From contig CP060227.1 of assembly GCA_023898525.1 (NCBI GenBank), positions 823,662-887,661 of the forward strand: a DNA stretch of 64,000 nt, in the 5' to 3' direction. The first letter of the stretch is position 1, and each line of letters starts with the position of its first letter. The notes below the pieces were generated by a model that was given only the letters and a program-made list of their open reading frames with translations, had not been told where the DNA came from and did not search any database. This stretch comes from Candidatus Nomurabacteria bacterium. Its GTDB lineage: Bacteria > Patescibacteriota > Minisyncoccia > Phycocordibacterales > UBA918. Positions 1-64,000 of this stretch are shown here, piece after piece. The position numbers and the translations under genes are program-made.

Positions 1-674
1 TCTTTTTGTGTGTGGGACCGGTAGGTCAAGGTAAGTCAACTACACTGGCTTCCATGATCAATGTGATCAATAAGACGCGTTCAGAACATATTGTGACTAT
101 TGAAGACCCGATTGAGTATGTGTATGCTGAGGAAAAATCTTTGGTTGACCAAAGAGAAGTTGGTATAGACACCGGTAGTTTTCATGAAGCTCTTAATGCC
201 GCTTTTCGTCAGGATGTGGATGTGATTCTGGTGGGTGAAATGCGTAACGCGGATACTATTTCAACGGCCGTAACTGCGGCTGAAACTGGTCACTTGGTCT
301 TTTCTACTTTGCACACGAATGACGCAGCCCAAACTATTAACCGTATCATCGATTCGTTTCCTGGTGATCAGCAGTCTCAGATACGGGTTCAGCTTTCTAG
401 TTCTCTAATTGCTATCTTTTCGCAGCGTCTAATCCCACACATAGCTGGAGGATTAGTTCCAGCATATGAGCTTTTGATCAACAACACCGCTGTCTCTAAC
501 CTGATTCGAGAGAACCGAATTCACGAAATACCATCAGTGATTGAGACCGGTCTTGAGCAAGGGATGATAGACATGAATCGTACCTTAGCTCGGTTAGTAC
601 AAAATGGCGATGTTACAGTTGAGAATGCTTTCACTTATTCGACTAACCCGAAAGGATTGGAACGTTTAATTTAA
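1..674 (+). CDS. pilT: Type IV pilus retraction ATPase PilT-like (PilT/PilU family), C-terminal portion; 5' end lies outside the window
   Basis: Walker A GPVGQGKST. Asp box DPIEY. His box LVFSTLHTND. The ORF is open to position 1. Confidence 0.85.
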   Translation, partial: FLCVGPVGQGKSTTLASMINVINKTRSEHIVTIEDPIEYVYAEEKSLVDQREVGIDTGSFHEALNAAFRQDVDVILVGEMRNADTISTAVTAAETGHLVFSTLHTNDAAQTINRIIDSFPGDQQSQIRVQLSSSLIAIFSQRLIPHIAGGLVPAYELLINNTAVSNLIRENRIHEIPSVIETGLEQGMIDMNRTLARLVQNGDVTVENAFTYSTNPKGLERLI

Positions 675-677
675 TTT

Positions 678-1904
678 TTGATTATGCTTTTTAATTACGT
701 CGCAGTTGATAATACCAATGCCCAACGTGAAGGAACGGTGGAGGCTGTCACCATAGACGCGGCAATTACAGCAATACAAAAACGTGGCTACACTGTAGTC
801 TCTATCGATCCTGTTGAGCAAGATAAGGGTGGTTTAAAGGGGATGTTCAATATTGAATTTAAGTTTTTCAATTCTGTTTCTAATAAAGAAATTGTGATTT
901 TGTCACGTCAGATCGCTACCTTATTCCAGGCTCACGTGTCACCGCTCAGAGTTTTTCGCTTGCTATCAGCGGAAATTGAAAACCCTCAATTAAAAAACGC
1001 CATGAACCAAATCGTCGAAGATCTACAGGGCGGCAACTCTATATCCAAAGCTCTTTCTAGTCACCCGCACATCTTTTCAACTTTTTATGTAAACCTAGTG
1101 CGGTCCGGTGAGGAGTCTGGATCTTTGGAAAAATCATTTGAATACTTGGCTGATTACTTAGATCGTTCCTATGAAATTATATCAAAAGCAAGGAACGCTC
1201 TGGTTTACCCAGCTTTTGTAGTGACTGTGTTTGTGGCAGTGATGAGTCTTATGCTTACGATGGTGATACCAAAAATCGCTGAGATATTAACCAGCTCTGG
1301 ACAAGATCTGCCGATTTATACCAAGATCGTCATAGCTGTTTCAAATTTCATGGTTGATTACATCGGTATAATATTAATACTACTTTCAGTCGGCGGTATT
1401 ATGTTGTGGCGCTTTATTCAGACTGATGTTGGTCGGAGAACTTTTGATGAGTTTTTGATTTCTATCCCATTTTTAGGTGACTTACAGCGCAAGCTTCTGC
1501 TCACACGTATCTGCGATAACTTAGCTACTATGTTGGAGCGTGGTATTTCTATGGTACAGGCGTTGGAAGTGACGGCTGACGTGGTTGATAACATGGTTTA
1601 TCGCGAAATAATTGAAGAAGCTTTATCTGAGGTTAAGAGCGGACGATCTTTTGGTGAGTCAATTTCTGAATACCCTGAGATTCCCGGGGTCTTAACACAG
1701 ATGGTTAAGGTAGGGGAAGAGACCGGTAGTCTTTCTGAAATCTTAACCACCCTGGCTAATTTCTATCGTCGTGAAGTTAATAACGCGGTAGATACCCTGA
1801 TCGGTTTGATTGAACCACTCATGATTGTGATTCTTGGTGTTGGTGTTGGAATACTTTTGGCTTCGGTTTTGATGCCGATTTACGGCCTAACAAACGCTTT
1901 TTAG
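678..1904 (+). CDS. pilC: Type IV pilus assembly platform protein PilC (GspF family)
   Basis: 408 aa with two T2SS-F repeats and 3 TM segments. Lies immediately downstream of pilT. Confidence 0.85.
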   Translation: MIMLFNYVAVDNTNAQREGTVEAVTIDAAITAIQKRGYTVVSIDPVEQDKGGLKGMFNIEFKFFNSVSNKEIVILSRQIATLFQAHVSPLRVFRLLSAEIENPQLKNAMNQIVEDLQGGNSISKALSSHPHIFSTFYVNLVRSGEESGSLEKSFEYLADYLDRSYEIISKARNALVYPAFVVTVFVAVMSLMLTMVIPKIAEILTSSGQDLPIYTKIVIAVSNFMVDYIGIILILLSVGGIMLWRFIQTDVGRRTFDEFLISIPFLGDLQRKLLLTRICDNLATMLERGISMVQALEVTADVVDNMVYREIIEEALSEVKSGRSFGESISEYPEIPGVLTQMVKVGEETGSLSEILTTLANFYRREVNNAVDTLIGLIEPLMIVILGVGVGILLASVLMPIYGLTNAF

Positions 1905-2088
1905 TGAACTTCCTTTCAAAAATTTACTACACTATCCACAAGTAAACTATTATAAGACACATAAGCTAGTATAATGAATAGTAGCCGACAACGTAGGCGT
2001 TTCCTGCTTACATATTATTCAGATACACAGCTGATATCTGGATCATTAAGTACAGGTATTAATATTTAATAATTCATTAACAATAAAT

Positions 2089-2535
2089 ATGAAAAAAACA
2101 ATGTTCAGTCGCGGCTTCACGCTCATCGAACTCTTGGTCGTGATTGCTATTATTGGTATCTTGGCAGCGGTTGTTTTGGCTTCACTTAATGACGCACGAA
2201 ATAGTGGTTCAGACGCTTCAATTAAGCAAAGTTTAGGCAATCTTCGCTCTCAGGCTGAAATAGTCTACAACACAAACAACTTCTCATACGCAAATGTTTG
2301 TTCTGATACCAAGGTGATCCAGCTTCTTGACGCAGCTGTATCAAATGGTCCGGCTACCGGACACTCATCAGCCGCGGTTTCTGCAACTAACGTTGCTTGT
2401 AATAACTCTGCTGGCGCATGGGCAGCAGCAGCTCCATTAAATGTAAGCGGCTATTGGTGTGTGGACAGTAGAGGAGTAGCTACCACAACAGCAGCTGCTA
2501 CTATAACTTCCGGTACTGACTACGTGTGTGACTAA
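2089..2535 (+). CDS. Type IV pilin (prepilin-type N-terminal cleavage/methylation domain), major pilin candidate
   Basis: N-terminus MKKTMFSRGFTLIELLVVIAIIGILAAV has the G/F cleavage site and Glu+5. C-terminal Cys pair (CVDS...CD). A strong terminator follows. Confidence 0.8.
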   Translation: MKKTMFSRGFTLIELLVVIAIIGILAAVVLASLNDARNSGSDASIKQSLGNLRSQAEIVYNTNNFSYANVCSDTKVIQLLDAAVSNGPATGHSSAAVSATNVACNNSAGAWAAAAPLNVSGYWCVDSRGVATTTAAATITSGTDYVCD

Positions 2536-2563
2536 CCAAAGGTACTAATAATTAATAGTTACA

Positions 2564-2590
2564 AAAACCGCCGAAGGCGGTTTTTGTTTT
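2564..2590 (+). terminator. Rho-independent terminator after the pilin gene
   Basis: AAAAACCGCCGAAGGCGGTTTTTGTTTT: GC stem followed by a T-run. Confidence 0.7.
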
Positions 2591-2644
2591 ACGGTTCTGT
2601 CTGGGCAGATTTCGCCAGTTATTTAGATAACAAATGACGGGTGA

Positions 2645-3499
2645 GTGATATACTTTAGACACATGTTAAATTTATTTTCAGACTTGCCAAGTGATGTTGT
2701 TGTGTTCACGTTTATCTTTGGTGTTATCATTGGTAGTTTTTTGAATGTTGTTATCTATCGGCTGAATACTGGTAAATCTCTAAATGGCAGCTCTCATTGT
2801 CTCTCGTGTGGTGCTAAGTTAAGGGCGTATGAACTGATACCGTTACTTTCGTATTTGATACTGAAAGGTCGGTGTAGAAATTGCGGGTCTGTTATTCCAG
2901 TGCGGTATTTTTTGGTTGAGTTCCTAACTGGTATTTTGTTTGTGGGAGTGGTCATGTTTGTATCGGGTGTGTTTGCTCAACTCTTGTTTTGGTTTGTGAT
3001 GGCTGTCTTGGTGGTGGTTGCTGTCTATGATCTGTACCATTTTATAATTCCAGACAAGCTGGTGTTATTGTTGGTGTTTGCATCGTTTGTGTATCAATTT
3101 TATCAGTTGATATTGGGTTTGTCGGCTATTGAATTTGCTTTTAATCTCGGAGCCGCTTTGCTTGGATCTTTTTTCCTTTTTTTGTTGTGGCGGCTATCTG
3201 ATGGCCGTTGGATTGGCTTTGGTGACGTCAAATTAGCGTTTCCTTTGGGTTTGCTGGTTGGTTACGCTTGGGTGTTTTCATTAATAATCTGGTCTTTTTG
3301 GGTTGGGGCACTGGTAGGATTGTCATTATTGGTTTGGCAGAGGATTAAAACCCGTGGACAACCGCACTTACGTTTCTTAGCGCGAGAGCTTACAATTAAA
3401 AGTGCGGTACCATTTGCTCCGTTTTTGATCGTCGGATTTTTAATAGTATTCTTTTTTTCACTAGATGTTATCTCACTGGTAAGTTATGTTCCAAAGTAA
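2645..3499 (+). CDS. pilD: Prepilin peptidase PilD (A24 family), bifunctional leader peptidase and N-methyltransferase
   Basis: N-terminal Cys cluster CLSCGAKL...CRNCGS. GSFLNVVIYRL motif. Multiple TM helices. Confidence 0.85.
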   Translation: MIYFRHMLNLFSDLPSDVVVFTFIFGVIIGSFLNVVIYRLNTGKSLNGSSHCLSCGAKLRAYELIPLLSYLILKGRCRNCGSVIPVRYFLVEFLTGILFVGVVMFVSGVFAQLLFWFVMAVLVVVAVYDLYHFIIPDKLVLLLVFASFVYQFYQLILGLSAIEFAFNLGAALLGSFFLFLLWRLSDGRWIGFGDVKLAFPLGLLVGYAWVFSLIIWSFWVGALVGLSLLVWQRIKTRGQPHLRFLARELTIKSAVPFAPFLIVGFLIVFFFSLDVISLVSYVPK

Positions 3500-4082
3500 G
3501 TATCGGTCATATAAACAAAACCATTTATTGAGTGGTGGTTTTGGTTTAGTTGAGATGATGGTTAGTATTGGAATATTAGTTTTAGTGATGAGTGTAATTC
3601 TGGCGAATCATCAAGCTTTTAATCATGCTGTACTCCTAAAAAGTCAGGCTTATGAAATAGCTTTTAAGGTTAGGGAAGCGCAGCTCTTTGCTGTTAGTGT
3701 GACCGGTGACTCTGGTGATTTTCGTAAAGTGTACGGCGTACACTTTAATGATAGTACCAGTAATGGTGTGTACAAAGTTTTTAGAGACAATAATGCGACC
3801 CAAAATTATTATTATGATTCTGTCAGTGAGGAATTTGGCGAGCAAGGAGTTTTAGACCCTAGGTTTGAGGTTTCGGATATTAGACTGCTTGGCAGTGCTG
3901 TTACACCAAATGATCTATCAATTATATTTACCAGACCAAATTTTGATGCCCGCTTTTTCACTGGACCACTAACAGAACCAGCTAATGTAACTGGGGCAGA
4001 GATCGATGTTCGTCTTCGTGGTTCGACTAGTCCAGTATATACAATTGAAATTACCAAAACCGGTCAGATTTCGGTAAAATAA
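3486..4082 (+). CDS. Pseudopilin / minor pilin with prepilin-type N-terminus
   Basis: GGFGLVEMMVSIGILVLVMSVILA fits the prepilin signature G-F-x-L-x-E plus a hydrophobic helix. Confidence 0.6.
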   Translation: MFQSKYRSYKQNHLLSGGFGLVEMMVSIGILVLVMSVILANHQAFNHAVLLKSQAYEIAFKVREAQLFAVSVTGDSGDFRKVYGVHFNDSTSNGVYKVFRDNNATQNYYYDSVSEEFGEQGVLDPRFEVSDIRLLGSAVTPNDLSIIFTRPNFDARFFTGPLTEPANVTGAEIDVRLRGSTSPVYTIEITKTGQISVK

Positions 4083-4092
4083 GTTATAGATT

Positions 4093-4764
4093 ATGCTTAA
4101 TTCCTATAAGAAACAGTCGGGCTTTACTCTCATTGAGATGATTGTATCTTTAGGGGTGTTTGCTGTGGTTGTGACGACAGCAGTGGGTGCACTTTTAGCA
4201 ATTATTTCAGCCAATAAACAACTCCAGGCTGAACAAAGTATTATGACCAATTTATCTTTTGCGATGGACACCATGACTAGAGAGATAAGGACTGGGTACA
4301 ATTATTACTGCAACGCTTATGAGAATTATTCAGCTGGTGGCCCCAACAATATTTTTACTGACGGCAATGACCATGAGGGTGTGGCCGGGGCTAGTAAACG
4401 TGATTGTCCGCTGGGAAGGCAGCCGAGCACACATGAGCTGCAAGGAGTTTCTTTTTACGAGGGTGGACAGAGTATTACCAGCTCTGTTTCTAACTCACAA
4501 CGCATAGCCTATTTCTTTGATGGTAACACCAAGGAAATAAAACGGCGAGTTGGAAATGGTCCGGCTCAGTCGGTTGTTTCGTCCGGTTTGGAGATTATAA
4601 ACGCAGAATTTTATGTCACCGGTAGTGAACCGCAAAGTGAAAATGGCAATGATGTTAAACAACCGACAGTAACAATTTATCTGGAAGCAAAAGAGAAAAA
4701 TAATCCAACCGGAAAGATTTATTCATTACAAACGACCGTAACACAACGAATTCTTGATCTATGA
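4093..4764 (+). CDS. Minor pilin (prepilin-type N-terminal domain)
   Basis: QSGFTLIEMIVSLGVFAVVV near the N-terminus. Confidence 0.65.
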   Translation: MLNSYKKQSGFTLIEMIVSLGVFAVVVTTAVGALLAIISANKQLQAEQSIMTNLSFAMDTMTREIRTGYNYYCNAYENYSAGGPNNIFTDGNDHEGVAGASKRDCPLGRQPSTHELQGVSFYEGGQSITSSVSNSQRIAYFFDGNTKEIKRRVGNGPAQSVVSSGLEIINAEFYVTGSEPQSENGNDVKQPTVTIYLEAKEKNNPTGKIYSLQTTVTQRILDL

Positions 4765-5345
4765 AATACAATAAGCAACAACAATCCGGTTTTTCTCTTA
4801 TCGAAACTTTAGTGGCAATTTCGATTTTGTTGCTGGTTATTGTGGCGCCTATGACTATTTCGTCTAAGACAGCCAAGAGCTCCACTTTTGCCACTGAGCA
4901 GATACAGGCTTTTTTCTTGGCACAAGAAGGTTTGGAGTTAGCACAAGCAGCTCGCAACGAATTACAGCTCAAGTATTTTGAAGGTAGCCAACTAGACCCT
5001 TGGGGAGAGTTTGTTAATGGGGCAACTTACGCTGAATGTTTTAGTGGTAGCGGCTGTGGTCTGGAGTGGAGTAGTGCGGTAGCTGACAGTCTGGTTGTCA
5101 GTGATTGTGATACTGGTACAAAGTGTCGCATGTACTTGGGTGTGAACGATCGACAACATTTTACTTATAGCAGTAGTGGTACAACAATTCAGCCGTTTAC
5201 CAGAAAAATTAGGATTACTGCCACACCGGGCGCTACCGACAGGGAGGTTTTGGTGACATCAACCGTAACGTGGCGTACGGGCTCGCTTGTGGCTGACCAA
5301 AAGGTTGAGCTTGATACTTATTTATTTAATACTTATGTCAATTAG
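4761..5345 (+). CDS. Minor pilin (prepilin-type N-terminal domain)
   Basis: QSGFSLIETLVAISILLLVIV. The start overlaps the upstream stop by 4 nt (ATGA). Confidence 0.65.
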   Translation: MKYNKQQQSGFSLIETLVAISILLLVIVAPMTISSKTAKSSTFATEQIQAFFLAQEGLELAQAARNELQLKYFEGSQLDPWGEFVNGATYAECFSGSGCGLEWSSAVADSLVVSDCDTGTKCRMYLGVNDRQHFTYSSSGTTIQPFTRKIRITATPGATDREVLVTSTVTWRTGSLVADQKVELDTYLFNTYVN

Positions 5346-5937
5346 TTTAAACACAAAACAGTCTGGTTTTGCTTTATTAATCTCTCTAATTGTGGTGGGA
5401 GTGGTTGTCTCGGTTGGCCTAACCATACTTGATTTGACCATCAAGCAACTATCTTTGTCTACTAACTCAAAGGATTCAGAGATAGCTTTTCATGCTGCCA
5501 ATGCTGGGCTTGAGTGTGCTCAGTATTGGCGTATTAAAGAGGAAGATAATCTTGAGCAGGGTAATGATGTGGTGTTTGAATGTTTTGGTCAAACCTTACC
5601 AGCTACGTCTAAAGTAAATATTCCTTCCGCTGATTTGATAAAAGGAAATGCACATACTTATGATTTTAAGTTTACTTGGGGAGCTGCTTCACTACAGCGC
5701 TGTTCTGAGGTGCGGATGTTGCTTTTGACTTCTGACGATGGTTCAACCGGGGCTGGGGTTGATAATGTCTCAACTTATATACCAGGATATGTATCACCTA
5801 GTGGTAATAATAAGTTTGAGTGTGAACCGGGCGGCCGCTGCACTCTGACTTCGGTACGTGGTTATAATCAGTCGTGTGGTGGTGCATCTTCAGGTGTTTA
5901 CGGTACCCTACAGCGAGAAGTTTTGCTAGAATCATAG
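5335..5937 (+). CDS. Pilin-like protein with an atypical N-terminus lacking Glu+5 (PilX/pseudopilin-like)
   Basis: MSISLNTKQSGFALLISLIVVGVVVSVG. The start is chosen at the internal ATG at 5335 rather than the track start 5287, which would overlap the upstream gene. Confidence 0.5.
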   Translation: MSISLNTKQSGFALLISLIVVGVVVSVGLTILDLTIKQLSLSTNSKDSEIAFHAANAGLECAQYWRIKEEDNLEQGNDVVFECFGQTLPATSKVNIPSADLIKGNAHTYDFKFTWGAASLQRCSEVRMLLLTSDDGSTGAGVDNVSTYIPGYVSPSGNNKFECEPGGRCTLTSVRGYNQSCGGASSGVYGTLQREVLLES

Positions 5938-5941
5938 GGTT

Positions 5942-7960
5942 ATGAAAAATGATTCAGAGAGCCGAAAGCGCCTTAGTGAATTGCGTAAATTGGTTGATTA
6001 TCACCGGCATCTTTACCACTCTAAAGATGCTCCAGAGATTTCTGATCAAGCCTACGACGCTTTACTGCGTGAGTTGGGGGCTTTAGAAGAAAAACTAGAA
6101 GGTAAGAAAAGTCAAATAAGTGAAGCGGTGGGAGGTGATGTCAGTAATGCTTTTGCTAAAGTAAAGCACGAGGTACCGCAGTGGTCGTTTGATAATGTAT
6201 TTGACCTAAAAGAATTGACGGCTTGGGAGGAGCGTCTTTACCGCTATGTTCATAAGCAGGGCATGGAAGTGTCTAAGGTGGATTACGTGGTTGAACATAA
6301 GATTGACGGTTTAAAGCTGGTGATTGAATACAAGGCGGGCGAATTCTTTAGAGCTTTAACGCGTGGTGATGGTGAGGTGGGTGAAGATGTGAGTCATACT
6401 GCTCGTACTATTAAGTCATTACCTAAGCATCTTAAATATCCGGTTGATCTGATCTGTGTTGGTGAAGTGTGGATGGCGGCTGATGAATTTGAAAAATTAA
6501 ACACTGAGCGTCAGAAAATGGGCGACAGTCTTTTTGCTAACCCGAGAAATGCCGCCGCCGGTTCGCTGCGTCAACTTGATCCAGCAGTAGCCAGGTCCAG
6601 GAACTTGTCACTTTTTGTCTATGATGTTGATCGATTTGGGGGGCGGGAAGCGAAGCTTCCCGCCCCCGCGACCCAGTGGGAAGAACTTCAACTCCTTAAA
6701 AAACTAGGCCTACCTACCAACTCCTACCCTAAGTGTTGCCGAACCTTGGCTGAAGTAGAGGAATATTATCAAGAGTGGAAGACAAAGCACGAAGATTTGC
6801 CTTACGGAGTTGACGGGGTGGTAGTAAAGGTTAATTCGGTAGAAGTTCAAACGGTAGCCGGCTACACTGCTAAGTCACCGCGGTTTGGTATTGCTTATAA
6901 ATTTCCAGCCGTTGAAACCACTACAATCGTTGAGGACATCCAATTGCAGGTTGGTCGGACTGGTGTAGTTACTCCGGTGGCTCATCTGCGACCGGTTACG
7001 GTCGATGGTTCGACGGTGACCAGGGCTACACTTCATAACGAAGACCAAATCAAACGGCTGGATGTACGAGTGGGTGATACGGTTATAATTCGCAAAGCTG
7101 GTGACGTGATCCCTGAGGTGGTGATGGTTTTGCCAGAATTGAGACCGGAAAGCAGTCGACCATATAAATTCCCGAGGACAGTAAAAGATTGTGGTGGTGA
7201 CGGTTTGATTGAGCGTATACCAGGTACCGCCGCTTATCGTTGTGTTTCACTTGACTCGGACTTTGTGCATAGGCAACGAATGTATTATTTCGTAGCAAAA
7301 GGGGCTTTTAATATCGATGGGGTTGGTCCGCGAATTATCGACGCTTTACTTGAAAATAATCTAATTAAGGATGCGGCTGACCTCTTTACCCTTACAGTGG
7401 AACAATTTCTATCTTTACCAGGATTCAAAGAAAGGGCAGCCCAAAATGCAGTGACTGCTATTCAAAATGCCAAGCGAGTCTCCTTAGCTCGACTTCTGGT
7501 TGGTTTATCAATCGAACATGTTGGCGAAGAAACAGCCCGGCTTCTGGCCAAGAATTTTCCAAGTATTGAAGCAATCTTAGAGGCTAAATATGAGGATTTG
7601 GTGGTAATTGATGGGGTGGGTGAGGTGATTGCGGATACTTTAGTCTCTTGGCAAGCGGACAAAGAAGAGCAGTCTTTGATCAAAAAGCTGCTGCCGCACT
7701 TAGATATTTATAATGATGAAACAGAGGTTGGAAGTGAGCTTGAAGGAAAGACCTTTGTATTTACTGGTACGCTGACAAAATTTACACGACCGGAGGCGCA
7801 AGATAAAGTTAGAAAATTAGGTGGAAACGTAGCTAGTTCAGTGTCGACAAAAACTGACTATGTAGTAGTTGGTGAGGCGGCTGGTAGCAAAGCCAAGCAA
7901 GCTCGGGATTTGGGGGTGACAGTCTTGTCAGAAGCAGAGTTTTTAGAGCTCGTGGCATGA
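5942..7960 (+). CDS. ligA: NAD-dependent DNA ligase LigA
   Basis: 672 aa. Adenylation motif KIDGLK, OB fold, Zn finger CGG...C, HhH motifs and a C-terminal BRCT domain. Confidence 0.9.
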   Translation: MKNDSESRKRLSELRKLVDYHRHLYHSKDAPEISDQAYDALLRELGALEEKLEGKKSQISEAVGGDVSNAFAKVKHEVPQWSFDNVFDLKELTAWEERLYRYVHKQGMEVSKVDYVVEHKIDGLKLVIEYKAGEFFRALTRGDGEVGEDVSHTARTIKSLPKHLKYPVDLICVGEVWMAADEFEKLNTERQKMGDSLFANPRNAAAGSLRQLDPAVARSRNLSLFVYDVDRFGGREAKLPAPATQWEELQLLKKLGLPTNSYPKCCRTLAEVEEYYQEWKTKHEDLPYGVDGVVVKVNSVEVQTVAGYTAKSPRFGIAYKFPAVETTTIVEDIQLQVGRTGVVTPVAHLRPVTVDGSTVTRATLHNEDQIKRLDVRVGDTVIIRKAGDVIPEVVMVLPELRPESSRPYKFPRTVKDCGGDGLIERIPGTAAYRCVSLDSDFVHRQRMYYFVAKGAFNIDGVGPRIIDALLENNLIKDAADLFTLTVEQFLSLPGFKERAAQNAVTAIQNAKRVSLARLLVGLSIEHVGEETARLLAKNFPSIEAILEAKYEDLVVIDGVGEVIADTLVSWQADKEEQSLIKKLLPHLDIYNDETEVGSELEGKTFVFTGTLTKFTRPEAQDKVRKLGGNVASSVSTKTDYVVVGEAAGSKAKQARDLGVTVLSEAEFLELVA

Positions 7961-7987
7961 TTTTGTTTAAGATGCTATGATGCAACC

Positions 7988-8296
7988 ATGAAGAAAGAAG
8001 ATGTAGAACATTTAAGTCGGTTGGCTAGGGTAAGATTAACAGACTCAGAGCTGGCGGACTTTACTACCGACATATCGGATATTATTGATTATGTCAGTGT
8101 GGTTCAGAGTATGGCGGCTGGAGGTGAAAAAGAGACCGAAACAGAGCCTGAATTAGGTCCACGCTACAATGTTTTTCGTAGTGATGTGGTGACAAATGAG
8201 CCTGATGCTTATACTGAAGATTTGTTGCGGGAGATGCCGTACAAAGAAGGACGCTTCTTAAAGGTCAAGAAGATTTTACAAACTGATACTGAGTAA
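7988..8296 (+). CDS. gatC: Glu/Asp-tRNA amidotransferase subunit C
   Basis: About 100 aa with the typical N-terminal V.HLA.LAR..L...E motif. Lies directly upstream of gatA. Confidence 0.8.
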   Translation: MKKEDVEHLSRLARVRLTDSELADFTTDISDIIDYVSVVQSMAAGGEKETETEPELGPRYNVFRSDVVTNEPDAYTEDLLREMPYKEGRFLKVKKILQTDTE

Positions 8297-8298
8297 TT

Positions 8299-9714
8299 AT
8301 GTTGACGATTGCTGAATTAAGAAAAAAACTGTTGTCCGGTGAAATCACGGCGGTGGAATTGGTGAAAAAAACTTTGCAAGACATCCGCGAGAAAGATGAG
8401 AATATAAATGCTTTTATTGCAGTTTACGATGACGCAATTGAAGAGGCTAAAATGGCCGATGAGAGAATCGCTAAAGAAGGTGATAAAGTGCCACCTCTTT
8501 GTGGTATACCGGTAGCGATTAAAAATAATATTTTAATCAAAGGTAAGAAGGCTACGGCTGCCTCTAAAATGTTGGAAAATTACACCGCCACTTATGATGC
8601 GACTATTATTGCTAAACTAAAAGCGGCTGGCGCCATCTTGATTGGTGCTACTAATATGGATGAGTTTGCTATGGGTAGTTCAACTGAGAGCTCGTATTTT
8701 GGTGTGACCAAAAACCCGCTAGATCCAGAACGTGTACCGGGTGGATCTTCTGGTGGTTCGGCAGCGGCAGTAGCAATGGGTGTGGTGCCGGTAGCGATTG
8801 GTACTGACACCGGTGGATCAGTCAGACAACCAGCTAGTTATTGTGGTTTGGTGGCTTTTAAGCCAACTTACGGTGCAGTGTCTAGAAATGGTTTGATTGC
8901 TATGGGTTCTTCCCTTGATCAAGCTGGCCCGCTAACAAACACTGTGGCTGACGCAGAGGCAGTTCATGAAATTATGGCTGGACTAGATCCCCTAGATATG
9001 ACGACTATCGCCCCTGATACTTATGATGAGGTTGTTATCAAGGATTCTTATACTATCGGTGTACCAAGACACTTTCTGGCTGATGGTGTCGATAAAGATG
9101 TTCTAGAAGTATTTGAGGAACAACTTAAAACTCTAGAGTCAGAGGGACATAAGGTGGTAGATATTGAACTGCCATTGTTTGAACAGGGTTTGGCTGCATA
9201 TTATATAGTTATGCCGGCTGAAGTGTCTTCAAACCTGGCTCGCTATGACGGTATTCGTTATGGTTTGTCAGTAGATGGAGATACATTGCTGGATGTATAT
9301 GAGAAAACGCGAGCCGAGGGCTTTGGGAAGGAAGTGAAGCGGCGCATTTTGCTCGGTACCTACGTGTTGTCGTCCGGTTATTATGATGCATATTACCGAA
9401 AGGCAGAATTAGTGAGGAGCAAAATGCGCCGCGAACTAAACGACGTTTTCACCTCAGTTGATGCGATTGTGTTACCAACTACTCCAACTCCTGCCTTTAA
9501 ATTTGGAGAAAAGTCGAGTCCACTAGCTATGTATCGCGAAGATATATTTACCGTACCCGTAAATTTAGCTGGTGTTCCGGCTATTTCCTTCCCCATGGGT
9601 AAGGTTGAAAGGGAGGGTGTATCGCTTCCGGTTGGGGTACAATATATAGCACCACATGGCGGAGACGCTCGTCTCTTTAATATCGGTAAGCGATTGTACG
9701 ATGAGCGGATCTAG
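8299..9714 (+). CDS. gatA: Glu/Asp-tRNA amidotransferase subunit A (amidase signature family)
   Basis: Amidase signature GGSSGGSAAAVA. 471 aa. Confidence 0.9.
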   Translation: MLTIAELRKKLLSGEITAVELVKKTLQDIREKDENINAFIAVYDDAIEEAKMADERIAKEGDKVPPLCGIPVAIKNNILIKGKKATAASKMLENYTATYDATIIAKLKAAGAILIGATNMDEFAMGSSTESSYFGVTKNPLDPERVPGGSSGGSAAAVAMGVVPVAIGTDTGGSVRQPASYCGLVAFKPTYGAVSRNGLIAMGSSLDQAGPLTNTVADAEAVHEIMAGLDPLDMTTIAPDTYDEVVIKDSYTIGVPRHFLADGVDKDVLEVFEEQLKTLESEGHKVVDIELPLFEQGLAAYYIVMPAEVSSNLARYDGIRYGLSVDGDTLLDVYEKTRAEGFGKEVKRRILLGTYVLSSGYYDAYYRKAELVRSKMRRELNDVFTSVDAIVLPTTPTPAFKFGEKSSPLAMYREDIFTVPVNLAGVPAISFPMGKVEREGVSLPVGVQYIAPHGGDARLFNIGKRLYDERI

Positions 9715-9729
9715 AGTTGGTAAAACTTC

Positions 9730-10350
9730 ATGGATTCAACTTTAAATACTACAACCACAGCTACCACTAACACCGGAGGGGTACCTCTAGAACCAGTTAC
9801 GTTTGATGTTGTATCAGCAGTAGTCGGTCTAATTACTGGCACTTCGTACACCGGAGTGACTGATTTTTTTGGTGGTTTATGGAACGCGTTTGTTATCATA
9901 TCCTACACACTTTCCATCATAATGCTTCTTATTTATGTTTACGCCGCTACTCAGTATCGGCAACTATCTAACTTGCGCTTAGAAATGATGCATAAAAGAG
10001 AGCGATTGTATGATGAGCAGTTTCGTAGCGGTCCAAGAAACAGTCGTTTGGAGGATATTGATAAGCATATAACTTCAGATAACCCAAATGACTGGAAATT
10101 GGCTATTATAGAAGCTGATATAGTCCTGGATGATGAATTAAAGAAAGTTGGGTATACAGGAACATCGCTTGGTGAAAGACTGCGTAGTATCAATACAGCC
10201 CAGTTGAACAGTCTTGACGATGCCTGGCAAGCTCATAAGGTGCGAAACCAAATAGCACACGGTGGAGCAGATTTTGTCCTGACTAAGCACTTGGCCGAAA
10301 ATACCATCAAACAGTACAAGCGAGTTTTTGGGGAGCTGGGTATACGTTAA
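9730..10350 (+). CDS. Hypothetical membrane-anchored protein with a HEPN-like Rx4H motif
   Basis: Thr-rich N-terminus, one TM helix (WNAFVIISYTLSIIMLLIYVY) and a helical C-terminal domain containing KVRNQIAHGG (R-x4-H). Confidence 0.45.
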   Translation: MDSTLNTTTTATTNTGGVPLEPVTFDVVSAVVGLITGTSYTGVTDFFGGLWNAFVIISYTLSIIMLLIYVYAATQYRQLSNLRLEMMHKRERLYDEQFRSGPRNSRLEDIDKHITSDNPNDWKLAIIEADIVLDDELKKVGYTGTSLGERLRSINTAQLNSLDDAWQAHKVRNQIAHGGADFVLTKHLAENTIKQYKRVFGELGIR

Positions 10351-10391
10351 TTCAGGTCCGGCATTTGTGCTAATTAATTTGTATAGAAATA

Positions 10392-10445
10392 GACCTTAAA
10401 GAGGAGCGGCTAGCGACGGGAAAGGTCTACCCTTGGTTGTTTTAC
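10392..10445 (+). repeat. Conserved about 54-nt element, copy 1 (a second copy lies at 29745-29797)
   Basis: gaccttaaagaggagcggctagcgacgggaaaggtctacccttggttgttttac is near-identical to the second locus. It contains a GGAGG-like motif and a 6-7 bp stem. Confidence 0.5.
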
Positions 10446-10567
10446 TTGATTTTAATTAGCATAGGTCCCAGACATGTCATTGCTTTTTAGTAAAAAATGA
10501 TGTATTGTGTTGACTTAAGGCTAATCACGTTAGTCTTTTTAATTTAGAGTACTGGAATAAATACGTA

Positions 10568-10885
10568 GCGGGGTGAGAAAGTGTCAAAACACTTTCGCAA
10601 GACCTTGCCTAGTATTTCTTGAGGCTACGAAAAGAAATACTGACAAGGTGTACAGATCCTGTAAGGATGAGGAGAGGAAACTTTTTCGTTCCAGATAAGG
10701 TAAAAATAAATACATAGCGTGACTAAGAGAGGTATCGAGCGAGAGAATTATATAGCTCTCATAACCTCCCTGGAGAACGCTTTTGTTTGAGGAGAGGTAA
10801 AAATAAATACATAGCGGGGTAGAGGAGAGGTACCTCGGGAGGCTCATAACCTCCAGACCCCGGTTCGATTCCGGGCCCCGCAACA
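10568..10885 (+). ncRNA. tRNA-like / candidate structured RNA locus: three imperfect tandem repeats (R1-R3) ending in a T-arm plus acceptor. tmRNA is an alternative reading, less well supported
   Basis: AATAAATAC(A/G)TAGCG(G/T)G occurs three times (about 10556, 10704, 10802). CTCATAACCTCC occurs twice. The 3' end is CCCCGGTTCGATTCCGGGCCCCGCA. Strong internal hairpins are present. Confidence 0.35.
10815..10882 (+). ncRNA. Degenerate tRNA-like element with a CAU (Met-type) anticodon loop
   Basis: Acceptor GCGGGG/CCCCGC. D-like stem GAGG/CCTC. Anticodon stem GGAGG/CCTCC with loop CTCATAA. T-arm CCCGG-TTCGATT-CCGGG. It is one nt short at positions 8-9 and has a 6-bp acceptor stem. Confidence 0.4.
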
Positions 10886-10936
10886 CTAAGAAAAAACCAA
10901 GAGTATAACTCTTGGTTTTTTCTTAGTGTTGCGGGG
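10876..10936 (+). terminator. Long (about 27-bp stem) hairpin/terminator that overlaps the 3' acceptor strand of the tRNA-like element
   Basis: ccccgcaacactaagaaaaaaccaagagtataactcttggttttttcttagtgttgcgggg is a perfect inverted repeat with an inner T-run. Confidence 0.6.
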
Positions 10937-11040
10937 CGATAAAACTTTTGCTTAGCATTAAAAAATGTGTCCAGGTGAAAAAAATAATTTTAACTTTGCT
11001 ATACTTTAACTCATTATAGACTAAATTAATTGTTGCTATT

Positions 11041-14000
11041 ATGAATTACTCTATTTATAAAAAACCGCAAACAGCTGGATGTGTAAGTAACTCATTTAAT
11101 TTAGCCATTACTAAAAGTGCGAGTTTTGTTCTCGCACTTCTGCTTATATTAGGGTCGTTAGAAAACGTTTCCTTTGCAGCTGTTCTTACTAATGGCGATG
11201 CTGGATATATTACCAACATTCAAACCCGTGATGGAAGTGATCTGTTTAGATCTGATGTACGAGAGGGAAGTGGTGGATTCTTATACGCATATGACATTCC
11301 CGTCCCACCTGGTGTTAACGGCCTCACCCCGCAAATCTCGCTACAGTACAACAGTCAGGGCAGTTCGGACCAAGATATACTTGGCTATGGTTGGAATCTT
11401 TCTATTCCATACATTGAACGGGTGAACAAACACGGCATCAATAAGCTCTTCGACCCCGCCTACGAAACCTTTTACTCCAGTCTTTCTGGTGAGCTTGTAT
11501 TCGATGGGGTAGATTACCTCACAAAAATCAACCAAGGCGACTTCATGAGATATAGCCGATTAAGTAATGGGTGGGTTGTTACTACAAAAGACGGTACCGA
11601 ATATCACTTTGGTTCTGACGTAGTAGCCCAACAGTCAGACCCGACCGATATCACTAACATTTCTCGTTGGTACCTCAGCTCGATTACTGACACTAACGGC
11701 AATATGGTCTCATATTCATACGTTAAAGACACTGGCGCAATTTATCCTAGTACCATCACTTACGGCCCATACACCATCGTGTTCACAACCGAAGCTGCTC
11801 CCACTCACTCGTCCTATAGTCTTGGCTTTAAGGTTGAACGAGATCAGCGTATCAATGCTATTGAAATAAAGGAAAATACCACAATCTTCACTCGACACGA
11901 CCTAACCTACGCTACTGGTATCAATACTCAACGTGACCTTCTGGAGACAATTACTCAAACTGACGTTATCACCAACACTAGCTTACCGGCGGTGATCTTT
12001 GATTACGGCGGCGAAGAAATTCCTCATTGGCAGAGCGACAGTTCGTTTGTATTCCCAGAGCCAATGGGACTTCAAGACAACGGTGTTCGGTTTGGTGACC
12101 TGAATGGTGATGGTCTTACGGATATGATTCGATACGAACGATACTGGAACGACATTCCCTCTGCACGGTGGACAGCTCGTCGTGTACACATCAATAAAGG
12201 CAATGGTAACTGGGATATAGATGTCCCGTGGAGCTGGGATGATATTGAGACACCGTTCTTCTTACACATTAATGATGGTGTATTCAGTAACACCGATAAG
12301 CGTTACGACATGGGCGCGCGCTTAATCGATGTTAACGGAGATGGGCTAGATGACTTCGTCGCTGCTTACAACTGCCTAGACTGGAGTAGTTCAGACTGTT
12401 CAAATGCACCAAACTATATGAAGGAAATTCTAGGTCCAATCCAAATGGATGTCTACCTGAACTCTGGCTCAGGTTTTGTAAAAGACGGCACTAACTGGTT
12501 AAATTTGCAGGCTATGTCTAGTTGGGATTATTCTCCTGCTGATATGACCAATCCAGGCCGAGCATTTGTTGATGTGAATGCTGACGGCTTACCAGACATT
12601 GTTCAATCAGTCGCTACGCTAAACTTCGGCTCGCATCCAAGTGAAAATGTAGCTTCAAATATTTGGATAAACACGGGTAATGATTGGGAACTTTCATCCC
12701 TTACTCTTCCTGCGGCACTTGCCAAATATCCGTGGCACCCTAGTTACCCAAATCTTCGTAAATTCAGTGACTATGGAACTCGATTTGCTGACGTTAACGA
12801 CGATGGGTTAATCGATGTTTTACGAGGATATCGACAGTCATTCAGTGGTAGCGTTAATACGTATACTGACGAAAAAACTGTATACATCAACACTGGTGAT
12901 GGTTGGGAAGAAGACGTGTCTTGGAACTTACCTGTTGAGTTTGTTATTCAAGATCAAACTTCTGGTTATCAGATGTTTGATTTTAACGGTGATAAACTTC
13001 CAGATATTCTTCAATCGCACTACCATAACAATAATGGTTTTAGTTATAATTTATACCTGAACAAAGGTACTACATGGCATCTTGAGAATTACTCAGTGAA
13101 CAGTACTCACTATCCAGTGTATCCTCAGCCACCTTTCCCGCTTACCAGGACAGCCGCTTATACAGGCGGTGGTGGTACGGCTATGATCGATTTTGATGGT
13201 GATAATCTACTTGACGCCTGGAATCTGTATTATCTAGACTTAGATGAAACTCAAAGCTCCGGTGGGAGTGTTTTCCTAAATACTTCAGATATTCCAGACC
13301 TAGTGACCTCAATCATTGATAAAAGCGGTTCCATTACTTCTATCAACTACGACGGCTACCTTGCTACTGTTCAATCAGACTATGTAAAAGTTGGTAACTC
13401 ACCAGTCAATCCGATAGTGGTCACTCATAAAACCATCGATAATAACCACGGTCACACGGTCACTGAAACATATGAGTACAATGATGCTCATCAGTACGTC
13501 GAGGTGAGCGATATTTTTGATCGCAAATTTGCCGGCTTCGGAAAAGTCACCAAAACCACCGATTTAGGAAAAGAAACCACTTACTACCACCAAGGAAACG
13601 GCGTAGCGACTACAACCGAAGAGGGCATAGATGACGAAGCATTAATCGGGCAGGTTTATCGCACAGAAATAACTGATCTTTCTGACAATCTCTATACACT
13701 TTCTCGTCAAAATTTTGCCACCACTTCACTTGGTAACGGCAGTACGTTTGTAAAACTGGAAAGCGGTCTCAAGCTTGATTACGATGGTGATAGCGACAAG
13801 AAAGCTTCGGCCAACAGCTACACCTACGACAACACCAATGGCTCACTCCTTACCAAAACGGAGTGGGGAGAGGTGAGTGGAAATACTGACGGTACTTTCT
13901 CAGATACCGGTACCGACAAGCAAGTGACAACTATTGAGTACGCTACCAATGCGAACGGTATAGTTCTACCATCCAAGCAAACCTTGACCGACAACTCTGA

Positions 14001-17000
14001 CACCAAAGTCCAAGAGTCTCGCTTCTACTACGATAACCAACCGCTTGGCACAGTTACTCTAGGTAACAAGACCAAAGAAGAGAATTGGCTAGGTGGCAGT
14101 AGTTATACAAACAAACAGTGGACATACAACAGCCTAGGGCTGGTAACCGCCGAAACTGATCCAGATGGTAATACCACCAACTATACTTACGATACCTATA
14201 ACTTATATCCAGCTAGTGTCACCAACGCCCTCAATCAAACCACACAGTACGAGTATGACTATTCTTCCGGGCAAGTAGCGACCACCACTGACGCTAATGG
14301 CAATATTTTTGCCACCACTTACGACGGGTTTGGTCGACCGCTTACCGTTACATCACCTGACCCACAGACCGGTACTCCGGTAGTACAGACCGAGTATGTC
14401 TATACCGATACTCCCGGCAGTGTCAGTGTGCAAAAGAAAGATTATCTAAATAGCGGATTAGTTAAAAACTCGTATACTTTCCTAGATGGCTTTGGCCGAA
14501 AGATGCAGGAAAGGCAAGAAGCGGAAGGAATGGATCAATACGTGGTGCGTGATTATGTCTACGGAAGCAATGATCTTTTGGAAAAAGAGTCACTGCCGTA
14601 CTTTGGTACCGGAGCGGCGAGAAGTGCTTCTACCACCAACGCAAACCTCTTAAGCACCTACGCTTACGATCCATTGGCTAGAGTAACAAGCGTAGCAACT
14701 GTGGTTGGTACGACCACTACCGCCTACGACCAATGGAAAGAAACCGTTACCGATACTGCCGGCAATGATAAGGTATTCCAGTATGACGCTTTTGGTCGAT
14801 TGGCAGCCGTGACCGAAAACGAGGGAACCAATTCATACACTACCAACTACACTTGGAATAATCTCGGTAATCTGACCAAGATAACTGACGCCGAAAGTAA
14901 TGTGCGAAATATAAGTTACGACGGACTTGGTCGCCGTACTAGCCTGGAAGATTTGCATGCACCAAGTGATAGTACTTTTGGAACTTGGACTTTTGCTTAT
15001 GACAACGCTGGCAACCTGACCAGCAAGACTAATCCAGAGAGTCAGACTACCAACTACACCTACGACGCTCTTAATCGCCAGTTGACCGAAGACTACACCG
15101 GACAGACTGGTACGGAAATCACTTATACTTATGATACTTGTACGGGTGGCGTGGGGCAACTTTGTACCGCTGCCAATTCTTCCGCTACCACTAACTACAC
15201 CTACACCCCAAACAACCTCTTGGCTTCAGAAGCTAAAACAATAAGTAGCAATACCTACACCACTAGCTATGAGTATGACCGCCAAGGCAACCAAACACTC
15301 ATTACTTATCCAGATAATTCAGAAGTGAAGTACACCTTTAATAAAGGTGGGCAGGTAGACAAAGTGGAACAAAAAGAGGGTGGGGGAACTTTTGCAAACA
15401 TTGTGAGTAATATTGATTATGGACCACATGGTCAGATGGAAAATATCGAATACGGCAATGGCTCTATAACTACTCGTACTTATGATGCGACCGAACTGTA
15501 CCGATTGAAAAATATCCTCACCACTGCCACCAGTACCTATGGCACCGGCGGTCCGGGAGAGGAGCTTATAAGTATTGAAGCCAAACTGGCTTCACTTACC
15601 ACTGAGCTCCCGCTTGCGACTACCAGTGAAGCCTTGGTGGTGGAGACGGTAGAGGAGCCGGTAGAGGAGATGGTCGCAACTTCTTCTGATCTTGCTATCG
15701 AACCGGCTACTTCAGATTCAACTACTGCAACTTCTACTAATATCGAAGCGACAAGTACAAACCAAGAAATAGCCGAAGCCGAACTCACCTCGACTACAAC
15801 CACAACTGATGAGGTGGTGGAGACTAGCGAAATTGCCACCACCACCACGGTCGCTGCTCCAGACGCGACTACCACTGCGTCTTCGTCGTCTGAAACCGCT
15901 ACCGGTACAGCTGACCAAGTGGTGAGTGTGGTAGAAGCTGATGTGGTATTTGATATACCTACCACCACTGCCACCAGTACTTTACCAGCAGTACCAACAG
16001 CTATTGCTTCTACCAGCAGTAACTCCACACCACCAGTTGCGGAAGCGGTGGTAGTTAATCAGGTAGTGGCTAAAAGCAAGCTAAAGCTAAAAATCAACAA
16101 CGCCCACGAAGCCCGAATGTGGCAAAAATACCACCATGAGCGAGTAGCTGGATTAGAAGCAGAGGGAGCTAATCAGGCTGTGCTTGATAAAGCCAAGTAT
16201 GCTCAGGATCAGTTGGAGTCATACTTAATTGAGGATGGTTATCTAAAAGAAAAAGGTGGAAGCGTAAAAGGACACGCTAAAGATTATGTAGAGAGCCAGG
16301 GTAAGAAACTTATAAGCAAAGTGGTGGACTTTATCTTACCGGATACCGTCCAAGCTTACCTATTTGGGTTAGAAGATTTTGAAAATTGTTCAGCTCTTCC
16401 GTGTACCTTTGACAACAATGTATCTTGGGGAGGGGTTACCCCGGCTTTAGATAACACCAGTAAGGTGGCTGGTGCGGATTCACTAAAAGAAACTGTGACT
16501 GGAGAAGGTTCCGGTGGCTTAGAGTTTGTTGATCAAAACACCGGCGAGATTTATGCTCAGTTTAAGGTATTTATTCCGAGTAATATGACTTGGGGACCTT
16601 CCGGTTATCATGGCATTCTTAGATTTGAAGATACGATCAACAACTCAGTTTTCTGGATGAATGTTGAGGATTGGGGCACAGCCAGACTAACCATGATGGG
16701 AGATGTTCTACCGTGGACTGACACCGGAATTGATTTGGTGAAAGGGGCGGTCAACACTATTGAAGTACGCTTTAAGACTGGAGCCACTAACGGCGATGTA
16801 GATATCTGGCTCAACAACACCAACGAAAGTGCACCTGACTACAACGGAAGTGGTACCCTAAACACCGGTACTGATAATGTTGACTATGTAATCGCCGGAG
16901 TTACTTATACTCCCGAAGCGATTAGTACCACCTACTTCGATGATATTGCTATCGACACTACCTTTATTGGTGAGCTAACTTCAGGTGGCCAACCGCCGGT

Positions 17001-18960
17001 GGTGCCATTTGTTGAGAATGTCCAAAACCTTTCCTATACCTACGACACTGTCGGTAATATTACCGAGATAGTAGACAACAGCGGTACCGACTCCGCCGGT
17101 ACCATCACCTACACCTACGACGACCTCTACCGCCTTATCTCAGCTTCCACTACTAATGCTAGTACTACTCCATACCAAGAAACCTATACCTACAACAGTA
17201 TCGGTAACGTCCTCAGCAAGTCTGATGTTGGTACGTATAGTTATGATGGTGGACAGAGTGGAGGAACCAGCTACTACATCTATGACGATAGCATCACTAC
17301 CGGTTGGACAGACTGGTCTTGGTGGACTACCATCAACCCAAGCGCCACCTCTCCTGTCTACTCAGGACTCTATTCATTGGGGTTAGTATACACCCAACCC
17401 TGGGCTGGTATCTCTTATCACAACAACAGTTTCGACAGCTCACCATATGATAATCTAGAGCTGGCGGTTAATGTCGGTACCGACACTACAGCCAATCTCT
17501 ACCTCTATTTCACCAACAGTGCCAGTACACCTTTTACCATCATTAACCTAAAAGACTACGTCACCGGCGGTTTCCAAGCCAACACCTGGCACAGCCTCAC
17601 CATTCCACTTTCAGACTTAGGTTACCAAAACTATCAAGGCGCCACTGAACTAAACATAGAGACCGACCAAGCCGCGACAGTGAATTTTGACAGTATTCGT
17701 TTGACTAGTACCGGCGGAGGAGGAAGCTACGCCAACCCCCACGCTGCCACCACCATCGGCGGCACCACCTACACCTACGACCAAAACGGTAACCTCCTAA
17801 CCGACGGTAATACCACTAACACCTGGAACTACCGCAACGAACTAACTGAGTCCACAAAAGCAGGAATAACGACCAGCTATGGATATGACCACAATGGTGA
17901 TCGAGTGTTCAAGACTACTTCCGAAGGAACGACTTATTATCCTTTCGCTAATTACGAAATTACTGATACTGGTACTACCACAAAGCACATCTACATGGGT
18001 GACCAATTAGTTGCCACGATTGAAGGTTCTGGTGCTGGAGCGTTGACGTATTACAACCATCTTGATCATCTCGGTGGTACCAGTGTGGTAACCGATGGTA
18101 TTGGAGCTATCACCCAAGAATTGGACTACTACCCATTCGGTGATACGAGGATAGATAATGAGTACGGAGACTTTAGACAACATATTCAGCACTCAGGTCA
18201 CCAGAAAGACGATGAAACAGGACTCATCTACCAAGGTGCACGTTACTATAATTCTGGTATCGGACGATATACATCACAAGATCCAGCAAACTTACGAAAT
18301 CCAGCGCAGTTCCTCTATGACCCACAACAGTTAAATACCTATGCGTATGCAAGGAATAATCCACTGAAGTACATTGATCCTACGGGGGAGAAGATTGAGC
18401 TTGTTTCTAGACCAGTAATTTCTTCTTATGATGCACATATGTTCTATCGAGTTACTCCAGATAATCCAGGCCAGATTTCTATTGATGGAATTCCTCAGGG
18501 CACTGAACAGTTTTCGATAGGGGCTTACAACCGAGGTGGTTTCTTAGGTATCGGCAATAAATTGACTCCAGAGTTTAGTTACGAAGGAGGTCCAGTGAAT
18601 ACTGACACCCCATACTTAAACGGGGAAAAGGCGCCTACAGCAAGTGTTGTTATCACACCACCAAACAACATGTCAGATACAGAGTTTATTAACAGTCTTG
18701 GTGCTTCAGCAAATAGTATCGACAAGACAGGTTATTATATGTTTGGTAAAACTGGTAAATTTGGTGTAGCTAATTCAAATAACTTCGTATACGAAGTTGG
18801 TAATAGGAGTGGTGTTGGTAATCAGGTCAGCTCGTTCAATTCAGGTGCATATACTCCAGGACAGAGTCAAGGAATCCCAACTGCAACATTGCTTGATAAT
18901 ATAAGGTCTAGCCTGAACAGTATTAAGGAGAGATTGTCCAAAAAAGATGATAGCGAATAA
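11041..18960 (+). CDS. Giant secreted polymorphic-toxin protein (2639 aa): signal peptide, SpvB/TcB-like N-terminal domain, FG-GAP-like repeats, RHS/YD repeats, S/T-rich linker plus LamG/CBM-like insert, Rhs core, variable C-terminal toxin domain
   Basis: Signal peptide ASFVLALLLILGS. DxNGDGxxD repeats (FGDLNGDGLTDM, IDVNGDGLDDF, VDVNADGLPDIV...). Many YD repeats (YTYDALNRQ, YEYDRQGNQ, YTYDTVGNI). Rhs core GARYYNSGIGRYTSQDP...NTYAYARNNPLKYIDPTGE, followed by about 200 unique residues. Confidence 0.85.
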   Translation: MNYSIYKKPQTAGCVSNSFNLAITKSASFVLALLLILGSLENVSFAAVLTNGDAGYITNIQTRDGSDLFRSDVREGSGGFLYAYDIPVPPGVNGLTPQISLQYNSQGSSDQDILGYGWNLSIPYIERVNKHGINKLFDPAYETFYSSLSGELVFDGVDYLTKINQGDFMRYSRLSNGWVVTTKDGTEYHFGSDVVAQQSDPTDITNISRWYLSSITDTNGNMVSYSYVKDTGAIYPSTITYGPYTIVFTTEAAPTHSSYSLGFKVERDQRINAIEIKENTTIFTRHDLTYATGINTQRDLLETITQTDVITNTSLPAVIFDYGGEEIPHWQSDSSFVFPEPMGLQDNGVRFGDLNGDGLTDMIRYERYWNDIPSARWTARRVHINKGNGNWDIDVPWSWDDIETPFFLHINDGVFSNTDKRYDMGARLIDVNGDGLDDFVAAYNCLDWSSSDCSNAPNYMKEILGPIQMDVYLNSGSGFVKDGTNWLNLQAMSSWDYSPADMTNPGRAFVDVNADGLPDIVQSVATLNFGSHPSENVASNIWINTGNDWELSSLTLPAALAKYPWHPSYPNLRKFSDYGTRFADVNDDGLIDVLRGYRQSFSGSVNTYTDEKTVYINTGDGWEEDVSWNLPVEFVIQDQTSGYQMFDFNGDKLPDILQSHYHNNNGFSYNLYLNKGTTWHLENYSVNSTHYPVYPQPPFPLTRTAAYTGGGGTAMIDFDGDNLLDAWNLYYLDLDETQSSGGSVFLNTSDIPDLVTSIIDKSGSITSINYDGYLATVQSDYVKVGNSPVNPIVVTHKTIDNNHGHTVTETYEYNDAHQYVEVSDIFDRKFAGFGKVTKTTDLGKETTYYHQGNGVATTTEEGIDDEALIGQVYRTEITDLSDNLYTLSRQNFATTSLGNGSTFVKLESGLKLDYDGDSDKKASANSYTYDNTNGSLLTKTEWGEVSGNTDGTFSDTGTDKQVTTIEYATNANGIVLPSKQTLTDNSDTKVQESRFYYDNQPLGTVTLGNKTKEENWLGGSSYTNKQWTYNSLGLVTAETDPDGNTTNYTYDTYNLYPASVTNALNQTTQYEYDYSSGQVATTTDANGNIFATTYDGFGRPLTVTSPDPQTGTPVVQTEYVYTDTPGSVSVQKKDYLNSGLVKNSYTFLDGFGRKMQERQEAEGMDQYVVRDYVYGSNDLLEKESLPYFGTGAARSASTTNANLLSTYAYDPLARVTSVATVVGTTTTAYDQWKETVTDTAGNDKVFQYDAFGRLAAVTENEGTNSYTTNYTWNNLGNLTKITDAESNVRNISYDGLGRRTSLEDLHAPSDSTFGTWTFAYDNAGNLTSKTNPESQTTNYTYDALNRQLTEDYTGQTGTEITYTYDTCTGGVGQLCTAANSSATTNYTYTPNNLLASEAKTISSNTYTTSYEYDRQGNQTLITYPDNSEVKYTFNKGGQVDKVEQKEGGGTFANIVSNIDYGPHGQMENIEYGNGSITTRTYDATELYRLKNILTTATSTYGTGGPGEELISIEAKLASLTTELPLATTSEALVVETVEEPVEEMVATSSDLAIEPATSDSTTATSTNIEATSTNQEIAEAELTSTTTTTDEVVETSEIATTTTVAAPDATTTASSSSETATGTADQVVSVVEADVVFDIPTTTATSTLPAVPTAIASTSSNSTPPVAEAVVVNQVVAKSKLKLKINNAHEARMWQKYHHERVAGLEAEGANQAVLDKAKYAQDQLESYLIEDGYLKEKGGSVKGHAKDYVESQGKKLISKVVDFILPDTVQAYLFGLEDFENCSALPCTFDNNVSWGGVTPALDNTSKVAGADSLKETVTGEGSGGLEFVDQNTGEIYAQFKVFIPSNMTWGPSGYHGILRFEDTINNSVFWMNVEDWGTARLTMMGDVLPWTDTGIDLVKGAVNTIEVRFKTGATNGDVDIWLNNTNESAPDYNGSGTLNTGTDNVDYVIAGVTYTPEAISTTYFDDIAIDTTFIGELTSGGQPPVVPFVENVQNLSYTYDTVGNITEIVDNSGTDSAGTITYTYDDLYRLISASTTNASTTPYQETYTYNSIGNVLSKSDVGTYSYDGGQSGGTSYYIYDDSITTGWTDWSWWTTINPSATSPVYSGLYSLGLVYTQPWAGISYHNNSFDSSPYDNLELAVNVGTDTTANLYLYFTNSASTPFTIINLKDYVTGGFQANTWHSLTIPLSDLGYQNYQGATELNIETDQAATVNFDSIRLTSTGGGGSYANPHAATTIGGTTYTYDQNGNLLTDGNTTNTWNYRNELTESTKAGITTSYGYDHNGDRVFKTTSEGTTYYPFANYEITDTGTTTKHIYMGDQLVATIEGSGAGALTYYNHLDHLGGTSVVTDGIGAITQELDYYPFGDTRIDNEYGDFRQHIQHSGHQKDDETGLIYQGARYYNSGIGRYTSQDPANLRNPAQFLYDPQQLNTYAYARNNPLKYIDPTGEKIELVSRPVISSYDAHMFYRVTPDNPGQISIDGIPQGTEQFSIGAYNRGGFLGIGNKLTPEFSYEGGPVNTDTPYLNGEKAPTASVVITPPNNMSDTEFINSLGASANSIDKTGYYMFGKTGKFGVANSNNFVYEVGNRSGVGNQVSSFNSGAYTPGQSQGIPTATLLDNIRSSLNSIKERLSKKDDSE

Positions 18961-18964
18961 ATAA

Positions 18965-19243
18965 ATGATTATTATGAAAAAACAATTTATATCAGCATAC
19001 CTAGGGTTATCTACAGGAATATTCCCCTTAGTGTGTTACAGAGTTTATGAGAATTATGGGATCAGAGGTGGTCTAAATGAAGTATTAGAGGGACTTTTGC
19101 TCTATTTACTTTTGTTCATTCCAATTTCTATCGTTCTAGTTTTAGCTGCAAAAGTGTTAGAAAAAATGAGTGTAAAATTGAATAATAAAATATTATTCCT
19201 AGTATCGTTGGCAATTGCTGTAATTTTCCTCTACTTGCTGTAG
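18965..19243 (+). CDS. Small 2-TM membrane protein; candidate immunity protein for the Rhs C-terminal toxin
   Basis: 92 aa, hydrophobic, starting 5 nt after the giant gene stop, as in a toxin-immunity arrangement. Confidence 0.4.
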   Translation: MIIMKKQFISAYLGLSTGIFPLVCYRVYENYGIRGGLNEVLEGLLLYLLLFIPISIVLVLAAKVLEKMSVKLNNKILFLVSLAIAVIFLYLL

Positions 19244-19440
19244 GTGACTAATCCATCTTAGCTATTACGGAAAAATGTAATTCTGACCCTTGGTCTGCAT
19301 TCGGTATAGTTCCGCCAAGAACAACAGACTTATTGCCTTTGGTGACTTCAATACAATTATCTAAAAGTAATCTTCTCTTGGTATCAAAAGTGTTTGCTTT
19401 ATTAAGCCTTAGTCTTAAGGTCGTGCAGTATTGAGGAAAT

Positions 19441-20200
19441 GGGGTCAGCCACCATTTATGATAAAATAAATGAATGCCAAGAATAAAAAGAGTAGATGTT
19501 GGTGGTGAAGTATATCACGTACTAAATCGTGCTAATGCTCGAGTGCAGATATTTGATAACAAAAAAGATTATCAGCAATTTGAAGAAATACTTGAAGAGG
19601 CTATTGAAAAATACGAAGTACCATTACTGGCATATTGTGTTATGCCAAATCACTGGCATATGGTACTGCAACCAAAACAAGATGGTGATATGCAGAAATT
19701 TATTGGGTGGCTTTCTAATACGCATACTCGTAGGTGGCATGTTACAAAAGATACAATAGGTCAAGGTCATCTATATCAGGGTCGATACAAATCATTTATT
19801 TGCGAACAAGACCATCACCTACTTACAGTTCTTAGATACGTTGAACGAAACGCTAAAAAAGCAAATTTAGTCAAAAAGGCTGAAGACTGGCAATGGTCAA
19901 GTGTATGGAGAAGAGAAAATGGTACTTTAGAACAAAAGAAAATATTAAGTAACTGGCCTATATCTATACCAAGAGACTATTTAAATCTTCTTAATAAACC
20001 TATGAATGAGTCTGAAGAAGAGGCTTTAGAAAAATCAGAAGAAAGAAGTATACCTTTTGGAGAAGAGGAGTGGGTTAATAGAAAAGTTAAAAAGTATGAG
20101 ATTGAACAAGTGTTACGGGGAGTAGGTAGACCTAAAAATGGTGGCTGACCCCATTTCTGACCCCATTTCCCCATTTCCACCATTTCCATTTCCGGAAAGG
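19441..20200 (+). mobile_element. REPtron-like unit: rayT gene flanked by inverted REP-like repeats, plus a CCATTTC tandem array
   Basis: GGGGTCAGCCACC at 19441-19453 and its exact reverse complement GGTGGCTGACCCC at 20140-20152. Then CCCCATTTC-type units repeat 5 times (20149-20200). Confidence 0.6.
19474..20148 (+). CDS. rayT: REP-associated tyrosine transposase RayT (Y1 HUH transposase, IS200-like fold) with a C-terminal extension
   Basis: YHVLNRAN. HUH motif PNHWHMV. GHLYQGRYKS. RYVERNAKKANLV...WQWSS. Confidence 0.8.
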   Translation: MPRIKRVDVGGEVYHVLNRANARVQIFDNKKDYQQFEEILEEAIEKYEVPLLAYCVMPNHWHMVLQPKQDGDMQKFIGWLSNTHTRRWHVTKDTIGQGHLYQGRYKSFICEQDHHLLTVLRYVERNAKKANLVKKAEDWQWSSVWRRENGTLEQKKILSNWPISIPRDYLNLLNKPMNESEEEALEKSEERSIPFGEEEWVNRKVKKYEIEQVLRGVGRPKNGG

Positions 20201-20276
20201 TGACATTATTCTGCATACATTAAAACACAGGAAAAACTTGCTAATATAACCATAAAATTGGTATATTCTTTTAACT

Positions 20277-20957
20277 ATGCAATGTATTATTTTGGCGGCT
20301 GGCAAGGGATCAAGACTTAGGCCGATAACAGACACTATCCCTAAACCGTTAGTGAAAGTTGACGGAAAAACCCTGATGGATCACGTAGTAGGGGCGTTAC
20401 CTAGTTCAATAAAGGAATTGATTATTGTTGTAGGTTATAAAGGTGACATGATAAGGGAATACTGTGGGGACAGCTTTTACGGACGACCGGTTACTTATTT
20501 GGAACAAAAGGAAATAAATGGTCCGGCCAAGGCGTTATGGCTCGCCAAAGATTTGATTAAAGGACGATTTCTTTTTATGTTTGCTGATGATATTCATGGT
20601 CGTGACGACATGGCGAGGGCGGTTTCTTATAGTCGCTCTATCTTGGCAACCACCAGTGACACTCCGGAACGCTTTGGTGTAATTGTTCGTAACCCTGATG
20701 GTACGATTGCTGATATGGTAGAAAAACCTTCATCCCCATCCTCCAATTTAGTTGCTACCGGACCAATGGTGTTGGATCAGCATATCTTTGATTTTGCTCC
20801 CGAGGCACCAATTAATGGTGAATATTTCATGCCTGAAATAATTATGCGCTATAAGGAGAAATATCCAATGGCGGTTGTGGAAGAGAACTTTTGGTTGGCG
20901 ATTGGTTACCCTGAAGACTTGGAAAAAGCTGAAAAGAAGATACAATCACTATCTTAA
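20277..20957 (+). CDS. Sugar-phosphate nucleotidyltransferase (NTP_transferase family)
   Basis: N-terminal MQCIILAAGKGSRLRPITDTIPKPL is the G-x-G-x-R pyrophosphorylase motif. Confidence 0.7.
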   Translation: MQCIILAAGKGSRLRPITDTIPKPLVKVDGKTLMDHVVGALPSSIKELIIVVGYKGDMIREYCGDSFYGRPVTYLEQKEINGPAKALWLAKDLIKGRFLFMFADDIHGRDDMARAVSYSRSILATTSDTPERFGVIVRNPDGTIADMVEKPSSPSSNLVATGPMVLDQHIFDFAPEAPINGEYFMPEIIMRYKEKYPMAVVEENFWLAIGYPEDLEKAEKKIQSLS

Positions 20958-20967
20958 ATAATTTATT

Positions 20968-21651
20968 ATGCAATGTGTTATCCTGGCGGCGGGAAAAGGA
21001 ACCCGCATGCGGCCTTTAACTGAACAAACTCCAAAACCGTTAATAGAAGTCTGTGGCAAACCTTTATTGCAGCATATCGTCGAAGCTTTGCCTGATGAAG
21101 TCGATGAAATAATCTTAGTGGTTAATTATCTTGAGGAGCAAATAAGGCGACATTGCGGTCTGCATTACTGCGGTAAATTGGTTCAGTATGTGCACCAAGA
21201 GAACGCGGTTGGGGGGACTGGTGAGGCTTTGCTGGCTGCGGCGCCACTTATCGAAGGAAGGTTTATGTTTATGTATGCTGATGACATTCATGGGTCGTAT
21301 GCTCTCAAAGCAGCTGTAACTTATCCTTATGCAATGCTTTCGGTGCAGCACGATGAACCACAGCATTTTGGTGTTTTGGATCTAAACTCGGACGGCACTC
21401 TCAAGGCTATTCATGAAAAGCCAGCAGAACCTACATCTAATCTTATAAACATCGGCGGGATGGTTTTGGACAAAAAGATATTTAAATATGATGTGGCACG
21501 GTCAGCGAATGGCGAATTGTATGTGACCGATATGGTAACGGCTTTTGCTCAGGATTATCCTGTTATGGTAGTGGAGCAATCTTTGTGGTTGCCGCTTGGG
21601 AAGCCGGAGGATATTTTGGCGGCGGAAAAAATGCTAGGGTGCAACCGGTAA
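20968..21651 (+). CDS. Sugar-phosphate nucleotidyltransferase, tandem paralog of the upstream gene
   Basis: MQCVILAAGKGTRMRPLTEQTPKPL. Alignable to the upstream gene along its whole length. Confidence 0.7.
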   Translation: MQCVILAAGKGTRMRPLTEQTPKPLIEVCGKPLLQHIVEALPDEVDEIILVVNYLEEQIRRHCGLHYCGKLVQYVHQENAVGGTGEALLAAAPLIEGRFMFMYADDIHGSYALKAAVTYPYAMLSVQHDEPQHFGVLDLNSDGTLKAIHEKPAEPTSNLINIGGMVLDKKIFKYDVARSANGELYVTDMVTAFAQDYPVMVVEQSLWLPLGKPEDILAAEKMLGCNR

Positions 21652-21705
21652 GAGAGGTGCAAGAAATTGAAAAAAATAGAATTTTATAGTAATGTGTTGA
21701 GCACT

Positions 21706-21779
21706 GTCGATGTAGCTCAGTCGGTTAGAGCGTAGCACTCATAAAGCTAAGGTCGGAGGTTCGATCCCTCCCATCGACA
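21706..21779 (+). tRNA. tRNA-Met (anticodon CAT), elongator type; could be tRNA-Ile2(LAU)
   Basis: Cloverleaf: acceptor GTCGATG/CATCGAC, D-arm GCTC-AGTCGGTTA-GAGC, anticodon loop CTCATAA, T-arm GGAGG-TTCGATC-CCTCC. G1-C72 is paired, so it is not an initiator. Confidence 0.85.
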
Positions 21780-22091
21780 CAATGTAGCGAAGCGGAATTG
21801 CGGAGAGGGGAAGCGCAAGGTTTGCGTCTAGCAAACCGAGCAGGGATCGAACGACGGGATGATGTCAGTATACGAGCGAATGAGGCGATAAAACAATGTT
21901 TAAACATAGTTTTATCGCGGCACCATGTATTTTTGTGAGTGAAACTAAACAAAATACACCGGTAACCGTCAGGATGACTTCTTCTATCTTTTCGAAGCGG
22001 GATGCTTTGAAAATTTACAAAATCATGTATAATGCTAGGCACAAACTTTATTTACCGAGGAAAAAGAAGGTTTTTGATAAGTTTGTTGACT

Positions 22092-22421
22092 GCGGTGGTA
22101 GCTCAACTGGTTAGAGCACCCGCCTGTAGACGTGCAGCTTTTTGTGCGAAAGCCAAATTGAAACTCTCCGGGATATCGGTGAAGGCTAAGTCTTCTTGAA
22201 GATATGCGAATACCGAGGGAACCCTATACACAAAAAAACATAGTATAGGGGCTCCGTAGAGACTAGATACCGGGGTACCTAAACCCAGCACTGCTTTTAA
22301 CTCTAAATATATTTAAAGTTAAAAGCAGTGCTGGACATGGTAAAGATATAGTCCACGCCTTTGTGAAAACATTGGAAGAAGTGCACGCGGGAGGTTGCGG
22401 GTTCGAGTCCCGTCTACCGCG
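22092..22421 (+). tRNA. tRNA-Asp (anticodon GTC) interrupted by a 256-nt group I intron in the anticodon loop (between positions 35 and 36)
   Basis: 5' exon GCGGTGGTAGCTCAACTGGTTAGAGCACCCGCCTGT. 3' exon CACGCGGGAGGTTGCGGGTTCGAGTCCCGTCTACCGCG. The T-arm and G73 are Asp-like (E. coli tRNA-Asp has the identical T-arm GCGGGTTCGAGTCCCGT). The spliced anticodon loop is CTGTCAC. Confidence 0.75.
22128..22383 (+). ncRNA. Group I self-splicing intron (256 nt) within tRNA-Asp
   Basis: The exon ends in U, paired to an intron G (P1: exon CTGT / intron GCAG). The intron ends in G. S element AAGATATAGTCC at 22343-22354. R/P7 GACTAGATACCGGGG at 22261-22275. GGACATGG P6-like. AAATTG P4-like. P10 CGTG:CACG. 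Confidence 0.75.
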
Positions 22422-22435
22422 CAGTTAGGTAAAAA

Positions 22436-22470
22436 CAAAAAACCACCAATGCTTGGTGGGTTTTTGTTTT
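22436..22470 (+). terminator. Rho-independent terminator after tRNA-Asp
   Basis: AAAAAACCACCAATGCTTGGTGGGTTTTTGTTTTT. Confidence 0.7.
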
Positions 22471-22721
22471 TAGGAAGCAAACTGCTTTGCTTTCGTACCT
22501 AACTGCTAGAAGGAGACATGCTGCTTTGCAACAGTTGGGTCCGGGTCAACAGTGTATTTATTTATTTTGGTACTTTAGACTCTGTTGAGATTTTAGAGAA
22601 TTTTAGTAACGGTAGTTGGTTAAGGAAGGATATATCTAAGTTGCCACAAGCCATCTCAAAGGATTGAACTCTAGACCTTTGCATTACAATTGAGTAAATC
22701 AGTGTCGTAAAAGATTATTAT

Positions 22722-22794
22722 GAGCCGACTCCGAGATTCGAACTCGGGACCTACGGTTTACGATACCGTTGCTCTACCTACTGAGCTAAGTCGG
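22722..22794 (-). tRNA. tRNA-Thr (anticodon CGT)
   Basis: Minus-strand cloverleaf: GCCGACT-TA-GCTC-AGTAGGTA-GAGC-A-ACGGT-ATCGTAA-ACCGT-AGGTC-CCGAG-TTCGAAT-CTCGG-AGTCGGC-T. Confidence 0.85.
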
Positions 22795-22868
22795 CGACGA
22801 ATATAATGTTAGTATAGTCGGACTTTGATTTCAATTGATTTTTTGATAGGATAGGCAAACTGAATATT

Positions 22869-22941
22869 GCCAATGTAGCTCAGTTGGTAGAGCGCGTCCA
22901 TGGTAAGGACGAGGTCTCCGGTTCAATCCCGGACATTGGCT
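22869..22941 (+). tRNA. tRNA-Thr (anticodon GGT)
   Basis: GCCAATG-TA-GCTC-AGTTGGTA-GAGC-G-CGTCC-ATGGTAA-GGACG-AGGTC-TCCGG-TTCAATC-CCGGA-CATTGGC-T. Confidence 0.85.
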
Positions 22942-22946
22942 CAAAA

Positions 22947-22975
22947 TAAAAAGCACCCGTTTAGGGTGCTTTTTA
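22947..22975 (+). terminator. Rho-independent terminator after tRNA-Thr(GGT)
   Basis: AAAAAGCACCCGTTTAGGGTGCTTTTTATT. Confidence 0.7.
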
Positions 22976-23038
22976 TTGGTATGCAGCTACTTGCTATTTA
23001 TGGATAAATGTAGCATTATGTTGATTGTGAGTTAATAC

Positions 23039-23377
23039 ATGGAGGGTACTGAAATGAACTGGTTGACTCTTATTGGAATATTTGTGTTGGTAATTGGAAT
23101 AGGAATTATCTGGACACAAATTGCGCTGTCTTTGAAGACAAGAAAAGAAAAAGAGGTGATGATGTGTGAAACTGAGGTTCGAAAGTTGTTAGAGGACCTT
23201 AAAAATACCGAACTCACCTTTAAGAGTGAAATAGATAGTATAATTACAGAGTATGATAAATATACTACCGATCAATTTGAAAAAGGTTTGCCAGATAGGC
23301 TTGCCTATATTAAGAAAATAAAACAGAAGCTTGAAGATATCAAGGACTCATCAGGTCAGGTTATGGGAGCTGCATGA
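23039..23377 (+). CDS. Hypothetical small membrane protein (one N-terminal TM helix plus a charged helical tail)
   Basis: 112-aa ORF followed by the hairpin TCCCCACACATTGTTTGCGGGGATTCTTTTTTT. Confidence 0.45.
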   Translation: MEGTEMNWLTLIGIFVLVIGIGIIWTQIALSLKTRKEKEVMMCETEVRKLLEDLKNTELTFKSEIDSIITEYDKYTTDQFEKGLPDRLAYIKKIKQKLEDIKDSSGQVMGAA

Positions 23378-23572
23378 AAATCCCTTGTTCACCAAATCAT
23401 TTAAATCCCCACACATTGTTTGCGGGGATTCTTTTTTTACCCACATGTACGTGCAGGTAAGGTCGGTTTGGTGTACTCAAATTTGACAATTCAAGCAAAA
23501 TGTCTGATACTCTGCGATGGGTTAGTTGAATACTGGGGTGCAACGATGTCATTGAGTTTGAGAGGCTAGAAA

Positions 23573-23767
23573 ATGGAAGAAATTCAGAAACTTATGACGT
23601 ATTTGGTGTTCATAGTAATTGCCGCTTTTTCGGCTTTAATTTTGCTGGGTTACATCAACGAAGTATTAGCATACGTCACTTTTTATTTATTTATGCTGAT
23701 TTTACTTATTGTATCGGCTAAGATTTTGCGTTTGATTTGGGTAAACAAAAAAGAATGTTTGCCATAA
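23573..23767 (+). CDS. Hypothetical 64-aa two-TM protein
   Basis: Short hydrophobic ORF with a terminator-like hairpin downstream (AGCGTCTC...GGGGACGCTTTTTT). Confidence 0.35.
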   Translation: MEEIQKLMTYLVFIVIAAFSALILLGYINEVLAYVTFYLFMLILLIVSAKILRLIWVNKKECLP

Positions 23768-23901
23768 TAAAATACAAGAGCGTCTCTGTTTTTTATAGGG
23801 GACGCTTTTTTAAATAACAGTTGACAGATTACTTTAAATGGAATACTTTTCTGAATGGAACGTTTGTTTCTGAGTAAATTTTTATTTCAAAGGAGCAAAA
23901 A

Positions 23902-24432
23902 ATGAAAGTATTTGATATACCAAGTATATGGGCAAGTGATTCATTTGTTTTTGTTTTTATCGTCGTGGTGTTTGTTATTCCTCTGGGAGCTGTAATTTTC
24001 CTACGAATCGTCAAAGAAGACTTTTTTCTAGAAAAACTTGCTGTCGATAGAAAGGAGATTGAAGAGGATATAAAAAAAGCACAAGATTGGGTAATAGAAC
24101 ATGGAGTTAATTTTCTAAAGGGATACCTGAATACTTTAAATGAAAAACTCAGTGGGACTGAGGGGATCGAAAACCCAAACCTATATGAGTTTGTTGTAGC
24201 GATATTAGTGCTAAAAAAAATTCGTGAAGAGCTTGATATTATTATTGATATTCAGACTAAGCTTTATAGAATAGAAGGACTTATAAAAAGCCAAGAAGAA
24301 GTTGGGTGTCTAGGTGATGGTAATATTGCTCTTGAATACAATAAGATTATCACCGGAAATTCTAATAAGCGAGGTGATTTGGCTAAAGAGTATAAAAATA
24401 TATCACGCTTATACGACACTATATCTTATTGA
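23902..24432 (+). CDS. Hypothetical protein with an N-terminal TM helix and coiled-coil region
   Basis: 176-aa ORF with GGAG-like RBS (AAAGGAGCAAAAAATG) and a downstream terminator GCCCATAAAAG...CTTTTTATGGGCTTTTTCTTG. Confidence 0.5.
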   Translation: MKVFDIPSIWASDSFVFVFIVVVFVIPLGAVIFLRIVKEDFFLEKLAVDRKEIEEDIKKAQDWVIEHGVNFLKGYLNTLNEKLSGTEGIENPNLYEFVVAILVLKKIREELDIIIDIQTKLYRIEGLIKSQEEVGCLGDGNIALEYNKIITGNSNKRGDLAKEYKNISRLYDTISY

Positions 24433-24682
24433 AAAAGTTACACAGAAGGATTGCCGTTTAATAAAGCTGAGCCCATAAAAGATACTTAAAAATCCTTTTT
24501 ATGGGCTTTTTCTTGTTGATAACTCAAAGGTATTTTTATTCCTATTTTAAATTTTTGTGATATTATGCGATTGGGTTGTAAAACCAAACTTAATTGGTCA
24601 ACAATGACAGGTGTCCAAGGGGAGGGTTGACTTTTTATCTAATTAATTGTAGACTTAAAAAGAACCTTTGAAGGAGGATGTC

Positions 24683-24955
24683 ATGAAAATTGTCTTACAA
24701 AAAGCAATTGATAAAATTGTACAAATTTACAATGTTTGGTCTGATTTTACTGATAATTTTATCAAAAACAGACCTCGCAAATTTTTAATCATTGTGTTTG
24801 GCACAATCTTTGCTGTTTCTGTTATGTTTCAAGGTGGTCTAGTTTCGGTTGGTGACTTAGTACAAACTGCGGTGGCTGCCGGTATATTGTCCTTGATATT
24901 ATTTGTAATCATTGCTGGGCAGATAAGTCGCGATGTCGAGAGGAGTCGTGAGTGA
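24683..24955 (+). CDS. Hypothetical two-TM small protein
   Basis: SD AAGGAGGA sits 5 nt upstream of the ATG at 24683. The track start at 24668 is a TTG inside the SD. Confidence 0.45.
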   Translation: MKIVLQKAIDKIVQIYNVWSDFTDNFIKNRPRKFLIIVFGTIFAVSVMFQGGLVSVGDLVQTAVAAGILSLILFVIIAGQISRDVERSRE

Positions 24956-24967
24956 TCACCCTTCTCG

Positions 24968-25016
24968 AAAAAAATCCCTGTAACCTAATCTTTACGATCA
25001 AGGACAGGGATTTTTT
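24968..25016 (+). terminator. Rho-independent terminator
   Basis: AAAAAAATCCCTGTAACCTAATCTTTACGATCAAGGACAGGGATTTTTT. Confidence 0.7.
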
Positions 25017-25089
25017 AATTCCCGATTTTTTAATATTCTAAATTCTAATTAATGGGCGATGGGTCACATTTTTGCTATACTCGTAAACA

Positions 25090-25962
25090 ATGAAAGATCC
25101 ACAAGTACGAATTGCTGATATAGAAGCCAAGATGCTCGAACCGACTTTTTGGAACGACTCAAAAGCCGCGCAGGCCATGATTAAGGAACTGCAAGAGCTT
25201 AAGGATGCGGTGGAAGGCAAGGGTAAATACGACCGAAGTAACGCTGTTATGACCATAGTGGCTGGCGCGGGCGGAGATGATGCGGAAGACTTCGCGCGGA
25301 TGTTGGTCGAGATGTACCGCGGGTATTGTACGAGTAAAGGATGGGAGATGGTGGTCTTAGATAGTAACACCAATGATCACAATGGCTACCGTAATATCAC
25401 CATCGAAATACAAGGCAAAGAAGCTTACGGTACTTTGCGACACGAGTCTGGCGTGCATCGTCTGGTGCGTATCTCACCTTTTAATAGTAACGGTAAAAGA
25501 CAAACTTCTTTTGTTTTGGTTGAAGTCTCACCACGGATTGATGATGTCAGTGCGGTGGAGCTTAAGGATGATGAGTTGGAGGTGAGTTTTGCCCGCGCCG
25601 GAGGCGCGGGCGGTCAAAACGTAAACAAGCGGGAAACTGCAGTTCGCATTGTGCATAAGCCGACCAATATCTCCGTTCATGTCTCTTCTGAGCGGTCACA
25701 ACAGCAAAACCGTGAGCGTGGCCTGGCGCTACTGGCTGGTAAACTTTATGCGTTTTACGAAGCGCAGCGTGAGCGAGAGCTTCAAGGATTGTCGGTTGAG
25801 AAAACTCTCAAGATAGAGTGGGGTAGCCAGATCCGGTCTTATGTTTTACACCCGTATCAGTTGGTAAAAGACCATCGGACCGGCGTAGAGGTGCGTGATG
25901 TTGAAAAGGTTTTGTCGGGTGACATCAGTTCGTTTATAAGCGCTTCTCAGGGTAAAAATTAA
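25090..25962 (+). CDS. prfB: Peptide chain release factor 2 (short N-terminal domain, no programmed frameshift)
   Basis: SPF motif ([15 protein letters not shown]). GGQ motif ([12 protein letters not shown]). 290 aa in a single frame. Confidence 0.85.
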
Positions 25963-25980
25963 TATGGTATACTATCAGCT

Positions 25981-26664
25981 ATGATTTACTTTGATAACGT
26001 TTTTAAGCTCTATGATGACGGACGTTCGACTGCTCTTCAAGAAATAACCTTTCAAGTTGCACCCAAGGAATTCGTTTCCATAGTAGGTCATTCAGGCGCG
26101 GGTAAAACCACGCTTCTCAAGATGATTATTGCTGAAGATCGTCCGAGTCAAGGTCAGGTTTTTTTTGAGTCCTTGGATATTCATAAAATTCCTCGCACCA
26201 AGCTCCCACACTATCGCCGCAAGATTGGCACAGTCTTCCAAGACTTTAAGCTCCTACCCAATAAGACCGCCTATGAGAACATTGCTTTTGCTATGGAGGC
26301 CAACGGGCGAACTGATGAAGAAATTGCGGAAAATGTACCGCAAGCATTGTCTCTCGTTGATCTTGATGACAAAGCTTTTAACTTCCCAAGCGAACTTTCC
26401 GGCGGCGAGAAGCAAAGAGTAGCTATCGCTCGAGCGATTGTTAATCAACCGGACATCATCGTAGCTGATGAGCCGACCGGTAACCTTGACCCAATAGCTA
26501 CTTATGAGGTGGTACAGATCCTTCGCAAGATTAACGACCTTGGAACCACTGTCATTATGACTACTCACAATAAGGGTGTTATTGATGAGTTGGGACGACG
26601 AGTCATCACAATGGACGAAGGTCGGATTGTTCGTGATGACGCTAATGGTAAATACGTATTATAA
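25981..26664 (+). CDS. ftsE: Cell division ATP-binding protein FtsE
   Basis: Walker A GHSGAGKTT. ABC signature LSGGEKQRVAIARA. Walker B IIVADEPTGNLD. Followed by ftsX. Confidence 0.9.
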   Translation: MIYFDNVFKLYDDGRSTALQEITFQVAPKEFVSIVGHSGAGKTTLLKMIIAEDRPSQGQVFFESLDIHKIPRTKLPHYRRKIGTVFQDFKLLPNKTAYENIAFAMEANGRTDEEIAENVPQALSLVDLDDKAFNFPSELSGGEKQRVAIARAIVNQPDIIVADEPTGNLDPIATYEVVQILRKINDLGTTVIMTTHNKGVIDELGRRVITMDEGRIVRDDANGKYVL

Positions 26665-26671
26665 TTAATTT

Positions 26672-27595
26672 ATGTTAACAGCTCTTCGCAGAATTACACG
26701 GGCAGGATTTGTAGGTTTTTGGCGCAGTGCCTATGTGTCTTTAGCCTCGATTTTTGTTATAACCATCACTTTGTTTGTGATTGGTTCAACTATGTTTATT
26801 AGTCAACTTTTAGATACTTCACTTAAAACAATCCAAGAAAAAGTTGATATTAATGTATATTTTGACGTAGCTGCTCCACAAGAAGAGGTTGATGCCATAA
26901 AGGCCGCCGTTGAAGCTTTGCCGGAAGTCTCCAGTGTTACCTACACTTCCCGTGAGGAAGCGTTGGCAAAATACCGCGAAAAGAACAAAAATAATGAGAT
27001 TGCCCTGCAGGCACTGGCCGAACTAGACGAAAACCCACTAGAAGCAGATATTGCTATTCAAGCCAAGGAGACTTCACAGTACGAGAGTATCTCTCGCTTT
27101 ATTGAAGAAAAACGAGCGGCTGAGTCGGTCCAGGCTCCGGTTATCAGTAAAGTTACATACAACGACAACAAAGATTCTATAGATACTTTGACTACTATTA
27201 TTGATGCGGTAGAACGAGTTAGCTTTGCGATCATGGTGGTTTTGATTATTGCCGCTGTATTAATTACCTTTAACACAATTCGTCTGGCTATCTACACCGC
27301 GCGCGAGGAAATTTCTATTATGCGTTTAGTGGGAGCCTCCAACATGTTTATTCGTGGACCTTTCATGGTTCAGGGCTTTATGTATGGTTTGGTTGGTGGA
27401 GTCTTCGCTTTACTTATCTTGTATCCGATTACTGCTTGGCTTGGCCCGCGGACCGAAGAATTCTTTGACGGTTTCAATTTGTTAACTTATTTCATTAATA
27501 ATTTCAGTGATATTTTCTTAACCTTGGTCGGTATTGGTATCGTACTTGGTTTATTCTCCAGTATTTTAGCAGTGGCTCGTTACCTAAGAGTTTAG
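26672..27595 (+). CDS. ftsX: Cell division permease FtsX
   Basis: 307 aa with an N-terminal TM helix, a periplasmic domain and three C-terminal TM helices. Immediately downstream of ftsE. Confidence 0.8.
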   Translation: MLTALRRITRAGFVGFWRSAYVSLASIFVITITLFVIGSTMFISQLLDTSLKTIQEKVDINVYFDVAAPQEEVDAIKAAVEALPEVSSVTYTSREEALAKYREKNKNNEIALQALAELDENPLEADIAIQAKETSQYESISRFIEEKRAAESVQAPVISKVTYNDNKDSIDTLTTIIDAVERVSFAIMVVLIIAAVLITFNTIRLAIYTAREEISIMRLVGASNMFIRGPFMVQGFMYGLVGGVFALLILYPITAWLGPRTEEFFDGFNLLTYFINNFSDIFLTLVGIGIVLGLFSSILAVARYLRV

Positions 27596-27604
27596 TTAAT
27601 CGTT

Positions 27605-29272
27605 ATGTCTAAGACTAGAACCAGTAAAAAGCGCAAAGCGTCTAATGCTAAATATATTTTCGTAGTCGGTGGGGTAATGAGTGGGGTAGGTAAAGGTGTT
27701 ACTTCCTCTTCTATTGCCAATCTTTTGCAGGCGCGCGGTTTGACGGTAACTGCGATGAAAATCGACCCTTATATAAACGTCGATGCTGGTACTATGAATC
27801 CTACCGAACACGGCGAGGTGTTTGTCCTCAAGGATGGTTTGGAGACTGACCAAGACATGGGTAATTACGAGCGCTTTTTAAACCAAGATTTACCGTCTAT
27901 CAACTACATGACTACTGGAAGTGTGTATCTGTCTGTAATTGAAAAGGAGCGAAACCTTGGCTATGAGGGAAGGAACGTGCAGGTGGTGCCCGATATTCCG
28001 CTTGAGGTTATTTCAAGGATTAAAAAAGCTAGAGAGAAAGCTGGAGCCGATGTGGTGATAATAGAAGTGGGTGGCACAATCGGTGAGTACGAAAACATTC
28101 TTTTCTTGGAAGCGATTCGTATGATGCGAAGTGAGCAACCGGATGATGTGGCGGTGGTAATGGTGAGTTATTTGCCGGTACCGGGTAGTATTGGTGAGAT
28201 GAAGACCAAGCCGACCCAGCACGCGGCCAGAACCTTAGGTAGTGCTGGGGTGTTTGCTGATATGATTATTGCTCGGAGCCCGGTCGATATAGACGAGAAG
28301 CGGAAAGTAAAGATAGCGACTTTCTGTGGAGTGAAAAAAGAGAATGTTATCTCTGCTCCTGATGTAAATAGTATTTACGATATCCCACTCAACTTCGAAG
28401 CTGATCATTTTTCAGAAAAATTATGCCGAATTCTAAAGTTACCACTCAAGAAATCAGCTGACCTTTCGGCTTGGAAACGTTTTGTAGCTAAGTCTAAAAA
28501 GGGTACCGATAAGGTCAAAATAGCAGTGATCGGTAAGTACTTCCAGTCAGGAGACTTTGTCTTATCTGACGTTTATTTGTCGGTCCTTGAGGCGATAAAA
28601 TATTCAGCCTATGCTCAAGGTCTTATTCCTGAGATTACCTATCTATCGGCCGGGGACTTTGAAGATAAAAATAAGCTAAAACAACTTAAGAATTTTTCAG
28701 GAATTTTGGTCCCGGGCGGTTTTGGCTCGACCGGAATCGATGGTAAGTTAAAAGTGATTGAGTATGTACGTAAGAATAGGATACCGTACTTCGGTATTTG
28801 TTATGGTATGCAGTTGGCGGTCCTTGAGTATGCTAAAAATGTTCTAAGATTAGAAGATGCCAGTACGGCAGAGATCAACCCTAAGGCCAAACACTTGGTG
28901 GTAGATATTATGTCTGAACAGCGAGAAAATATTGCTACTGGTAATATGGGTGGTACTATGCGTCTGGGTGAGTATGAAGCGGTCATCAAGAAAGGTACTC
29001 ATGCTTATAAAGCCTACAAGAGCTCAAGCGTAATAGAGCGCCATCGTCACCGCTACGAGATTAACGAGGAGCATATTGCTAAGCTCGAAGACAAGGGAAT
29101 AATTTTCTCTGGCACTTCACCGGACTGTAGATTGATGGAGATTATGGAACTGCCAGCTAGTGCGCATCCTTTCTTTATGGGGGTACAGTTTCACCCTGAG
29201 TTGATCGCCCGACCACTGAGACCACACCCACTTTTCACGGCTTTTGTTAAAGCGGCTTACGAGGCTAAGTAG
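27605..29272 (+). CDS. pyrG: CTP synthase PyrG
   Basis: N-terminal YIFVVGGVMSGVGKG. Glutamine amidotransferase triad region GICYGMQ...HRHRYE. Confidence 0.9.
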   Translation: MSKTRTSKKRKASNAKYIFVVGGVMSGVGKGVTSSSIANLLQARGLTVTAMKIDPYINVDAGTMNPTEHGEVFVLKDGLETDQDMGNYERFLNQDLPSINYMTTGSVYLSVIEKERNLGYEGRNVQVVPDIPLEVISRIKKAREKAGADVVIIEVGGTIGEYENILFLEAIRMMRSEQPDDVAVVMVSYLPVPGSIGEMKTKPTQHAARTLGSAGVFADMIIARSPVDIDEKRKVKIATFCGVKKENVISAPDVNSIYDIPLNFEADHFSEKLCRILKLPLKKSADLSAWKRFVAKSKKGTDKVKIAVIGKYFQSGDFVLSDVYLSVLEAIKYSAYAQGLIPEITYLSAGDFEDKNKLKQLKNFSGILVPGGFGSTGIDGKLKVIEYVRKNRIPYFGICYGMQLAVLEYAKNVLRLEDASTAEINPKAKHLVVDIMSEQRENIATGNMGGTMRLGEYEAVIKKGTHAYKAYKSSSVIERHRHRYEINEEHIAKLEDKGIIFSGTSPDCRLMEIMELPASAHPFFMGVQFHPELIARPLRPHPLFTAFVKAAYEAK

Positions 29273-29281
29273 TTATTAATT

Positions 29282-29707
29282 ATGGCAAGTTGGGCGGTCT
29301 ATGCACTATTGGCGGCTTTCTTTGCTTCACTAGTAGCAATTTTTGGTAAGCTGGGCGTAAAGGATGTTGATAGTAACTTAGCGGTGGCAATTCGGACTGT
29401 CATTATTTTGTTTTTTGCTTGGGGGATTGTCTTGTTGCAGGGTAATGCGGGAGATATGTTCAAGATTTCCAAATACTCCATGACTTTTATTGTGCTCTCC
29501 GCTTTGGCGACTGGTGCTTCATGGATGTTCTACTATAAGGCCTTGCAACTCGGCGAGGTATCTAAGGTGGCACCGATTGATAAGTTTAGTATTGCGCTGA
29601 CTATTCTTATGGCATTTATCATACTGGGTGAGAAGCCAACTTTTGGTACGGTACTCGGTGGGCTTTTGGTAACAGCCGGGGTGTTTGTCACAATTTATGT
29701 GAAGTAG
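29282..29707 (+). CDS. EamA-like small membrane transporter (DMT superfamily, 4 TM)
   Basis: 141 aa with four hydrophobic helices and an EamA-like pattern. Confidence 0.55.
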   Translation: MASWAVYALLAAFFASLVAIFGKLGVKDVDSNLAVAIRTVIILFFAWGIVLLQGNAGDMFKISKYSMTFIVLSALATGASWMFYYKALQLGEVSKVAPIDKFSIALTILMAFIILGEKPTFGTVLGGLLVTAGVFVTIYVK

Positions 29708-29744
29708 ACATAAAATCAATCAAAACAAAAAATAACAGAGGTGC

Positions 29745-29797
29745 GACCTTAAGGAGGAGCTTGTGACGGAAAAGGTTGTTCCTTGGTTATTGTTTTA
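29745..29797 (+). repeat. Conserved about 54-nt element, copy 2 (copy 1 lies at 10392-10445)
   Basis: gaccttaaggaggagcttgtgacggaaaaggttgttccttggttattgtttta. Confidence 0.5.
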
Positions 29798-29869
29798 TAC
29801 CTAATAAGTTGGTGATGAATTAAGATGATTTCTTTACTTCAAATTTGTCTTTAAATATGGTAGATTTAT

Positions 29870-29894
29870 GACGCGCGGCCAAAGGCCGCGCGTC
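29870..29894 (+). other. GC-rich stem-loop without a U-tract
   Basis: GACGCGCGGCCAAAGGCCGCGCGTC. Confidence 0.5.
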
Positions 29895-29909
29895 TACTAA
29901 AACAAAAAT

Positions 29910-29931
29910 TGCCGGATCGTCTAATGGTAAG
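29910..29931 (+). other. Partial duplicate of the 5' 22 nt of tRNA-Gln
   Basis: TGCCGGATCGTCTAATGGTAAG versus the tRNA 5' end TGCCAGATCGTCTAATGGTAGG. Confidence 0.5.
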
Positions 29932-29997
29932 CAGAGCTTTCTTTCATCATTCGCTCGGACACAGAAGAGGTATTTTGTACAAATTTATATTCACCGC

Positions 29998-30068
29998 TGC
30001 CAGATCGTCTAATGGTAGGACTCCAGGTTTTGGTCCTGGCTATCTAGGTTCGAGTCCTAGTCTGGCAG
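29998..30068 (+). tRNA. tRNA-Gln (anticodon TTG)
   Basis: TGCCAGA-TC-GTCT-AATGGTA-GGAC-T-CCAGG-TTTTGGT-CCTGG-CTAT-CTAGG-TTCGAGT-CCTAG-TCTGGCA-G. U1-A72 and G73 are Gln-type. Confidence 0.8.
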
Positions 30069-30125
30069 CGGTGGATGGAAATACAAAATACCTCTTTTGT
30101 GTCTCTCGCTCATTCGAAAGTAGGT

Positions 30126-30304
30126 AAAACAATCTGGGAGATTGTTTTACGGGTTTTGCACCACAAGGGTATTTCTATTTTAATAGTCGTTTCACTCATT
30201 TAAAATAAGTCCACCACAAGGGTATTTCTATTTTCATGGTCGCTATCGCTTTCTGAAAATTAGGTCGTCCATGGTATTTAGGCTGAGACAGTCTGGGAGA
30301 CTGT
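30126..30304 (+). repeat. Structured repeat region downstream of tRNA-Gln: two 31-nt direct repeats plus twin CTGGGAG-loop hairpins
   Basis: DR CACCACAAGGGTATTTCTATTTT(A/C)AT(A/G)GTCG at 30159-30189 and 30212-30242. Hairpins AAAACAATCTGGGAGATTGTTTT (30126-30148) and ACAGTCTGGGAGACTGT (30288-30304), with an A-T to G-C change that keeps the stem paired. Confidence 0.5.
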
Positions 30305-30418
30305 TGAAGAAGGTTGTCTAGTATTTTATGACAAAAAAAGGAAATAAAATACTGACAAACCAGTCTGTACTGATGCTGTAAGGATCGGGTCTTATTCAGA
30401 CAGTCAATTAGTGATAGT

Positions 30419-30928
30419 ATGAGATACTTTATGAGAAAAATTTTTGAAAAACTTAAAAATGCATACAACTCATTAGCTTCAAAATTGAAAAATAAGGGTG
30501 AAGATTCAAATTTCAGAGGTTCAGATCATCTGTTTAATTCAGGTGATATTTTTACAGCCAAAAATGATGAGCTAATGGATGCTTTAAGAGAGTTAGGGAT
30601 AGGGCATGTTCCCAATGATATAGTCAGGCATCGACAAATAATTCGAGCGCTTACTATTGATAGCATTATCAATAGAAGGCATGTGGAGGCTCTCGAAAAG
30701 AAAAATACACAGCTGGCAGCCTTCAATATCATTCTTTCTATCGCGGTAATCCTTTTAACTGCTTGGGGACTTTTTATTTCACCACAAGCAAAGGTAGCCC
30801 AAAATGAAGTTGATAATTTTCAGCGTCAAGCACAGTCTTTTTGTGAAAATAATCCAAGAGGTTATTGGTCAATGTTGGGAGGGGGAGAAAAGGGTTGTGT
30901 TGAGATACTAGAAATGCTTGCTGAATAG
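30419..30928 (+). CDS. Hypothetical protein with a C-terminal TM helix
   Basis: 169-aa ORF. Confidence 0.45.
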   Translation: MRYFMRKIFEKLKNAYNSLASKLKNKGEDSNFRGSDHLFNSGDIFTAKNDELMDALRELGIGHVPNDIVRHRQIIRALTIDSIINRRHVEALEKKNTQLAAFNIILSIAVILLTAWGLFISPQAKVAQNEVDNFQRQAQSFCENNPRGYWSMLGGGEKGCVEILEMLAE

Positions 30929-31036
30929 CTCGCGATAGTGACCAAGTCCTAGTTTTTGTTTAATACTAGGGGTAAAATATATTGGTGATCGACGGGACTA
31001 GTCTAAGTTTAGAGAACAATTAATATTTCTGTAAAA

Positions 31037-31663
31037 GTGGCAATAATGCATGTTATGGTAAATAGTATAGAAATTAAAGACGTGAAATATTTTCTGGCTA
31101 ATTTAATGGTAGTATTTATTGTGTTTATGGTACCTATAGCCTTTGCGTATGGGCTAAAAAAACAGGTGGATATATACGGGTTTTCTCCGATTGAAGAATC
31201 TGGTGATGTGTTAATAAAACATATTAAGGAACACTTTTGGGTATTTTCAATACTTAACATTGCTGAGGATTTTCCTTATTATAAAATTACGCCAAATGTA
31301 GACAGTGTTAGTCATGCTGTTGAGTATCTATCCTTAGACGGGGAAATTGTAGCGTATATCACATTTGATTCATTGAGTTGTTTGGTAAATGACACATATT
31401 CTGCAGAGGAGCTTTTTGGAATTGGTGATGATGTTGATTGGACAGATTGTGAATACGTAAAAAATTTTGGTTTCGCTCAAATAACCACTGATGAATATAA
31501 ACCAAAGATAAATATCACCATAGGAGGTTTAGGGTTTATAATCATATTATTCGCTTTTTTTGTTACTTGGAATAGTTTAATACTGCTTGCTGTCGGTTCT
31601 TTAAAAGCGGTAAAGTCAATAGTTAATCGTGTGTTTGATTGGATTTTAACTACGAAATATTAA
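31037..31663 (+). CDS. Hypothetical membrane protein
   Basis: 208 aa with an N-terminal TM helix and C-terminal TM helices. Confidence 0.45.
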   Translation: MAIMHVMVNSIEIKDVKYFLANLMVVFIVFMVPIAFAYGLKKQVDIYGFSPIEESGDVLIKHIKEHFWVFSILNIAEDFPYYKITPNVDSVSHAVEYLSLDGEIVAYITFDSLSCLVNDTYSAEELFGIGDDVDWTDCEYVKNFGFAQITTDEYKPKINITIGGLGFIIILFAFFVTWNSLILLAVGSLKAVKSIVNRVFDWILTTKY

Positions 31664-31877
31664 CCATGAGATGTACCTTTTGTAGCAATACAATAGAAGT
31701 TGAGTTGTATACAGGTGATGTTGCTCATAAAAAATGTCAAACTAAAAATATGGTCACAGATAAATAGGGATAACTGGGGTCAGTATCCATTTCCAACCAA
31801 CATCCTCCCAATTAACACAACCACCCATGCACCACCACATGAAACTACAACCAGACATGTTTAGATTCCATCTTTAC

Positions 31878-32420
31878 CCCGCATGCTTGTCATCGGGGGA
31901 AACATTGTCATACTAAACAGTAATGAAAGGTAAACCACAACATATCAAAAAACCACACAACAAAACTCTGTTCATCTATCATCTGGTATGCCCAGTAAAA
32001 TACAGAAGAGATGTATTTACACCACCAATATCAAAAACATTTAAAAACTTATGTTTGGAATTTGGTCCAGCTTACGAGATATACTTTCTTGAAATAGGAA
32101 TAGACGAAGATCATGTACACTTTTTAATACAAACAATTCCAAACATACGTTTCTCTGATACGGTAAAGAAAATAAAAAGCATCACCTCCAATCATCTCTT
32201 TAAAATCCACCCTGAACTAAAAATAAAACTCTGGGGAGGAAAGTTCTGGACTGAAGGTTATTATGCAAATACAGTGGGTAATGCCAGTATGGATATTATT
32301 ACCAATTACGTTAAAAACCAAGGTTATCCCGAATACCAACAGCTACACTCCGCACCAGTTCAGACTTCACTGTTTACTACCTAGTCCAACGCCGATACCC
32401 CGTATGCTTGTCATCGGGGT
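31878..32420 (+). mobile_element. IS200/IS605-family insertion sequence (543 bp) with subterminal hairpins, inserted 3' of TTAC
   Basis: Left hairpin CCCCGCATGCTTGTCATCGGGG (31877-31898). Right hairpin CCCCGTATGCTTGTCATCGGGG (32398-32419). It carries a Y1 tnpA gene. The flanking sequence is ...CTTTAC|. Confidence 0.7.
31923..32384 (+). CDS. IS200/IS605 family transposase TnpA (Y1 HUH)
   Basis: HUH motif DHVHFLIQ. Catalytic Tyr region GYYANTVG. 153 aa. Confidence 0.85.
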   Translation: MKGKPQHIKKPHNKTLFIYHLVCPVKYRRDVFTPPISKTFKNLCLEFGPAYEIYFLEIGIDEDHVHFLIQTIPNIRFSDTVKKIKSITSNHLFKIHPELKIKLWGGKFWTEGYYANTVGNASMDIITNYVKNQGYPEYQQLHSAPVQTSLFTT

Positions 32421-32885
32421 AGTTCATTAGTTTGTTCTGGAACCGAGAAAATTGAAATTCGTTTGCTTGATGAAAAGCGTCAGCAAATTTCCGTGGGTGA
32501 CACTATCACTTTTACAAACGCAGATGAAAAGTCGGACACTGTTTTGGTAAGGGTGGTTGATTTGGTTAGATTCGATACCTTCAAAGATTTGTGTGAAGCT
32601 CATGACCCGATTCTCTATGGGTCTAAAAATACAGAAGAATACCATTTGATGTACAAATACTATTCTGAAGCAGAAGAACAAAAGTATGGTGTACTGGCAA
32701 TACATTTGCAAATAATTTAATACGTGCCGCTAATAATTGTAATTTTGTTATACTAAAACCATGAACAAAGCCGAGAATTCTGGGGTAAGCACGCTCTGGT
32801 ATGGGGGAATCAAGAGATTATCTTTGGTACTGAGACTAGTAACTGTCCGTGGCAATGATTGCTGTAAATATTTCTTTGAGGTTAT

Positions 32886-32910
32886 AAAAAAACGGGCGCG
32901 GCCCGTTTTT
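32886..32910. terminator. Bidirectional rho-independent terminator between convergent genes
   Basis: AAAAAAACGGGCGCGGCCCGTTTTT. Confidence 0.7.
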
Positions 32911-32914
32911 CTAG

Positions 32915-33484
32915 TTACATAATATTAACATTAACTATACACGAATTGTAGTCAGTAATATCATGTGGTGATGATTTGGCTAATCCTTCGCCTGTTAATG
33001 GAAAAACCCATAAATTTTTGGTGCCGATCTTGTCAGCAATACTTATTAAATAAGCAATAGCCGGAATAGTGTCATTTACTGACCAGAAAGAACTGTCTTC
33101 ACCTATCCTGTCAACGTGTTCTAAAAATTCGTTTAACGATAGAGCGATCGGTCTATGTCTTCTCTTAAGAGCCTGTTCCTTCTTTGCGTAATTGTGTATC
33201 CAAGAAGATAATTCACTTTTAACTAATCTAAGATGTCTACTGGTTGATTTTTTGAAAATACCTTCAACTATTTTTACTCTTACATAAGTTTCTAAGCCAG
33301 ATAGTTTAGGATCAGAAAACATCTTTTCATACCACATAGCTTTATCAGACTGAGGGCTATGATAAATGCCGTGAGTATCAGTGAAATTATAAAATATAGT
33401 TTTTACTTCCAATCGAGGCACTCCCTCTTCACCTGGACACATGAACTCTGGACCCAGCAAAACCAAGTCAATAGTCGCTGTCAT
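32915..33484 (-). CDS. Hypothetical protein (189 aa)
   Basis: ORF only; no recognisable motif. Confidence 0.45.
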   Translation of the reverse strand: MTATIDLVLLGPEFMCPGEEGVPRLEVKTIFYNFTDTHGIYHSPQSDKAMWYEKMFSDPKLSGLETYVRVKIVEGIFKKSTSRHLRLVKSELSSWIHNYAKKEQALKRRHRPIALSLNEFLEHVDRIGEDSSFWSVNDTIPAIAYLISIADKIGTKNLWVFPLTGEGLAKSSPHDITDYNSCIVNVNIM

Positions 33485-33536
33485 GTTTTTTCTCCTGTAA
33501 AAAAGTCTGCCCGTAGTCTATGCTTGTGGTGTCGTT

Positions 33537-34073
33537 TTGTCAAAAAGTGATAGATATTATATGCTAATAAAAATAATAACCTTTATGAACGAAATTGATT
33601 GGAATCAAAAATTGAAAGAAGCGCTTGATCGAACTGAGTTTATGGCGATCTCAACTATTTTTGAGGGTGAGACGTGGACGAATCCGGTGGCCTTTGCTTA
33701 CGATGAGAAGATAAATCTATATTTCATTTCAAAGATGGCTAGCCGCCATAGTGAAAATATCCTCAAGAATCCAAAGGTGTCAGTGGCGGTCTACAAGACC
33801 GAACGTTTTGTATCCGGTGATGTCTTGGGGTTACAAATAAAAGGCGAGGCTAAACATCTAACAGATAAGGAAGAAATCAAAGCCGCTGCCGCTTACTATT
33901 TTGAACGAGGTCATGGTAATGATGAGTTTAGAAATAAAACAGCCGAAAGAGCTGGAGCTGAAGCTCCGTGGCAATTTTTTAAAGTAACGCCGATTGAAGT
34001 CTGGTGTTTTGATTCGAGAGAGTTTGGTAGTGAGAGAAAACTGACTCCGCTCGATATTATTGAATTGGGCTAA
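33537..34073 (+). CDS. Pyridoxamine 5'-phosphate oxidase-like FMN-binding split-barrel protein (general stress protein 26-like)
   Basis: Pattern MAISTI...GETWTNPVAFAYDEK.NLYFIS...S.H..NI..NPKVSV. Confidence 0.6.
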   Translation: MSKSDRYYMLIKIITFMNEIDWNQKLKEALDRTEFMAISTIFEGETWTNPVAFAYDEKINLYFISKMASRHSENILKNPKVSVAVYKTERFVSGDVLGLQIKGEAKHLTDKEEIKAAAAYYFERGHGNDEFRNKTAERAGAEAPWQFFKVTPIEVWCFDSREFGSERKLTPLDIIELG

Positions 34074-34114
34074 ATGGTGTTTTTATAGGGTTATTAAAAA
34101 GCAACACCTACTTT

Positions 34115-34612
34115 TTAGTTTGTCTTAGTTTTAGATCTCCTTTTAACATACTTATATTCGCGCCAGGTGAGCCAGACGACAAATATATCAAAGACGGTGA
34201 GTAGGATAAGAAAAACTGAGTGGGTGTGAGTGTAGCGATAAATTTGGTAAAAGATAAAAGTGGTAAAGACGATCATGGCAGAAGGGAAAGCCCACAGCTG
34301 TTCGCGAAGCAAACCAACGGCCAAGAGGAGTTTTGTGACCCCGTGGCTAAGGAGATAGATTGCCGCAAAAAGTTGAAAATCAGCAGCCAGGGAAGGGGTA
34401 TGGTTTAGAATAAAGTTGGCTAAAATATCACTAGGGTCTTCAATTAATTCTGATTGTATCAATTGCTTGATCAGGTCGGAGGTTGCTCCGTGGAATAAAA
34501 AAAGTATACCACCGATAATTTCCAGTATACCGTTTAGAGCTTTCAAAAAAACACTCCAGATGAATATCAGGTGAATGCGCTTTTCTTTCTCGACAGGATT
34601 TAGGTTAGACAT
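34115..34612 (-). CDS. Hypothetical 4-TM membrane protein (DUF2127-like)
   Basis: 165 aa, hydrophobic. Confidence 0.45.
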   Translation of the reverse strand: MSNLNPVEKEKRIHLIFIWSVFLKALNGILEIIGGILFLFHGATSDLIKQLIQSELIEDPSDILANFILNHTPSLAADFQLFAAIYLLSHGVTKLLLAVGLLREQLWAFPSAMIVFTTFIFYQIYRYTHTHSVFLILLTVFDIFVVWLTWREYKYVKRRSKTKTN

Positions 34613-34684
34613 GTGGTAAGTATACGATATGTCTTACGTTATGAACAATTGTTCGGTAAGTGATTTTTTGAGACAATTATAATT

Positions 34685-34987
34685 ATGTCGAAAGGGGTAT
34701 ACGAACTAAAATCAAAGATACTGGTTTATCCAGGTATGTCGGGGTGGCGGTTTTTGGTTTTACCAAAAAAAGAAAGTGTAGAAATAAAAGAAAAGTTTGG
34801 AAAGCAAGCGAGGGGATGGGGTTCGCTGCCGGTATCAGTCACGGTAGGGAAAACGACCTGGGAAACCTCTATTTTTCCAGATCGTAAGTCAGGGACTTAT
34901 ATTTTGCCGCTTAAGGCAAAGATCAGAAAAGCGGAGGAGATATATGATGATGATACAGTGCGGTATGTGATGGAAATTAGTATTTAA
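34685..34987 (+). CDS. DUF1905 domain protein
   Basis: Pattern ILVYPGMSGWRFLVLP...GWGSLPVSVTVGKTTWETSIFP. Confidence 0.55.
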   Translation: MSKGVYELKSKILVYPGMSGWRFLVLPKKESVEIKEKFGKQARGWGSLPVSVTVGKTTWETSIFPDRKSGTYILPLKAKIRKAEEIYDDDTVRYVMEISI

Positions 34988-35110
34988 CTAAAATATAAAA
35001 CTTGTAATCTTAATAAAGTAAAAAAGATATTTAGATAGAGGAAATAAGACTCCACAAAAAAACAGCAAGCGGCTTTTTCTTTATTTTAACAAAGCATCAG
35101 TACTATAAAC

Positions 35111-35596
35111 TTGATATACTTTATCTATATGAAAACCCGACCAAAATTTATACCAAAACCAGGACAGGTAGATTTCACTAATATTAGGTGGGCGCCGGTT
35201 GTTAATTGTGTAGTTGAATATGAGGGTAGTTTTTTGCTGGTAAAAAGAAGTCAGGAGTTGAGACTTTATCCAAATTTTTGGAACGGCATTTCAGGATTTT
35301 TGGATGACGATCAGTGTCTGGAAGAAAAGGTAAGGAATGAAATAAAAGAAGAATTGGGACTGGATGAAAATGATGTTTTAGAAATAAGATTGGGTCAGAT
35401 TTTTGATCAAGATGAGCCAAAATATAAAAAGACTTGGATAGTACATCCGGTTCATGTGAAGGTTAAGACAGATAAAATAACTTTGGATTGGGAGGCGGCA
35501 AACTACAAATGGCTTGAGTTTAGTGAAATTAAAGATCTAGATTTATTACCGGGATTTGATTTGGTACTGAAGTCGCTTTTTCCTGAGTCGTACTAA
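35111..35596 (+). CDS. NUDIX hydrolase
   Basis: Nudix box GISGFLDDDQCLEEKVRNEIKEELGL. Confidence 0.7.
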   Translation: MIYFIYMKTRPKFIPKPGQVDFTNIRWAPVVNCVVEYEGSFLLVKRSQELRLYPNFWNGISGFLDDDQCLEEKVRNEIKEELGLDENDVLEIRLGQIFDQDEPKYKKTWIVHPVHVKVKTDKITLDWEAANYKWLEFSEIKDLDLLPGFDLVLKSLFPESY

Positions 35597-35696
35597 GATT
35601 ATAGATGGCTTGTGGCTGTGTGCAGGTTGACATATTGTTACTAGTATGTTATTAGTTAGTGACACCGACGTGGTGTATTTTAAAGGAGGAAGTAGG

Positions 35697-36101
35697 ATGT
35701 CTGCATTACGAGAAGCACTACAGCAAAAAGGTTTTTCGGCCAGTGACGCACAACTTCGTGAAATAGAGGAAGCTAAGGCGGTTGAAATTATGAAAGAGCA
35801 AGATGCTCAGCTTAAGGCCGGCAGATTTGAGGTTCAGAAAAAAGAAATTCTGGACAACTTAAATTCAACAAGTTCTATTAAAAAATTCCGTTCCTTAAGC
35901 CGTAAGTTATTGCTCATGAGTCCAGATTTGGTAGGAGACGTGGTTAAAATTGCTCACCAGAGAGGGGTCAAGAGACAGCCTAAGCAAGGCGGTACAGCTC
36001 TAATCGCACAATTGCTCGAGATACGAGAATTATTGCAAAAAAGGGATCTCACTGAAGCTGAGAAGACACGTATTGTTGATCGTACTCTCACAAAGAATTA
36101 A
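35697..36101 (+). CDS. Hypothetical protein
   Basis: Start set at the ATG after SD AAAGGAGGAAG. The track start 35646 lies upstream. Confidence 0.4.
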   Translation: MSALREALQQKGFSASDAQLREIEEAKAVEIMKEQDAQLKAGRFEVQKKEILDNLNSTSSIKKFRSLSRKLLLMSPDLVGDVVKIAHQRGVKRQPKQGGTALIAQLLEIRELLQKRDLTEAEKTRIVDRTLTKN

Positions 36102-36155
36102 TTGGAGGCTTACTGTGAATTACATAGGAGTAGCTCTCAAAATACCAATATGACC

Positions 36156-36190
36156 AAACGCCAACCGACAAAGTTGGCGTTTTTTATTTT
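36156..36190 (+). terminator. Rho-independent terminator
   Basis: AAACGCCAACCGACAAAGTTGGCGTTTTTTATTTT. Confidence 0.7.
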
Positions 36191-36282
36191 TATAAAACAA
36201 AATCGAGATATAGCAATCTTTTATTGCTACGGGAGTGGGGTATCATAGAGGCATTAACGTCCAGTTTTAAAGTAAATACCGT

Positions 36283-36726
36283 ATGTCAAAAAAGAAAAAA
36301 CACAAAAAGAATAAGAACCTGTACTCACAGCCTGTTCAGGTTACCAACGAATCAGTTCAAGCTACTGCGTCTGATAATAATAGTGCCGAGCAAAAACTCC
36401 TAACGGCTGATGAGGGGTTTGATAAATTAGAGAACAAGCCGGTGGATTTGCTTGGTGGTAGCGGTTCTGTGGCAGAAGAAAATAAGACTGAATCAAGTAC
36501 CGAGAACGAAACATCTACCATTGAGATGGAATTTAAGACTGAGGCAATAGCTAGTACTAATGAGGATAAAACCTCTGAACCAAAATCAGATTTGGTAGAG
36601 GTAATCAGTTCACCGACAGAATCAAAAATGGCAGATAATGAAACTGAGGATCAGACTACTAGTAACTTTGTGCCTTTTTGGATTGGTATTATTGTCGGCG
36701 CGATATTAATGTACCTATTTTTGTAG
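36283..36726 (+). CDS. Acidic low-complexity protein with a C-terminal TM anchor
   Basis: Lys-rich N-terminus, E/T/S-rich body, C-terminal FWIGIIVGAILMYLFL. Confidence 0.45.
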   Translation: MSKKKKHKKNKNLYSQPVQVTNESVQATASDNNSAEQKLLTADEGFDKLENKPVDLLGGSGSVAEENKTESSTENETSTIEMEFKTEAIASTNEDKTSEPKSDLVEVISSPTESKMADNETEDQTTSNFVPFWIGIIVGAILMYLFL

Positions 36727-36761
36727 AATCACAGTGTTAGAGTGGTGTTTTTCTGCTATAC

Positions 36762-36793
36762 AAAAACCGGAAGCTTTAGCTTCCGGTTTTTGT
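36762..36793. terminator. Bidirectional terminator between convergent genes
   Basis: AAAAACCGGAAGCTTTAGCTTCCGGTTTTT. Confidence 0.7.
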
Positions 36794-36801
36794 TTGTAAG
36801 T

Positions 36802-37200
36802 CTATCCAGACTTACTCTTTTTGAAACAATCAAGACATTTTAAGTTGCTGGTATCACGCGGATTGAAGGGGAGTGACGTGATAATAGCTCCGCAGCCGGC
36901 ACATTCCCATTCACCTGAAAACCTAGGACGTTCACTGCTGGCTGGTACCATATCCGGAGCAAAGTCCTCGTGTGGAGGCGGTTCGGTAGCTACTTCTGCG
37001 TAATCTGGTATATCGTCATGCGGAGGCGGTTCTGAGATGTTGGGTGTTTCTGATATTTCTGGTGCTCGCTGGTCTTTGTCTTTACTTTTTTGTTTGGCGT
37101 AACAGGTGCGACAAGTCAGGCCTGATTCGCTTCTTGGTACAAACGGTAGTTCGGTTATTGGTCCACCGCAAGTACTACATTTCCAATTTCCTTGATGCAT
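36802..37200 (-). CDS. Tandem zinc-ribbon protein
   Basis: Two copies of CxxCGxxIT.LPF.PR...C..C (CSTCGGPITELPFVPR...CRTCYAK and CAGCGAIITSLPFNPR...CLDCFKK). Confidence 0.5.
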   Translation of the reverse strand: MHQGNWKCSTCGGPITELPFVPRSESGLTCRTCYAKQKSKDKDQRAPEISETPNISEPPPHDDIPDYAEVATEPPPHEDFAPDMVPASSERPRFSGEWECAGCGAIITSLPFNPRDTSNLKCLDCFKKSKSG

Positions 37201-37317
37201 ATTAATATAAATTATATAAAAATTATTAGTCGAGTATAACAAAATAGTTAAGACTCTGAAATGCAGATAAGAGGGTAATTTGTTATACTCGATTGATTAA
37301 AATAATTTTTAAGATAT

Positions 37318-39138
37318 ATGACCAAAGCGGAAATCTTTTTGAATAAAGTAAATGACAGGTTGTTCAAGTTGCATCGTAATTATGAACGGTTGTTTTGGGT
37401 GTCGTATATGGGTGATCATTCGGTTGATGAAAAGAAAAATAAAGCTTTAAATGAACTCGATGCTTTTCGCGGTAGTGAAAAACTTTTGGCTGAAGCGAAG
37501 CTTTTGCAAACTGAGATAAAAGATAAAAAACTTAAAGCCAGATTACAACATTGGGTAGACTACTTATCGCAACAACAACTAAGCAGCGAAGCTAAAGCTA
37601 TAAAAGAAAAAGTTACTAAACTCGAAAGTCTAATAACCAAGAAACGTGCCGAGCGAGTGACTGGGTATATTGACCCAAAGACTAAAACATTTGTACCAGC
37701 TTCGGAGTTAAAGATGCGAATGATGATGCGGACCGACCAGGAAGAGAAGGTTAGAAAAGCTTGTTTTGCTGCGCTTGAGAAATTGCCGTTTGATTGTTTG
37801 GATGAATATGTTGAGATTGTAAAGTTGCGAAATGAGTTTGCTAGGACTCTCGGCTATAGTGACTTTTATGACTACAAGCTAAAAGCAGAAGATAAGATGA
37901 CCAAGACAGAACTCTTTTTATTGTTTGATGATATTGCTGATAAGACCAAATCAGTCTTTGCTGACATACGAGACATGGAGAAGGAAATTAAAGGTTTGCG
38001 TAAACCGTGGAATTTTTCATACTTAATGGCCGGAGACTTTACCAAAGAAGAAGATCCTTATTTTCAGTTTGATGAGTCGCTTTTGCGGTGGGGGAGGTCT
38101 TTTGCAGCTTTGGGAATAGATTTTAAGGGAGGAAAACTACAGTTAGATTTGCTTGATCGAGAAGGGAAATGGAATAATGGATTTTGCCATTGGCCGGATT
38201 TGGTCCACTTTAAAGACGGAAAGAGAATATCTGGTTCGGCAAACTTTACTTGTAACGTAGTACCAGGGCAGGTTGGCTCAGGAGTGGCAGGATATAACAC
38301 TCTGTTCCATGAAGGTGGTCATGCGGCACATTTACTAAACAGTGAACAACAGGATGTTTGTTTTAACCACGAGTATGCGCCAATGACAGCAGCTTGGGCG
38401 GAAACCCATAGTATGTTTATTGATAGATTATTTTCTAGTATAGAGTGGCGACAGCGGTATGCCAAAGATGTCAATGATAATGACTACCCGTTTGAATTAT
38501 TTGTAAGAAAAGTCAAAAAGCTTGGTGTTTTAAAACCTACTAAGATTCTCTCGATAATATTTGTCGGTAATTTTGAGCGAGAAGTTTATGAATTAAAAAA
38601 TCCATCCACTAAAAAAATAATAGAGATTGCCAAGAAAAATTATCGTAAGTATTACGACCATTCTGAGGACTCACTATGGGCTTTAAATATTCCTCATATT
38701 TACGCCTGGGATAGTGCTTGTGCTTACCATGGCTATGGTTTAGCGGAAATTGCTCTTAGTCAATGGCGAGAGTATTTCTATAAAAAATATGGCTACATAG
38801 TAGATAATCCCGAGGTTGGGAAAGAGATGAAAAAAGTTTGGCAACTTGGTTCAAGCAAGTCATTTACTGAATGTGTGAAATTGGCTACCGGTAAAAAACT
38901 CTCCAGCCAAGCTTTTATCAAGGCTGTTACTATGTCTCCTGAAAGAGAAATAGCCGAAGCGAAAAAACGACTAAGAAGAATGGAGTCAGTAAAACCGTAC
39001 ACGAAGCCGGTTGATCTAAAAGCGGAAATAAAAATGGTCCACGGTAAAAAAGTAATCGCCACCAATAAAGTGAGCTTTGAAGCCATGGCTAAAAAATATG
39101 GTGAGTGGGTGAAGGGAATGGCTAAGTCGGAAGGGTGA
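37318..39138 (+). CDS. Zinc metallopeptidase, M3-like oligoendopeptidase family (HExxH)
   Basis: FHEGGHAAH zinc-binding motif. 606 aa, alpha-helical. Confidence 0.6.
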   Translation: MTKAEIFLNKVNDRLFKLHRNYERLFWVSYMGDHSVDEKKNKALNELDAFRGSEKLLAEAKLLQTEIKDKKLKARLQHWVDYLSQQQLSSEAKAIKEKVTKLESLITKKRAERVTGYIDPKTKTFVPASELKMRMMMRTDQEEKVRKACFAALEKLPFDCLDEYVEIVKLRNEFARTLGYSDFYDYKLKAEDKMTKTELFLLFDDIADKTKSVFADIRDMEKEIKGLRKPWNFSYLMAGDFTKEEDPYFQFDESLLRWGRSFAALGIDFKGGKLQLDLLDREGKWNNGFCHWPDLVHFKDGKRISGSANFTCNVVPGQVGSGVAGYNTLFHEGGHAAHLLNSEQQDVCFNHEYAPMTAAWAETHSMFIDRLFSSIEWRQRYAKDVNDNDYPFELFVRKVKKLGVLKPTKILSIIFVGNFEREVYELKNPSTKKIIEIAKKNYRKYYDHSEDSLWALNIPHIYAWDSACAYHGYGLAEIALSQWREYFYKKYGYIVDNPEVGKEMKKVWQLGSSKSFTECVKLATGKKLSSQAFIKAVTMSPEREIAEAKKRLRRMESVKPYTKPVDLKAEIKMVHGKKVIATNKVSFEAMAKKYGEWVKGMAKSEG

Positions 39139-39159
39139 AAGTCATAAAAAAGTAAAGCA

Positions 39160-39186
39160 AAAAATCCCTGTGAGAGGGATTTTTTG
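39160..39186 (+). terminator. Rho-independent terminator
   Basis: AAAAATCCCTGTGAGAGGGATTTTTT. Confidence 0.7.
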
Positions 39187-39225
39187 CTTTACTGTCATTC
39201 TTAGCTATGTTAGTCTAGTTTGACA

Positions 39226-40935
39226 ATGCAGAAAAAATATCTTGCTACTATAAATCTTTCCAAATTAGGCTTTCGCTATTTTCGGATAATGCTCGAGTCT
39301 AAGGCTTTTTCGCGTAAGTTTATTCAAGCGATGGTTGATCATCCAAATACTGGTTACATATTTGAAGGAAAAGGTTGGTCAGGAAAAAAGAAGGTCTTGG
39401 GACTTGGTATATGGGCGACGAGTAATAGTGAAATTGTTGATATTTCAAACCATATTAGAGCCATGATTCCAAAATCGTATAAAATTGCTTATCAATCAGA
39501 ATTGACTAGGTTGGAATTTTTCACGGAAATTGAAGGTAAAAAAAGACAATTGGTACTTTTGGATGAACTGGACTATAAATTAAAGCTATCTCCTCATGAG
39601 CTCGATTATTTAAAACTCATTAGTATAGACCCAGCCTTGGAAGTTGATGTAATGGCTAGGCTTTTAAATGTGATACCGGAAAAGGTGACTGAGATAGAGA
39701 GTAAACTTAAACGTGAAAATGTTTATTATGGCTTGACCGAGAATAGGCAGTTACCTAAAGGCTATACAAAATTTTTTGTTGATACTACTTCACTTTCGAT
39801 TGTGGAAGTGGATGAATATGCTGCGCTTTTAAAAAATGATAACAAGTGTGTGTACCTAGCACGCGGTAATGGAAAGTATAATTTTGAATTTGAGTATATA
39901 GTGACTGATAAAAAACAATTCAAGAAAAAATACGGAACTCTTCTGGAAATAAGTAAAAGTGTTCTTTTTCATAACAATATATATTCCAATTTGTTCCCAC
40001 AGTCTAAATTTGTTAATACCAAGATTGTTCAGGAAGAATTCATTAAGTTAGCTAAGCAAAATAGTGAATATTTTGACCTTAGAAACTCAGAGTTATGGTA
40101 CGTAAGTCATGATGGTGCACAATCGTATCTAGATATATATTCTGAGAGAGATTATGAGTCTGTAATGAAAACTGGTGAAGTAAGTCTATTTTCTGATTTG
40201 GCCAAGAATTTAATTAAGGATAATAAAAAGTTTAATATCATCGATCTTGGTAGCGGTGATGGTGTTAAAGGAAAGACTTTTATCGAGACTTTGGGTGAGG
40301 AAAAAGTAAAGTCATATTTTCCGGTTGATATACAGGAGTTGGAATTGTCACGAACAATGAAATCACATGAAGATGCTAAATACTCTATCCACCCAACGGT
40401 TTTGCGGTTTGAGAATCTGGCTTCTAGATTTCCGGTTGGGGCTAAAACTGATGAGATAAATATTTACGCTATATTTGGTGGTACCTATGGTAATTTTAAA
40501 CGAGAAGATATAAATAGATATTTAAGTTCAATTATAAGAACAGATAAAGATAAATTAATTGTGGCAATTCCAATCAGAGGTAATTTATCTGAAAAAGATA
40601 TATTAGCTACCTATCTAAACAAGACCACTGAACATGTTGCTTTTTCAGTTTTGAGACAAATTGGTTTTGATAAAAAAGATTTTGCTAAAAATATTGTTAA
40701 CCAAGGTTATATACTGCAACAGAGATTTGAAGACGATTCTGTTGTCTTGTACTTTACTCTAGCTAAAGATGTTCGAATACTTGGTTTTACTATAGAAGCC
40801 GGAACTCGGTTTGATATTGTTACATCGTGGAAACCAACTTTGGCTGATTTTAAATCAGCTTTAGAAAAATCTTTTTCAGTTGATAAAATAGTTTCTAATA
40901 AAACATTTGCTTTAGCTGTCTGCTCGAAGAAATAA
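39226..40935 (+). CDS. Two-domain protein: an unknown N-terminal domain fused to a C-terminal EgtD-like (Methyltransf_33) SAM-dependent methyltransferase
   Basis: IIDLGSGDGVKGKTF is SAM motif I, as in histidine N-alpha-methyltransferase-like enzymes. Confidence 0.5.
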   Translation: MQKKYLATINLSKLGFRYFRIMLESKAFSRKFIQAMVDHPNTGYIFEGKGWSGKKKVLGLGIWATSNSEIVDISNHIRAMIPKSYKIAYQSELTRLEFFTEIEGKKRQLVLLDELDYKLKLSPHELDYLKLISIDPALEVDVMARLLNVIPEKVTEIESKLKRENVYYGLTENRQLPKGYTKFFVDTTSLSIVEVDEYAALLKNDNKCVYLARGNGKYNFEFEYIVTDKKQFKKKYGTLLEISKSVLFHNNIYSNLFPQSKFVNTKIVQEEFIKLAKQNSEYFDLRNSELWYVSHDGAQSYLDIYSERDYESVMKTGEVSLFSDLAKNLIKDNKKFNIIDLGSGDGVKGKTFIETLGEEKVKSYFPVDIQELELSRTMKSHEDAKYSIHPTVLRFENLASRFPVGAKTDEINIYAIFGGTYGNFKREDINRYLSSIIRTDKDKLIVAIPIRGNLSEKDILATYLNKTTEHVAFSVLRQIGFDKKDFAKNIVNQGYILQQRFEDDSVVLYFTLAKDVRILGFTIEAGTRFDIVTSWKPTLADFKSALEKSFSVDKIVSNKTFALAVCSKK

Positions 40936-40953
40936 ATTATTGTTTGCAAATTT

Positions 40954-40984
40954 AAAAGCCTCTTAATTTTATTAAGAGGCTTTT
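40954..40984. terminator. Bidirectional terminator
   Basis: AAAAGCCTCTTAATTTTATTAAGAGGCTTTT. Confidence 0.7.
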
Positions 40985-41459
40985 AAGAAAAAGGGAGGAA
41001 CTCAATTCGGTCAAAATCAGCAGCGCGGTTTTTGTAAAAAACATGTGCGTTAAATTTTTCACCCTTGGCCATTTTTTCAAACCATTCACGGTCTGATTCG
41101 AGCATTTTGCCTAGAGGCAAATTGTCTATTTCGTACCAGTCTGGGATCATGTCAGCGGTTTCTACTGGGATACCGATAAAATGTTCGGTGCGGAATATGT
41201 GTACTTCAAAGTCGGGTGTATTAGCGTCAAAAAAAGTTATTACGCCTAACTTTTCAATTTTATCGACTTGTAGTTCTATATTTACTTCTTCCCAAACTTC
41301 TCTCAATAGACATTCTTCGATCGATTCGTCAGGTTCTACTTTGCCACCTGGTCCGTTTAGAGTATCGGTACCGATTTCACCTTTCTTCTTGTAACCAAGA
41401 AGAATCTTATTTCTTTTTACTATCAGAGCTAGGGTAACGATTTTCATAATATTCTCCAT
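40983..41459 (-). CDS. NUDIX hydrolase (MutT-like)
   Basis: Nudix box GGKVEPDESIEECLLREVWEEVNI. Confidence 0.7.
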   Translation of the reverse strand: MENIMKIVTLALIVKRNKILLGYKKKGEIGTDTLNGPGGKVEPDESIEECLLREVWEEVNIELQVDKIEKLGVITFFDANTPDFEVHIFRTEHFIGIPVETADMIPDWYEIDNLPLGKMLESDREWFEKMAKGEKFNAHVFYKNRAADFDRIEFLPFS

Positions 41460-41533
41460 TAACTTGCCTCATTTGAGCATATAACTTTTTAAGATAATTG
41501 CAATGAGCTTTGTGTGGTAAGATGTTTTGGATT

Positions 41534-42082
41534 ATGAAAAAAACAACTACGATTATTAACCTTGAACTGAAACATTATTGTGCTGATTTTTCAAAAATTA
41601 GGAAAGTTTTGTTGGAGTTGGGTGCGGTAAAAGATAGAGTAGTTAAACAAAAAGATTACTATTTTGTGTTACCGGAAGAAAAGAGTAAAAATAGAGCTCG
41701 CTTAAAGTTACGGGTCGAAGGAGGGGTTATGTATTTGGTGTACTATGAGCGACCAGACTTTATTTTTGGAAAAGATACAACTTCAGATGGAGGATATTTG
41801 GTGGTTGAAAAAGAAATGTTGAATTTTCTTAAACGTTCTCTTGGAGTGATAGCGGTGATAGAGAAAAAACGAGAAGTTTGGAAAAAGAAGAATACAGTGT
41901 TCCACTTGGATGAGGTAAAAGATGTGGGTGGCATATTTGAAATTGAGTTACAAAAAAGAGGAAAGATTAATGAAAAAGACCGTAAAGAATTTTCAATTTA
42001 CCAAAACAAAGTCCTGCCTTACCTTGGTCCTGTGGTTAACGGTTCTAATATTGATTTAGTTAAGAAAACTCAAAATAAATAA
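41534..42082 (+). CDS. CYTH domain protein (class IV adenylyl cyclase / triphosphatase fold)
   Basis: N-terminal ExExK (INLELK) plus downstream charged beta-strand pattern. Confidence 0.55.
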   Translation: MKKTTTIINLELKHYCADFSKIRKVLLELGAVKDRVVKQKDYYFVLPEEKSKNRARLKLRVEGGVMYLVYYERPDFIFGKDTTSDGGYLVVEKEMLNFLKRSLGVIAVIEKKREVWKKKNTVFHLDEVKDVGGIFEIELQKRGKINEKDRKEFSIYQNKVLPYLGPVVNGSNIDLVKKTQNK

Positions 42083-42099
42083 TTTGTTATAATTTACGT

Positions 42100-42483
42100 A
42101 TGAAAACTATTTTAGTTGATGCTATATATTGTTTTGTTTCTGATGAGGGAGAAGTGTTCAAAGAAATGTACGACCTCTTGGAGACTTATCCAAACCCAAA
42201 GATTCTTTTAACCGGAGCTGACGATGAACAGTTTAAAAAATGGAATCTGGCCAATATGCCGTATGAAGTTTTTACCCTGAAGCATCAGCCGGAAAAAACT
42301 GACCCAGAATATTATCGTACGTTACTGAACAAATTTGGACTCACACCTTCAGAGGTAATTTATTTTGAGCATAATCCCGAAGCGGTAAAGAGTGCTGAAT
42401 CGGTCGGTATTACTTCACGTGTTTATGACGATAATACAAAAGATCTGGTAGCCTTGAAAGAGTTTTTGGATTATAGCTTATAA
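42100..42483 (+). CDS. Hypothetical protein, possibly HAD-like
   Basis: 127 aa with weak HAD C-terminal resemblance. Confidence 0.35.
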   Translation: MKTILVDAIYCFVSDEGEVFKEMYDLLETYPNPKILLTGADDEQFKKWNLANMPYEVFTLKHQPEKTDPEYYRTLLNKFGLTPSEVIYFEHNPEAVKSAESVGITSRVYDDNTKDLVALKEFLDYSL

Positions 42484-42530
42484 TGTGGCGTAAGTGCAGA
42501 AGGGGAGGTAAATAAATTTAAATAAGATAA

Positions 42531-44372
42531 ATGAAAATAATAAAATTACTGTTTGACAGAGAACATTGGGTGGAGATCGCAGCGATAGTGGTGGTAGGTT
42601 TGGCTAGTTTACTTTTTTCTCTGGAGATCATATCAATACCAATTTTGGTAGCGGCTATTTTGCTCGGTGCTTACCCAATTGCTAAGGAAGCTCTTCTAGA
42701 CCTGTTTACTAAGAAAAAAATTGGCACCGAGTTATTTATTACGGTAGCGGTGGCGGTCGCTCTCTTGGGTGGGGAGTATCTGGCTGGGGCTGTGGTCTTG
42801 ATGATTATTTTGATCGCTGAATACATTGCTAGTGTTTCGGGAGAAAGAGCTAGGGCGTCAATCCGTGACTTAATTGGTACAGTACCAAAAACCGCTATTA
42901 TTAAATGTGGTGACAAACAACTGACAGTTGACTTAGCTTCGATAAAAATTGACGACATAGTTTTGGTAAGGGCTGGCGATAAGATACCGGTTGATGGGGT
43001 GGTGGTGGCTGGTAACGGGTTTGCTAATCAAGCACCGATTACCGGTGAGAGTTTACCGCAGGGTAAGATGGTTGGTAGCGATGTTTATGCTGGTACCATA
43101 TTGGAGTCTGGCGCTCTTGATATCAGAGTCACTAAGCTAACGGAAGACACGGTTTTCTCGAGAATCATTGCTCTGGTTGAGGAGGCGGAAAGTCGGGAGC
43201 CGTTGATTCAGAAGTTTACTGATCGGGTAGCGACTTGGTTGATTCCAATCGCCTTTGTATTTGTGGCGGTGGTCTATTATTACACTCAAGATATAAAGTT
43301 GATTATCGCGCTGTTGATCTTTACTTCTCCGGCTGAGCTTGGACTAGCTACACCTTTGGTGACTATATCGGCGGTGGCCAGAGCGGCGCGCGAGGGTATA
43401 TTAGTAAAAGGTGGCTTGTATCTTGAAGCTTTGGCTCGGGCTGACACTTTCGTATTTGATAAAACTGGTACTTTGACACTGGGGGACTTGAAGGTAGATA
43501 AGATTCGGGTGTTTGACCGAAATTTTGATGAAAGGGAGGTATTGTCTATTGCTGCAGCGGCCGATAGTCGGTCTGGTCATCCTTTGGCCAAGACTATTGT
43601 TGAGTACGCTAAGGAGATAAATGTTTCGCATATTGCACCGACTGAGTTCGCGGTTTTGGATGGTCGAGGCGTAAAAGCAACTGTTGGCGGTAAACAGGTT
43701 TTGGTTGGAAATGTGACTTTAATGCATGAGAATTCTGTAGATCTGCCGAGTGACGTTAAAATTACTGATGACACGACTGTCTACGTGGCAATGGAGGGTA
43801 AATTGGTCGGGGCTATTTTAATTAGTAGTATTGTCAGGCCGGGAGCAAGAGCGGCTATCCAATCATTAAAAGCTGGCGGGGTGAAAAAAGTGATGATGCT
43901 AACCGGAGACAATGAGGAAGCGGCTAAGAAGATAGCCTCTCAACTAGCGATTGATGAGGTAAGAGCTGATTTATTACCGGAAGATAAAATTAAGATCGTA
44001 GACCAATTGCAGTCCGAAGGTCGGCTGGTAGCGATGGTGGGTGACGGTGTCAATGACGCACCGGCGCTAGCGGCTGCTAGTGTGGGGGTGGCTATGGGTT
44101 CAGTCGGGACCGGGTCAGCGATGGAGGCCGCCGATATAGTCTTAGTAAATGATGATCTGGAGAAACTGGCTCACGCTCGAGCAATCAGTAGCCGGGCTTA
44201 TAAAACAATTCGAGAAAACATTTTTGTTGGAGTTGGAGTGGTGCATGTGGTGGGAATTATTCTGGTTTTAACTCATGTGATCGGTCCGATTCAGGCGGCA
44301 ATTATTCACTTGGTGCCTGATACTTTAGTGTTTTTGAATTCTATTAAGTTACTGAAAGTTAAAATTTACTAA
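42531..44372 (+). CDS. P1B-type heavy-metal P-type ATPase with variant TM6 motif SPA (no N-terminal metal-binding domain)
   Basis: DKTGTLT, GDGVNDAPAL and TGES motifs. TM6 reads FTSPAELGLATP instead of CPC. Confidence 0.75.
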   Translation: MKIIKLLFDREHWVEIAAIVVVGLASLLFSLEIISIPILVAAILLGAYPIAKEALLDLFTKKKIGTELFITVAVAVALLGGEYLAGAVVLMIILIAEYIASVSGERARASIRDLIGTVPKTAIIKCGDKQLTVDLASIKIDDIVLVRAGDKIPVDGVVVAGNGFANQAPITGESLPQGKMVGSDVYAGTILESGALDIRVTKLTEDTVFSRIIALVEEAESREPLIQKFTDRVATWLIPIAFVFVAVVYYYTQDIKLIIALLIFTSPAELGLATPLVTISAVARAAREGILVKGGLYLEALARADTFVFDKTGTLTLGDLKVDKIRVFDRNFDEREVLSIAAAADSRSGHPLAKTIVEYAKEINVSHIAPTEFAVLDGRGVKATVGGKQVLVGNVTLMHENSVDLPSDVKITDDTTVYVAMEGKLVGAILISSIVRPGARAAIQSLKAGGVKKVMMLTGDNEEAAKKIASQLAIDEVRADLLPEDKIKIVDQLQSEGRLVAMVGDGVNDAPALAAASVGVAMGSVGTGSAMEAADIVLVNDDLEKLAHARAISSRAYKTIRENIFVGVGVVHVVGIILVLTHVIGPIQAAIIHLVPDTLVFLNSIKLLKVKIY

Positions 44373-44441
44373 ACCAGATTTATTTTTGAAAGAAATCTAG
44401 TTTCAAAATTAGCTTTATTTAATTTGTGCTATACTCGGTGT

Positions 44442-44876
44442 ATGTTAAAAGAATTTGTAGTTAGATGTCGAGCCGTAATACTGCACGAAGGTAAGTTGTT
44501 GGTGGTGAGGCATGTTCATGATACATCGTACGTATGTTTGCCTGGTGGACACTTGGAGTTTGGAGAGGATGTTATATCCTGTCTGAAGCGAGAAATTGTC
44601 GAAGAATTGGGGATTGAGCCTGAGGTTGGACAATTGCTTTATGTAAATACTTTTACGGTTGGTGATATTAAACAACCGGTAGAATTTTTCTTTGCGGTTA
44701 AAAACTCAGCTGATTATCTGAAGATTGGTGAAAACGAAAGAACTCATGCTCATGAGTTAGAAGATTTTGAGTGGATTGCGCCGACTGATGGGGTTAGACT
44801 GTTGCCGGAAAAATTTGCTGAGGATTTTCGGGCTGGTCGCATAGACTTAGACAAGACTAAATTTTTGATGGGTTAA
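44442..44876 (+). CDS. NUDIX hydrolase
   Basis: Nudix box GGHLEFGEDVISCLKREIVEELGI. Confidence 0.7.
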   Translation: MLKEFVVRCRAVILHEGKLLVVRHVHDTSYVCLPGGHLEFGEDVISCLKREIVEELGIEPEVGQLLYVNTFTVGDIKQPVEFFFAVKNSADYLKIGENERTHAHELEDFEWIAPTDGVRLLPEKFAEDFRAGRIDLDKTKFLMG

Positions 44877-44881
44877 GATCT

Positions 44882-45256
44882 ATGAATGAAGGACAGAAAA
44901 TTAGATGGTACGCTTTTGACTTTGATGGTGTGATTGCCGAATATGAAGGTTTTAAAGGGAAGAATCATTTCGGTAAACCAAACAAAGTAATAGTTGAAAC
45001 TATAAGAAGGTTAAAAGAAATGGGTCACAAGATCATTGTCTATTCTACACGAGGAGAAGAATTTCTTAAGAAATACTGTAGTGATAATAATATACCAGCA
45101 GATTATTTTAATAAAAACCCTGAGTTAGAAGGAGATAATCCAGGCAAACCCATAGCTTACGTTTATGTTGATGACAGAGCTGTTTGTTATAAAGGACAGG
45201 AAAGTGAACGGTTGCTAGAAGAAATTTTAAGTTTTAAAGCTTATTGGGAAAAATAA
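44882..45256 (+). CDS. HAD-superfamily phosphatase-like small protein
   Basis: Motif I FDFDGVI. 124 aa. Confidence 0.5.
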   Translation: MNEGQKIRWYAFDFDGVIAEYEGFKGKNHFGKPNKVIVETIRRLKEMGHKIIVYSTRGEEFLKKYCSDNNIPADYFNKNPELEGDNPGKPIAYVYVDDRAVCYKGQESERLLEEILSFKAYWEK

Positions 45257-45284
45257 AACTTGACAACTCTGGTATGATTAAAGC

Positions 45285-47294
45285 ATGGAGCACGTACATC
45301 ATAGCGGGCATGGACATGGTTCTGGAACGGGTCATGGTTCTGCCGAGATTTTTTTGAAACGATTTTGGGTCGTAACTTTTTTGTTGATTCCACTGGTGTT
45401 CGCTAACCAGATGGTAATGCAGGCAGTAGGGCTTCAGGCTCATACTCTAAGTAAGTGGTTTGGTTTTTTTATTGCGACGGTGATATTTGGCTTTGCCTTA
45501 GTTTTTTTTGAACACGCTTGGCACGAGATAAAGGCTAAGCAGTACGGCATGATGACGTTGGTGTCGCTGGCGGTGGGAGCTGGGTATTTATTTTCGGTAG
45601 TGGCGACTTTTGTGTCAACACTTGAGGCTGATTTTTATTTAGAAATATCAACGCTTATTTGGGTGCTGATGTTTGGTCACTACCTGGAAGCCAGGTCGGG
45701 AGCGGCGGCGGGTAATGCTTTGTCAGAAGTAGCGAAGCTTCTGCCTAAAAAGGCGCATCGTTTGATTGGTGATAGAGAGGAGGAGATTGAGATAAGTGAG
45801 CTCAAGGTTGATGATTTGGTCCTGGTAAAACCGGGTGAAAAAATTCCAGCTGACGGTGTGGTTTCGTTGGGTGTAGCAAATGTTAACGAAGCTCTAATTA
45901 GTGGTGAGTCAAAGCCGTTGTCAAAAAAGGCTGGAGACGAAGTGGTGGCTGGGTCTATTTGTCTTGATGGTTCTTTAACTATCCGTCTAACTAGGGTCGG
46001 TGAACATTCAACTATCGGTCAGATTAAAAATTTGATCGCTAAGGCAGAAATGACTAAGCCTAAGTCACAACGGCTGGCCGACAAAGCGGCGGCAATTTTG
46101 ACCGCGGTGGCGGCTATTACTGCACTTTTGACTGTTTTGGTGTGGTCGCTAATTTTAGGTGAGACTTTTGTTTTCTCAATTACACTCGCTATTACAGTTT
46201 TGGTGATTGCGTGTCCACATGCGCTTGGGTTGGCGATACCAACAGTCACTACCATAACCACCTCAATTGCAATTAAAAGCGGCTTTTTTATCAAAAATCT
46301 AGCCAAGCTAGAAGTACTGAAAAAGGTCAACTATGTTGTGTTTGATAAGACGGGTACTCTAACGACTGGAGAATTTGGTGTAAATGAAGTGGTGGCGGTT
46401 GGTGACGAAGTTGAAGCTAATGTATTAGCAGTAGCGGCATCGTTAGAACAACATTCATCGCATATTATCGGTCAGTCAATAGTAGCAGATGCAAAAAATA
46501 AGAACTTGCAGCTTCATCAAATTTTGAATTTCAAAAATATCGCCGGTAAGGGTGTACAAGCTGAGATAGATGAGGAGATATACGTGGTCGGTAACGTGGC
46601 TATGATGGAATCTTTTGGCGTCGAAATTGAAACTGTGAAAGAAAAATATATAGAATTATCGAGCAAAGGTAAGACGGTGGTGTTTGTGGCTAAACAAAAA
46701 AAGATAATCGGTCTTATCGTCTTGTCTGACGCTATTAAAAAAGAAGCTTTTCTGGCGGTTGAACGTTTACACGGTTTGGGTGTGAAGGTGGCTATGTTGA
46801 CTGGCGATAATCAAGCGGTAGCCAAAGCCGTAGCTGAAGAGTTAAAAATTGATACGTACTTCGCCGAAGTTTTGCCGGAAGATAAATACCAGCATATTAA
46901 GTCTCTGCAAGAAAGAGGTGGAGTAGTGGTGATGGTGGGTGATGGTGTAAACGACGCTCCGGCTTTGACTCAGTCTGATGTCGGAGTGGCAATCGGCGCT
47001 GGGACAGATGTGGCGGTGGAGGCTGGAGATGTGGTGTTGACCCGCAACAATCCGGAGGATGTGGCTCGACTCATAATCTTGGCCAAAAAAGTTTATGTAA
47101 AAATGGTACAGAATTTAGTGTGGGCACTTGGTTACAATATCATTGCTATTCCAGCGGCGGCTGGTGTGTTCGCTAGTCAATTTTTCTTTGGCGGTTTTCT
47201 TTTAAGACCGGAAATCGGTGCTTTAATAATGAGTCTCTCGACAGTAATAGTTGTAGCTAATGCTCTATTGTTGAAGCGAGTCAATCTTAAGTAG
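45285..47294 (+). CDS. CopB-type (P1B-3) copper-transporting P-type ATPase with a His-rich N-terminus
   Basis: N-terminus MEHVHHSGHGHGSGTGHGS. CPH motif in TM6 (IACPHALGLAIP). DKTGTLT. GDGVNDAPAL. Confidence 0.8.
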   Translation: MEHVHHSGHGHGSGTGHGSAEIFLKRFWVVTFLLIPLVFANQMVMQAVGLQAHTLSKWFGFFIATVIFGFALVFFEHAWHEIKAKQYGMMTLVSLAVGAGYLFSVVATFVSTLEADFYLEISTLIWVLMFGHYLEARSGAAAGNALSEVAKLLPKKAHRLIGDREEEIEISELKVDDLVLVKPGEKIPADGVVSLGVANVNEALISGESKPLSKKAGDEVVAGSICLDGSLTIRLTRVGEHSTIGQIKNLIAKAEMTKPKSQRLADKAAAILTAVAAITALLTVLVWSLILGETFVFSITLAITVLVIACPHALGLAIPTVTTITTSIAIKSGFFIKNLAKLEVLKKVNYVVFDKTGTLTTGEFGVNEVVAVGDEVEANVLAVAASLEQHSSHIIGQSIVADAKNKNLQLHQILNFKNIAGKGVQAEIDEEIYVVGNVAMMESFGVEIETVKEKYIELSSKGKTVVFVAKQKKIIGLIVLSDAIKKEAFLAVERLHGLGVKVAMLTGDNQAVAKAVAEELKIDTYFAEVLPEDKYQHIKSLQERGGVVVMVGDGVNDAPALTQSDVGVAIGAGTDVAVEAGDVVLTRNNPEDVARLIILAKKVYVKMVQNLVWALGYNIIAIPAAAGVFASQFFFGGFLLRPEIGALIMSLSTVIVVANALLLKRVNLK

Positions 47295-47330
47295 TGGCAC
47301 CAAGAGCAGAGGGTTGGTATAATTGCATTA

Positions 47331-47732
47331 ATGACAACTAAAATCGTGGAAGTGGTAAGGAAAATAGCTTCTGCTTTTATTTTTGTGGCTTTTGCTAGTG
47401 TTCTGTTTTTTAGTCTGTTTCATTTACACAATATTGGTGTTACTGGTATGTCTGATTGTCCGTTTATGTCTCATCAAGAGACAGTTTGTCCGATGAGCTT
47501 GATTGATCATATTGAGGCTTGGAAGACTATGTATATAGCGGTCATGCCCACTATTGTTTTTGTGTTGATGGTTTTACTACTAGTTTCAATTGCTCCAAAC
47601 TTATTATTTAGCTTTCCAATATTACGGGCATCTTTTATAAAACAACGACTGAGAGAGCTGACCTATACTTTTTATTCGCGATATTTACAAGAATTTTTTT
47701 CAGATGGTGTTTTAAATCCCAAGTCATTTTAA
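47331..47732 (+). CDS. Small membrane protein with a CxxC/CP-containing Cys/Met cluster (CPFMSHQETVCPM); candidate copper-handling accessory protein
   Basis: 133 aa, 2-3 TM. The Cys/Met cluster sits between the TM helices. Located between copB-like and the multicopper oxidase. Confidence 0.4.
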   Translation: MTTKIVEVVRKIASAFIFVAFASVLFFSLFHLHNIGVTGMSDCPFMSHQETVCPMSLIDHIEAWKTMYIAVMPTIVFVLMVLLLVSIAPNLLFSFPILRASFIKQRLRELTYTFYSRYLQEFFSDGVLNPKSF

Positions 47733-47775
47733 GTATTTCTGAGTAAATTATTATTAGGCTTAATTAAGATTTAAG

Positions 47776-49425
47776 ATGAAATACGCATTAATTTTTATCG
47801 GTATAGCAATATTAGTGTTGGCTGCTGTGATTGGGTACGGTACATACAACGAATCAGACGATGTTTATCCGCACGGCACGATGATGGGTGGTAATTATGA
47901 TTACAATCGTGAGGGCGGTGATTTGACCAAGCTTTTAGACGACACTGTACCTTTGGTTAAACCAACTGAAGTAGTTGAACTCAAAGATGGTGATACTTTT
48001 GATCTGACAGCTTCAATTGTGAAACGGGAGGTGGGAAATCGAATGATAAAAAGGTTAGCTTACAACGGTCAGATACCTGGTCCAATTATAAAAGTTGAGA
48101 AGGGGGCAAAGGTAACTGTAAATTTTAAGAATGAAATTGATATGGAAACAGCACTTCATTCACACGGTTTACGGGGAGACTACCGGTTTGACGGGGCCAC
48201 TCCTTTGAGTCAAAAGCCAATTCCGGTTGGTGAAACTTTTACCTATGAACTTGAGTTTCCTGACGCTGGTATCTATTGGTATCATCCGCATGTGCGTGAA
48301 GATTATCAGCAAGAGCTGGGACTTTACGGCAACATGGTGGTGACGGAGCTGGGGTACTGGAACGAGGTTGGACAAGAAGAATATTTAATTCTAGATGATT
48401 TTCTAAAGGGAGGAGAATTTAGTTCAGAAAGTGTAACTCATACCATGATGGGCCGGTTTGGTAACACTTTATTGATTAATGACCGTTCTGACTATTCTTT
48501 AGAGGTAGAAAAAGGTAAGGTTACAAGATTGTATTTGACAAACGTTGCTAACACACGAACTTTCGACGTTACCTTACTGGGGGCTGAGGTAAAGTTGGTG
48601 GGAGGCGATAATGGTCGAATTGAACACGAAAAAATGGTTGACGATGTGATTATTGCTCCAGCTGAGCGCTATGTGTTGGAAGTCTTGTATTCAAAAGCTG
48701 GAACTTACCAAATTGTTCATCAAGGTAAAAAGATCGGTACAGTAATAGTTAGGGACGGAGGAGATGGTGAAATCGTACCGTTTGAGAAACTTCGTTCGAA
48801 TGATGATTATCTAACTATTCGTCAGAGTATGTCTGATTGGTTAAGTAAAGATCCTGATAAGAAATTGAGATTAGATATAGAAGTGGCTGGTGATATGGTC
48901 GGTATGATGACTGCTTCTGATGATGAACATGGTGATGATGCAATGCGTGAACATTGTCGAATGATGCCGGATATGCCGGGCTGTGAATCATATTTGGAAG
49001 ATGATGATCATAGCGGTGGTCATAATGACGGAATTGAGTGGGAAGATAACATGCTCATGATGAATAGCATGAGTACTGATAAAAATACTAAGTGGGTAAT
49101 TGAAGATCAGGAGACGGGTAAGAAAAATAGTGATATCAGTTGGAATTTTGAAGCTGGACAGATGGTTAAAGTTTCTATTTACAACGATGAAAAAGGTTTA
49201 CATCCGATGCAGCACCCAATTCACTTTCACGGACAGAGATTTGTAGTTTTGGCGGTTGATGGTAAAGCTAATGATAACTTACAGTGGAAAGATACGGTTT
49301 TGATCCCAAAAGGACAGACAGTGGACATTTTGGTTGATATGAGCAATAAAGGAGAGTGGCTGGCACACTGCCACATTGCTGAGCATATGCATGCTGGGAT
49401 GATGTTTGATTTAATTGTTGAATAA
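47776..49425 (+). CDS. Multicopper oxidase (CueO/laccase-like) with a Met/His-rich insert
   Basis: Copper ligands HSHGL, WYHPH, HPIHFHG and HCHIAEHMHAGMM. N-terminal signal/TM. Confidence 0.85.
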   Translation: MKYALIFIGIAILVLAAVIGYGTYNESDDVYPHGTMMGGNYDYNREGGDLTKLLDDTVPLVKPTEVVELKDGDTFDLTASIVKREVGNRMIKRLAYNGQIPGPIIKVEKGAKVTVNFKNEIDMETALHSHGLRGDYRFDGATPLSQKPIPVGETFTYELEFPDAGIYWYHPHVREDYQQELGLYGNMVVTELGYWNEVGQEEYLILDDFLKGGEFSSESVTHTMMGRFGNTLLINDRSDYSLEVEKGKVTRLYLTNVANTRTFDVTLLGAEVKLVGGDNGRIEHEKMVDDVIIAPAERYVLEVLYSKAGTYQIVHQGKKIGTVIVRDGGDGEIVPFEKLRSNDDYLTIRQSMSDWLSKDPDKKLRLDIEVAGDMVGMMTASDDEHGDDAMREHCRMMPDMPGCESYLEDDDHSGGHNDGIEWEDNMLMMNSMSTDKNTKWVIEDQETGKKNSDISWNFEAGQMVKVSIYNDEKGLHPMQHPIHFHGQRFVVLAVDGKANDNLQWKDTVLIPKGQTVDILVDMSNKGEWLAHCHIAEHMHAGMMFDLIVE

Positions 49426-49557
49426 AAAACTAATAAATCAGTCAAACAATAAAACCATCAGTTTAAACTGATGGTTTTATTGTTTGAGCGGCAAGAGATC
49501 CTTACTCGTGCTATAATGTGAAATGTCATTAAACAGTTTAGAAATTTTAGAATATTT

Positions 49558-50403
49558 ATGTCAAAGACTATAAAAATATCCTATGTGGCGTTAGTTGTAT
49601 CAATAGTTGGCCTTTTGGCCACTACTGTGTACGCTAATCATGCTTGGGGTAAATATCATTGGAATTTATCAACTCAGGATACTATTGATAATCCTTTAAA
49701 ATTGGGGAATAACCTAACCTCAGTCGATTGGGATTCAAGCCTTAATTTAGCAGCGGTTGATTGGAATCAGTCAGTGATCAAAAATCAGATTGTAGCGGGA
49801 GCCGGTCAAACTAATTGTGATCCGGTGCTGGGTCAAGTGGAGGTGTGTAATGGTGAATACGGAAACAACGGCTGGTTAGGCATCGCTCAGATCTGGACCT
49901 ATCGTGGTAAAGAAGCGCACATTGCTCAGGCGGTAACTATGATGAATGATACCTACTTCAATTTACCACAGTACAACACTAGCGCTTGGAAAAATATGGT
50001 TATGTGTCAAGAAGTCGGTCACACTTTCGGACTAGCTCATCAAGATGAAGATTTTTATAATCTAAACCTAGGTTCTTGTATGGACTACACTAGTGATCCA
50101 ACTGGTATACTTGGTACTAACGGTACCTTAAACAACGAAAGACCAAACCAACATGACTATGATGAATTACAATTAATCTACGCTCACCTAAACGACACAA
50201 CGAGTGGTGGTAGTAAGCCAGGTAAAGGGTCCGGTGGCAAGAAGAGATTGGGTTCGACTACTGTAAACCCAGCTGAATGGGGACAGGCAATTGCGCAAGA
50301 TGCTCAAGGCAAGAATTCAGTTTATGTTAGAAATTTGGATAATGGAATGCAGTTGATTACTCATGTACTTTGGGTTCCAGGAGAAGAGCAGGATCATCAT
50401 TAA
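49558..50403 (+). CDS. Secreted metzincin-like protein with variant motif QEVGHTFGLAH (QExxHxxGxxH)
   Basis: Signal/TM MSKTIKISYVALVVSIVGLLATTVYA. Zinc-binding-like motif with the first His replaced by Gln. Confidence 0.4.
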   Translation: MSKTIKISYVALVVSIVGLLATTVYANHAWGKYHWNLSTQDTIDNPLKLGNNLTSVDWDSSLNLAAVDWNQSVIKNQIVAGAGQTNCDPVLGQVEVCNGEYGNNGWLGIAQIWTYRGKEAHIAQAVTMMNDTYFNLPQYNTSAWKNMVMCQEVGHTFGLAHQDEDFYNLNLGSCMDYTSDPTGILGTNGTLNNERPNQHDYDELQLIYAHLNDTTSGGSKPGKGSGGKKRLGSTTVNPAEWGQAIAQDAQGKNSVYVRNLDNGMQLITHVLWVPGEEQDHH

Positions 50404-50424
50404 TTTATAAAACTCTAAGTTGAG

Positions 50425-50468
50425 TAGACCAAAAGCCGCGCCATTTTATGGCGCGGCTTTTGGTCTAC
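50425..50468 (+). terminator. Rho-independent terminator (about 18-bp stem)
   Basis: GTAGACCAAAAGCCGCGCCATTTTATGGCGCGGCTTTTGGTCTAC. Confidence 0.7.
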
Positions 50469-50478
50469 CGTTTACTAT

Positions 50479-50508
50479 TTGACATTAGTACGTCCGTACT
50501 AATATAAT
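50479..50508 (+). promoter_or_regulatory. Sigma70-like promoter (TTGACA-18-TATAAT) with an embedded candidate LexA operator TAGTAC-N4-GTACTA
   Basis: -35 TTGACA at 50479-50484. Palindrome TAGTACGTCCGTACTA at 50486-50501. -10 TATAAT at 50503-50508. Lies directly upstream of lexA. Confidence 0.5.
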
Positions 50509-50515
50509 AATAGTA

Positions 50516-51094
50516 ATGAAAGATTACAAAACTAAACTCTCAAGTTTTTATAATCAACATCAGCGGATGCCAACTTATAGTGAGCTCATGAGTTTGTTGG
50601 GTTATAAAAGTAAAGGGGCGGTGCGCTACTTGGTGGACAAGTTGGTCACTGGTGACTTACTGGCTAAGGATAAAATTACTGGTCGACTAGTACCGGGTAA
50701 GAAGTTTTTAGCTGATGAAAAAGTACCTCTCTTGGGCTTGGTCGAGGCTGGGTTTCCGTCTCCAGCTGAAGAAGAGGTGCAAGACACAATTAGCTTTGAT
50801 GAATATTTGCTTCCTAACAAAGAGTCTACTTATATCCTAAAGGTGAAAGGTGACTCCATGATTGAGGCCGGTATTCGTGATGGGGATATGGTGGTGGTAG
50901 AAAGGAGGGGTGGTTATAAACCCGGGCAGATTGTGGTTGCTTCAGTTGATGGTGAGTATACTCTTAAGTATTTACGTAAGAAGGATAATCTTCTTTATCT
51001 AGAACCAGCCAACAAAAACTATAAGCCAATTTATGCCAAGGAAACCTTAACTGTCGATGCGGTGGTAACAGCGGTGGTTCGTAAATATTTATGA
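50516..51094 (+). CDS. lexA: LexA repressor (S24 peptidase)
   Basis: N-terminal wHTH. Catalytic VKGDSM (Ser) and RDGD..VV...K (Lys). Confidence 0.85.
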   Translation: MKDYKTKLSSFYNQHQRMPTYSELMSLLGYKSKGAVRYLVDKLVTGDLLAKDKITGRLVPGKKFLADEKVPLLGLVEAGFPSPAEEEVQDTISFDEYLLPNKESTYILKVKGDSMIEAGIRDGDMVVVERRGGYKPGQIVVASVDGEYTLKYLRKKDNLLYLEPANKNYKPIYAKETLTVDAVVTAVVRKYL

Positions 51095-52395
51095 CCTGGG
51101 GAACTTCAATTTTGTGGCCAAAAGCCATCCTTCATATTGACGGAGATTCATTTTTTGCGGCTTGTGAAGTGGCCAAAAAACCTCACTTAAAGGGAAAGCC
51201 GGTTGTTACCGGCCAAGAGAGAGGAATTGTCTCAGCCGCTACTTATGAAGCAAAGGCTCTTGGGGTTAAGCGGGGGATGAGCTTATCTGAAGTTAGGAGA
51301 CTTTACCCGGAAGTGATTTTTTTACCGTCTGATTTTGAAACCTACCATCTATTTTCTCGGCGAATGTATGAGATTGTCAGGCGTTATACACCAGCAGTAG
51401 AAGAATATAGTATCGACGAGTGTTTTGCTGACTTGGGTGGAATGCAGCGGGTAAACAAAATGTCGTATGAGAAGATGGCAGAGCGAATCAAGTATGAACT
51501 TGAGCTGGAGTTAGGAATAACTTTTTCGGTTGGCTTGGCTCCGACTAAGGTTTTGGCCAAGATTGGTTCAAAGTGGCAGAAGCCATCTGGTTTAACTCTG
51601 ATTCCGATGATTGAAGCTAATAATTTTTTGATTAAAACACCAATTGAGAGTGTTTGGGGGATTGGTGGTAGTACAGCAGCTTTTCTTTCAAAATACCAAA
51701 TAAGAACGGCCCAAGATTTTGTTAACCTTAGTCAAGGTTGGGTGGAACAAAATTTAGCTAAGCCGATTGTAGAGGTCTGGCGGGAGTTGCGGGGGCAGGC
51801 AGTTTACAAAGTCGATGCTGCCGGTAGGCAAAGTTACCAGTCGCTCAGTAAGACAAAAACTTTTACACCACCGTCGACGGATTTTGATTACGTATTTTCC
51901 CAGTTGTCTAGAAATATCGAAAATGCTTGCCTTAAGGCTAGGTCTTGGAACTTGGTTACCGAAACAATTTTCTTTTTTCTTAAGACTCAGGATTTTAAAT
52001 ATCACGGTTGTGAGATAAAATTACCTTATCCGACAGCGGTTCCGCAAGAGATTATCTCGGCAATAAAGCCTTATTACCAAAAAATTTTTAGGGATAACGT
52101 GCGATATCGAGCCACTGGTGTAACTTTAATGAAGTTGCAAAGTGGTTTAGAAACTCAATTAGACTTATTCGGAGCTGTTACAAAATCTGAGGGTTTAACG
52201 AAAATATTTTCCAGTGTCGATGAAATATCAGCTCGTTATGGTAGACATACGGTTTTCTTAGGTTCTAGTTTGTTAGCTAAAAACGAGAGAAAATGGGGGA
52301 GTGAAGCAAAAGAACCGGCTAAGAATAATGATCTATTTAAAGGGGGGATGCCTAAACGACGATTAAATATACCGATGCTCGGTGAGATTGGCTAA
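51091..52395 (+). CDS. dinB: Y-family DNA polymerase IV (DinB-like)
   Basis: ILHIDGDSFFAACE motif. SIDECF motif. Its start overlaps the lexA stop. Confidence 0.85.
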   Translation: MTWGTSILWPKAILHIDGDSFFAACEVAKKPHLKGKPVVTGQERGIVSAATYEAKALGVKRGMSLSEVRRLYPEVIFLPSDFETYHLFSRRMYEIVRRYTPAVEEYSIDECFADLGGMQRVNKMSYEKMAERIKYELELELGITFSVGLAPTKVLAKIGSKWQKPSGLTLIPMIEANNFLIKTPIESVWGIGGSTAAFLSKYQIRTAQDFVNLSQGWVEQNLAKPIVEVWRELRGQAVYKVDAAGRQSYQSLSKTKTFTPPSTDFDYVFSQLSRNIENACLKARSWNLVTETIFFFLKTQDFKYHGCEIKLPYPTAVPQEIISAIKPYYQKIFRDNVRYRATGVTLMKLQSGLETQLDLFGAVTKSEGLTKIFSSVDEISARYGRHTVFLGSSLLAKNERKWGSEAKEPAKNNDLFKGGMPKRRLNIPMLGEIG

Positions 52396-52496
52396 GTTTT
52401 TGGGTAAGAGGTTGCAATTTTAAACGTCAGGAATAATATGTTAAGTACAATAGTTCTTTGTGTTGAATGGCGAATTAGTAGTTAGACAAACTTATT

Positions 52497-53903
52497 ATGA
52501 ATATGAAAATTTTAAAAAATACAATCAACATAGCTCTAATTGTTGCTCTGGTTATACCGGTAGCTATGTTTGTGACTGTTCCTAAAGCCGAGGCGGCTTG
52601 TAGTTACCAAGGGTTTATCAGTTCACATGGTAAATGTGCTAAATCTTTTAAGTCTGAACATTATTATGAACATGACGATGAAGACGAAGATGAGGGTGGT
52701 GACGATGGTTATCGGTACCGCAACTTTTACGGTGATGATTACTATAATTCACAAATCTCACGGTTGTTGGCTTTAATAGCGCAATTACAGGCTTTGTTAG
52801 ATGTGCGTAATGGTACATCATATGGCGATAACGCTGAGATTGATGTTACTACCCAGTCTGCTATATCAATCAATGACGACAGTGCTACTTTGCGGGGAAT
52901 TATTGATTTTAATAATTCTGAGACTGCTAGGGTTTGGTTTGAGTACGGTACTAGTCTAAATAACCTAAACCGAGAAACCTCTAAAATAAATCTCGACGAC
53001 ACTGACCCAAGTACTTTTAGTAAGACTGTGACTGACCTTGATGACAATACTCGATATTACTTCAGAGCGGTCGGGGAGGATGAAAATGGCGACGAAGATC
53101 GTGGTGTTCGCTTAAGTTTCATCACTGATAGAAGTGGTGCTTCAGGTAATAGTGATGAGCCTGTAGCCACAACCGAAGAGGCTGAAAATGTTGACGAAGA
53201 TAGTGCTGAATTAAACGGTTCAGTTGATATGAACGACTTTGATAATGGCCGAGTCTTCTTTGTTTATGGCGAGGATGAGGGTATGGTTGAAGATGTTGAG
53301 GATGATTACGATAAGTACGTAGAGGTTGAGGAGTCTGGTGATAATTTACAAAAAGTGTTGGTAGATTCTGATCTGGATACAGATGATGATTATGCTCGGG
53401 TGGTTAACAGCCTAAATACAGATACTGAGCATTACTTTGCGATGTGTGTCGAGTATGAAAACGAAGATGGTGATGATGTATTGACCTGTGGTTCGGTTGA
53501 GAATTTTACAACTGACGATACTTCGGCTAATTATGAATATCCGACTGCTAATACAAGTGATGCTGACCTAGTAACATCGACTTCTGCTGAACTAAACGGT
53601 TCAGTTGATATGAACGACTTTGATAACGGTCGAGTTTTCTTTGTGTACGGCACTAATGAAAGTGAGATTTCAGATATTGCTGATGATTATGATACTTACA
53701 CAGGAATTGTAGAAGATGAAAATCTTTTTAAGGTTAGTGTAGATGCTGATCTTGATGGAGTAGATTCATACACTGAAAAAGTTGAAGAACTTGAAGCTGA
53801 TACTGAGTACTTTACCAGTATTTGTGTCCAGTTTGAGAATGAAGATAATGATGACACTCTAGTTTGTGGTGATGTTGAGAGGTTCAAGACTGACGCTAGC
53901 TAG
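52497..53903 (+). CDS. Secreted acidic protein with three tandem about 110-aa repeats of unknown function
   Basis: Signal peptide. Repeated AELNGSVDMNDFDNGRVFFVYG...DTEYF..ICV.FENEDxDD blocks. Confidence 0.5.
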   Translation: MNMKILKNTINIALIVALVIPVAMFVTVPKAEAACSYQGFISSHGKCAKSFKSEHYYEHDDEDEDEGGDDGYRYRNFYGDDYYNSQISRLLALIAQLQALLDVRNGTSYGDNAEIDVTTQSAISINDDSATLRGIIDFNNSETARVWFEYGTSLNNLNRETSKINLDDTDPSTFSKTVTDLDDNTRYYFRAVGEDENGDEDRGVRLSFITDRSGASGNSDEPVATTEEAENVDEDSAELNGSVDMNDFDNGRVFFVYGEDEGMVEDVEDDYDKYVEVEESGDNLQKVLVDSDLDTDDDYARVVNSLNTDTEHYFAMCVEYENEDGDDVLTCGSVENFTTDDTSANYEYPTANTSDADLVTSTSAELNGSVDMNDFDNGRVFFVYGTNESEISDIADDYDTYTGIVEDENLFKVSVDADLDGVDSYTEKVEELEADTEYFTSICVQFENEDNDDTLVCGDVERFKTDAS

Positions 53904-53924
53904 TTGGTGGTTAAGTTGATAAAT

Positions 53925-53949
53925 AAAAAACACCCGTTGGGTGTTTTTT
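53925..53949 (+). terminator. Rho-independent terminator
   Basis: AAAAAACACCCGTTGGGTGTTTTTT. Confidence 0.7.
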
Positions 53950-54017
53950 ATTTATGTCTACTATAACGGTGACATCTACCGTAATTAGTCAAAGAACTGT
54001 TATACAATATTCTTAAT

Positions 54018-55712
54018 ATGTTACGTTACTTATTTTTATTTTTGGTTATCTTTTTTGCTAACACAAATTTAGTGCAAGCTGAATCAATTAAAAATTTTGC
54101 CGCTGAGTATGTAGTACAAAAAGATGGGACAGTGGAGGTAGTTGAAACTATCGCTTATGATTTTGAGTCGTCCAGTCGGCATGGAATTTATAGGGACTTG
54201 GACAAAAAACACGCCCAACCACCGACTGAGTGGTATAAGACACGCTGGGTTGAAATTGATATTCTATCTGTTTTAAGGGACGGTTTAAATGAACCATATG
54301 TCGTTAGTGACTCCAACACCATGTTAAACATAAAGATTGGTGATCCCGATAGGACCATTACCGGTTTGCATACCTACAAAATCACATATCGGCTAATTGG
54401 AGCACTCTCTTACGGTGGTGACGGGGCCGAATTTTATTGGAACGTTACTGGTAACAACTGGTCGGTACCGATTAGTCAGGCGACAGCTTTGGTTCAAGGC
54501 GAGTCCTTGGGAATTTTGACTGACCAAAGTGCCTGTTATCAAGGACTATTAGGTAGTTCAAGCAGTTGTGATGTTAACGAGCGTAGAATAGATGGATCGG
54601 TCTTTTTTAAAGCTAGTTCATTAGGAGTCGGTTACGGCTTGACGGTGGCGACCGAGCTTGATCCGACCACTGTAGCTTTTTTGACCACGGAAAAGACATC
54701 ATATTTCCCGCTCGTTCTTCTCCTGGTTACATTGTGGCTGATTTTCTTTAGCTATAAGGTTTATCGGTTTAGGACACAAGCCAAGACTAAGTTGCCGGTT
54801 ATTGCCCAATATGAACCGTACGAAAATTACCTACCAATGTACACTGGCGTTTTATATGACGGCCGGTTGGATCCTAGAGATATCACTGCTGGAATCTTAT
54901 ATTTAGCAGAACAGGGTTTTATTAAGATCCGTAAAACAGAAAAGAAGGTCATGTTACTGTTTACTGTCGATGATTATGAAATAGTCCTAATGCGGCCGCT
55001 TTCGGAGATACCAACTAAGTTCTTGAGAGAATTATCCGGACTCTTGTTTGCTGAACATGATGCACCGCCGGCATCTGTGATGTTGTCTGGTTTGGCCAAG
55101 AACCGGACTGAAAATTATAAACTAGTCCAGAGTCTCAACTCCAGTTTAAAGAAAGATGTAATCAAGGCTGGATTTAAAATAAAAAGTTGGCCGTCATTTG
55201 GTTGGCTGCTCATAATTGCTCCGATTGTTATTTTTGCTGTTTTTATTTGGCTTGGCATGGTTGAGGAGGGAATTTTCTTGGCTTTTTATGCTCTTATTCC
55301 AACGATCATTTTGATTGTCCTCTTGCTTAGTGCTCGTTTGACCAGAAAGGGTTATGAGGTTGAGAATTATCTGGATGGCTTTCGTTTGTTTTTGTCAGTT
55401 ACCAATAAGGAGCGTTTTGATTTTCATAATGCCCCAGAAAAAAGCCCTGAATTATTTATGAAATATTTACCGTACGCGGTGGCCCTCGGAGTTGAAAAGA
55501 AGTGGTCTAAGGTTTTTGAGGGAATTACCATTCCTCAGCCGGATTGGTATGAAGGTGATCATATTGGCACTTTTTCTGCTACTGAACTCACGAGTGACAT
55601 CGCTGCTTTTTCCAGTGCTTTTACTGCCAACACCAGTTCTGGTACCTCAGGTTCATCGGGGGGTGGTTTTTCAGGTGGCGGAGGTGGTGGCGGCGGAGGT
55701 GGTAGTTGGTAG
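54018..55712 (+). CDS. DUF2207 family membrane protein with a Gly-rich C-terminus
   Basis: Signal peptide, N-terminal beta-rich domain, TM helices and C-terminal GGGFSGGGGGGGGGGSW. Confidence 0.65.
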   Translation: MLRYLFLFLVIFFANTNLVQAESIKNFAAEYVVQKDGTVEVVETIAYDFESSSRHGIYRDLDKKHAQPPTEWYKTRWVEIDILSVLRDGLNEPYVVSDSNTMLNIKIGDPDRTITGLHTYKITYRLIGALSYGGDGAEFYWNVTGNNWSVPISQATALVQGESLGILTDQSACYQGLLGSSSSCDVNERRIDGSVFFKASSLGVGYGLTVATELDPTTVAFLTTEKTSYFPLVLLLVTLWLIFFSYKVYRFRTQAKTKLPVIAQYEPYENYLPMYTGVLYDGRLDPRDITAGILYLAEQGFIKIRKTEKKVMLLFTVDDYEIVLMRPLSEIPTKFLRELSGLLFAEHDAPPASVMLSGLAKNRTENYKLVQSLNSSLKKDVIKAGFKIKSWPSFGWLLIIAPIVIFAVFIWLGMVEEGIFLAFYALIPTIILIVLLLSARLTRKGYEVENYLDGFRLFLSVTNKERFDFHNAPEKSPELFMKYLPYAVALGVEKKWSKVFEGITIPQPDWYEGDHIGTFSATELTSDIAAFSSAFTANTSSGTSGSSGGGFSGGGGGGGGGGSW

Positions 55713-55761
55713 TTAAAATCTGTATTCAATAATCGCCTAGCTCACAAATTATGCTTGATAG

Positions 55762-56442
55762 ATGGCCGGCTTCCAGTATTTGTTATATGATGCAAGTCAT
55801 ATGCAAGGTCAAGGTATCAAATTAATCTGTCTAGATTTAGATAGTACTCTAATTCCAGATAATAGTTGGTTTAAACTAAACTTGGCTTTTGGTATTACAG
55901 CTAAGGAGGATGAGGAAATGTTCAAAGCCTATATTTCTGGACAGTTGGAATATAGTGCTTGGTTAGACAAACTGGCGGCTTTGTATAAAGAAAGAGGTTT
56001 AGCTAACGCAGATTTGGCTAAAAAAGTGTTGTTAGATTATGAGCTGAAACCGGAAATTAAGGAAGTAATGGGCTATTTACGTGACCGAAGCTATAAGCTG
56101 GTAATTATATCTGGGTCTTTTTTGATGTTAACCAGGGCAGTGGCGGGTGAACTCGGTATTGATAGGTATGAAGCTAATACTGAATTACAGTTTTCTGAGA
56201 ACGGTGATTTTATTGATATTAAGTCAGGGGGTGAGGAAAAATTTGCTAAGGTCAGGTATTTAGAAGCGGTATGTTCCGAATTAGGCATTACTTTAACAGA
56301 GTGTGCATGTATTGGTGACGGCCGCAATGATGCTGAGATATTTAAAAAAACCGGACACGGTATAGTTTTTGAGGGTCATGATTTTGAAGGTCAAGTTTGG
56401 AAAACAATAAAGAATTGGTCAGATCTTAAAAGTATATTTTAG
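55762..56442 (+). CDS. HAD-IB family hydrolase (phosphoserine phosphatase-like)
   Basis: Motif I LDLDSTL. Motif IV GDGRND. Confidence 0.6.
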   Translation: MAGFQYLLYDASHMQGQGIKLICLDLDSTLIPDNSWFKLNLAFGITAKEDEEMFKAYISGQLEYSAWLDKLAALYKERGLANADLAKKVLLDYELKPEIKEVMGYLRDRSYKLVIISGSFLMLTRAVAGELGIDRYEANTELQFSENGDFIDIKSGGEEKFAKVRYLEAVCSELGITLTECACIGDGRNDAEIFKKTGHGIVFEGHDFEGQVWKTIKNWSDLKSIF

Positions 56443-56450
56443 TCAGTGAA

Positions 56451-56510
56451 ATACAAACCATAAGCGGTACCGGGCAAAGCCCGGCGCCGCTTATGGTTTG
56501 TATTTTTTTC
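56451..56510. terminator. Bidirectional terminator (long stem)
   Basis: ACAAACCATAAGCGGTACCGGGCAAAGCCCGGCGCCGCTTATGGTTTGTATTTTTTTC. Confidence 0.7.
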
Positions 56511-56517
56511 AACTTAT

Positions 56518-56886
56518 TTACACCAATTCCAGTCTGACTTTCTTTACGATATCTTCAAGGCTACTTTGGGTTTTTATAATGTAGTCCGTGATATCGCTTG
56601 TGTGAGCCGAGGCGACATTTGTGACATCGTCCATAGCAGTTAATACTATAACTTTAGCGTTGCGACCCCAAGGGTCTCGACGAAGTCTTTTTAGAGTTTC
56701 GTGGCCGTCCATTACCGGCATGATTATATCAAGAAGAATCAGGTCGGGTTTTTTTTCAATTGCCATTTTTAAACCAGCTTCACCGTTATTAGCCACGTTG
56801 ACTTGAAAACCGGCTTCACTTACAGCATCAGCCATCGCTTCACGAACGTCAGCTTCATCCTCTATAATCAGTACTGTTTTTTGCAT
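56518..56886 (-). CDS. Single-domain response regulator (CheY-like receiver)
   Basis: Pattern VLIIEDE...DLILLDIIMPVMDG...K. Start set at the MQKTVLII ATG. Confidence 0.8.
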   Translation of the reverse strand: MQKTVLIIEDEADVREAMADAVSEAGFQVNVANNGEAGLKMAIEKKPDLILLDIIMPVMDGHETLKRLRRDPWGRNAKVIVLTAMDDVTNVASAHTSDITDYIIKTQSSLEDIVKKVRLELV

Positions 56887-56979
56887 ATATTTAATCTTAG
56901 CATATCTAGAGAAACAGCATACGCAATATGTGTGCAACTTAAGTGTTCAAGACAGGGTTAGTTGTTATTATTAAGATAA

Positions 56980-58227
56980 ATGAAGCTGGCTGATATTTTT
57001 GAACTCATACTAATAGTCTTGATACCTTTGGTCCTACCGATTGTCTGGTGGTTTATTTTGCCTGGAGAATCGTCGGGAGCTGTATTCATGACTGTATTTG
57101 TAGTACAAATTATTTTGACTTTTTCACTCTATCTACTTACGCGCAGAAACATACGTGTAACCTCAGCTGAGATAGCTGTCTATAAGAGTGACGCTAATGA
57201 ACAATTTAATTCTATCTATGAGCGCAGTCCTATACCGTATGTCACCATCAATCAGACTGGTGAAATTATCATGTTTAATCCAGCTGCCGTAAATTTCTTT
57301 GAGAGCTCGACCGACTCAATTGTTGGACTCAATTTTTTTGACTTATTACTTGATGAACAGCCGGATAACTTATCGGTAGTAAAAGGCAAGGTTGATTCTG
57401 GTGTTACGGTAAATGATGAGGAATTGCAAATCCATACCACGGCCGGCAATATAAAATGGGCTTCATTATCCGTGTATCCATATGAAGTTAAGGATCAGAG
57501 ACTGGTTTCAATCCAAGATATTACCGAGCAGAAAATTGTTGATGCGGCCAAATCAGAGTTTGTGGCTTTAGCCACTCACCAACTTCGGACTCCAATCTCT
57601 GCTATTCGTTTTAACGTTGAATTATTGCAGAATAAGATGAAAGGAACTCTAACTGAAGATCAGACAAAGTACATAAATAAAATAGACCGTAATATTGTCC
57701 GGATGATCGCCTTGATCAACGATTTTCTTAGTGTGTCGAAACTTGAAATGGGAACCTTTGCTACGAGTTTACAGCCAATTGATATGACTCAATTTCTAGA
57801 TTCCATCGTGGATGAATATATTGAAAAGATTACTGATAAGAACATAAAGATGAGTCGTCATGACATACCGGCCAGTTTGTCTTATAACTCTGATTTAAGA
57901 CTATTGCATATTATAGTTAGTAACTTGATGTCAAACTCGGTTAAGTACACAAGAGCTAGTGGTGAGATAACTCTAAGTTATGAATTGCATGACAACAAGA
58001 CCATAGTGATAGTGGTGACTGATAATGGTATTGGTATACCAAGTAACGAAATCGATAATTTGTTTAGCAAATTCTATCGGGCCAGCAACGCGCAAGCTCA
58101 AAATACCGAGGGTACAGGGTTGGGCCTCTATATTGTGAAGTTGTCGGTTGAGAAACTGGGTGGAAAGATAGAGGTGGCGTCTGATACTGAAGTAGGGACT
58201 ACCTTCACTGTTACCTTACCTTATTAG
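56980..58227 (+). CDS. Sensor histidine kinase with N-terminal TM helices and a PAS-like domain
   Basis: H-box ATHQLRTPISAI. N-box and G-boxes (DNGIGIP, GTGLGL). Confidence 0.85.
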   Translation: MKLADIFELILIVLIPLVLPIVWWFILPGESSGAVFMTVFVVQIILTFSLYLLTRRNIRVTSAEIAVYKSDANEQFNSIYERSPIPYVTINQTGEIIMFNPAAVNFFESSTDSIVGLNFFDLLLDEQPDNLSVVKGKVDSGVTVNDEELQIHTTAGNIKWASLSVYPYEVKDQRLVSIQDITEQKIVDAAKSEFVALATHQLRTPISAIRFNVELLQNKMKGTLTEDQTKYINKIDRNIVRMIALINDFLSVSKLEMGTFATSLQPIDMTQFLDSIVDEYIEKITDKNIKMSRHDIPASLSYNSDLRLLHIIVSNLMSNSVKYTRASGEITLSYELHDNKTIVIVVTDNGIGIPSNEIDNLFSKFYRASNAQAQNTEGTGLGLYIVKLSVEKLGGKIEVASDTEVGTTFTVTLPY

Positions 58228-58275
58228 TGAAGATACTGTATGGTTAAGTTATAAAAACATGCTAGGATAGGTGGC

Positions 58276-59034
58276 ATGAAAATTGAGTATGAGTATATAT
58301 ATGGTAAACACGCTGTCTTTGAGGCATTAGACAGGCGTCCGGATATTGTTGGGCAGGTTTTTTTAGATGAGAATTTTTCTGACCAGAAAATAATTAACCA
58401 GATTGAAAAATTAGAGCTGACGCCTAAACTGTTAAACCTTAAAAACCCACCACGTGGGATATCAGCCAAGGCTAGTCACCAAGGGGTGGTGGTGGGTATC
58501 GTGCCTGATCGCTTATTGGTATCATATAAAAAATTTGTTTCTGAGCTTGAAGTTTCTTCGGACACAGCTTTGCTGATTTTGGGTGAAGTTCAAGATCCTC
58601 ATAACGTGGGGGCAGTTATTAGATCAGCGGCTGCCTTCGGTTTGGCTGGGGTTTTAATTCCTCCACATAATCAGGCTCCAGTTACTGGTACAGTTATAAA
58701 GGTCTCGGCTGGTATGGCTTTTCGAATTCCACTGGTTACAATCAGTAATGTGAACAGTGTGTCTCGTGATCTACAAAAGCGCGGTTTTTGGGTCTATGGA
58801 CTTGACGGTGAGGGAACGGTAACAACTACTACCGAAACTTACGAAAAACCAACTGCTTTTATTTTGGGTAACGAAGGATCCGGACTCCGACAAAAGACCA
58901 AGGAATTATGTGATGACATAGTTTCTGTACCAATTCACGGGCGTTGTGAATCACTAAATGCTGCAGCGGCAACTGCTGTAGTGCTGGCCTCGTGGAGTGC
59001 CAAACACCCTAGCGCACTGATTGAAAAAATATGA
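58276..59034 (+). CDS. TrmH/SpoU family RNA 2'-O-methyltransferase (RlmB-like)
   Basis: SpoU motifs NVGAVIRSAAAFG, GNEGSGL, ESLNAAAATAVVL. Confidence 0.8.
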   Translation: MKIEYEYIYGKHAVFEALDRRPDIVGQVFLDENFSDQKIINQIEKLELTPKLLNLKNPPRGISAKASHQGVVVGIVPDRLLVSYKKFVSELEVSSDTALLILGEVQDPHNVGAVIRSAAAFGLAGVLIPPHNQAPVTGTVIKVSAGMAFRIPLVTISNVNSVSRDLQKRGFWVYGLDGEGTVTTTTETYEKPTAFILGNEGSGLRQKTKELCDDIVSVPIHGRCESLNAAAATAVVLASWSAKHPSALIEKI

Positions 59035-59110
59035 TAGTATATCGACAACGTTAAGTCGCATCTTGGTGGTAAGCGTTGGTTAATTTATTTTTTTAGCTGT
59101 TATTATTTTT

Positions 59111-59932
59111 ATGGAAGAAGATAAAAAAAGAGTAGAAGAAGAGGTGTCGACTGGTGAAACCAGAGTTGATGAGACTCCGGTTGCTGGTTCAGAAGATAAG
59201 GCTGATTCTAGTTCGGTAACTAAAGCCAGCTCTAAGGGTAAGGGTATTTTGATATCCACGATTATTGCGGTAATTGTATTGGCTATTGGCTTAGTTTTTA
59301 TGTTGGAGCGTGACGGTCGGATAAACACTGGTTTATTTACTGGTGTAATTTCTTACCTAGATGCTAGAGAACCGGTCGCTAAAGTTAATGGTGCAGTTAT
59401 TCCTAAAAGTGATTTAGATAGTGGGGTACAACAGTTGGTGGAGATGGCTAAGTTGCAGGGAATAGAAGCAGACGAGGCAGCTATAGCTGAATTTCGTTCT
59501 CAAGCAATTGAAACCTTGGTTAACGGAGAACTTTTGCGTCAGGAGGCGGTAGAAAAAGGAATGACAGCTAGTGTTGAAGATATTGATGCAAGGTATAGTG
59601 AGATTGAAGATGGGGTTGGGGGTGCTGAAACTCTTGGCGTTAAAATGGCAGAATTCGGAATTACGGAAGAAAGTTTAAGACGCGATATTGAAAATGAGAT
59701 TTTAATTCAGGCGTTGTTCGATACTGTTGTTAATAAAGATGAAATAGAGGTAACCGAAGATGAAATAACTGATTTCTACAATCAGTCAGGTGGTCTAGAA
59801 GCTGGCTTACCTGAGATTGATGAGGTTAAAGATCAGATAGTTGATCAGCTTAAGTTCAATAAGGAGCAAGAAGTGATCGGTACTTATATTGACGATTTGC
59901 GTGAAGGGGCTGAAATTGAGATTTTGATTTAA
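59111..59932 (+). CDS. Membrane-anchored SurA-N/PpiD-like chaperone domain protein
   Basis: Acidic N-terminus, one TM helix, then a SurA-N-like helical domain (VNGAVIPKSDLDS...LL.QEA...G). Confidence 0.45.
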   Translation: MEEDKKRVEEEVSTGETRVDETPVAGSEDKADSSSVTKASSKGKGILISTIIAVIVLAIGLVFMLERDGRINTGLFTGVISYLDAREPVAKVNGAVIPKSDLDSGVQQLVEMAKLQGIEADEAAIAEFRSQAIETLVNGELLRQEAVEKGMTASVEDIDARYSEIEDGVGGAETLGVKMAEFGITEESLRRDIENEILIQALFDTVVNKDEIEVTEDEITDFYNQSGGLEAGLPEIDEVKDQIVDQLKFNKEQEVIGTYIDDLREGAEIEILI

Positions 59933-59948
59933 CAGTCTTTCATTCAAG

Positions 59949-59977
59949 GAAAAAACCGAGGATGCTCTCGGTTTTTT
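59949..59977 (+). terminator. Rho-independent terminator
   Basis: AAAAACCGAGGATGCTCTCGGTTTTTTT. Confidence 0.7.
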
Positions 59978-60041
59978 TGTAGCCTAGCTGGGTGGGAAAA
60001 TCGGGTGTTTTAACACCCGATTTTCCCACCCAGCTAGGCTA
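59978..60041. repeat. 64-nt perfect palindrome (30-bp stem, 4-nt loop) immediately upstream of mgtE
   Basis: GTAGCCTAGCTGGGTGGGAAAATCGGGTGTT-TTAA-CACCCGATTTTCCCACCCAGCTAGGCTAC. Confidence 0.8.
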
Positions 60042-60058
60042 CCTGTTATACTTAACTA

Positions 60059-61312
60059 ATGACAAAAGATTTGGAAAAGATGGTTAGAAAAATTTCTAGA
60101 GATCCAGCTGAGCGCGTGGCCCTTTTGAGGTCGCTTTCTTTAGGAGAGCAGAGTGCTGTGTTTCAGGAACTGTCACCACACGTGCAACAGACCTTACTAA
60201 GTCAATTACGGATAACTGAAATAGTCGATATCATCGATCATTTGGATCCACGTCAAGCAGAAAATATTTTGCCGAGAGTTAAGAATGACAAACAGCGGTT
60301 GAAAATAATAAAGAAAATCAAAACTGAAGCTAGAGAAAAAATAGAATTCTTTTTACGCTTTCATCCAAAGGCGACAATGTCGCTCATTAGTTTTAACTAT
60401 GTCCTACTACCGAGCAAGGCCAGAATCAATGAAGCGGCAGACGCGATTGAGGAACATTATCACGATACCGGTAAATTCCCAGAAGTCTTGATACACGATA
60501 ATGGACAGTTGGTTGGTGAAGTTCCGATGTCTACCTTGGTGAGGTATCGCAACGGTTCAACTCTGAAAAAATATATCACACCAGTACAGACCATCACTTA
60601 TCAGGCTGAGGTGGCCCAGGTTATTGATATTTTGACCGAATCAAAGCGTAAAAAGGTAGTTGTTCTTGATAATGATCAGAGTGTATTGGGGGTTATTTAT
60701 GCTGATGAAGCATTGGAATTATTTGGAAAGTTGCCAGCTGAGTCCCTTTATAATGTTAGTGGTGTTGATGAAAATGAGCGGCCTTTTGATACGGTGTGGC
60801 GCAAGTTTAAAAATCGTTATAAATGGTTGATTTTAAACTTGGCCACCGCTTTTTTGGCTGGTTCTATGATTTCTTTGTTTCAGGATACTTTAGCCACTTT
60901 GGTCATTTTGGCTATTTATATTCCGATTGTGGCCGGTATGGGAGGTAATGCAGCTAGTCAAACTTTTGCGGTGATGTTGCGTGGGATAACTCTTGGGACT
61001 ATATCTTTAAGAAATGGTATGCCGGCTATTTGGCGAGAGGTGGGTGCGGGATTTTTAAACGGTATTCTGATTGGTTCGATAGTGGCGGTGATTTCGGTGG
61101 TTTGGAATAACGACCCTCTTTTAGGGGTGGTGGTTGGGCTTAGTATGGTTGGGGCACATCTCATCGCTGGTTTCTTTGGAGCCTTTGTGCCACTATTACT
61201 AAAACATTTAGGTAAAGATCCGGCTGCCACTTCTACTATTTTTATTTCCACGGCTACCGACGTCTTTGGATTGTTTATTCTCTTGGGACTAGGAACAATG
61301 ATCTTGTTGTAG
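60059..61312 (+). CDS. mgtE: Magnesium transporter MgtE
   Basis: N-terminal MgtE_N, tandem CBS domains and a C-terminal 5-TM domain carrying the typical Asp. Confidence 0.85.
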   Translation: MTKDLEKMVRKISRDPAERVALLRSLSLGEQSAVFQELSPHVQQTLLSQLRITEIVDIIDHLDPRQAENILPRVKNDKQRLKIIKKIKTEAREKIEFFLRFHPKATMSLISFNYVLLPSKARINEAADAIEEHYHDTGKFPEVLIHDNGQLVGEVPMSTLVRYRNGSTLKKYITPVQTITYQAEVAQVIDILTESKRKKVVVLDNDQSVLGVIYADEALELFGKLPAESLYNVSGVDENERPFDTVWRKFKNRYKWLILNLATAFLAGSMISLFQDTLATLVILAIYIPIVAGMGGNAASQTFAVMLRGITLGTISLRNGMPAIWREVGAGFLNGILIGSIVAVISVVWNNDPLLGVVVGLSMVGAHLIAGFFGAFVPLLLKHLGKDPAATSTIFISTATDVFGLFILLGLGTMILL

Positions 61313-61357
61313 TTTCTTACATTGATTTTATCTAAGTTCTAGATTATATTTTTTGAC

Positions 61358-62155
61358 ATGTTGTCTCAGGCCCTAATCTTTTCATTAGTCATAATGTCGA
61401 TCTCTTTGGTTGGTGTGGTTTTTGTTCAAAAAACTACTCGTGACTTCTTAGAGAACAGATTATCATTCCTCGTTTCTTTTTCGGCTGGCGTTTTTTTGAT
61501 CACGGCTGGGGCAATTGGTCTTGAAGTGTTCTCAGTGGCAACCTCTCCCTGGTTAGGGGCCGGCTTAATAATACTTGGTTATCTTTTGGCGTCTGGCATT
61601 CATTTTGTTTTACCGGAAACTCACCATCACCATGATAAGGATTGTCACAAAAAACACCACGGGGCTAAGCGTTTAATTATTGGAGACTCTCTCCATAATG
61701 CGGCTGATGGAGTAGTGCTGATAACTGCTTTTGGAGCATCGGCCACCCTTGGTTTTGCAGTAGCTGTCTCTATCATCATTCATGAAGCGTTACAGGAGAT
61801 CTCTGAATTTTTTGTTTTAAAGCAGGCTGGTTTTTCAACTATGAAGGCTCTATTCATAAACTTTCTATCTTCCAGTACAATCCTTGTTGGTGTACTAATT
61901 GGTTATTACGCTTTGGCTTCAGAGACTGTTGAAATGGTCCTTTTGGCTGTGAGTGTTGGATTCTTTTTGCATGTGGTTATCCATGATTTGTTGCCGAAGC
62001 GGTCTCATCATGAGACGTCAAGTCAATTTTTTAAACATATGCTTTGGGTATTGTTGGGGGTAATTCTAATGTTTTCTGTTTCAACTTTCTTAAGCGAATC
62101 ACATAACCACTCCGAAAGTAATTTGACAGAGTCTAGTCTAGATAATGAATATTAA
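61358..62155 (+). CDS. ZIP-family metal (Zn/Fe) transporter (ZupT-like)
   Basis: His-rich loop HHHHDKDCHKKHHG. HNAADG and HEALQE motifs. 8 TM. Confidence 0.75.
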   Translation: MLSQALIFSLVIMSISLVGVVFVQKTTRDFLENRLSFLVSFSAGVFLITAGAIGLEVFSVATSPWLGAGLIILGYLLASGIHFVLPETHHHHDKDCHKKHHGAKRLIIGDSLHNAADGVVLITAFGASATLGFAVAVSIIIHEALQEISEFFVLKQAGFSTMKALFINFLSSSTILVGVLIGYYALASETVEMVLLAVSVGFFLHVVIHDLLPKRSHHETSSQFFKHMLWVLLGVILMFSVSTFLSESHNHSESNLTESSLDNEY

Positions 62156-62182
62156 GATAACTTTTGTTATAATTTCCAAACA

Positions 62183-62767
62183 ATGTCTAACACTAAGTAT
62201 TGGCCAACTTATTTTCTATTAGCTGTTTTAGTGGTTATGGGTGCAGTTTTCCTCTATCTAACTAATGAACATAATAAGCGCATGGAAACAATTGCGATTG
62301 GCGAAACCAATCGCCAGTTGGCTGAATCAAATCTAAATATACAAGATGGTGGTGTTACAGACACTAAAAATACCAAATCAGATGATTGGCATACAATTTA
62401 TCCAGTGACAAAACCGTTGCGAATCGGAAACGTAGAGGTGGAGGCTTCGGTGGCTAAAACTTGGGCTGATCGTATTAAGGGATTGTCAGACACTCCCTAT
62501 TTGCCTGATAATGTGGTCAAATTGTTTGTCTTTGATGCTGAGGCTGAGCATGGTATTTGGATGAAAGATATGAATTACGCAATCGATATTATCTGGGTAG
62601 ACGAAAATAATAAGATTGTAGATATAAAAAAGAACGCCACCCCAGAAAGTTACCCAGAATCATTTACTCCATCTGTTCCAGCTCTATATGTAATAGAAAC
62701 AGTTTCTGGTTTTGTTGATCAGCATCAGATTAGTATTGGTGACGAAGTGGCTAACGTTAAAAAGTAG
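62183..62767 (+). CDS. DUF192 domain protein (COG1430)
   Basis: N-terminal TM/signal. Central aromatic DUF192 motifs (W.D.I) in the stretch ...GLSDTPYLPDNVVKLFVFD...GIWMKDMNYAIDIIWVDEN.KI. Confidence 0.65.
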   Translation: MSNTKYWPTYFLLAVLVVMGAVFLYLTNEHNKRMETIAIGETNRQLAESNLNIQDGGVTDTKNTKSDDWHTIYPVTKPLRIGNVEVEASVAKTWADRIKGLSDTPYLPDNVVKLFVFDAEAEHGIWMKDMNYAIDIIWVDENNKIVDIKKNATPESYPESFTPSVPALYVIETVSGFVDQHQISIGDEVANVKK

Positions 62768-62784
62768 GCGATTGCTTGAATCAC

Positions 62785-63804
62785 CACCCTAATTGCACAG
62801 ACCATCACTTCCAAAATATCTGATGTGGAGACTTGAAATTATGTCTCTTTCTAGGACGATGATTTATACGACGAACCGCTTCAGAAAGTTCTTGTGGAGT
62901 AATGGTGTTGAAATCCAAGTCTTTCGGAAAATATTGTCGAAGTAGCCCGTTAGTATTTTCATTGGTACCACGCTCCCAAGAGTGGTATGGATAAGCAAAG
63001 TACACAGTCATACTCGTTTGTTTCTCAAACCGTTCCCAGTCACTGAACTCGGTACCGTTATCAAAGGTAGCGGTCTTTCGTTTGTTTTTGGGTATACGCC
63101 TGAATTTTTCCACCGCCAGTTTAGTGAGTAAAGTAGCATTTAATTTTGGCAGAAGATACGCAATTAGATACCCGCTTCTGCGATCAACGAAGGTGACAAT
63201 ACGTACTCGTTTGTCTCTTCCCAGCATAGTATCTCCCTCCCAATCTCCCAAACGGGAGCGACGTTCAATAATGGGCGGTCGTTCATCAATACGACGTTTC
63301 TTGGCTCTTTCACGAACTTTTTCACGTATTTTGGTGCCTCGTTTGCGCCGATACTTGCCTTTCTGAGAACGAAGAAATTGTTTAAGGTGTGGAGCTCGTT
63401 CGTTAATGTATCGGTAGATAGTGCTCGCAGAGATGTCATCACGTACTCCGACTATCTGTTCCGGTGAGTAGTGTTGTTTTAATAATCGTTTCACTTCTCG
63501 TAATAATACTCCTTTGAGTATTCTAGTACCTTCCATAGCAATGATACGTGCCTGTTTTTTCTTTCTGCGAACCTCGCGAGCATCGTATCTATCCCGACCA
63601 CCATACGCTTTAATATGTCTATTAACCGCACTTGGATCTTTGTTGATAATGTGCGCAATCTCCACTCCTGAGTATCCCGCTTTGAGCATACGTGAAATAA
63701 CCGGCCAGTCTTCCGGTCCTATTTGTTTGTGTGACATACAAAAGCAGTATGTATGTCATCTTGACCTGTGCAATTAGGGTGCAAAGGATTGTGCAATTAG
63801 GGTG
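62785..63804 (-). mobile_element. IS30-family insertion sequence (about 1 kb) with terminal inverted repeats; the right-end IR is duplicated
   Basis: IRL CACCCTAATTGCACAG at 62785-62800. Inverted copies CTGTGCAATTAGGGTG at 63766-63781 and TTGTGCAATTAGGGTG at 63789-63804. Confidence 0.7.
62805..63737 (-). CDS. IS30 family transposase (DDE)
   Basis: N-terminal HTH. DDE region LGDWEGDTM...TFDNGTEF...WERGTNENTNGLLRQYFPK. Confidence 0.85.
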   Translation of the reverse strand: MSHKQIGPEDWPVISRMLKAGYSGVEIAHIINKDPSAVNRHIKAYGGRDRYDAREVRRKKKQARIIAMEGTRILKGVLLREVKRLLKQHYSPEQIVGVRDDISASTIYRYINERAPHLKQFLRSQKGKYRRKRGTKIREKVRERAKKRRIDERPPIIERRSRLGDWEGDTMLGRDKRVRIVTFVDRRSGYLIAYLLPKLNATLLTKLAVEKFRRIPKNKRKTATFDNGTEFSDWERFEKQTSMTVYFAYPYHSWERGTNENTNGLLRQYFPKDLDFNTITPQELSEAVRRINHRPRKRHNFKSPHQIFWK

Positions 63805-63847
63805 AGAATTCAGGTTGAGCGACTGGAAATTTTATAAAAATGTGGTA

Positions 63848-64000
63848 TATTTATTTTGCATGGTGATCGCCCAGCACCATTTTTTGTTGTCATTTTAAAT
63901 ACACTGCGGTTTACGAAGTTACTTAAGTTTACTCAGCTTGTGTAAATGAATGATTACCAAAAATGGTGCTGGGAGGAAAGTCCGAACACACTCGAGCACC
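63848..64000 (+). ncRNA. rnpB: RNase P RNA (rnpB), 5' portion with an extended P3; continues beyond the window
   Basis: P4 region GGAGGAAAGTCCGAACACACTCGAGCAC (compare Bacillus GAGGAAAGUCCAUGCUCGCAC). It is preceded by a P3-like long hairpin CCCAGCACCATTTTT...AAAAATGGTGCTGGG and a P2-like GGTGATCG. Confidence 0.5.

Follow-up and report, generated by a model that had tools for sequence, protein, structure and literature searches.

Organization of the lexA locus

The window, by which we mean the whole 64-kb stretch of DNA that was analysed, contains a lexA gene followed directly by a gene coding for a translesion DNA polymerase, with a promoter, a palindrome lying in its spacer and a terminator candidate immediately upstream. 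The features of the locus are listed below, with the strand given where one applies.

50424-50468, + strand: long G+C-rich hairpin with a 20-pair stem, terminator candidate for the upstream gene (49558-50403)
50479-50484, + strand: -35 hexamer TTGACA (with the -10 hexamer, a 12/12 promoter match; TTGAC is kept in orthologous lexA promoters)
50484-50503, no strand: predicted LexA operator, a 20-bp perfect palindrome, ATTAGTACG-tc-CGTACTAAT, filling the promoter spacer
50485-50502: promoter spacer of 18 nt, TTAGTACGTCCGTACTAA
50503-50508, + strand: -10 hexamer TATAAT (12/12 promoter match)
50516-51094, + strand: lexA, 192 aa (ATG at 50516, TGA at 51092-51094), with a winged helix-turn-helix N-terminus and an S24 C-terminal domain
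51091-52395, + strand: Y-family translesion DNA polymerase, DinB-like, 434 aa (Pfam IMS, IMS_C and IMS_HHH)
52444-52457, no strand: possible second, weaker LexA-type site, AGTACaataGTTCT, 41 nt 5' of the open reading frame at 52497-53903

The lexA promoter is the only 12/12 match between positions 49400 and 52700 and the only exact TTGACA-N16-18-TATAAT sequence in the 64-kb window, where 0.075 are expected from shuffled sequences. An initial annotation of this DNA had placed a GTAC palindrome within the TTGACA-18-TATAAT spacer; it is present at these positions, and the repeat is longer than had been claimed, with arms of 9+9 nt around a 2-nt centre and one base in common with each promoter hexamer. 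The core of the palindrome has the form AGTAC-N4-GTACT (AGTACGTCCGTACT, 50487-50500).

The window has as many as 35 perfect 8+8 palindromes, compared with about 6 in shuffles, and most of them resemble terminator hairpins. The palindrome by itself is thus weak evidence, and the case that the site goes beyond chance rests on the comparison with orthologous promoters given below. The reading of the operator palindrome as an RNA hairpin or terminator is rejected; the predicted transcription start lies downstream of the site, and what is conserved there is the DNA sequence, not the pairing.

The -10 hexamer ends 7 nt upstream of the lexA ATG, which makes a leaderless lexA mRNA probable; a gap of 6–7 nt and the lack of a Shine-Dalgarno sequence are kept in the relatives. 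The long hairpin at 50424-50468 begins 21 nt past the stop codon of the upstream gene and has a weak T-tail. It is a probable terminator of that gene, which would shield the lexA promoter from upstream transcription.

LexA and the downstream polymerase

The product of the first gene (GenBank USN87603.1, 'repressor LexA') scores 117.8 against the NCBIfam lexA model TIGR00498 (cut-off 110.95), the match spanning residues 10–190, and has a Pfam S24 (PF00717) match with an E value of 4.5e-30. The Pfam LexA_DNA_bind model (PF01726) has no match to the N-terminal 79 residues even at E = 10, and the N-terminal fold was assigned through NCBIfam, a PDB profile search and AF2 modelling with Foldseek. 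The AF2 model contains helices at residues 4–15, 21–28 and 33–45 and a hairpin at residues 49–60 (pLDDT about 80–89), followed by the S24 domain. Its best Foldseek matches are the full-length LexA structures 3k2z and 3jso, and the family profile has its top score in the PDB with E. coli LexA. The TIGR00498, S24 and Foldseek matches bear out the assignment as a LexA-type repressor. The cleavage site A78-G79 and the catalytic pair S114 (in GDSM) and K151 are invariant in an alignment of 27 homologues, and from these residues RecA-stimulated self-cleavage is expected.

The C-terminal domain of the protein is at least as near to UmuD as to LexA. It scores 113.3 against the UmuD model NF007621 (cut-off 110; residues 77–188), and the best match of the single sequence in the PDB is UmuD (8gmt_B). 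In the alignment, GFPSPA stands directly after the cleavage site, as in UmuD, so that the predicted cleaved fragment would start exactly like UmuD'; it resembles UmuD more than it does the C-terminal domains of LexA proteins.

The polymerase gene (GenBank USN87604.1, 'DNA polymerase IV') begins with an ATG at 51091-51093 that overlaps the lexA stop codon as ATGA, and an orthologous polymerase gene lies directly 3' of lexA in most relatives. The overlap and operon layout that had been proposed for the two genes therefore hold, and the polymerase is predicted to be translationally coupled to lexA through the ATGA overlap. The 'dinB' label stands in part: among the NCBIfam models Pol IV scores best (PRK02794, 228 bits with a cut-off of 371, compared with 158 bits and a cut-off of 431 for UmuC), and the PDB matches are Pol IV and Dpo4 structures, with Pol IV 7yll the best, but the protein falls under the cut-off of all ten NCBIfam models scored. 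Because the curated Pol IV cut-offs are missed, we describe it only as a Y-family, DinB-like polymerase.

The dyad in orthologous lexA promoters

A 4+4 dyad is found between TTGAC and TAnnnT in about 50 orthologous lexA promoters, drawn from Patescibacteria, Nitrospirota, the Verrucomicrobia/Lentisphaerae group and betaproteobacterial LexA2. In Patescibacteria it always stands at -28/-29 from the lexA ATG. The absence of the palindrome from orthologous lexA promoters, together with its absence from other SOS-type genes, had been named in advance as what would speak against the proposed operator; in the orthologous promoters a dyad was found at the same place.

The dyad occurs in two types. Most of the orthologous promoters have AGAAC-N4-GTTCT, and AGTAC-N4-GTACT is found in a smaller, scattered set to which the window and its closest relative belong; among close homologues there are eight of the GTAC type and 14 of the GAAC type. 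Relatives with 66–67% identical LexA proteins have GAAC, scattered relatives and the Methylophilaceae LexA2 have GTAC, and LexA proteins 55–71% identical use either type at an otherwise identical promoter. The window motif is the GAAC-N4-GTTC box with A replaced by T at one position in each arm.

Recognition-helix residue 37 and operator type

The operator type covaries with a single residue of the LexA recognition helix, which is R37 in the window protein. In a set of 66 loci, counted irrespective of shared ancestry, all 14 proteins with R, T, Q or E at this position have a GTAC/GTAC site, and those with A, N, H, F, Y or S almost always have GAAC. The exceptions are one locus with Y and GTAC (L014), a second locus (L056) and two hybrid sites (L017 and L028). 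For three loci (L212, L213 and L021) automatic dyad picking took a wrong, more distant palindrome, and the site was read by eye.

In a blind test, homologues were chosen by helix sequence alone and their operators predicted. All seven predictions were right, with R, R, T, R and Q giving GTAC, and A and S giving GAAC. Three distant LexA proteins (41–44% identity), found only through the DNA pattern, likewise have R or Q at position 37, and GTAC types are scattered in a LexA tree built with the helix masked. The E. coli residue aligned with R37 is Glu44, one of the helix III residues named as contacting DNA (PMC3091678).

We take the palindrome to be, very probably, the LexA operator, on the grounds that the dyad keeps its position in orthologues and that its type varies together with the recognition helix. 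Of the initial annotation's proposal of a lineage-specific LexA operator, the operator is supported and the lineage specificity is not; the distribution of GTAC and GAAC tracks one helix residue and not lineage, its GTAC holders are scattered, and the same dyad is the cyanobacterial consensus. The predicted operator belongs to a known class of autoregulatory LexA sites and does not amount to a novel motif shared by the whole lineage. What appears to be novel is that residue 37 may repeatedly have switched the operator between GAAC and GTAC, a reading suggested by the covariation and better supported than the dual role of LexA considered at the end. The locus family offers a clean natural experiment on how a transcription factor and its binding site evolve together in promoters that are otherwise alike. 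Operator type can be predicted from one recognition-helix residue, a relation that could become a specificity rule for assigning LexA boxes in bacteria that have not been cultured.

A probable damage-inducible lexA-polymerase operon

Core features of the SOS response include the control by LexA of its own gene and of an error-prone polymerase. We think it highly likely that the locus is a damage-inducible, self-repressed lexA-polymerase operon of Candidatus Nomurabacteria (Patescibacteria); the observed anatomy, protein families, operator position, synteny and covariation are the grounds from which we infer LexA binding, repression and RecA-dependent cleavage. A LexA dimer would sit on the 20-bp palindrome in the spacer of a consensus sigma-70-type promoter and block RNA polymerase, with the third base of each operator arm (T for A) matched to recognition-helix residue 37. 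Upon DNA damage, RecA filaments would stimulate LexA to cleave itself at A78-G79 by means of the S114/K151 dyad, and the freed promoter would give a probably leaderless transcript from which LexA and the coupled DinB-like translesion polymerase are made. The arrangement of lexA and polymerase is itself routine, and both genes are already named in GenBank.

Other sites and the extent of the regulon

At up to two mismatches, TAGTAC-N4-GTACTA is found in the 64-kb window only at the lexA site and is not enriched. The relaxed pattern GWAC-N4-GTWC gives five sites in the window compared with 3.4 expected; two are intergenic, one at 34643, flanked by DUF2127 and DUF1905 genes, and the other at 52445, and neither adjoins a repair gene. 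The latter corresponds to the possible second site at 52444-52457, which is the second match to AGWAC-N4-GTWCT in the window (shuffle mean 0.34; P(>=2) = 0.04). No counterpart was seen in the relatives' loci, and it is uncertain whether this site is part of the LexA system. Neither recA, uvrA nor ruvAB, upstream of which a search for further copies had been proposed, was found among the genes of the 64-kb window, and among the relatives' loci examined recA occurs in one, a Burkholderiales locus.

The single strong site in 64 kb, together with the finding of no further operator sites in about 150 kb of relatives' flanks, raises the alternative of a cassette-local regulator, comparable to LexA2 of betaproteobacteria or UmuDAb of Acinetobacter, that would repress only its own mutagenesis cassette and not a genome-wide SOS regulon, with the operator assignment unchanged. 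This would fit the way in which the lexA-polymerase pair travels together in MAGs labelled Nitrospirota, Verrucomicrobia and Gammaproteobacteria, the inclusion of LexA2 of Gallionellales and Methylophilaceae in the same protein family, and the UmuD-like C-terminal domain, and UmuDAb offers a precedent (PMC8565304). However, the protein passes the LexA equivalog model TIGR00498, two LexA proteins would be unlikely in a genome of about 1 Mb, and in relatives the operator region also stands before other genes: an SRAP gene is divergent from lexA with the operator region in common (L108), an HhH-GPD glycosylase gene is divergent from lexA at two loci (L210 and L214), and a second identical promoter and operator precede an NYN-domain gene (L166). 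We regard a cassette-local regulator as a less probable account, though one to be taken seriously.

Far less probable is that another regulator, such as a TetR-family protein, controls lexA through the palindrome. The idea arises from the exact 18-mer TTAGTACGNNCGTACTAA, which lies 9 nt 5' of TetR-family genes in 42 of the 80 metagenomic contigs among the matches listed; lexA promoters account for three of these 80, TetR-family promoters and long hairpins dominate, and the matches listed delineate no regulon. The TetR loci, however, are mostly of 66–71% G+C and unrelated to the window organism, the window open reading frames scanned include no gene of the TetR family, and a foreign regulator would leave it unexplained that the dyad type follows the LexA recognition helix. 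Because it also occurs 5' of TetR-family genes, the exact 18-mer is not diagnostic of LexA alone, and pattern searches by themselves will mis-assign such sites.

Least probable of all is a chance or structural feature with no regulatory role, such as a hairpin or two GTAC sites for restriction or methylation, as the 35 perfect 8+8 palindromes and the lack of motif enrichment in the window might suggest, but the position is kept in dozens of orthologous promoters with diverged flanks, the site is 5' of the predicted transcription start and would thus fall outside the lexA mRNA, and the dyad covaries with the LexA helix.

Comparison with known systems

The SOS network of Patescibacteria, the superphylum to which the window belongs, was treated in a comparative study by Sanchez-Osuna, Barbe and Erill (2017, Environ Microbiol 19:3465), which takes up the LexA motif and regulon, as is done here for the window. 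The study reportedly describes a small regulon centred on translesion synthesis. A literature search on LexA in the Candidate Phyla Radiation and Parcubacteria returned nothing relevant.

The Cheo box, GAAC-N4-GTTC, is of the Gram-positive type and has been validated as the LexA box in Firmicutes, Actinobacteria and Gallionellales (PMC4951493). The window site resembles it in having 4-bp inverted arms and a 4-bp spacer (GTAC-gtcc-GTAC) in a lexA promoter, in being read, as predicted, by a LexA-type winged helix-turn-helix, and in its position, where most orthologues use AGAAC-N4-GTTCT; it differs in that its arms are GTAC/GTAC and not GAAC/GTTC and that they lie in a 20-bp palindrome filling the promoter spacer. 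The site is predicted to work like a Cheo box, yet it is a sequence variant of one.

The dyad AGTAC-N4-GTACT is identical to that of the cyanobacterial LexA box, RGTACNNNDGTWCB, with consensus AGTACWNWTGTACT (PMC3091678). The window site is in another phylum, is a perfect palindrome, has G..C beside the arms and lacks a W-rich centre, whereas cyanobacterial sites are often imperfect and have an AT-rich centre; the likeness described here concerns the DNA motif.

Within the damage-inducible operon that we favour, LexA might also have a dual role, repressing when intact and, once cleaved, contributing its C-terminal fragment as a UmuD'-like accessory subunit of the coupled polymerase. We think this doubtful; were it so, two genes of the cassette would do in compact form the work of lexA plus umuDC. 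The proposed damage-inducible operon differs from UmuDAb and umuDC systems in that its repressor passes the LexA model and can be aligned with LexA from end to end, and its polymerase gets better scores from Pol IV models than from that of UmuC. The window protein shares with UmuD the UmuD-type S24 domain, but unlike UmuD (about 140 aa, with no DNA-binding domain and with UmuC as partner) it is 192 aa in length and carries a winged helix-turn-helix.

The lexA-polymerase operon and its promoter

The palindrome upstream of lexA lies in the promoter of a two-gene operon coding for a LexA repressor and a Y-family polymerase, and is very probably the LexA operator through which lexA regulates itself. 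The initial annotation described a TTGACA-18-TATAAT promoter with the palindrome in its spacer and a lexA stop codon overlapping the polymerase start, and both are present as described. The promoter matches the consensus at 12 of 12 positions and is the single exact match to it across the 64-kb window (0.075 expected from shuffles); there is no Shine-Dalgarno sequence between its -10 hexamer and the lexA ATG.

Features of the lexA operon and the region upstream (window coordinates)
42531-44372: P-type ATPase gene
45285-47294: P-type ATPase gene
47776-49425: multicopper oxidase gene
49558-50403: gene for a secreted protein of 281 aa, without Pfam match, that has an HxxGHxxGxxH-like motif
50424-50468: G+C-rich hairpin with a 20-pair stem, 21 nt past the stop of gene 49558-50403
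50479-50484: -35 hexamer, TTGACA, 11 bases past the hairpin
50484-50503: inverted repeat ATTAGTACG-tc-CGTACTAAT, with perfect 9+9 arms that take in one base of each hexamer
50503-50508: -10 hexamer, TATAAT, after the 18-nt spacer TTAGTACGTCCGTACTAA
50516-51094: lexA, 192 aa, ATG 7 bases past the -10 hexamer
51091-52395: polymerase gene, 434 aa, its ATG at 51091 overlapped by the lexA TGA

The hairpin looks like a terminator of the gene before it, which closes a metal-handling cluster (42531-50403) directly upstream of the operon. Beyond this anatomy, the mechanism most likely follows established LexA biology: a LexA dimer would sit between the hexamers of its own promoter, shutting out RNA polymerase, RecA filaments on damaged DNA would set off LexA self-cleavage at A78-G79, and the operon would then be expressed from a leaderless mRNA, with the polymerase made via translational coupling.

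The LexA protein

The 192-aa product is identical to GenBank USN87603.1 ('repressor LexA') and contains an S24 peptidase domain (Pfam, E 4.5e-30), with no match of its N-terminal domain to the Pfam LexA DNA-binding model. It scores above the NCBIfam cut-offs of both the LexA equivalog TIGR00498 (117.8 vs 110.95 bits, residues 10-190) and a UmuD subfamily model (113.3 vs 110 bits, residues 77-188). The cleavage site A78-G79 and catalytic residues S114 and K151 are invariant in an alignment of 27 homologues, and the site is directly followed by GFPSPA, as in UmuD; the C-terminal domain resembles UmuD more than it does the C-terminal domains of LexA proteins. Searched against the PDB as a single sequence, the protein matches E. 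coli UmuD best with LexA narrowly behind, and a profile of the 27 homologues places full-length LexA first (98 bits), followed by UmuD (86) and LexA C-terminal fragments (79). The AlphaFold2 model (mean pLDDT 75, about 80-89 in the N-terminal domain) has a beta-hairpin and helices at 4-15, 21-28 and 33-45 ahead of the S24 fold. In Foldseek it matches full-length LexA structures best, among them the LexA-DNA complex 3jso.

The polymerase and the two-gene cassette

The 434-aa product is identical to GenBank USN87604.1 ('DNA polymerase IV'); both records derive from a Candidatus Nomurabacteria MAG with a contig of 1,087,875 bp (Patescibacteria/Parcubacteria lineage), and as a system the operon is of an ordinary kind that has already been annotated. 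Sanchez-Osuna et al. (2017) reportedly studied the SOS network of the Patescibacteria superphylum. In Pfam the protein shows the Y-family polymerase domains IMS, IMS_C and HHH. Its highest NCBIfam scores are with Pol IV models (228 bits), ahead of UmuC (158 bits), and all fall short of the curated cut-offs, which leaves 'DinB-like Y-family polymerase' as the defensible name. The initial annotation of a lexA-dinB SOS operon was essentially right in function, with 'dinB' only approximate.

An orthologous polymerase (40-70% identity) lies directly downstream of lexA in most loci compared, including MAGs labelled Nitrospirota, Verrucomicrobia and Gammaproteobacteria, and the UmuD-like LexA and this one polymerase subfamily form a conserved two-gene cassette across several phyla; in the betaproteobacterial LexA2 loci no orthologous polymerase directly follows lexA. 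The cassette polymerases, including that of the window (52330-52395), have in common a C-terminal tail, R(R/K)RLxIPMLGE(V/I), which may serve to bind the sliding clamp or a partner. A GIY-YIG gene adjoins the polymerase gene in loci L211 and L085, and an RNase_T (exonuclease) gene is found between lexA and the polymerase gene in L216. Speculatively, a cleaved, UmuD'-like LexA fragment might assist the polymerase. The similarity to UmuD in sequence and a gene overlap like that of umuDC would fit such a role, but the polymerase is not UmuC-like, and we regard the role as improbable.

Predicted operators of orthologous lexA genes

Orthologous promoters, to which the initial annotation had looked as a check of the operator, were sampled from 80 loci in a scan of species-representative genomes, together with further loci from 12 look-ups of individual homologues. 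At the same position in nearly all of them, flanked by a TTGAC-like -35 and a TAnnnT -10, is a dyad of 4+4 bp around a 4-bp spacer, which in Patescibacteria starts 27-29 nt upstream of the lexA ATG. Family-wide, 6-7 nt separate the end of the -10 from the start codon, a spacing that suggests leaderless lexA transcripts. The usual dyad is AGAAC-N4-GTTCT or TGAAC-N4-GTTCA (GAAC type); the GAAC-N4-GTTC (Cheo-type) box has been validated in Firmicutes, Actinobacteria and Gallionellales (PMC4951493). GTAC-N4-GTAC (GTAC type) is a minority form, found in the window, in its closest relative (P0002, 71% identity; operator TTCGTACgggcGTACGAA), in Methylophilaceae LexA2 including Methylobacillus flagellatus, and in a few others.

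The window site is therefore a variant on a well-known operator and occupies the same promoter position as those of its orthologues. Its arms do differ from the Cheo box, as had been noted, by one base each (GTAC rather than GAAC/GTTC), but the proposal of a lineage-specific motif does not hold: AGTAC-N4-GTACT is also the cyanobacterial LexA box consensus (AGTACWNWTGTACT; PMC3091678), and the next-closest relatives, P0003 and P0006 (66-67% identity), both carry AGAAC-N4-GTTCT.

Operator type and recognition-helix residue 37

When the LexA proteins were aligned and each was compared with its own operator, the operator types were separated by the residue aligned with R37 of the window LexA. This residue lies within predicted helix 33-45 and corresponds by alignment offset to E. 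coli LexA Glu44, one of the DNA-contacting residues of helix III (PMC3091678). In a blind test, homologues were chosen on helix sequence alone and their promoters fetched afterwards.

Blind test of operator type in LexA homologues (protein; residue 37; predicted; observed)
P0024; R; GTAC; TTAGTAC-N4-GTACTAA
P0009; R; GTAC; TTAGTAC-N4-GTACTAA
P0030; T; GTAC; TTAGTAC-N4-GTACTAA
P0032; R; GTAC; TTAGTAC-N4-GTACTAA
P0103; Q; GTAC; TTAGTAC-N4-GTACTAA
P0044; A; GAAC; AGAAC-N4-GTTCT
P0087; S; GAAC; AGAAC-N4-GTTCT
P0104; E; no prediction made; GTAC
P0050; D; no prediction made; GTTCT half-site, contig truncated

Because the blind predictions were right, a chance association is unlikely. In the full set of loci, R, T, Q or E at position 37 occurs with GTAC/GTAC in 14 of 14 cases, and A, F, H, N, S, G, Y or K almost always with GAAC/GTTC, both as raw counts that ignore shared ancestry, with the operators of L212 and L213 read by eye; L014 and L056 are exceptions, and L017 and L028 have hybrid sites. 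Three LexA proteins found purely by DNA pattern, 41-44% identical to that of the window, have R or Q at this position (recognition helix of one, YKSKGAVRYVVKKL vs YKSKGAVRYLVDKL in the window). L021 has R at position 37 and an operator, GAGTACGaatCGTACTC, with GTAC arms and a 5-bp rather than 4-bp spacer. In a crude neighbour-joining tree with the helix masked, the GTAC types are interspersed with GAAC types, a pattern suggestive of repeated switching between the two operators. If the palindrome were a product of chance or the site of a foreign regulator, the pairing of residue 37 with operator type would go unexplained. The residue-37 rule is a modest addition, and is directly testable.

Possible extent of the regulon

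A metagenome-wide scan for exact TTAGTACGNNCGTACTAA returned at least 80 loci. Among the matches listed (L087-L166), it precedes the start codon of a TetR-family (PF00440) gene by 9 nt in 42 of 80 (e.g. L092 2942-2959, L124 1061-1078 and L088 5306-5323), three of 80 have it upstream of lexA homologues, and the remainder are long hairpins or miscellaneous sites; out of context the 18-mer is thus not diagnostic of LexA. The TetR-type contigs are mostly of 66-71% G+C, from soil or peat, with TTGAC just upstream of the site, which has the appearance of a TetR operator, widespread, autoregulated and leaderless, that coincides with the window LexA box.

LexA may control a genome-wide SOS regulon or, as seems less likely, only its own cassette. 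Some of the genes next to lexA in relatives are suggestive of a small regulon. In L108, lexA and an SRAP (SOS-response-associated peptidase) gene are divergent, and the 1.36-kb contig L166 has an identical 26-nt promoter-plus-operator block, TTGACTGATTAGTACGATCGTACTAA, upstream of both an NYN-domain gene and lexA (598-615 and 1329-1346). An HhH-GPD DNA glycosylase gene is divergent from lexA in L210 (2308-3001) and L214 (358-1055), across a gap of roughly 78 nt that includes the operator, GTAC-type in one and GAAC-type in the other.

Other sites and genes in the window

A Pfam survey of nearly all window ORFs of at least 100 aa found no recA, uvrA or ruvAB; it did find ligA, type IV pilus genes, copper ATPases, a multicopper oxidase, an RHS-repeat giant protein, two IS200-type transposases, a two-component system and an integrase. 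The window has two AGWAC-N4-GTWCT matches (0.34 expected, P about 0.04), the second being a hybrid GTAC/GTTC dyad, AGTACaataGTTCT, at 52444-52457, in the gap separating the polymerase gene from the next ORF (52497-53903), 41 nt upstream of the latter. Since none of the relatives' loci has such a second site, it is uncertain whether this is another LexA site or chance. The dyad is closely preceded by a weak promoter-like TTGCAA-16-TAATAT, and the ORF codes for a very acidic, repeat-rich protein of 468 aa with an N-terminal hydrophobic segment.

A perfect canonical Cheo-type dyad, GAACAATTGTTC, is present at 34643-34654 in a 72-nt divergent intergenic region between genes for a DUF2127 membrane protein (34115-34612, minus) and a DUF1905 protein (34685-34987, plus); it is probably unrelated to the window LexA, which by the residue-37 rule is expected to prefer GTAC. 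The perfect palindrome AAGTGTACG-g-CGTACACTT (3727-3745), with GTAC arms and a 3-bp spacer, lies within ORF 3486-4082 of the type IV pilus cluster and is probably coincidental. A giant 2639-aa ORF (11041-18960) combining RHS repeats with an SpvB-like N-terminal region, a putative toxin-like protein of polymorphic-toxin architecture, is found in this reduced genome of roughly 1 Mb, and is followed by an IS200-type transposase gene (19474-20148).
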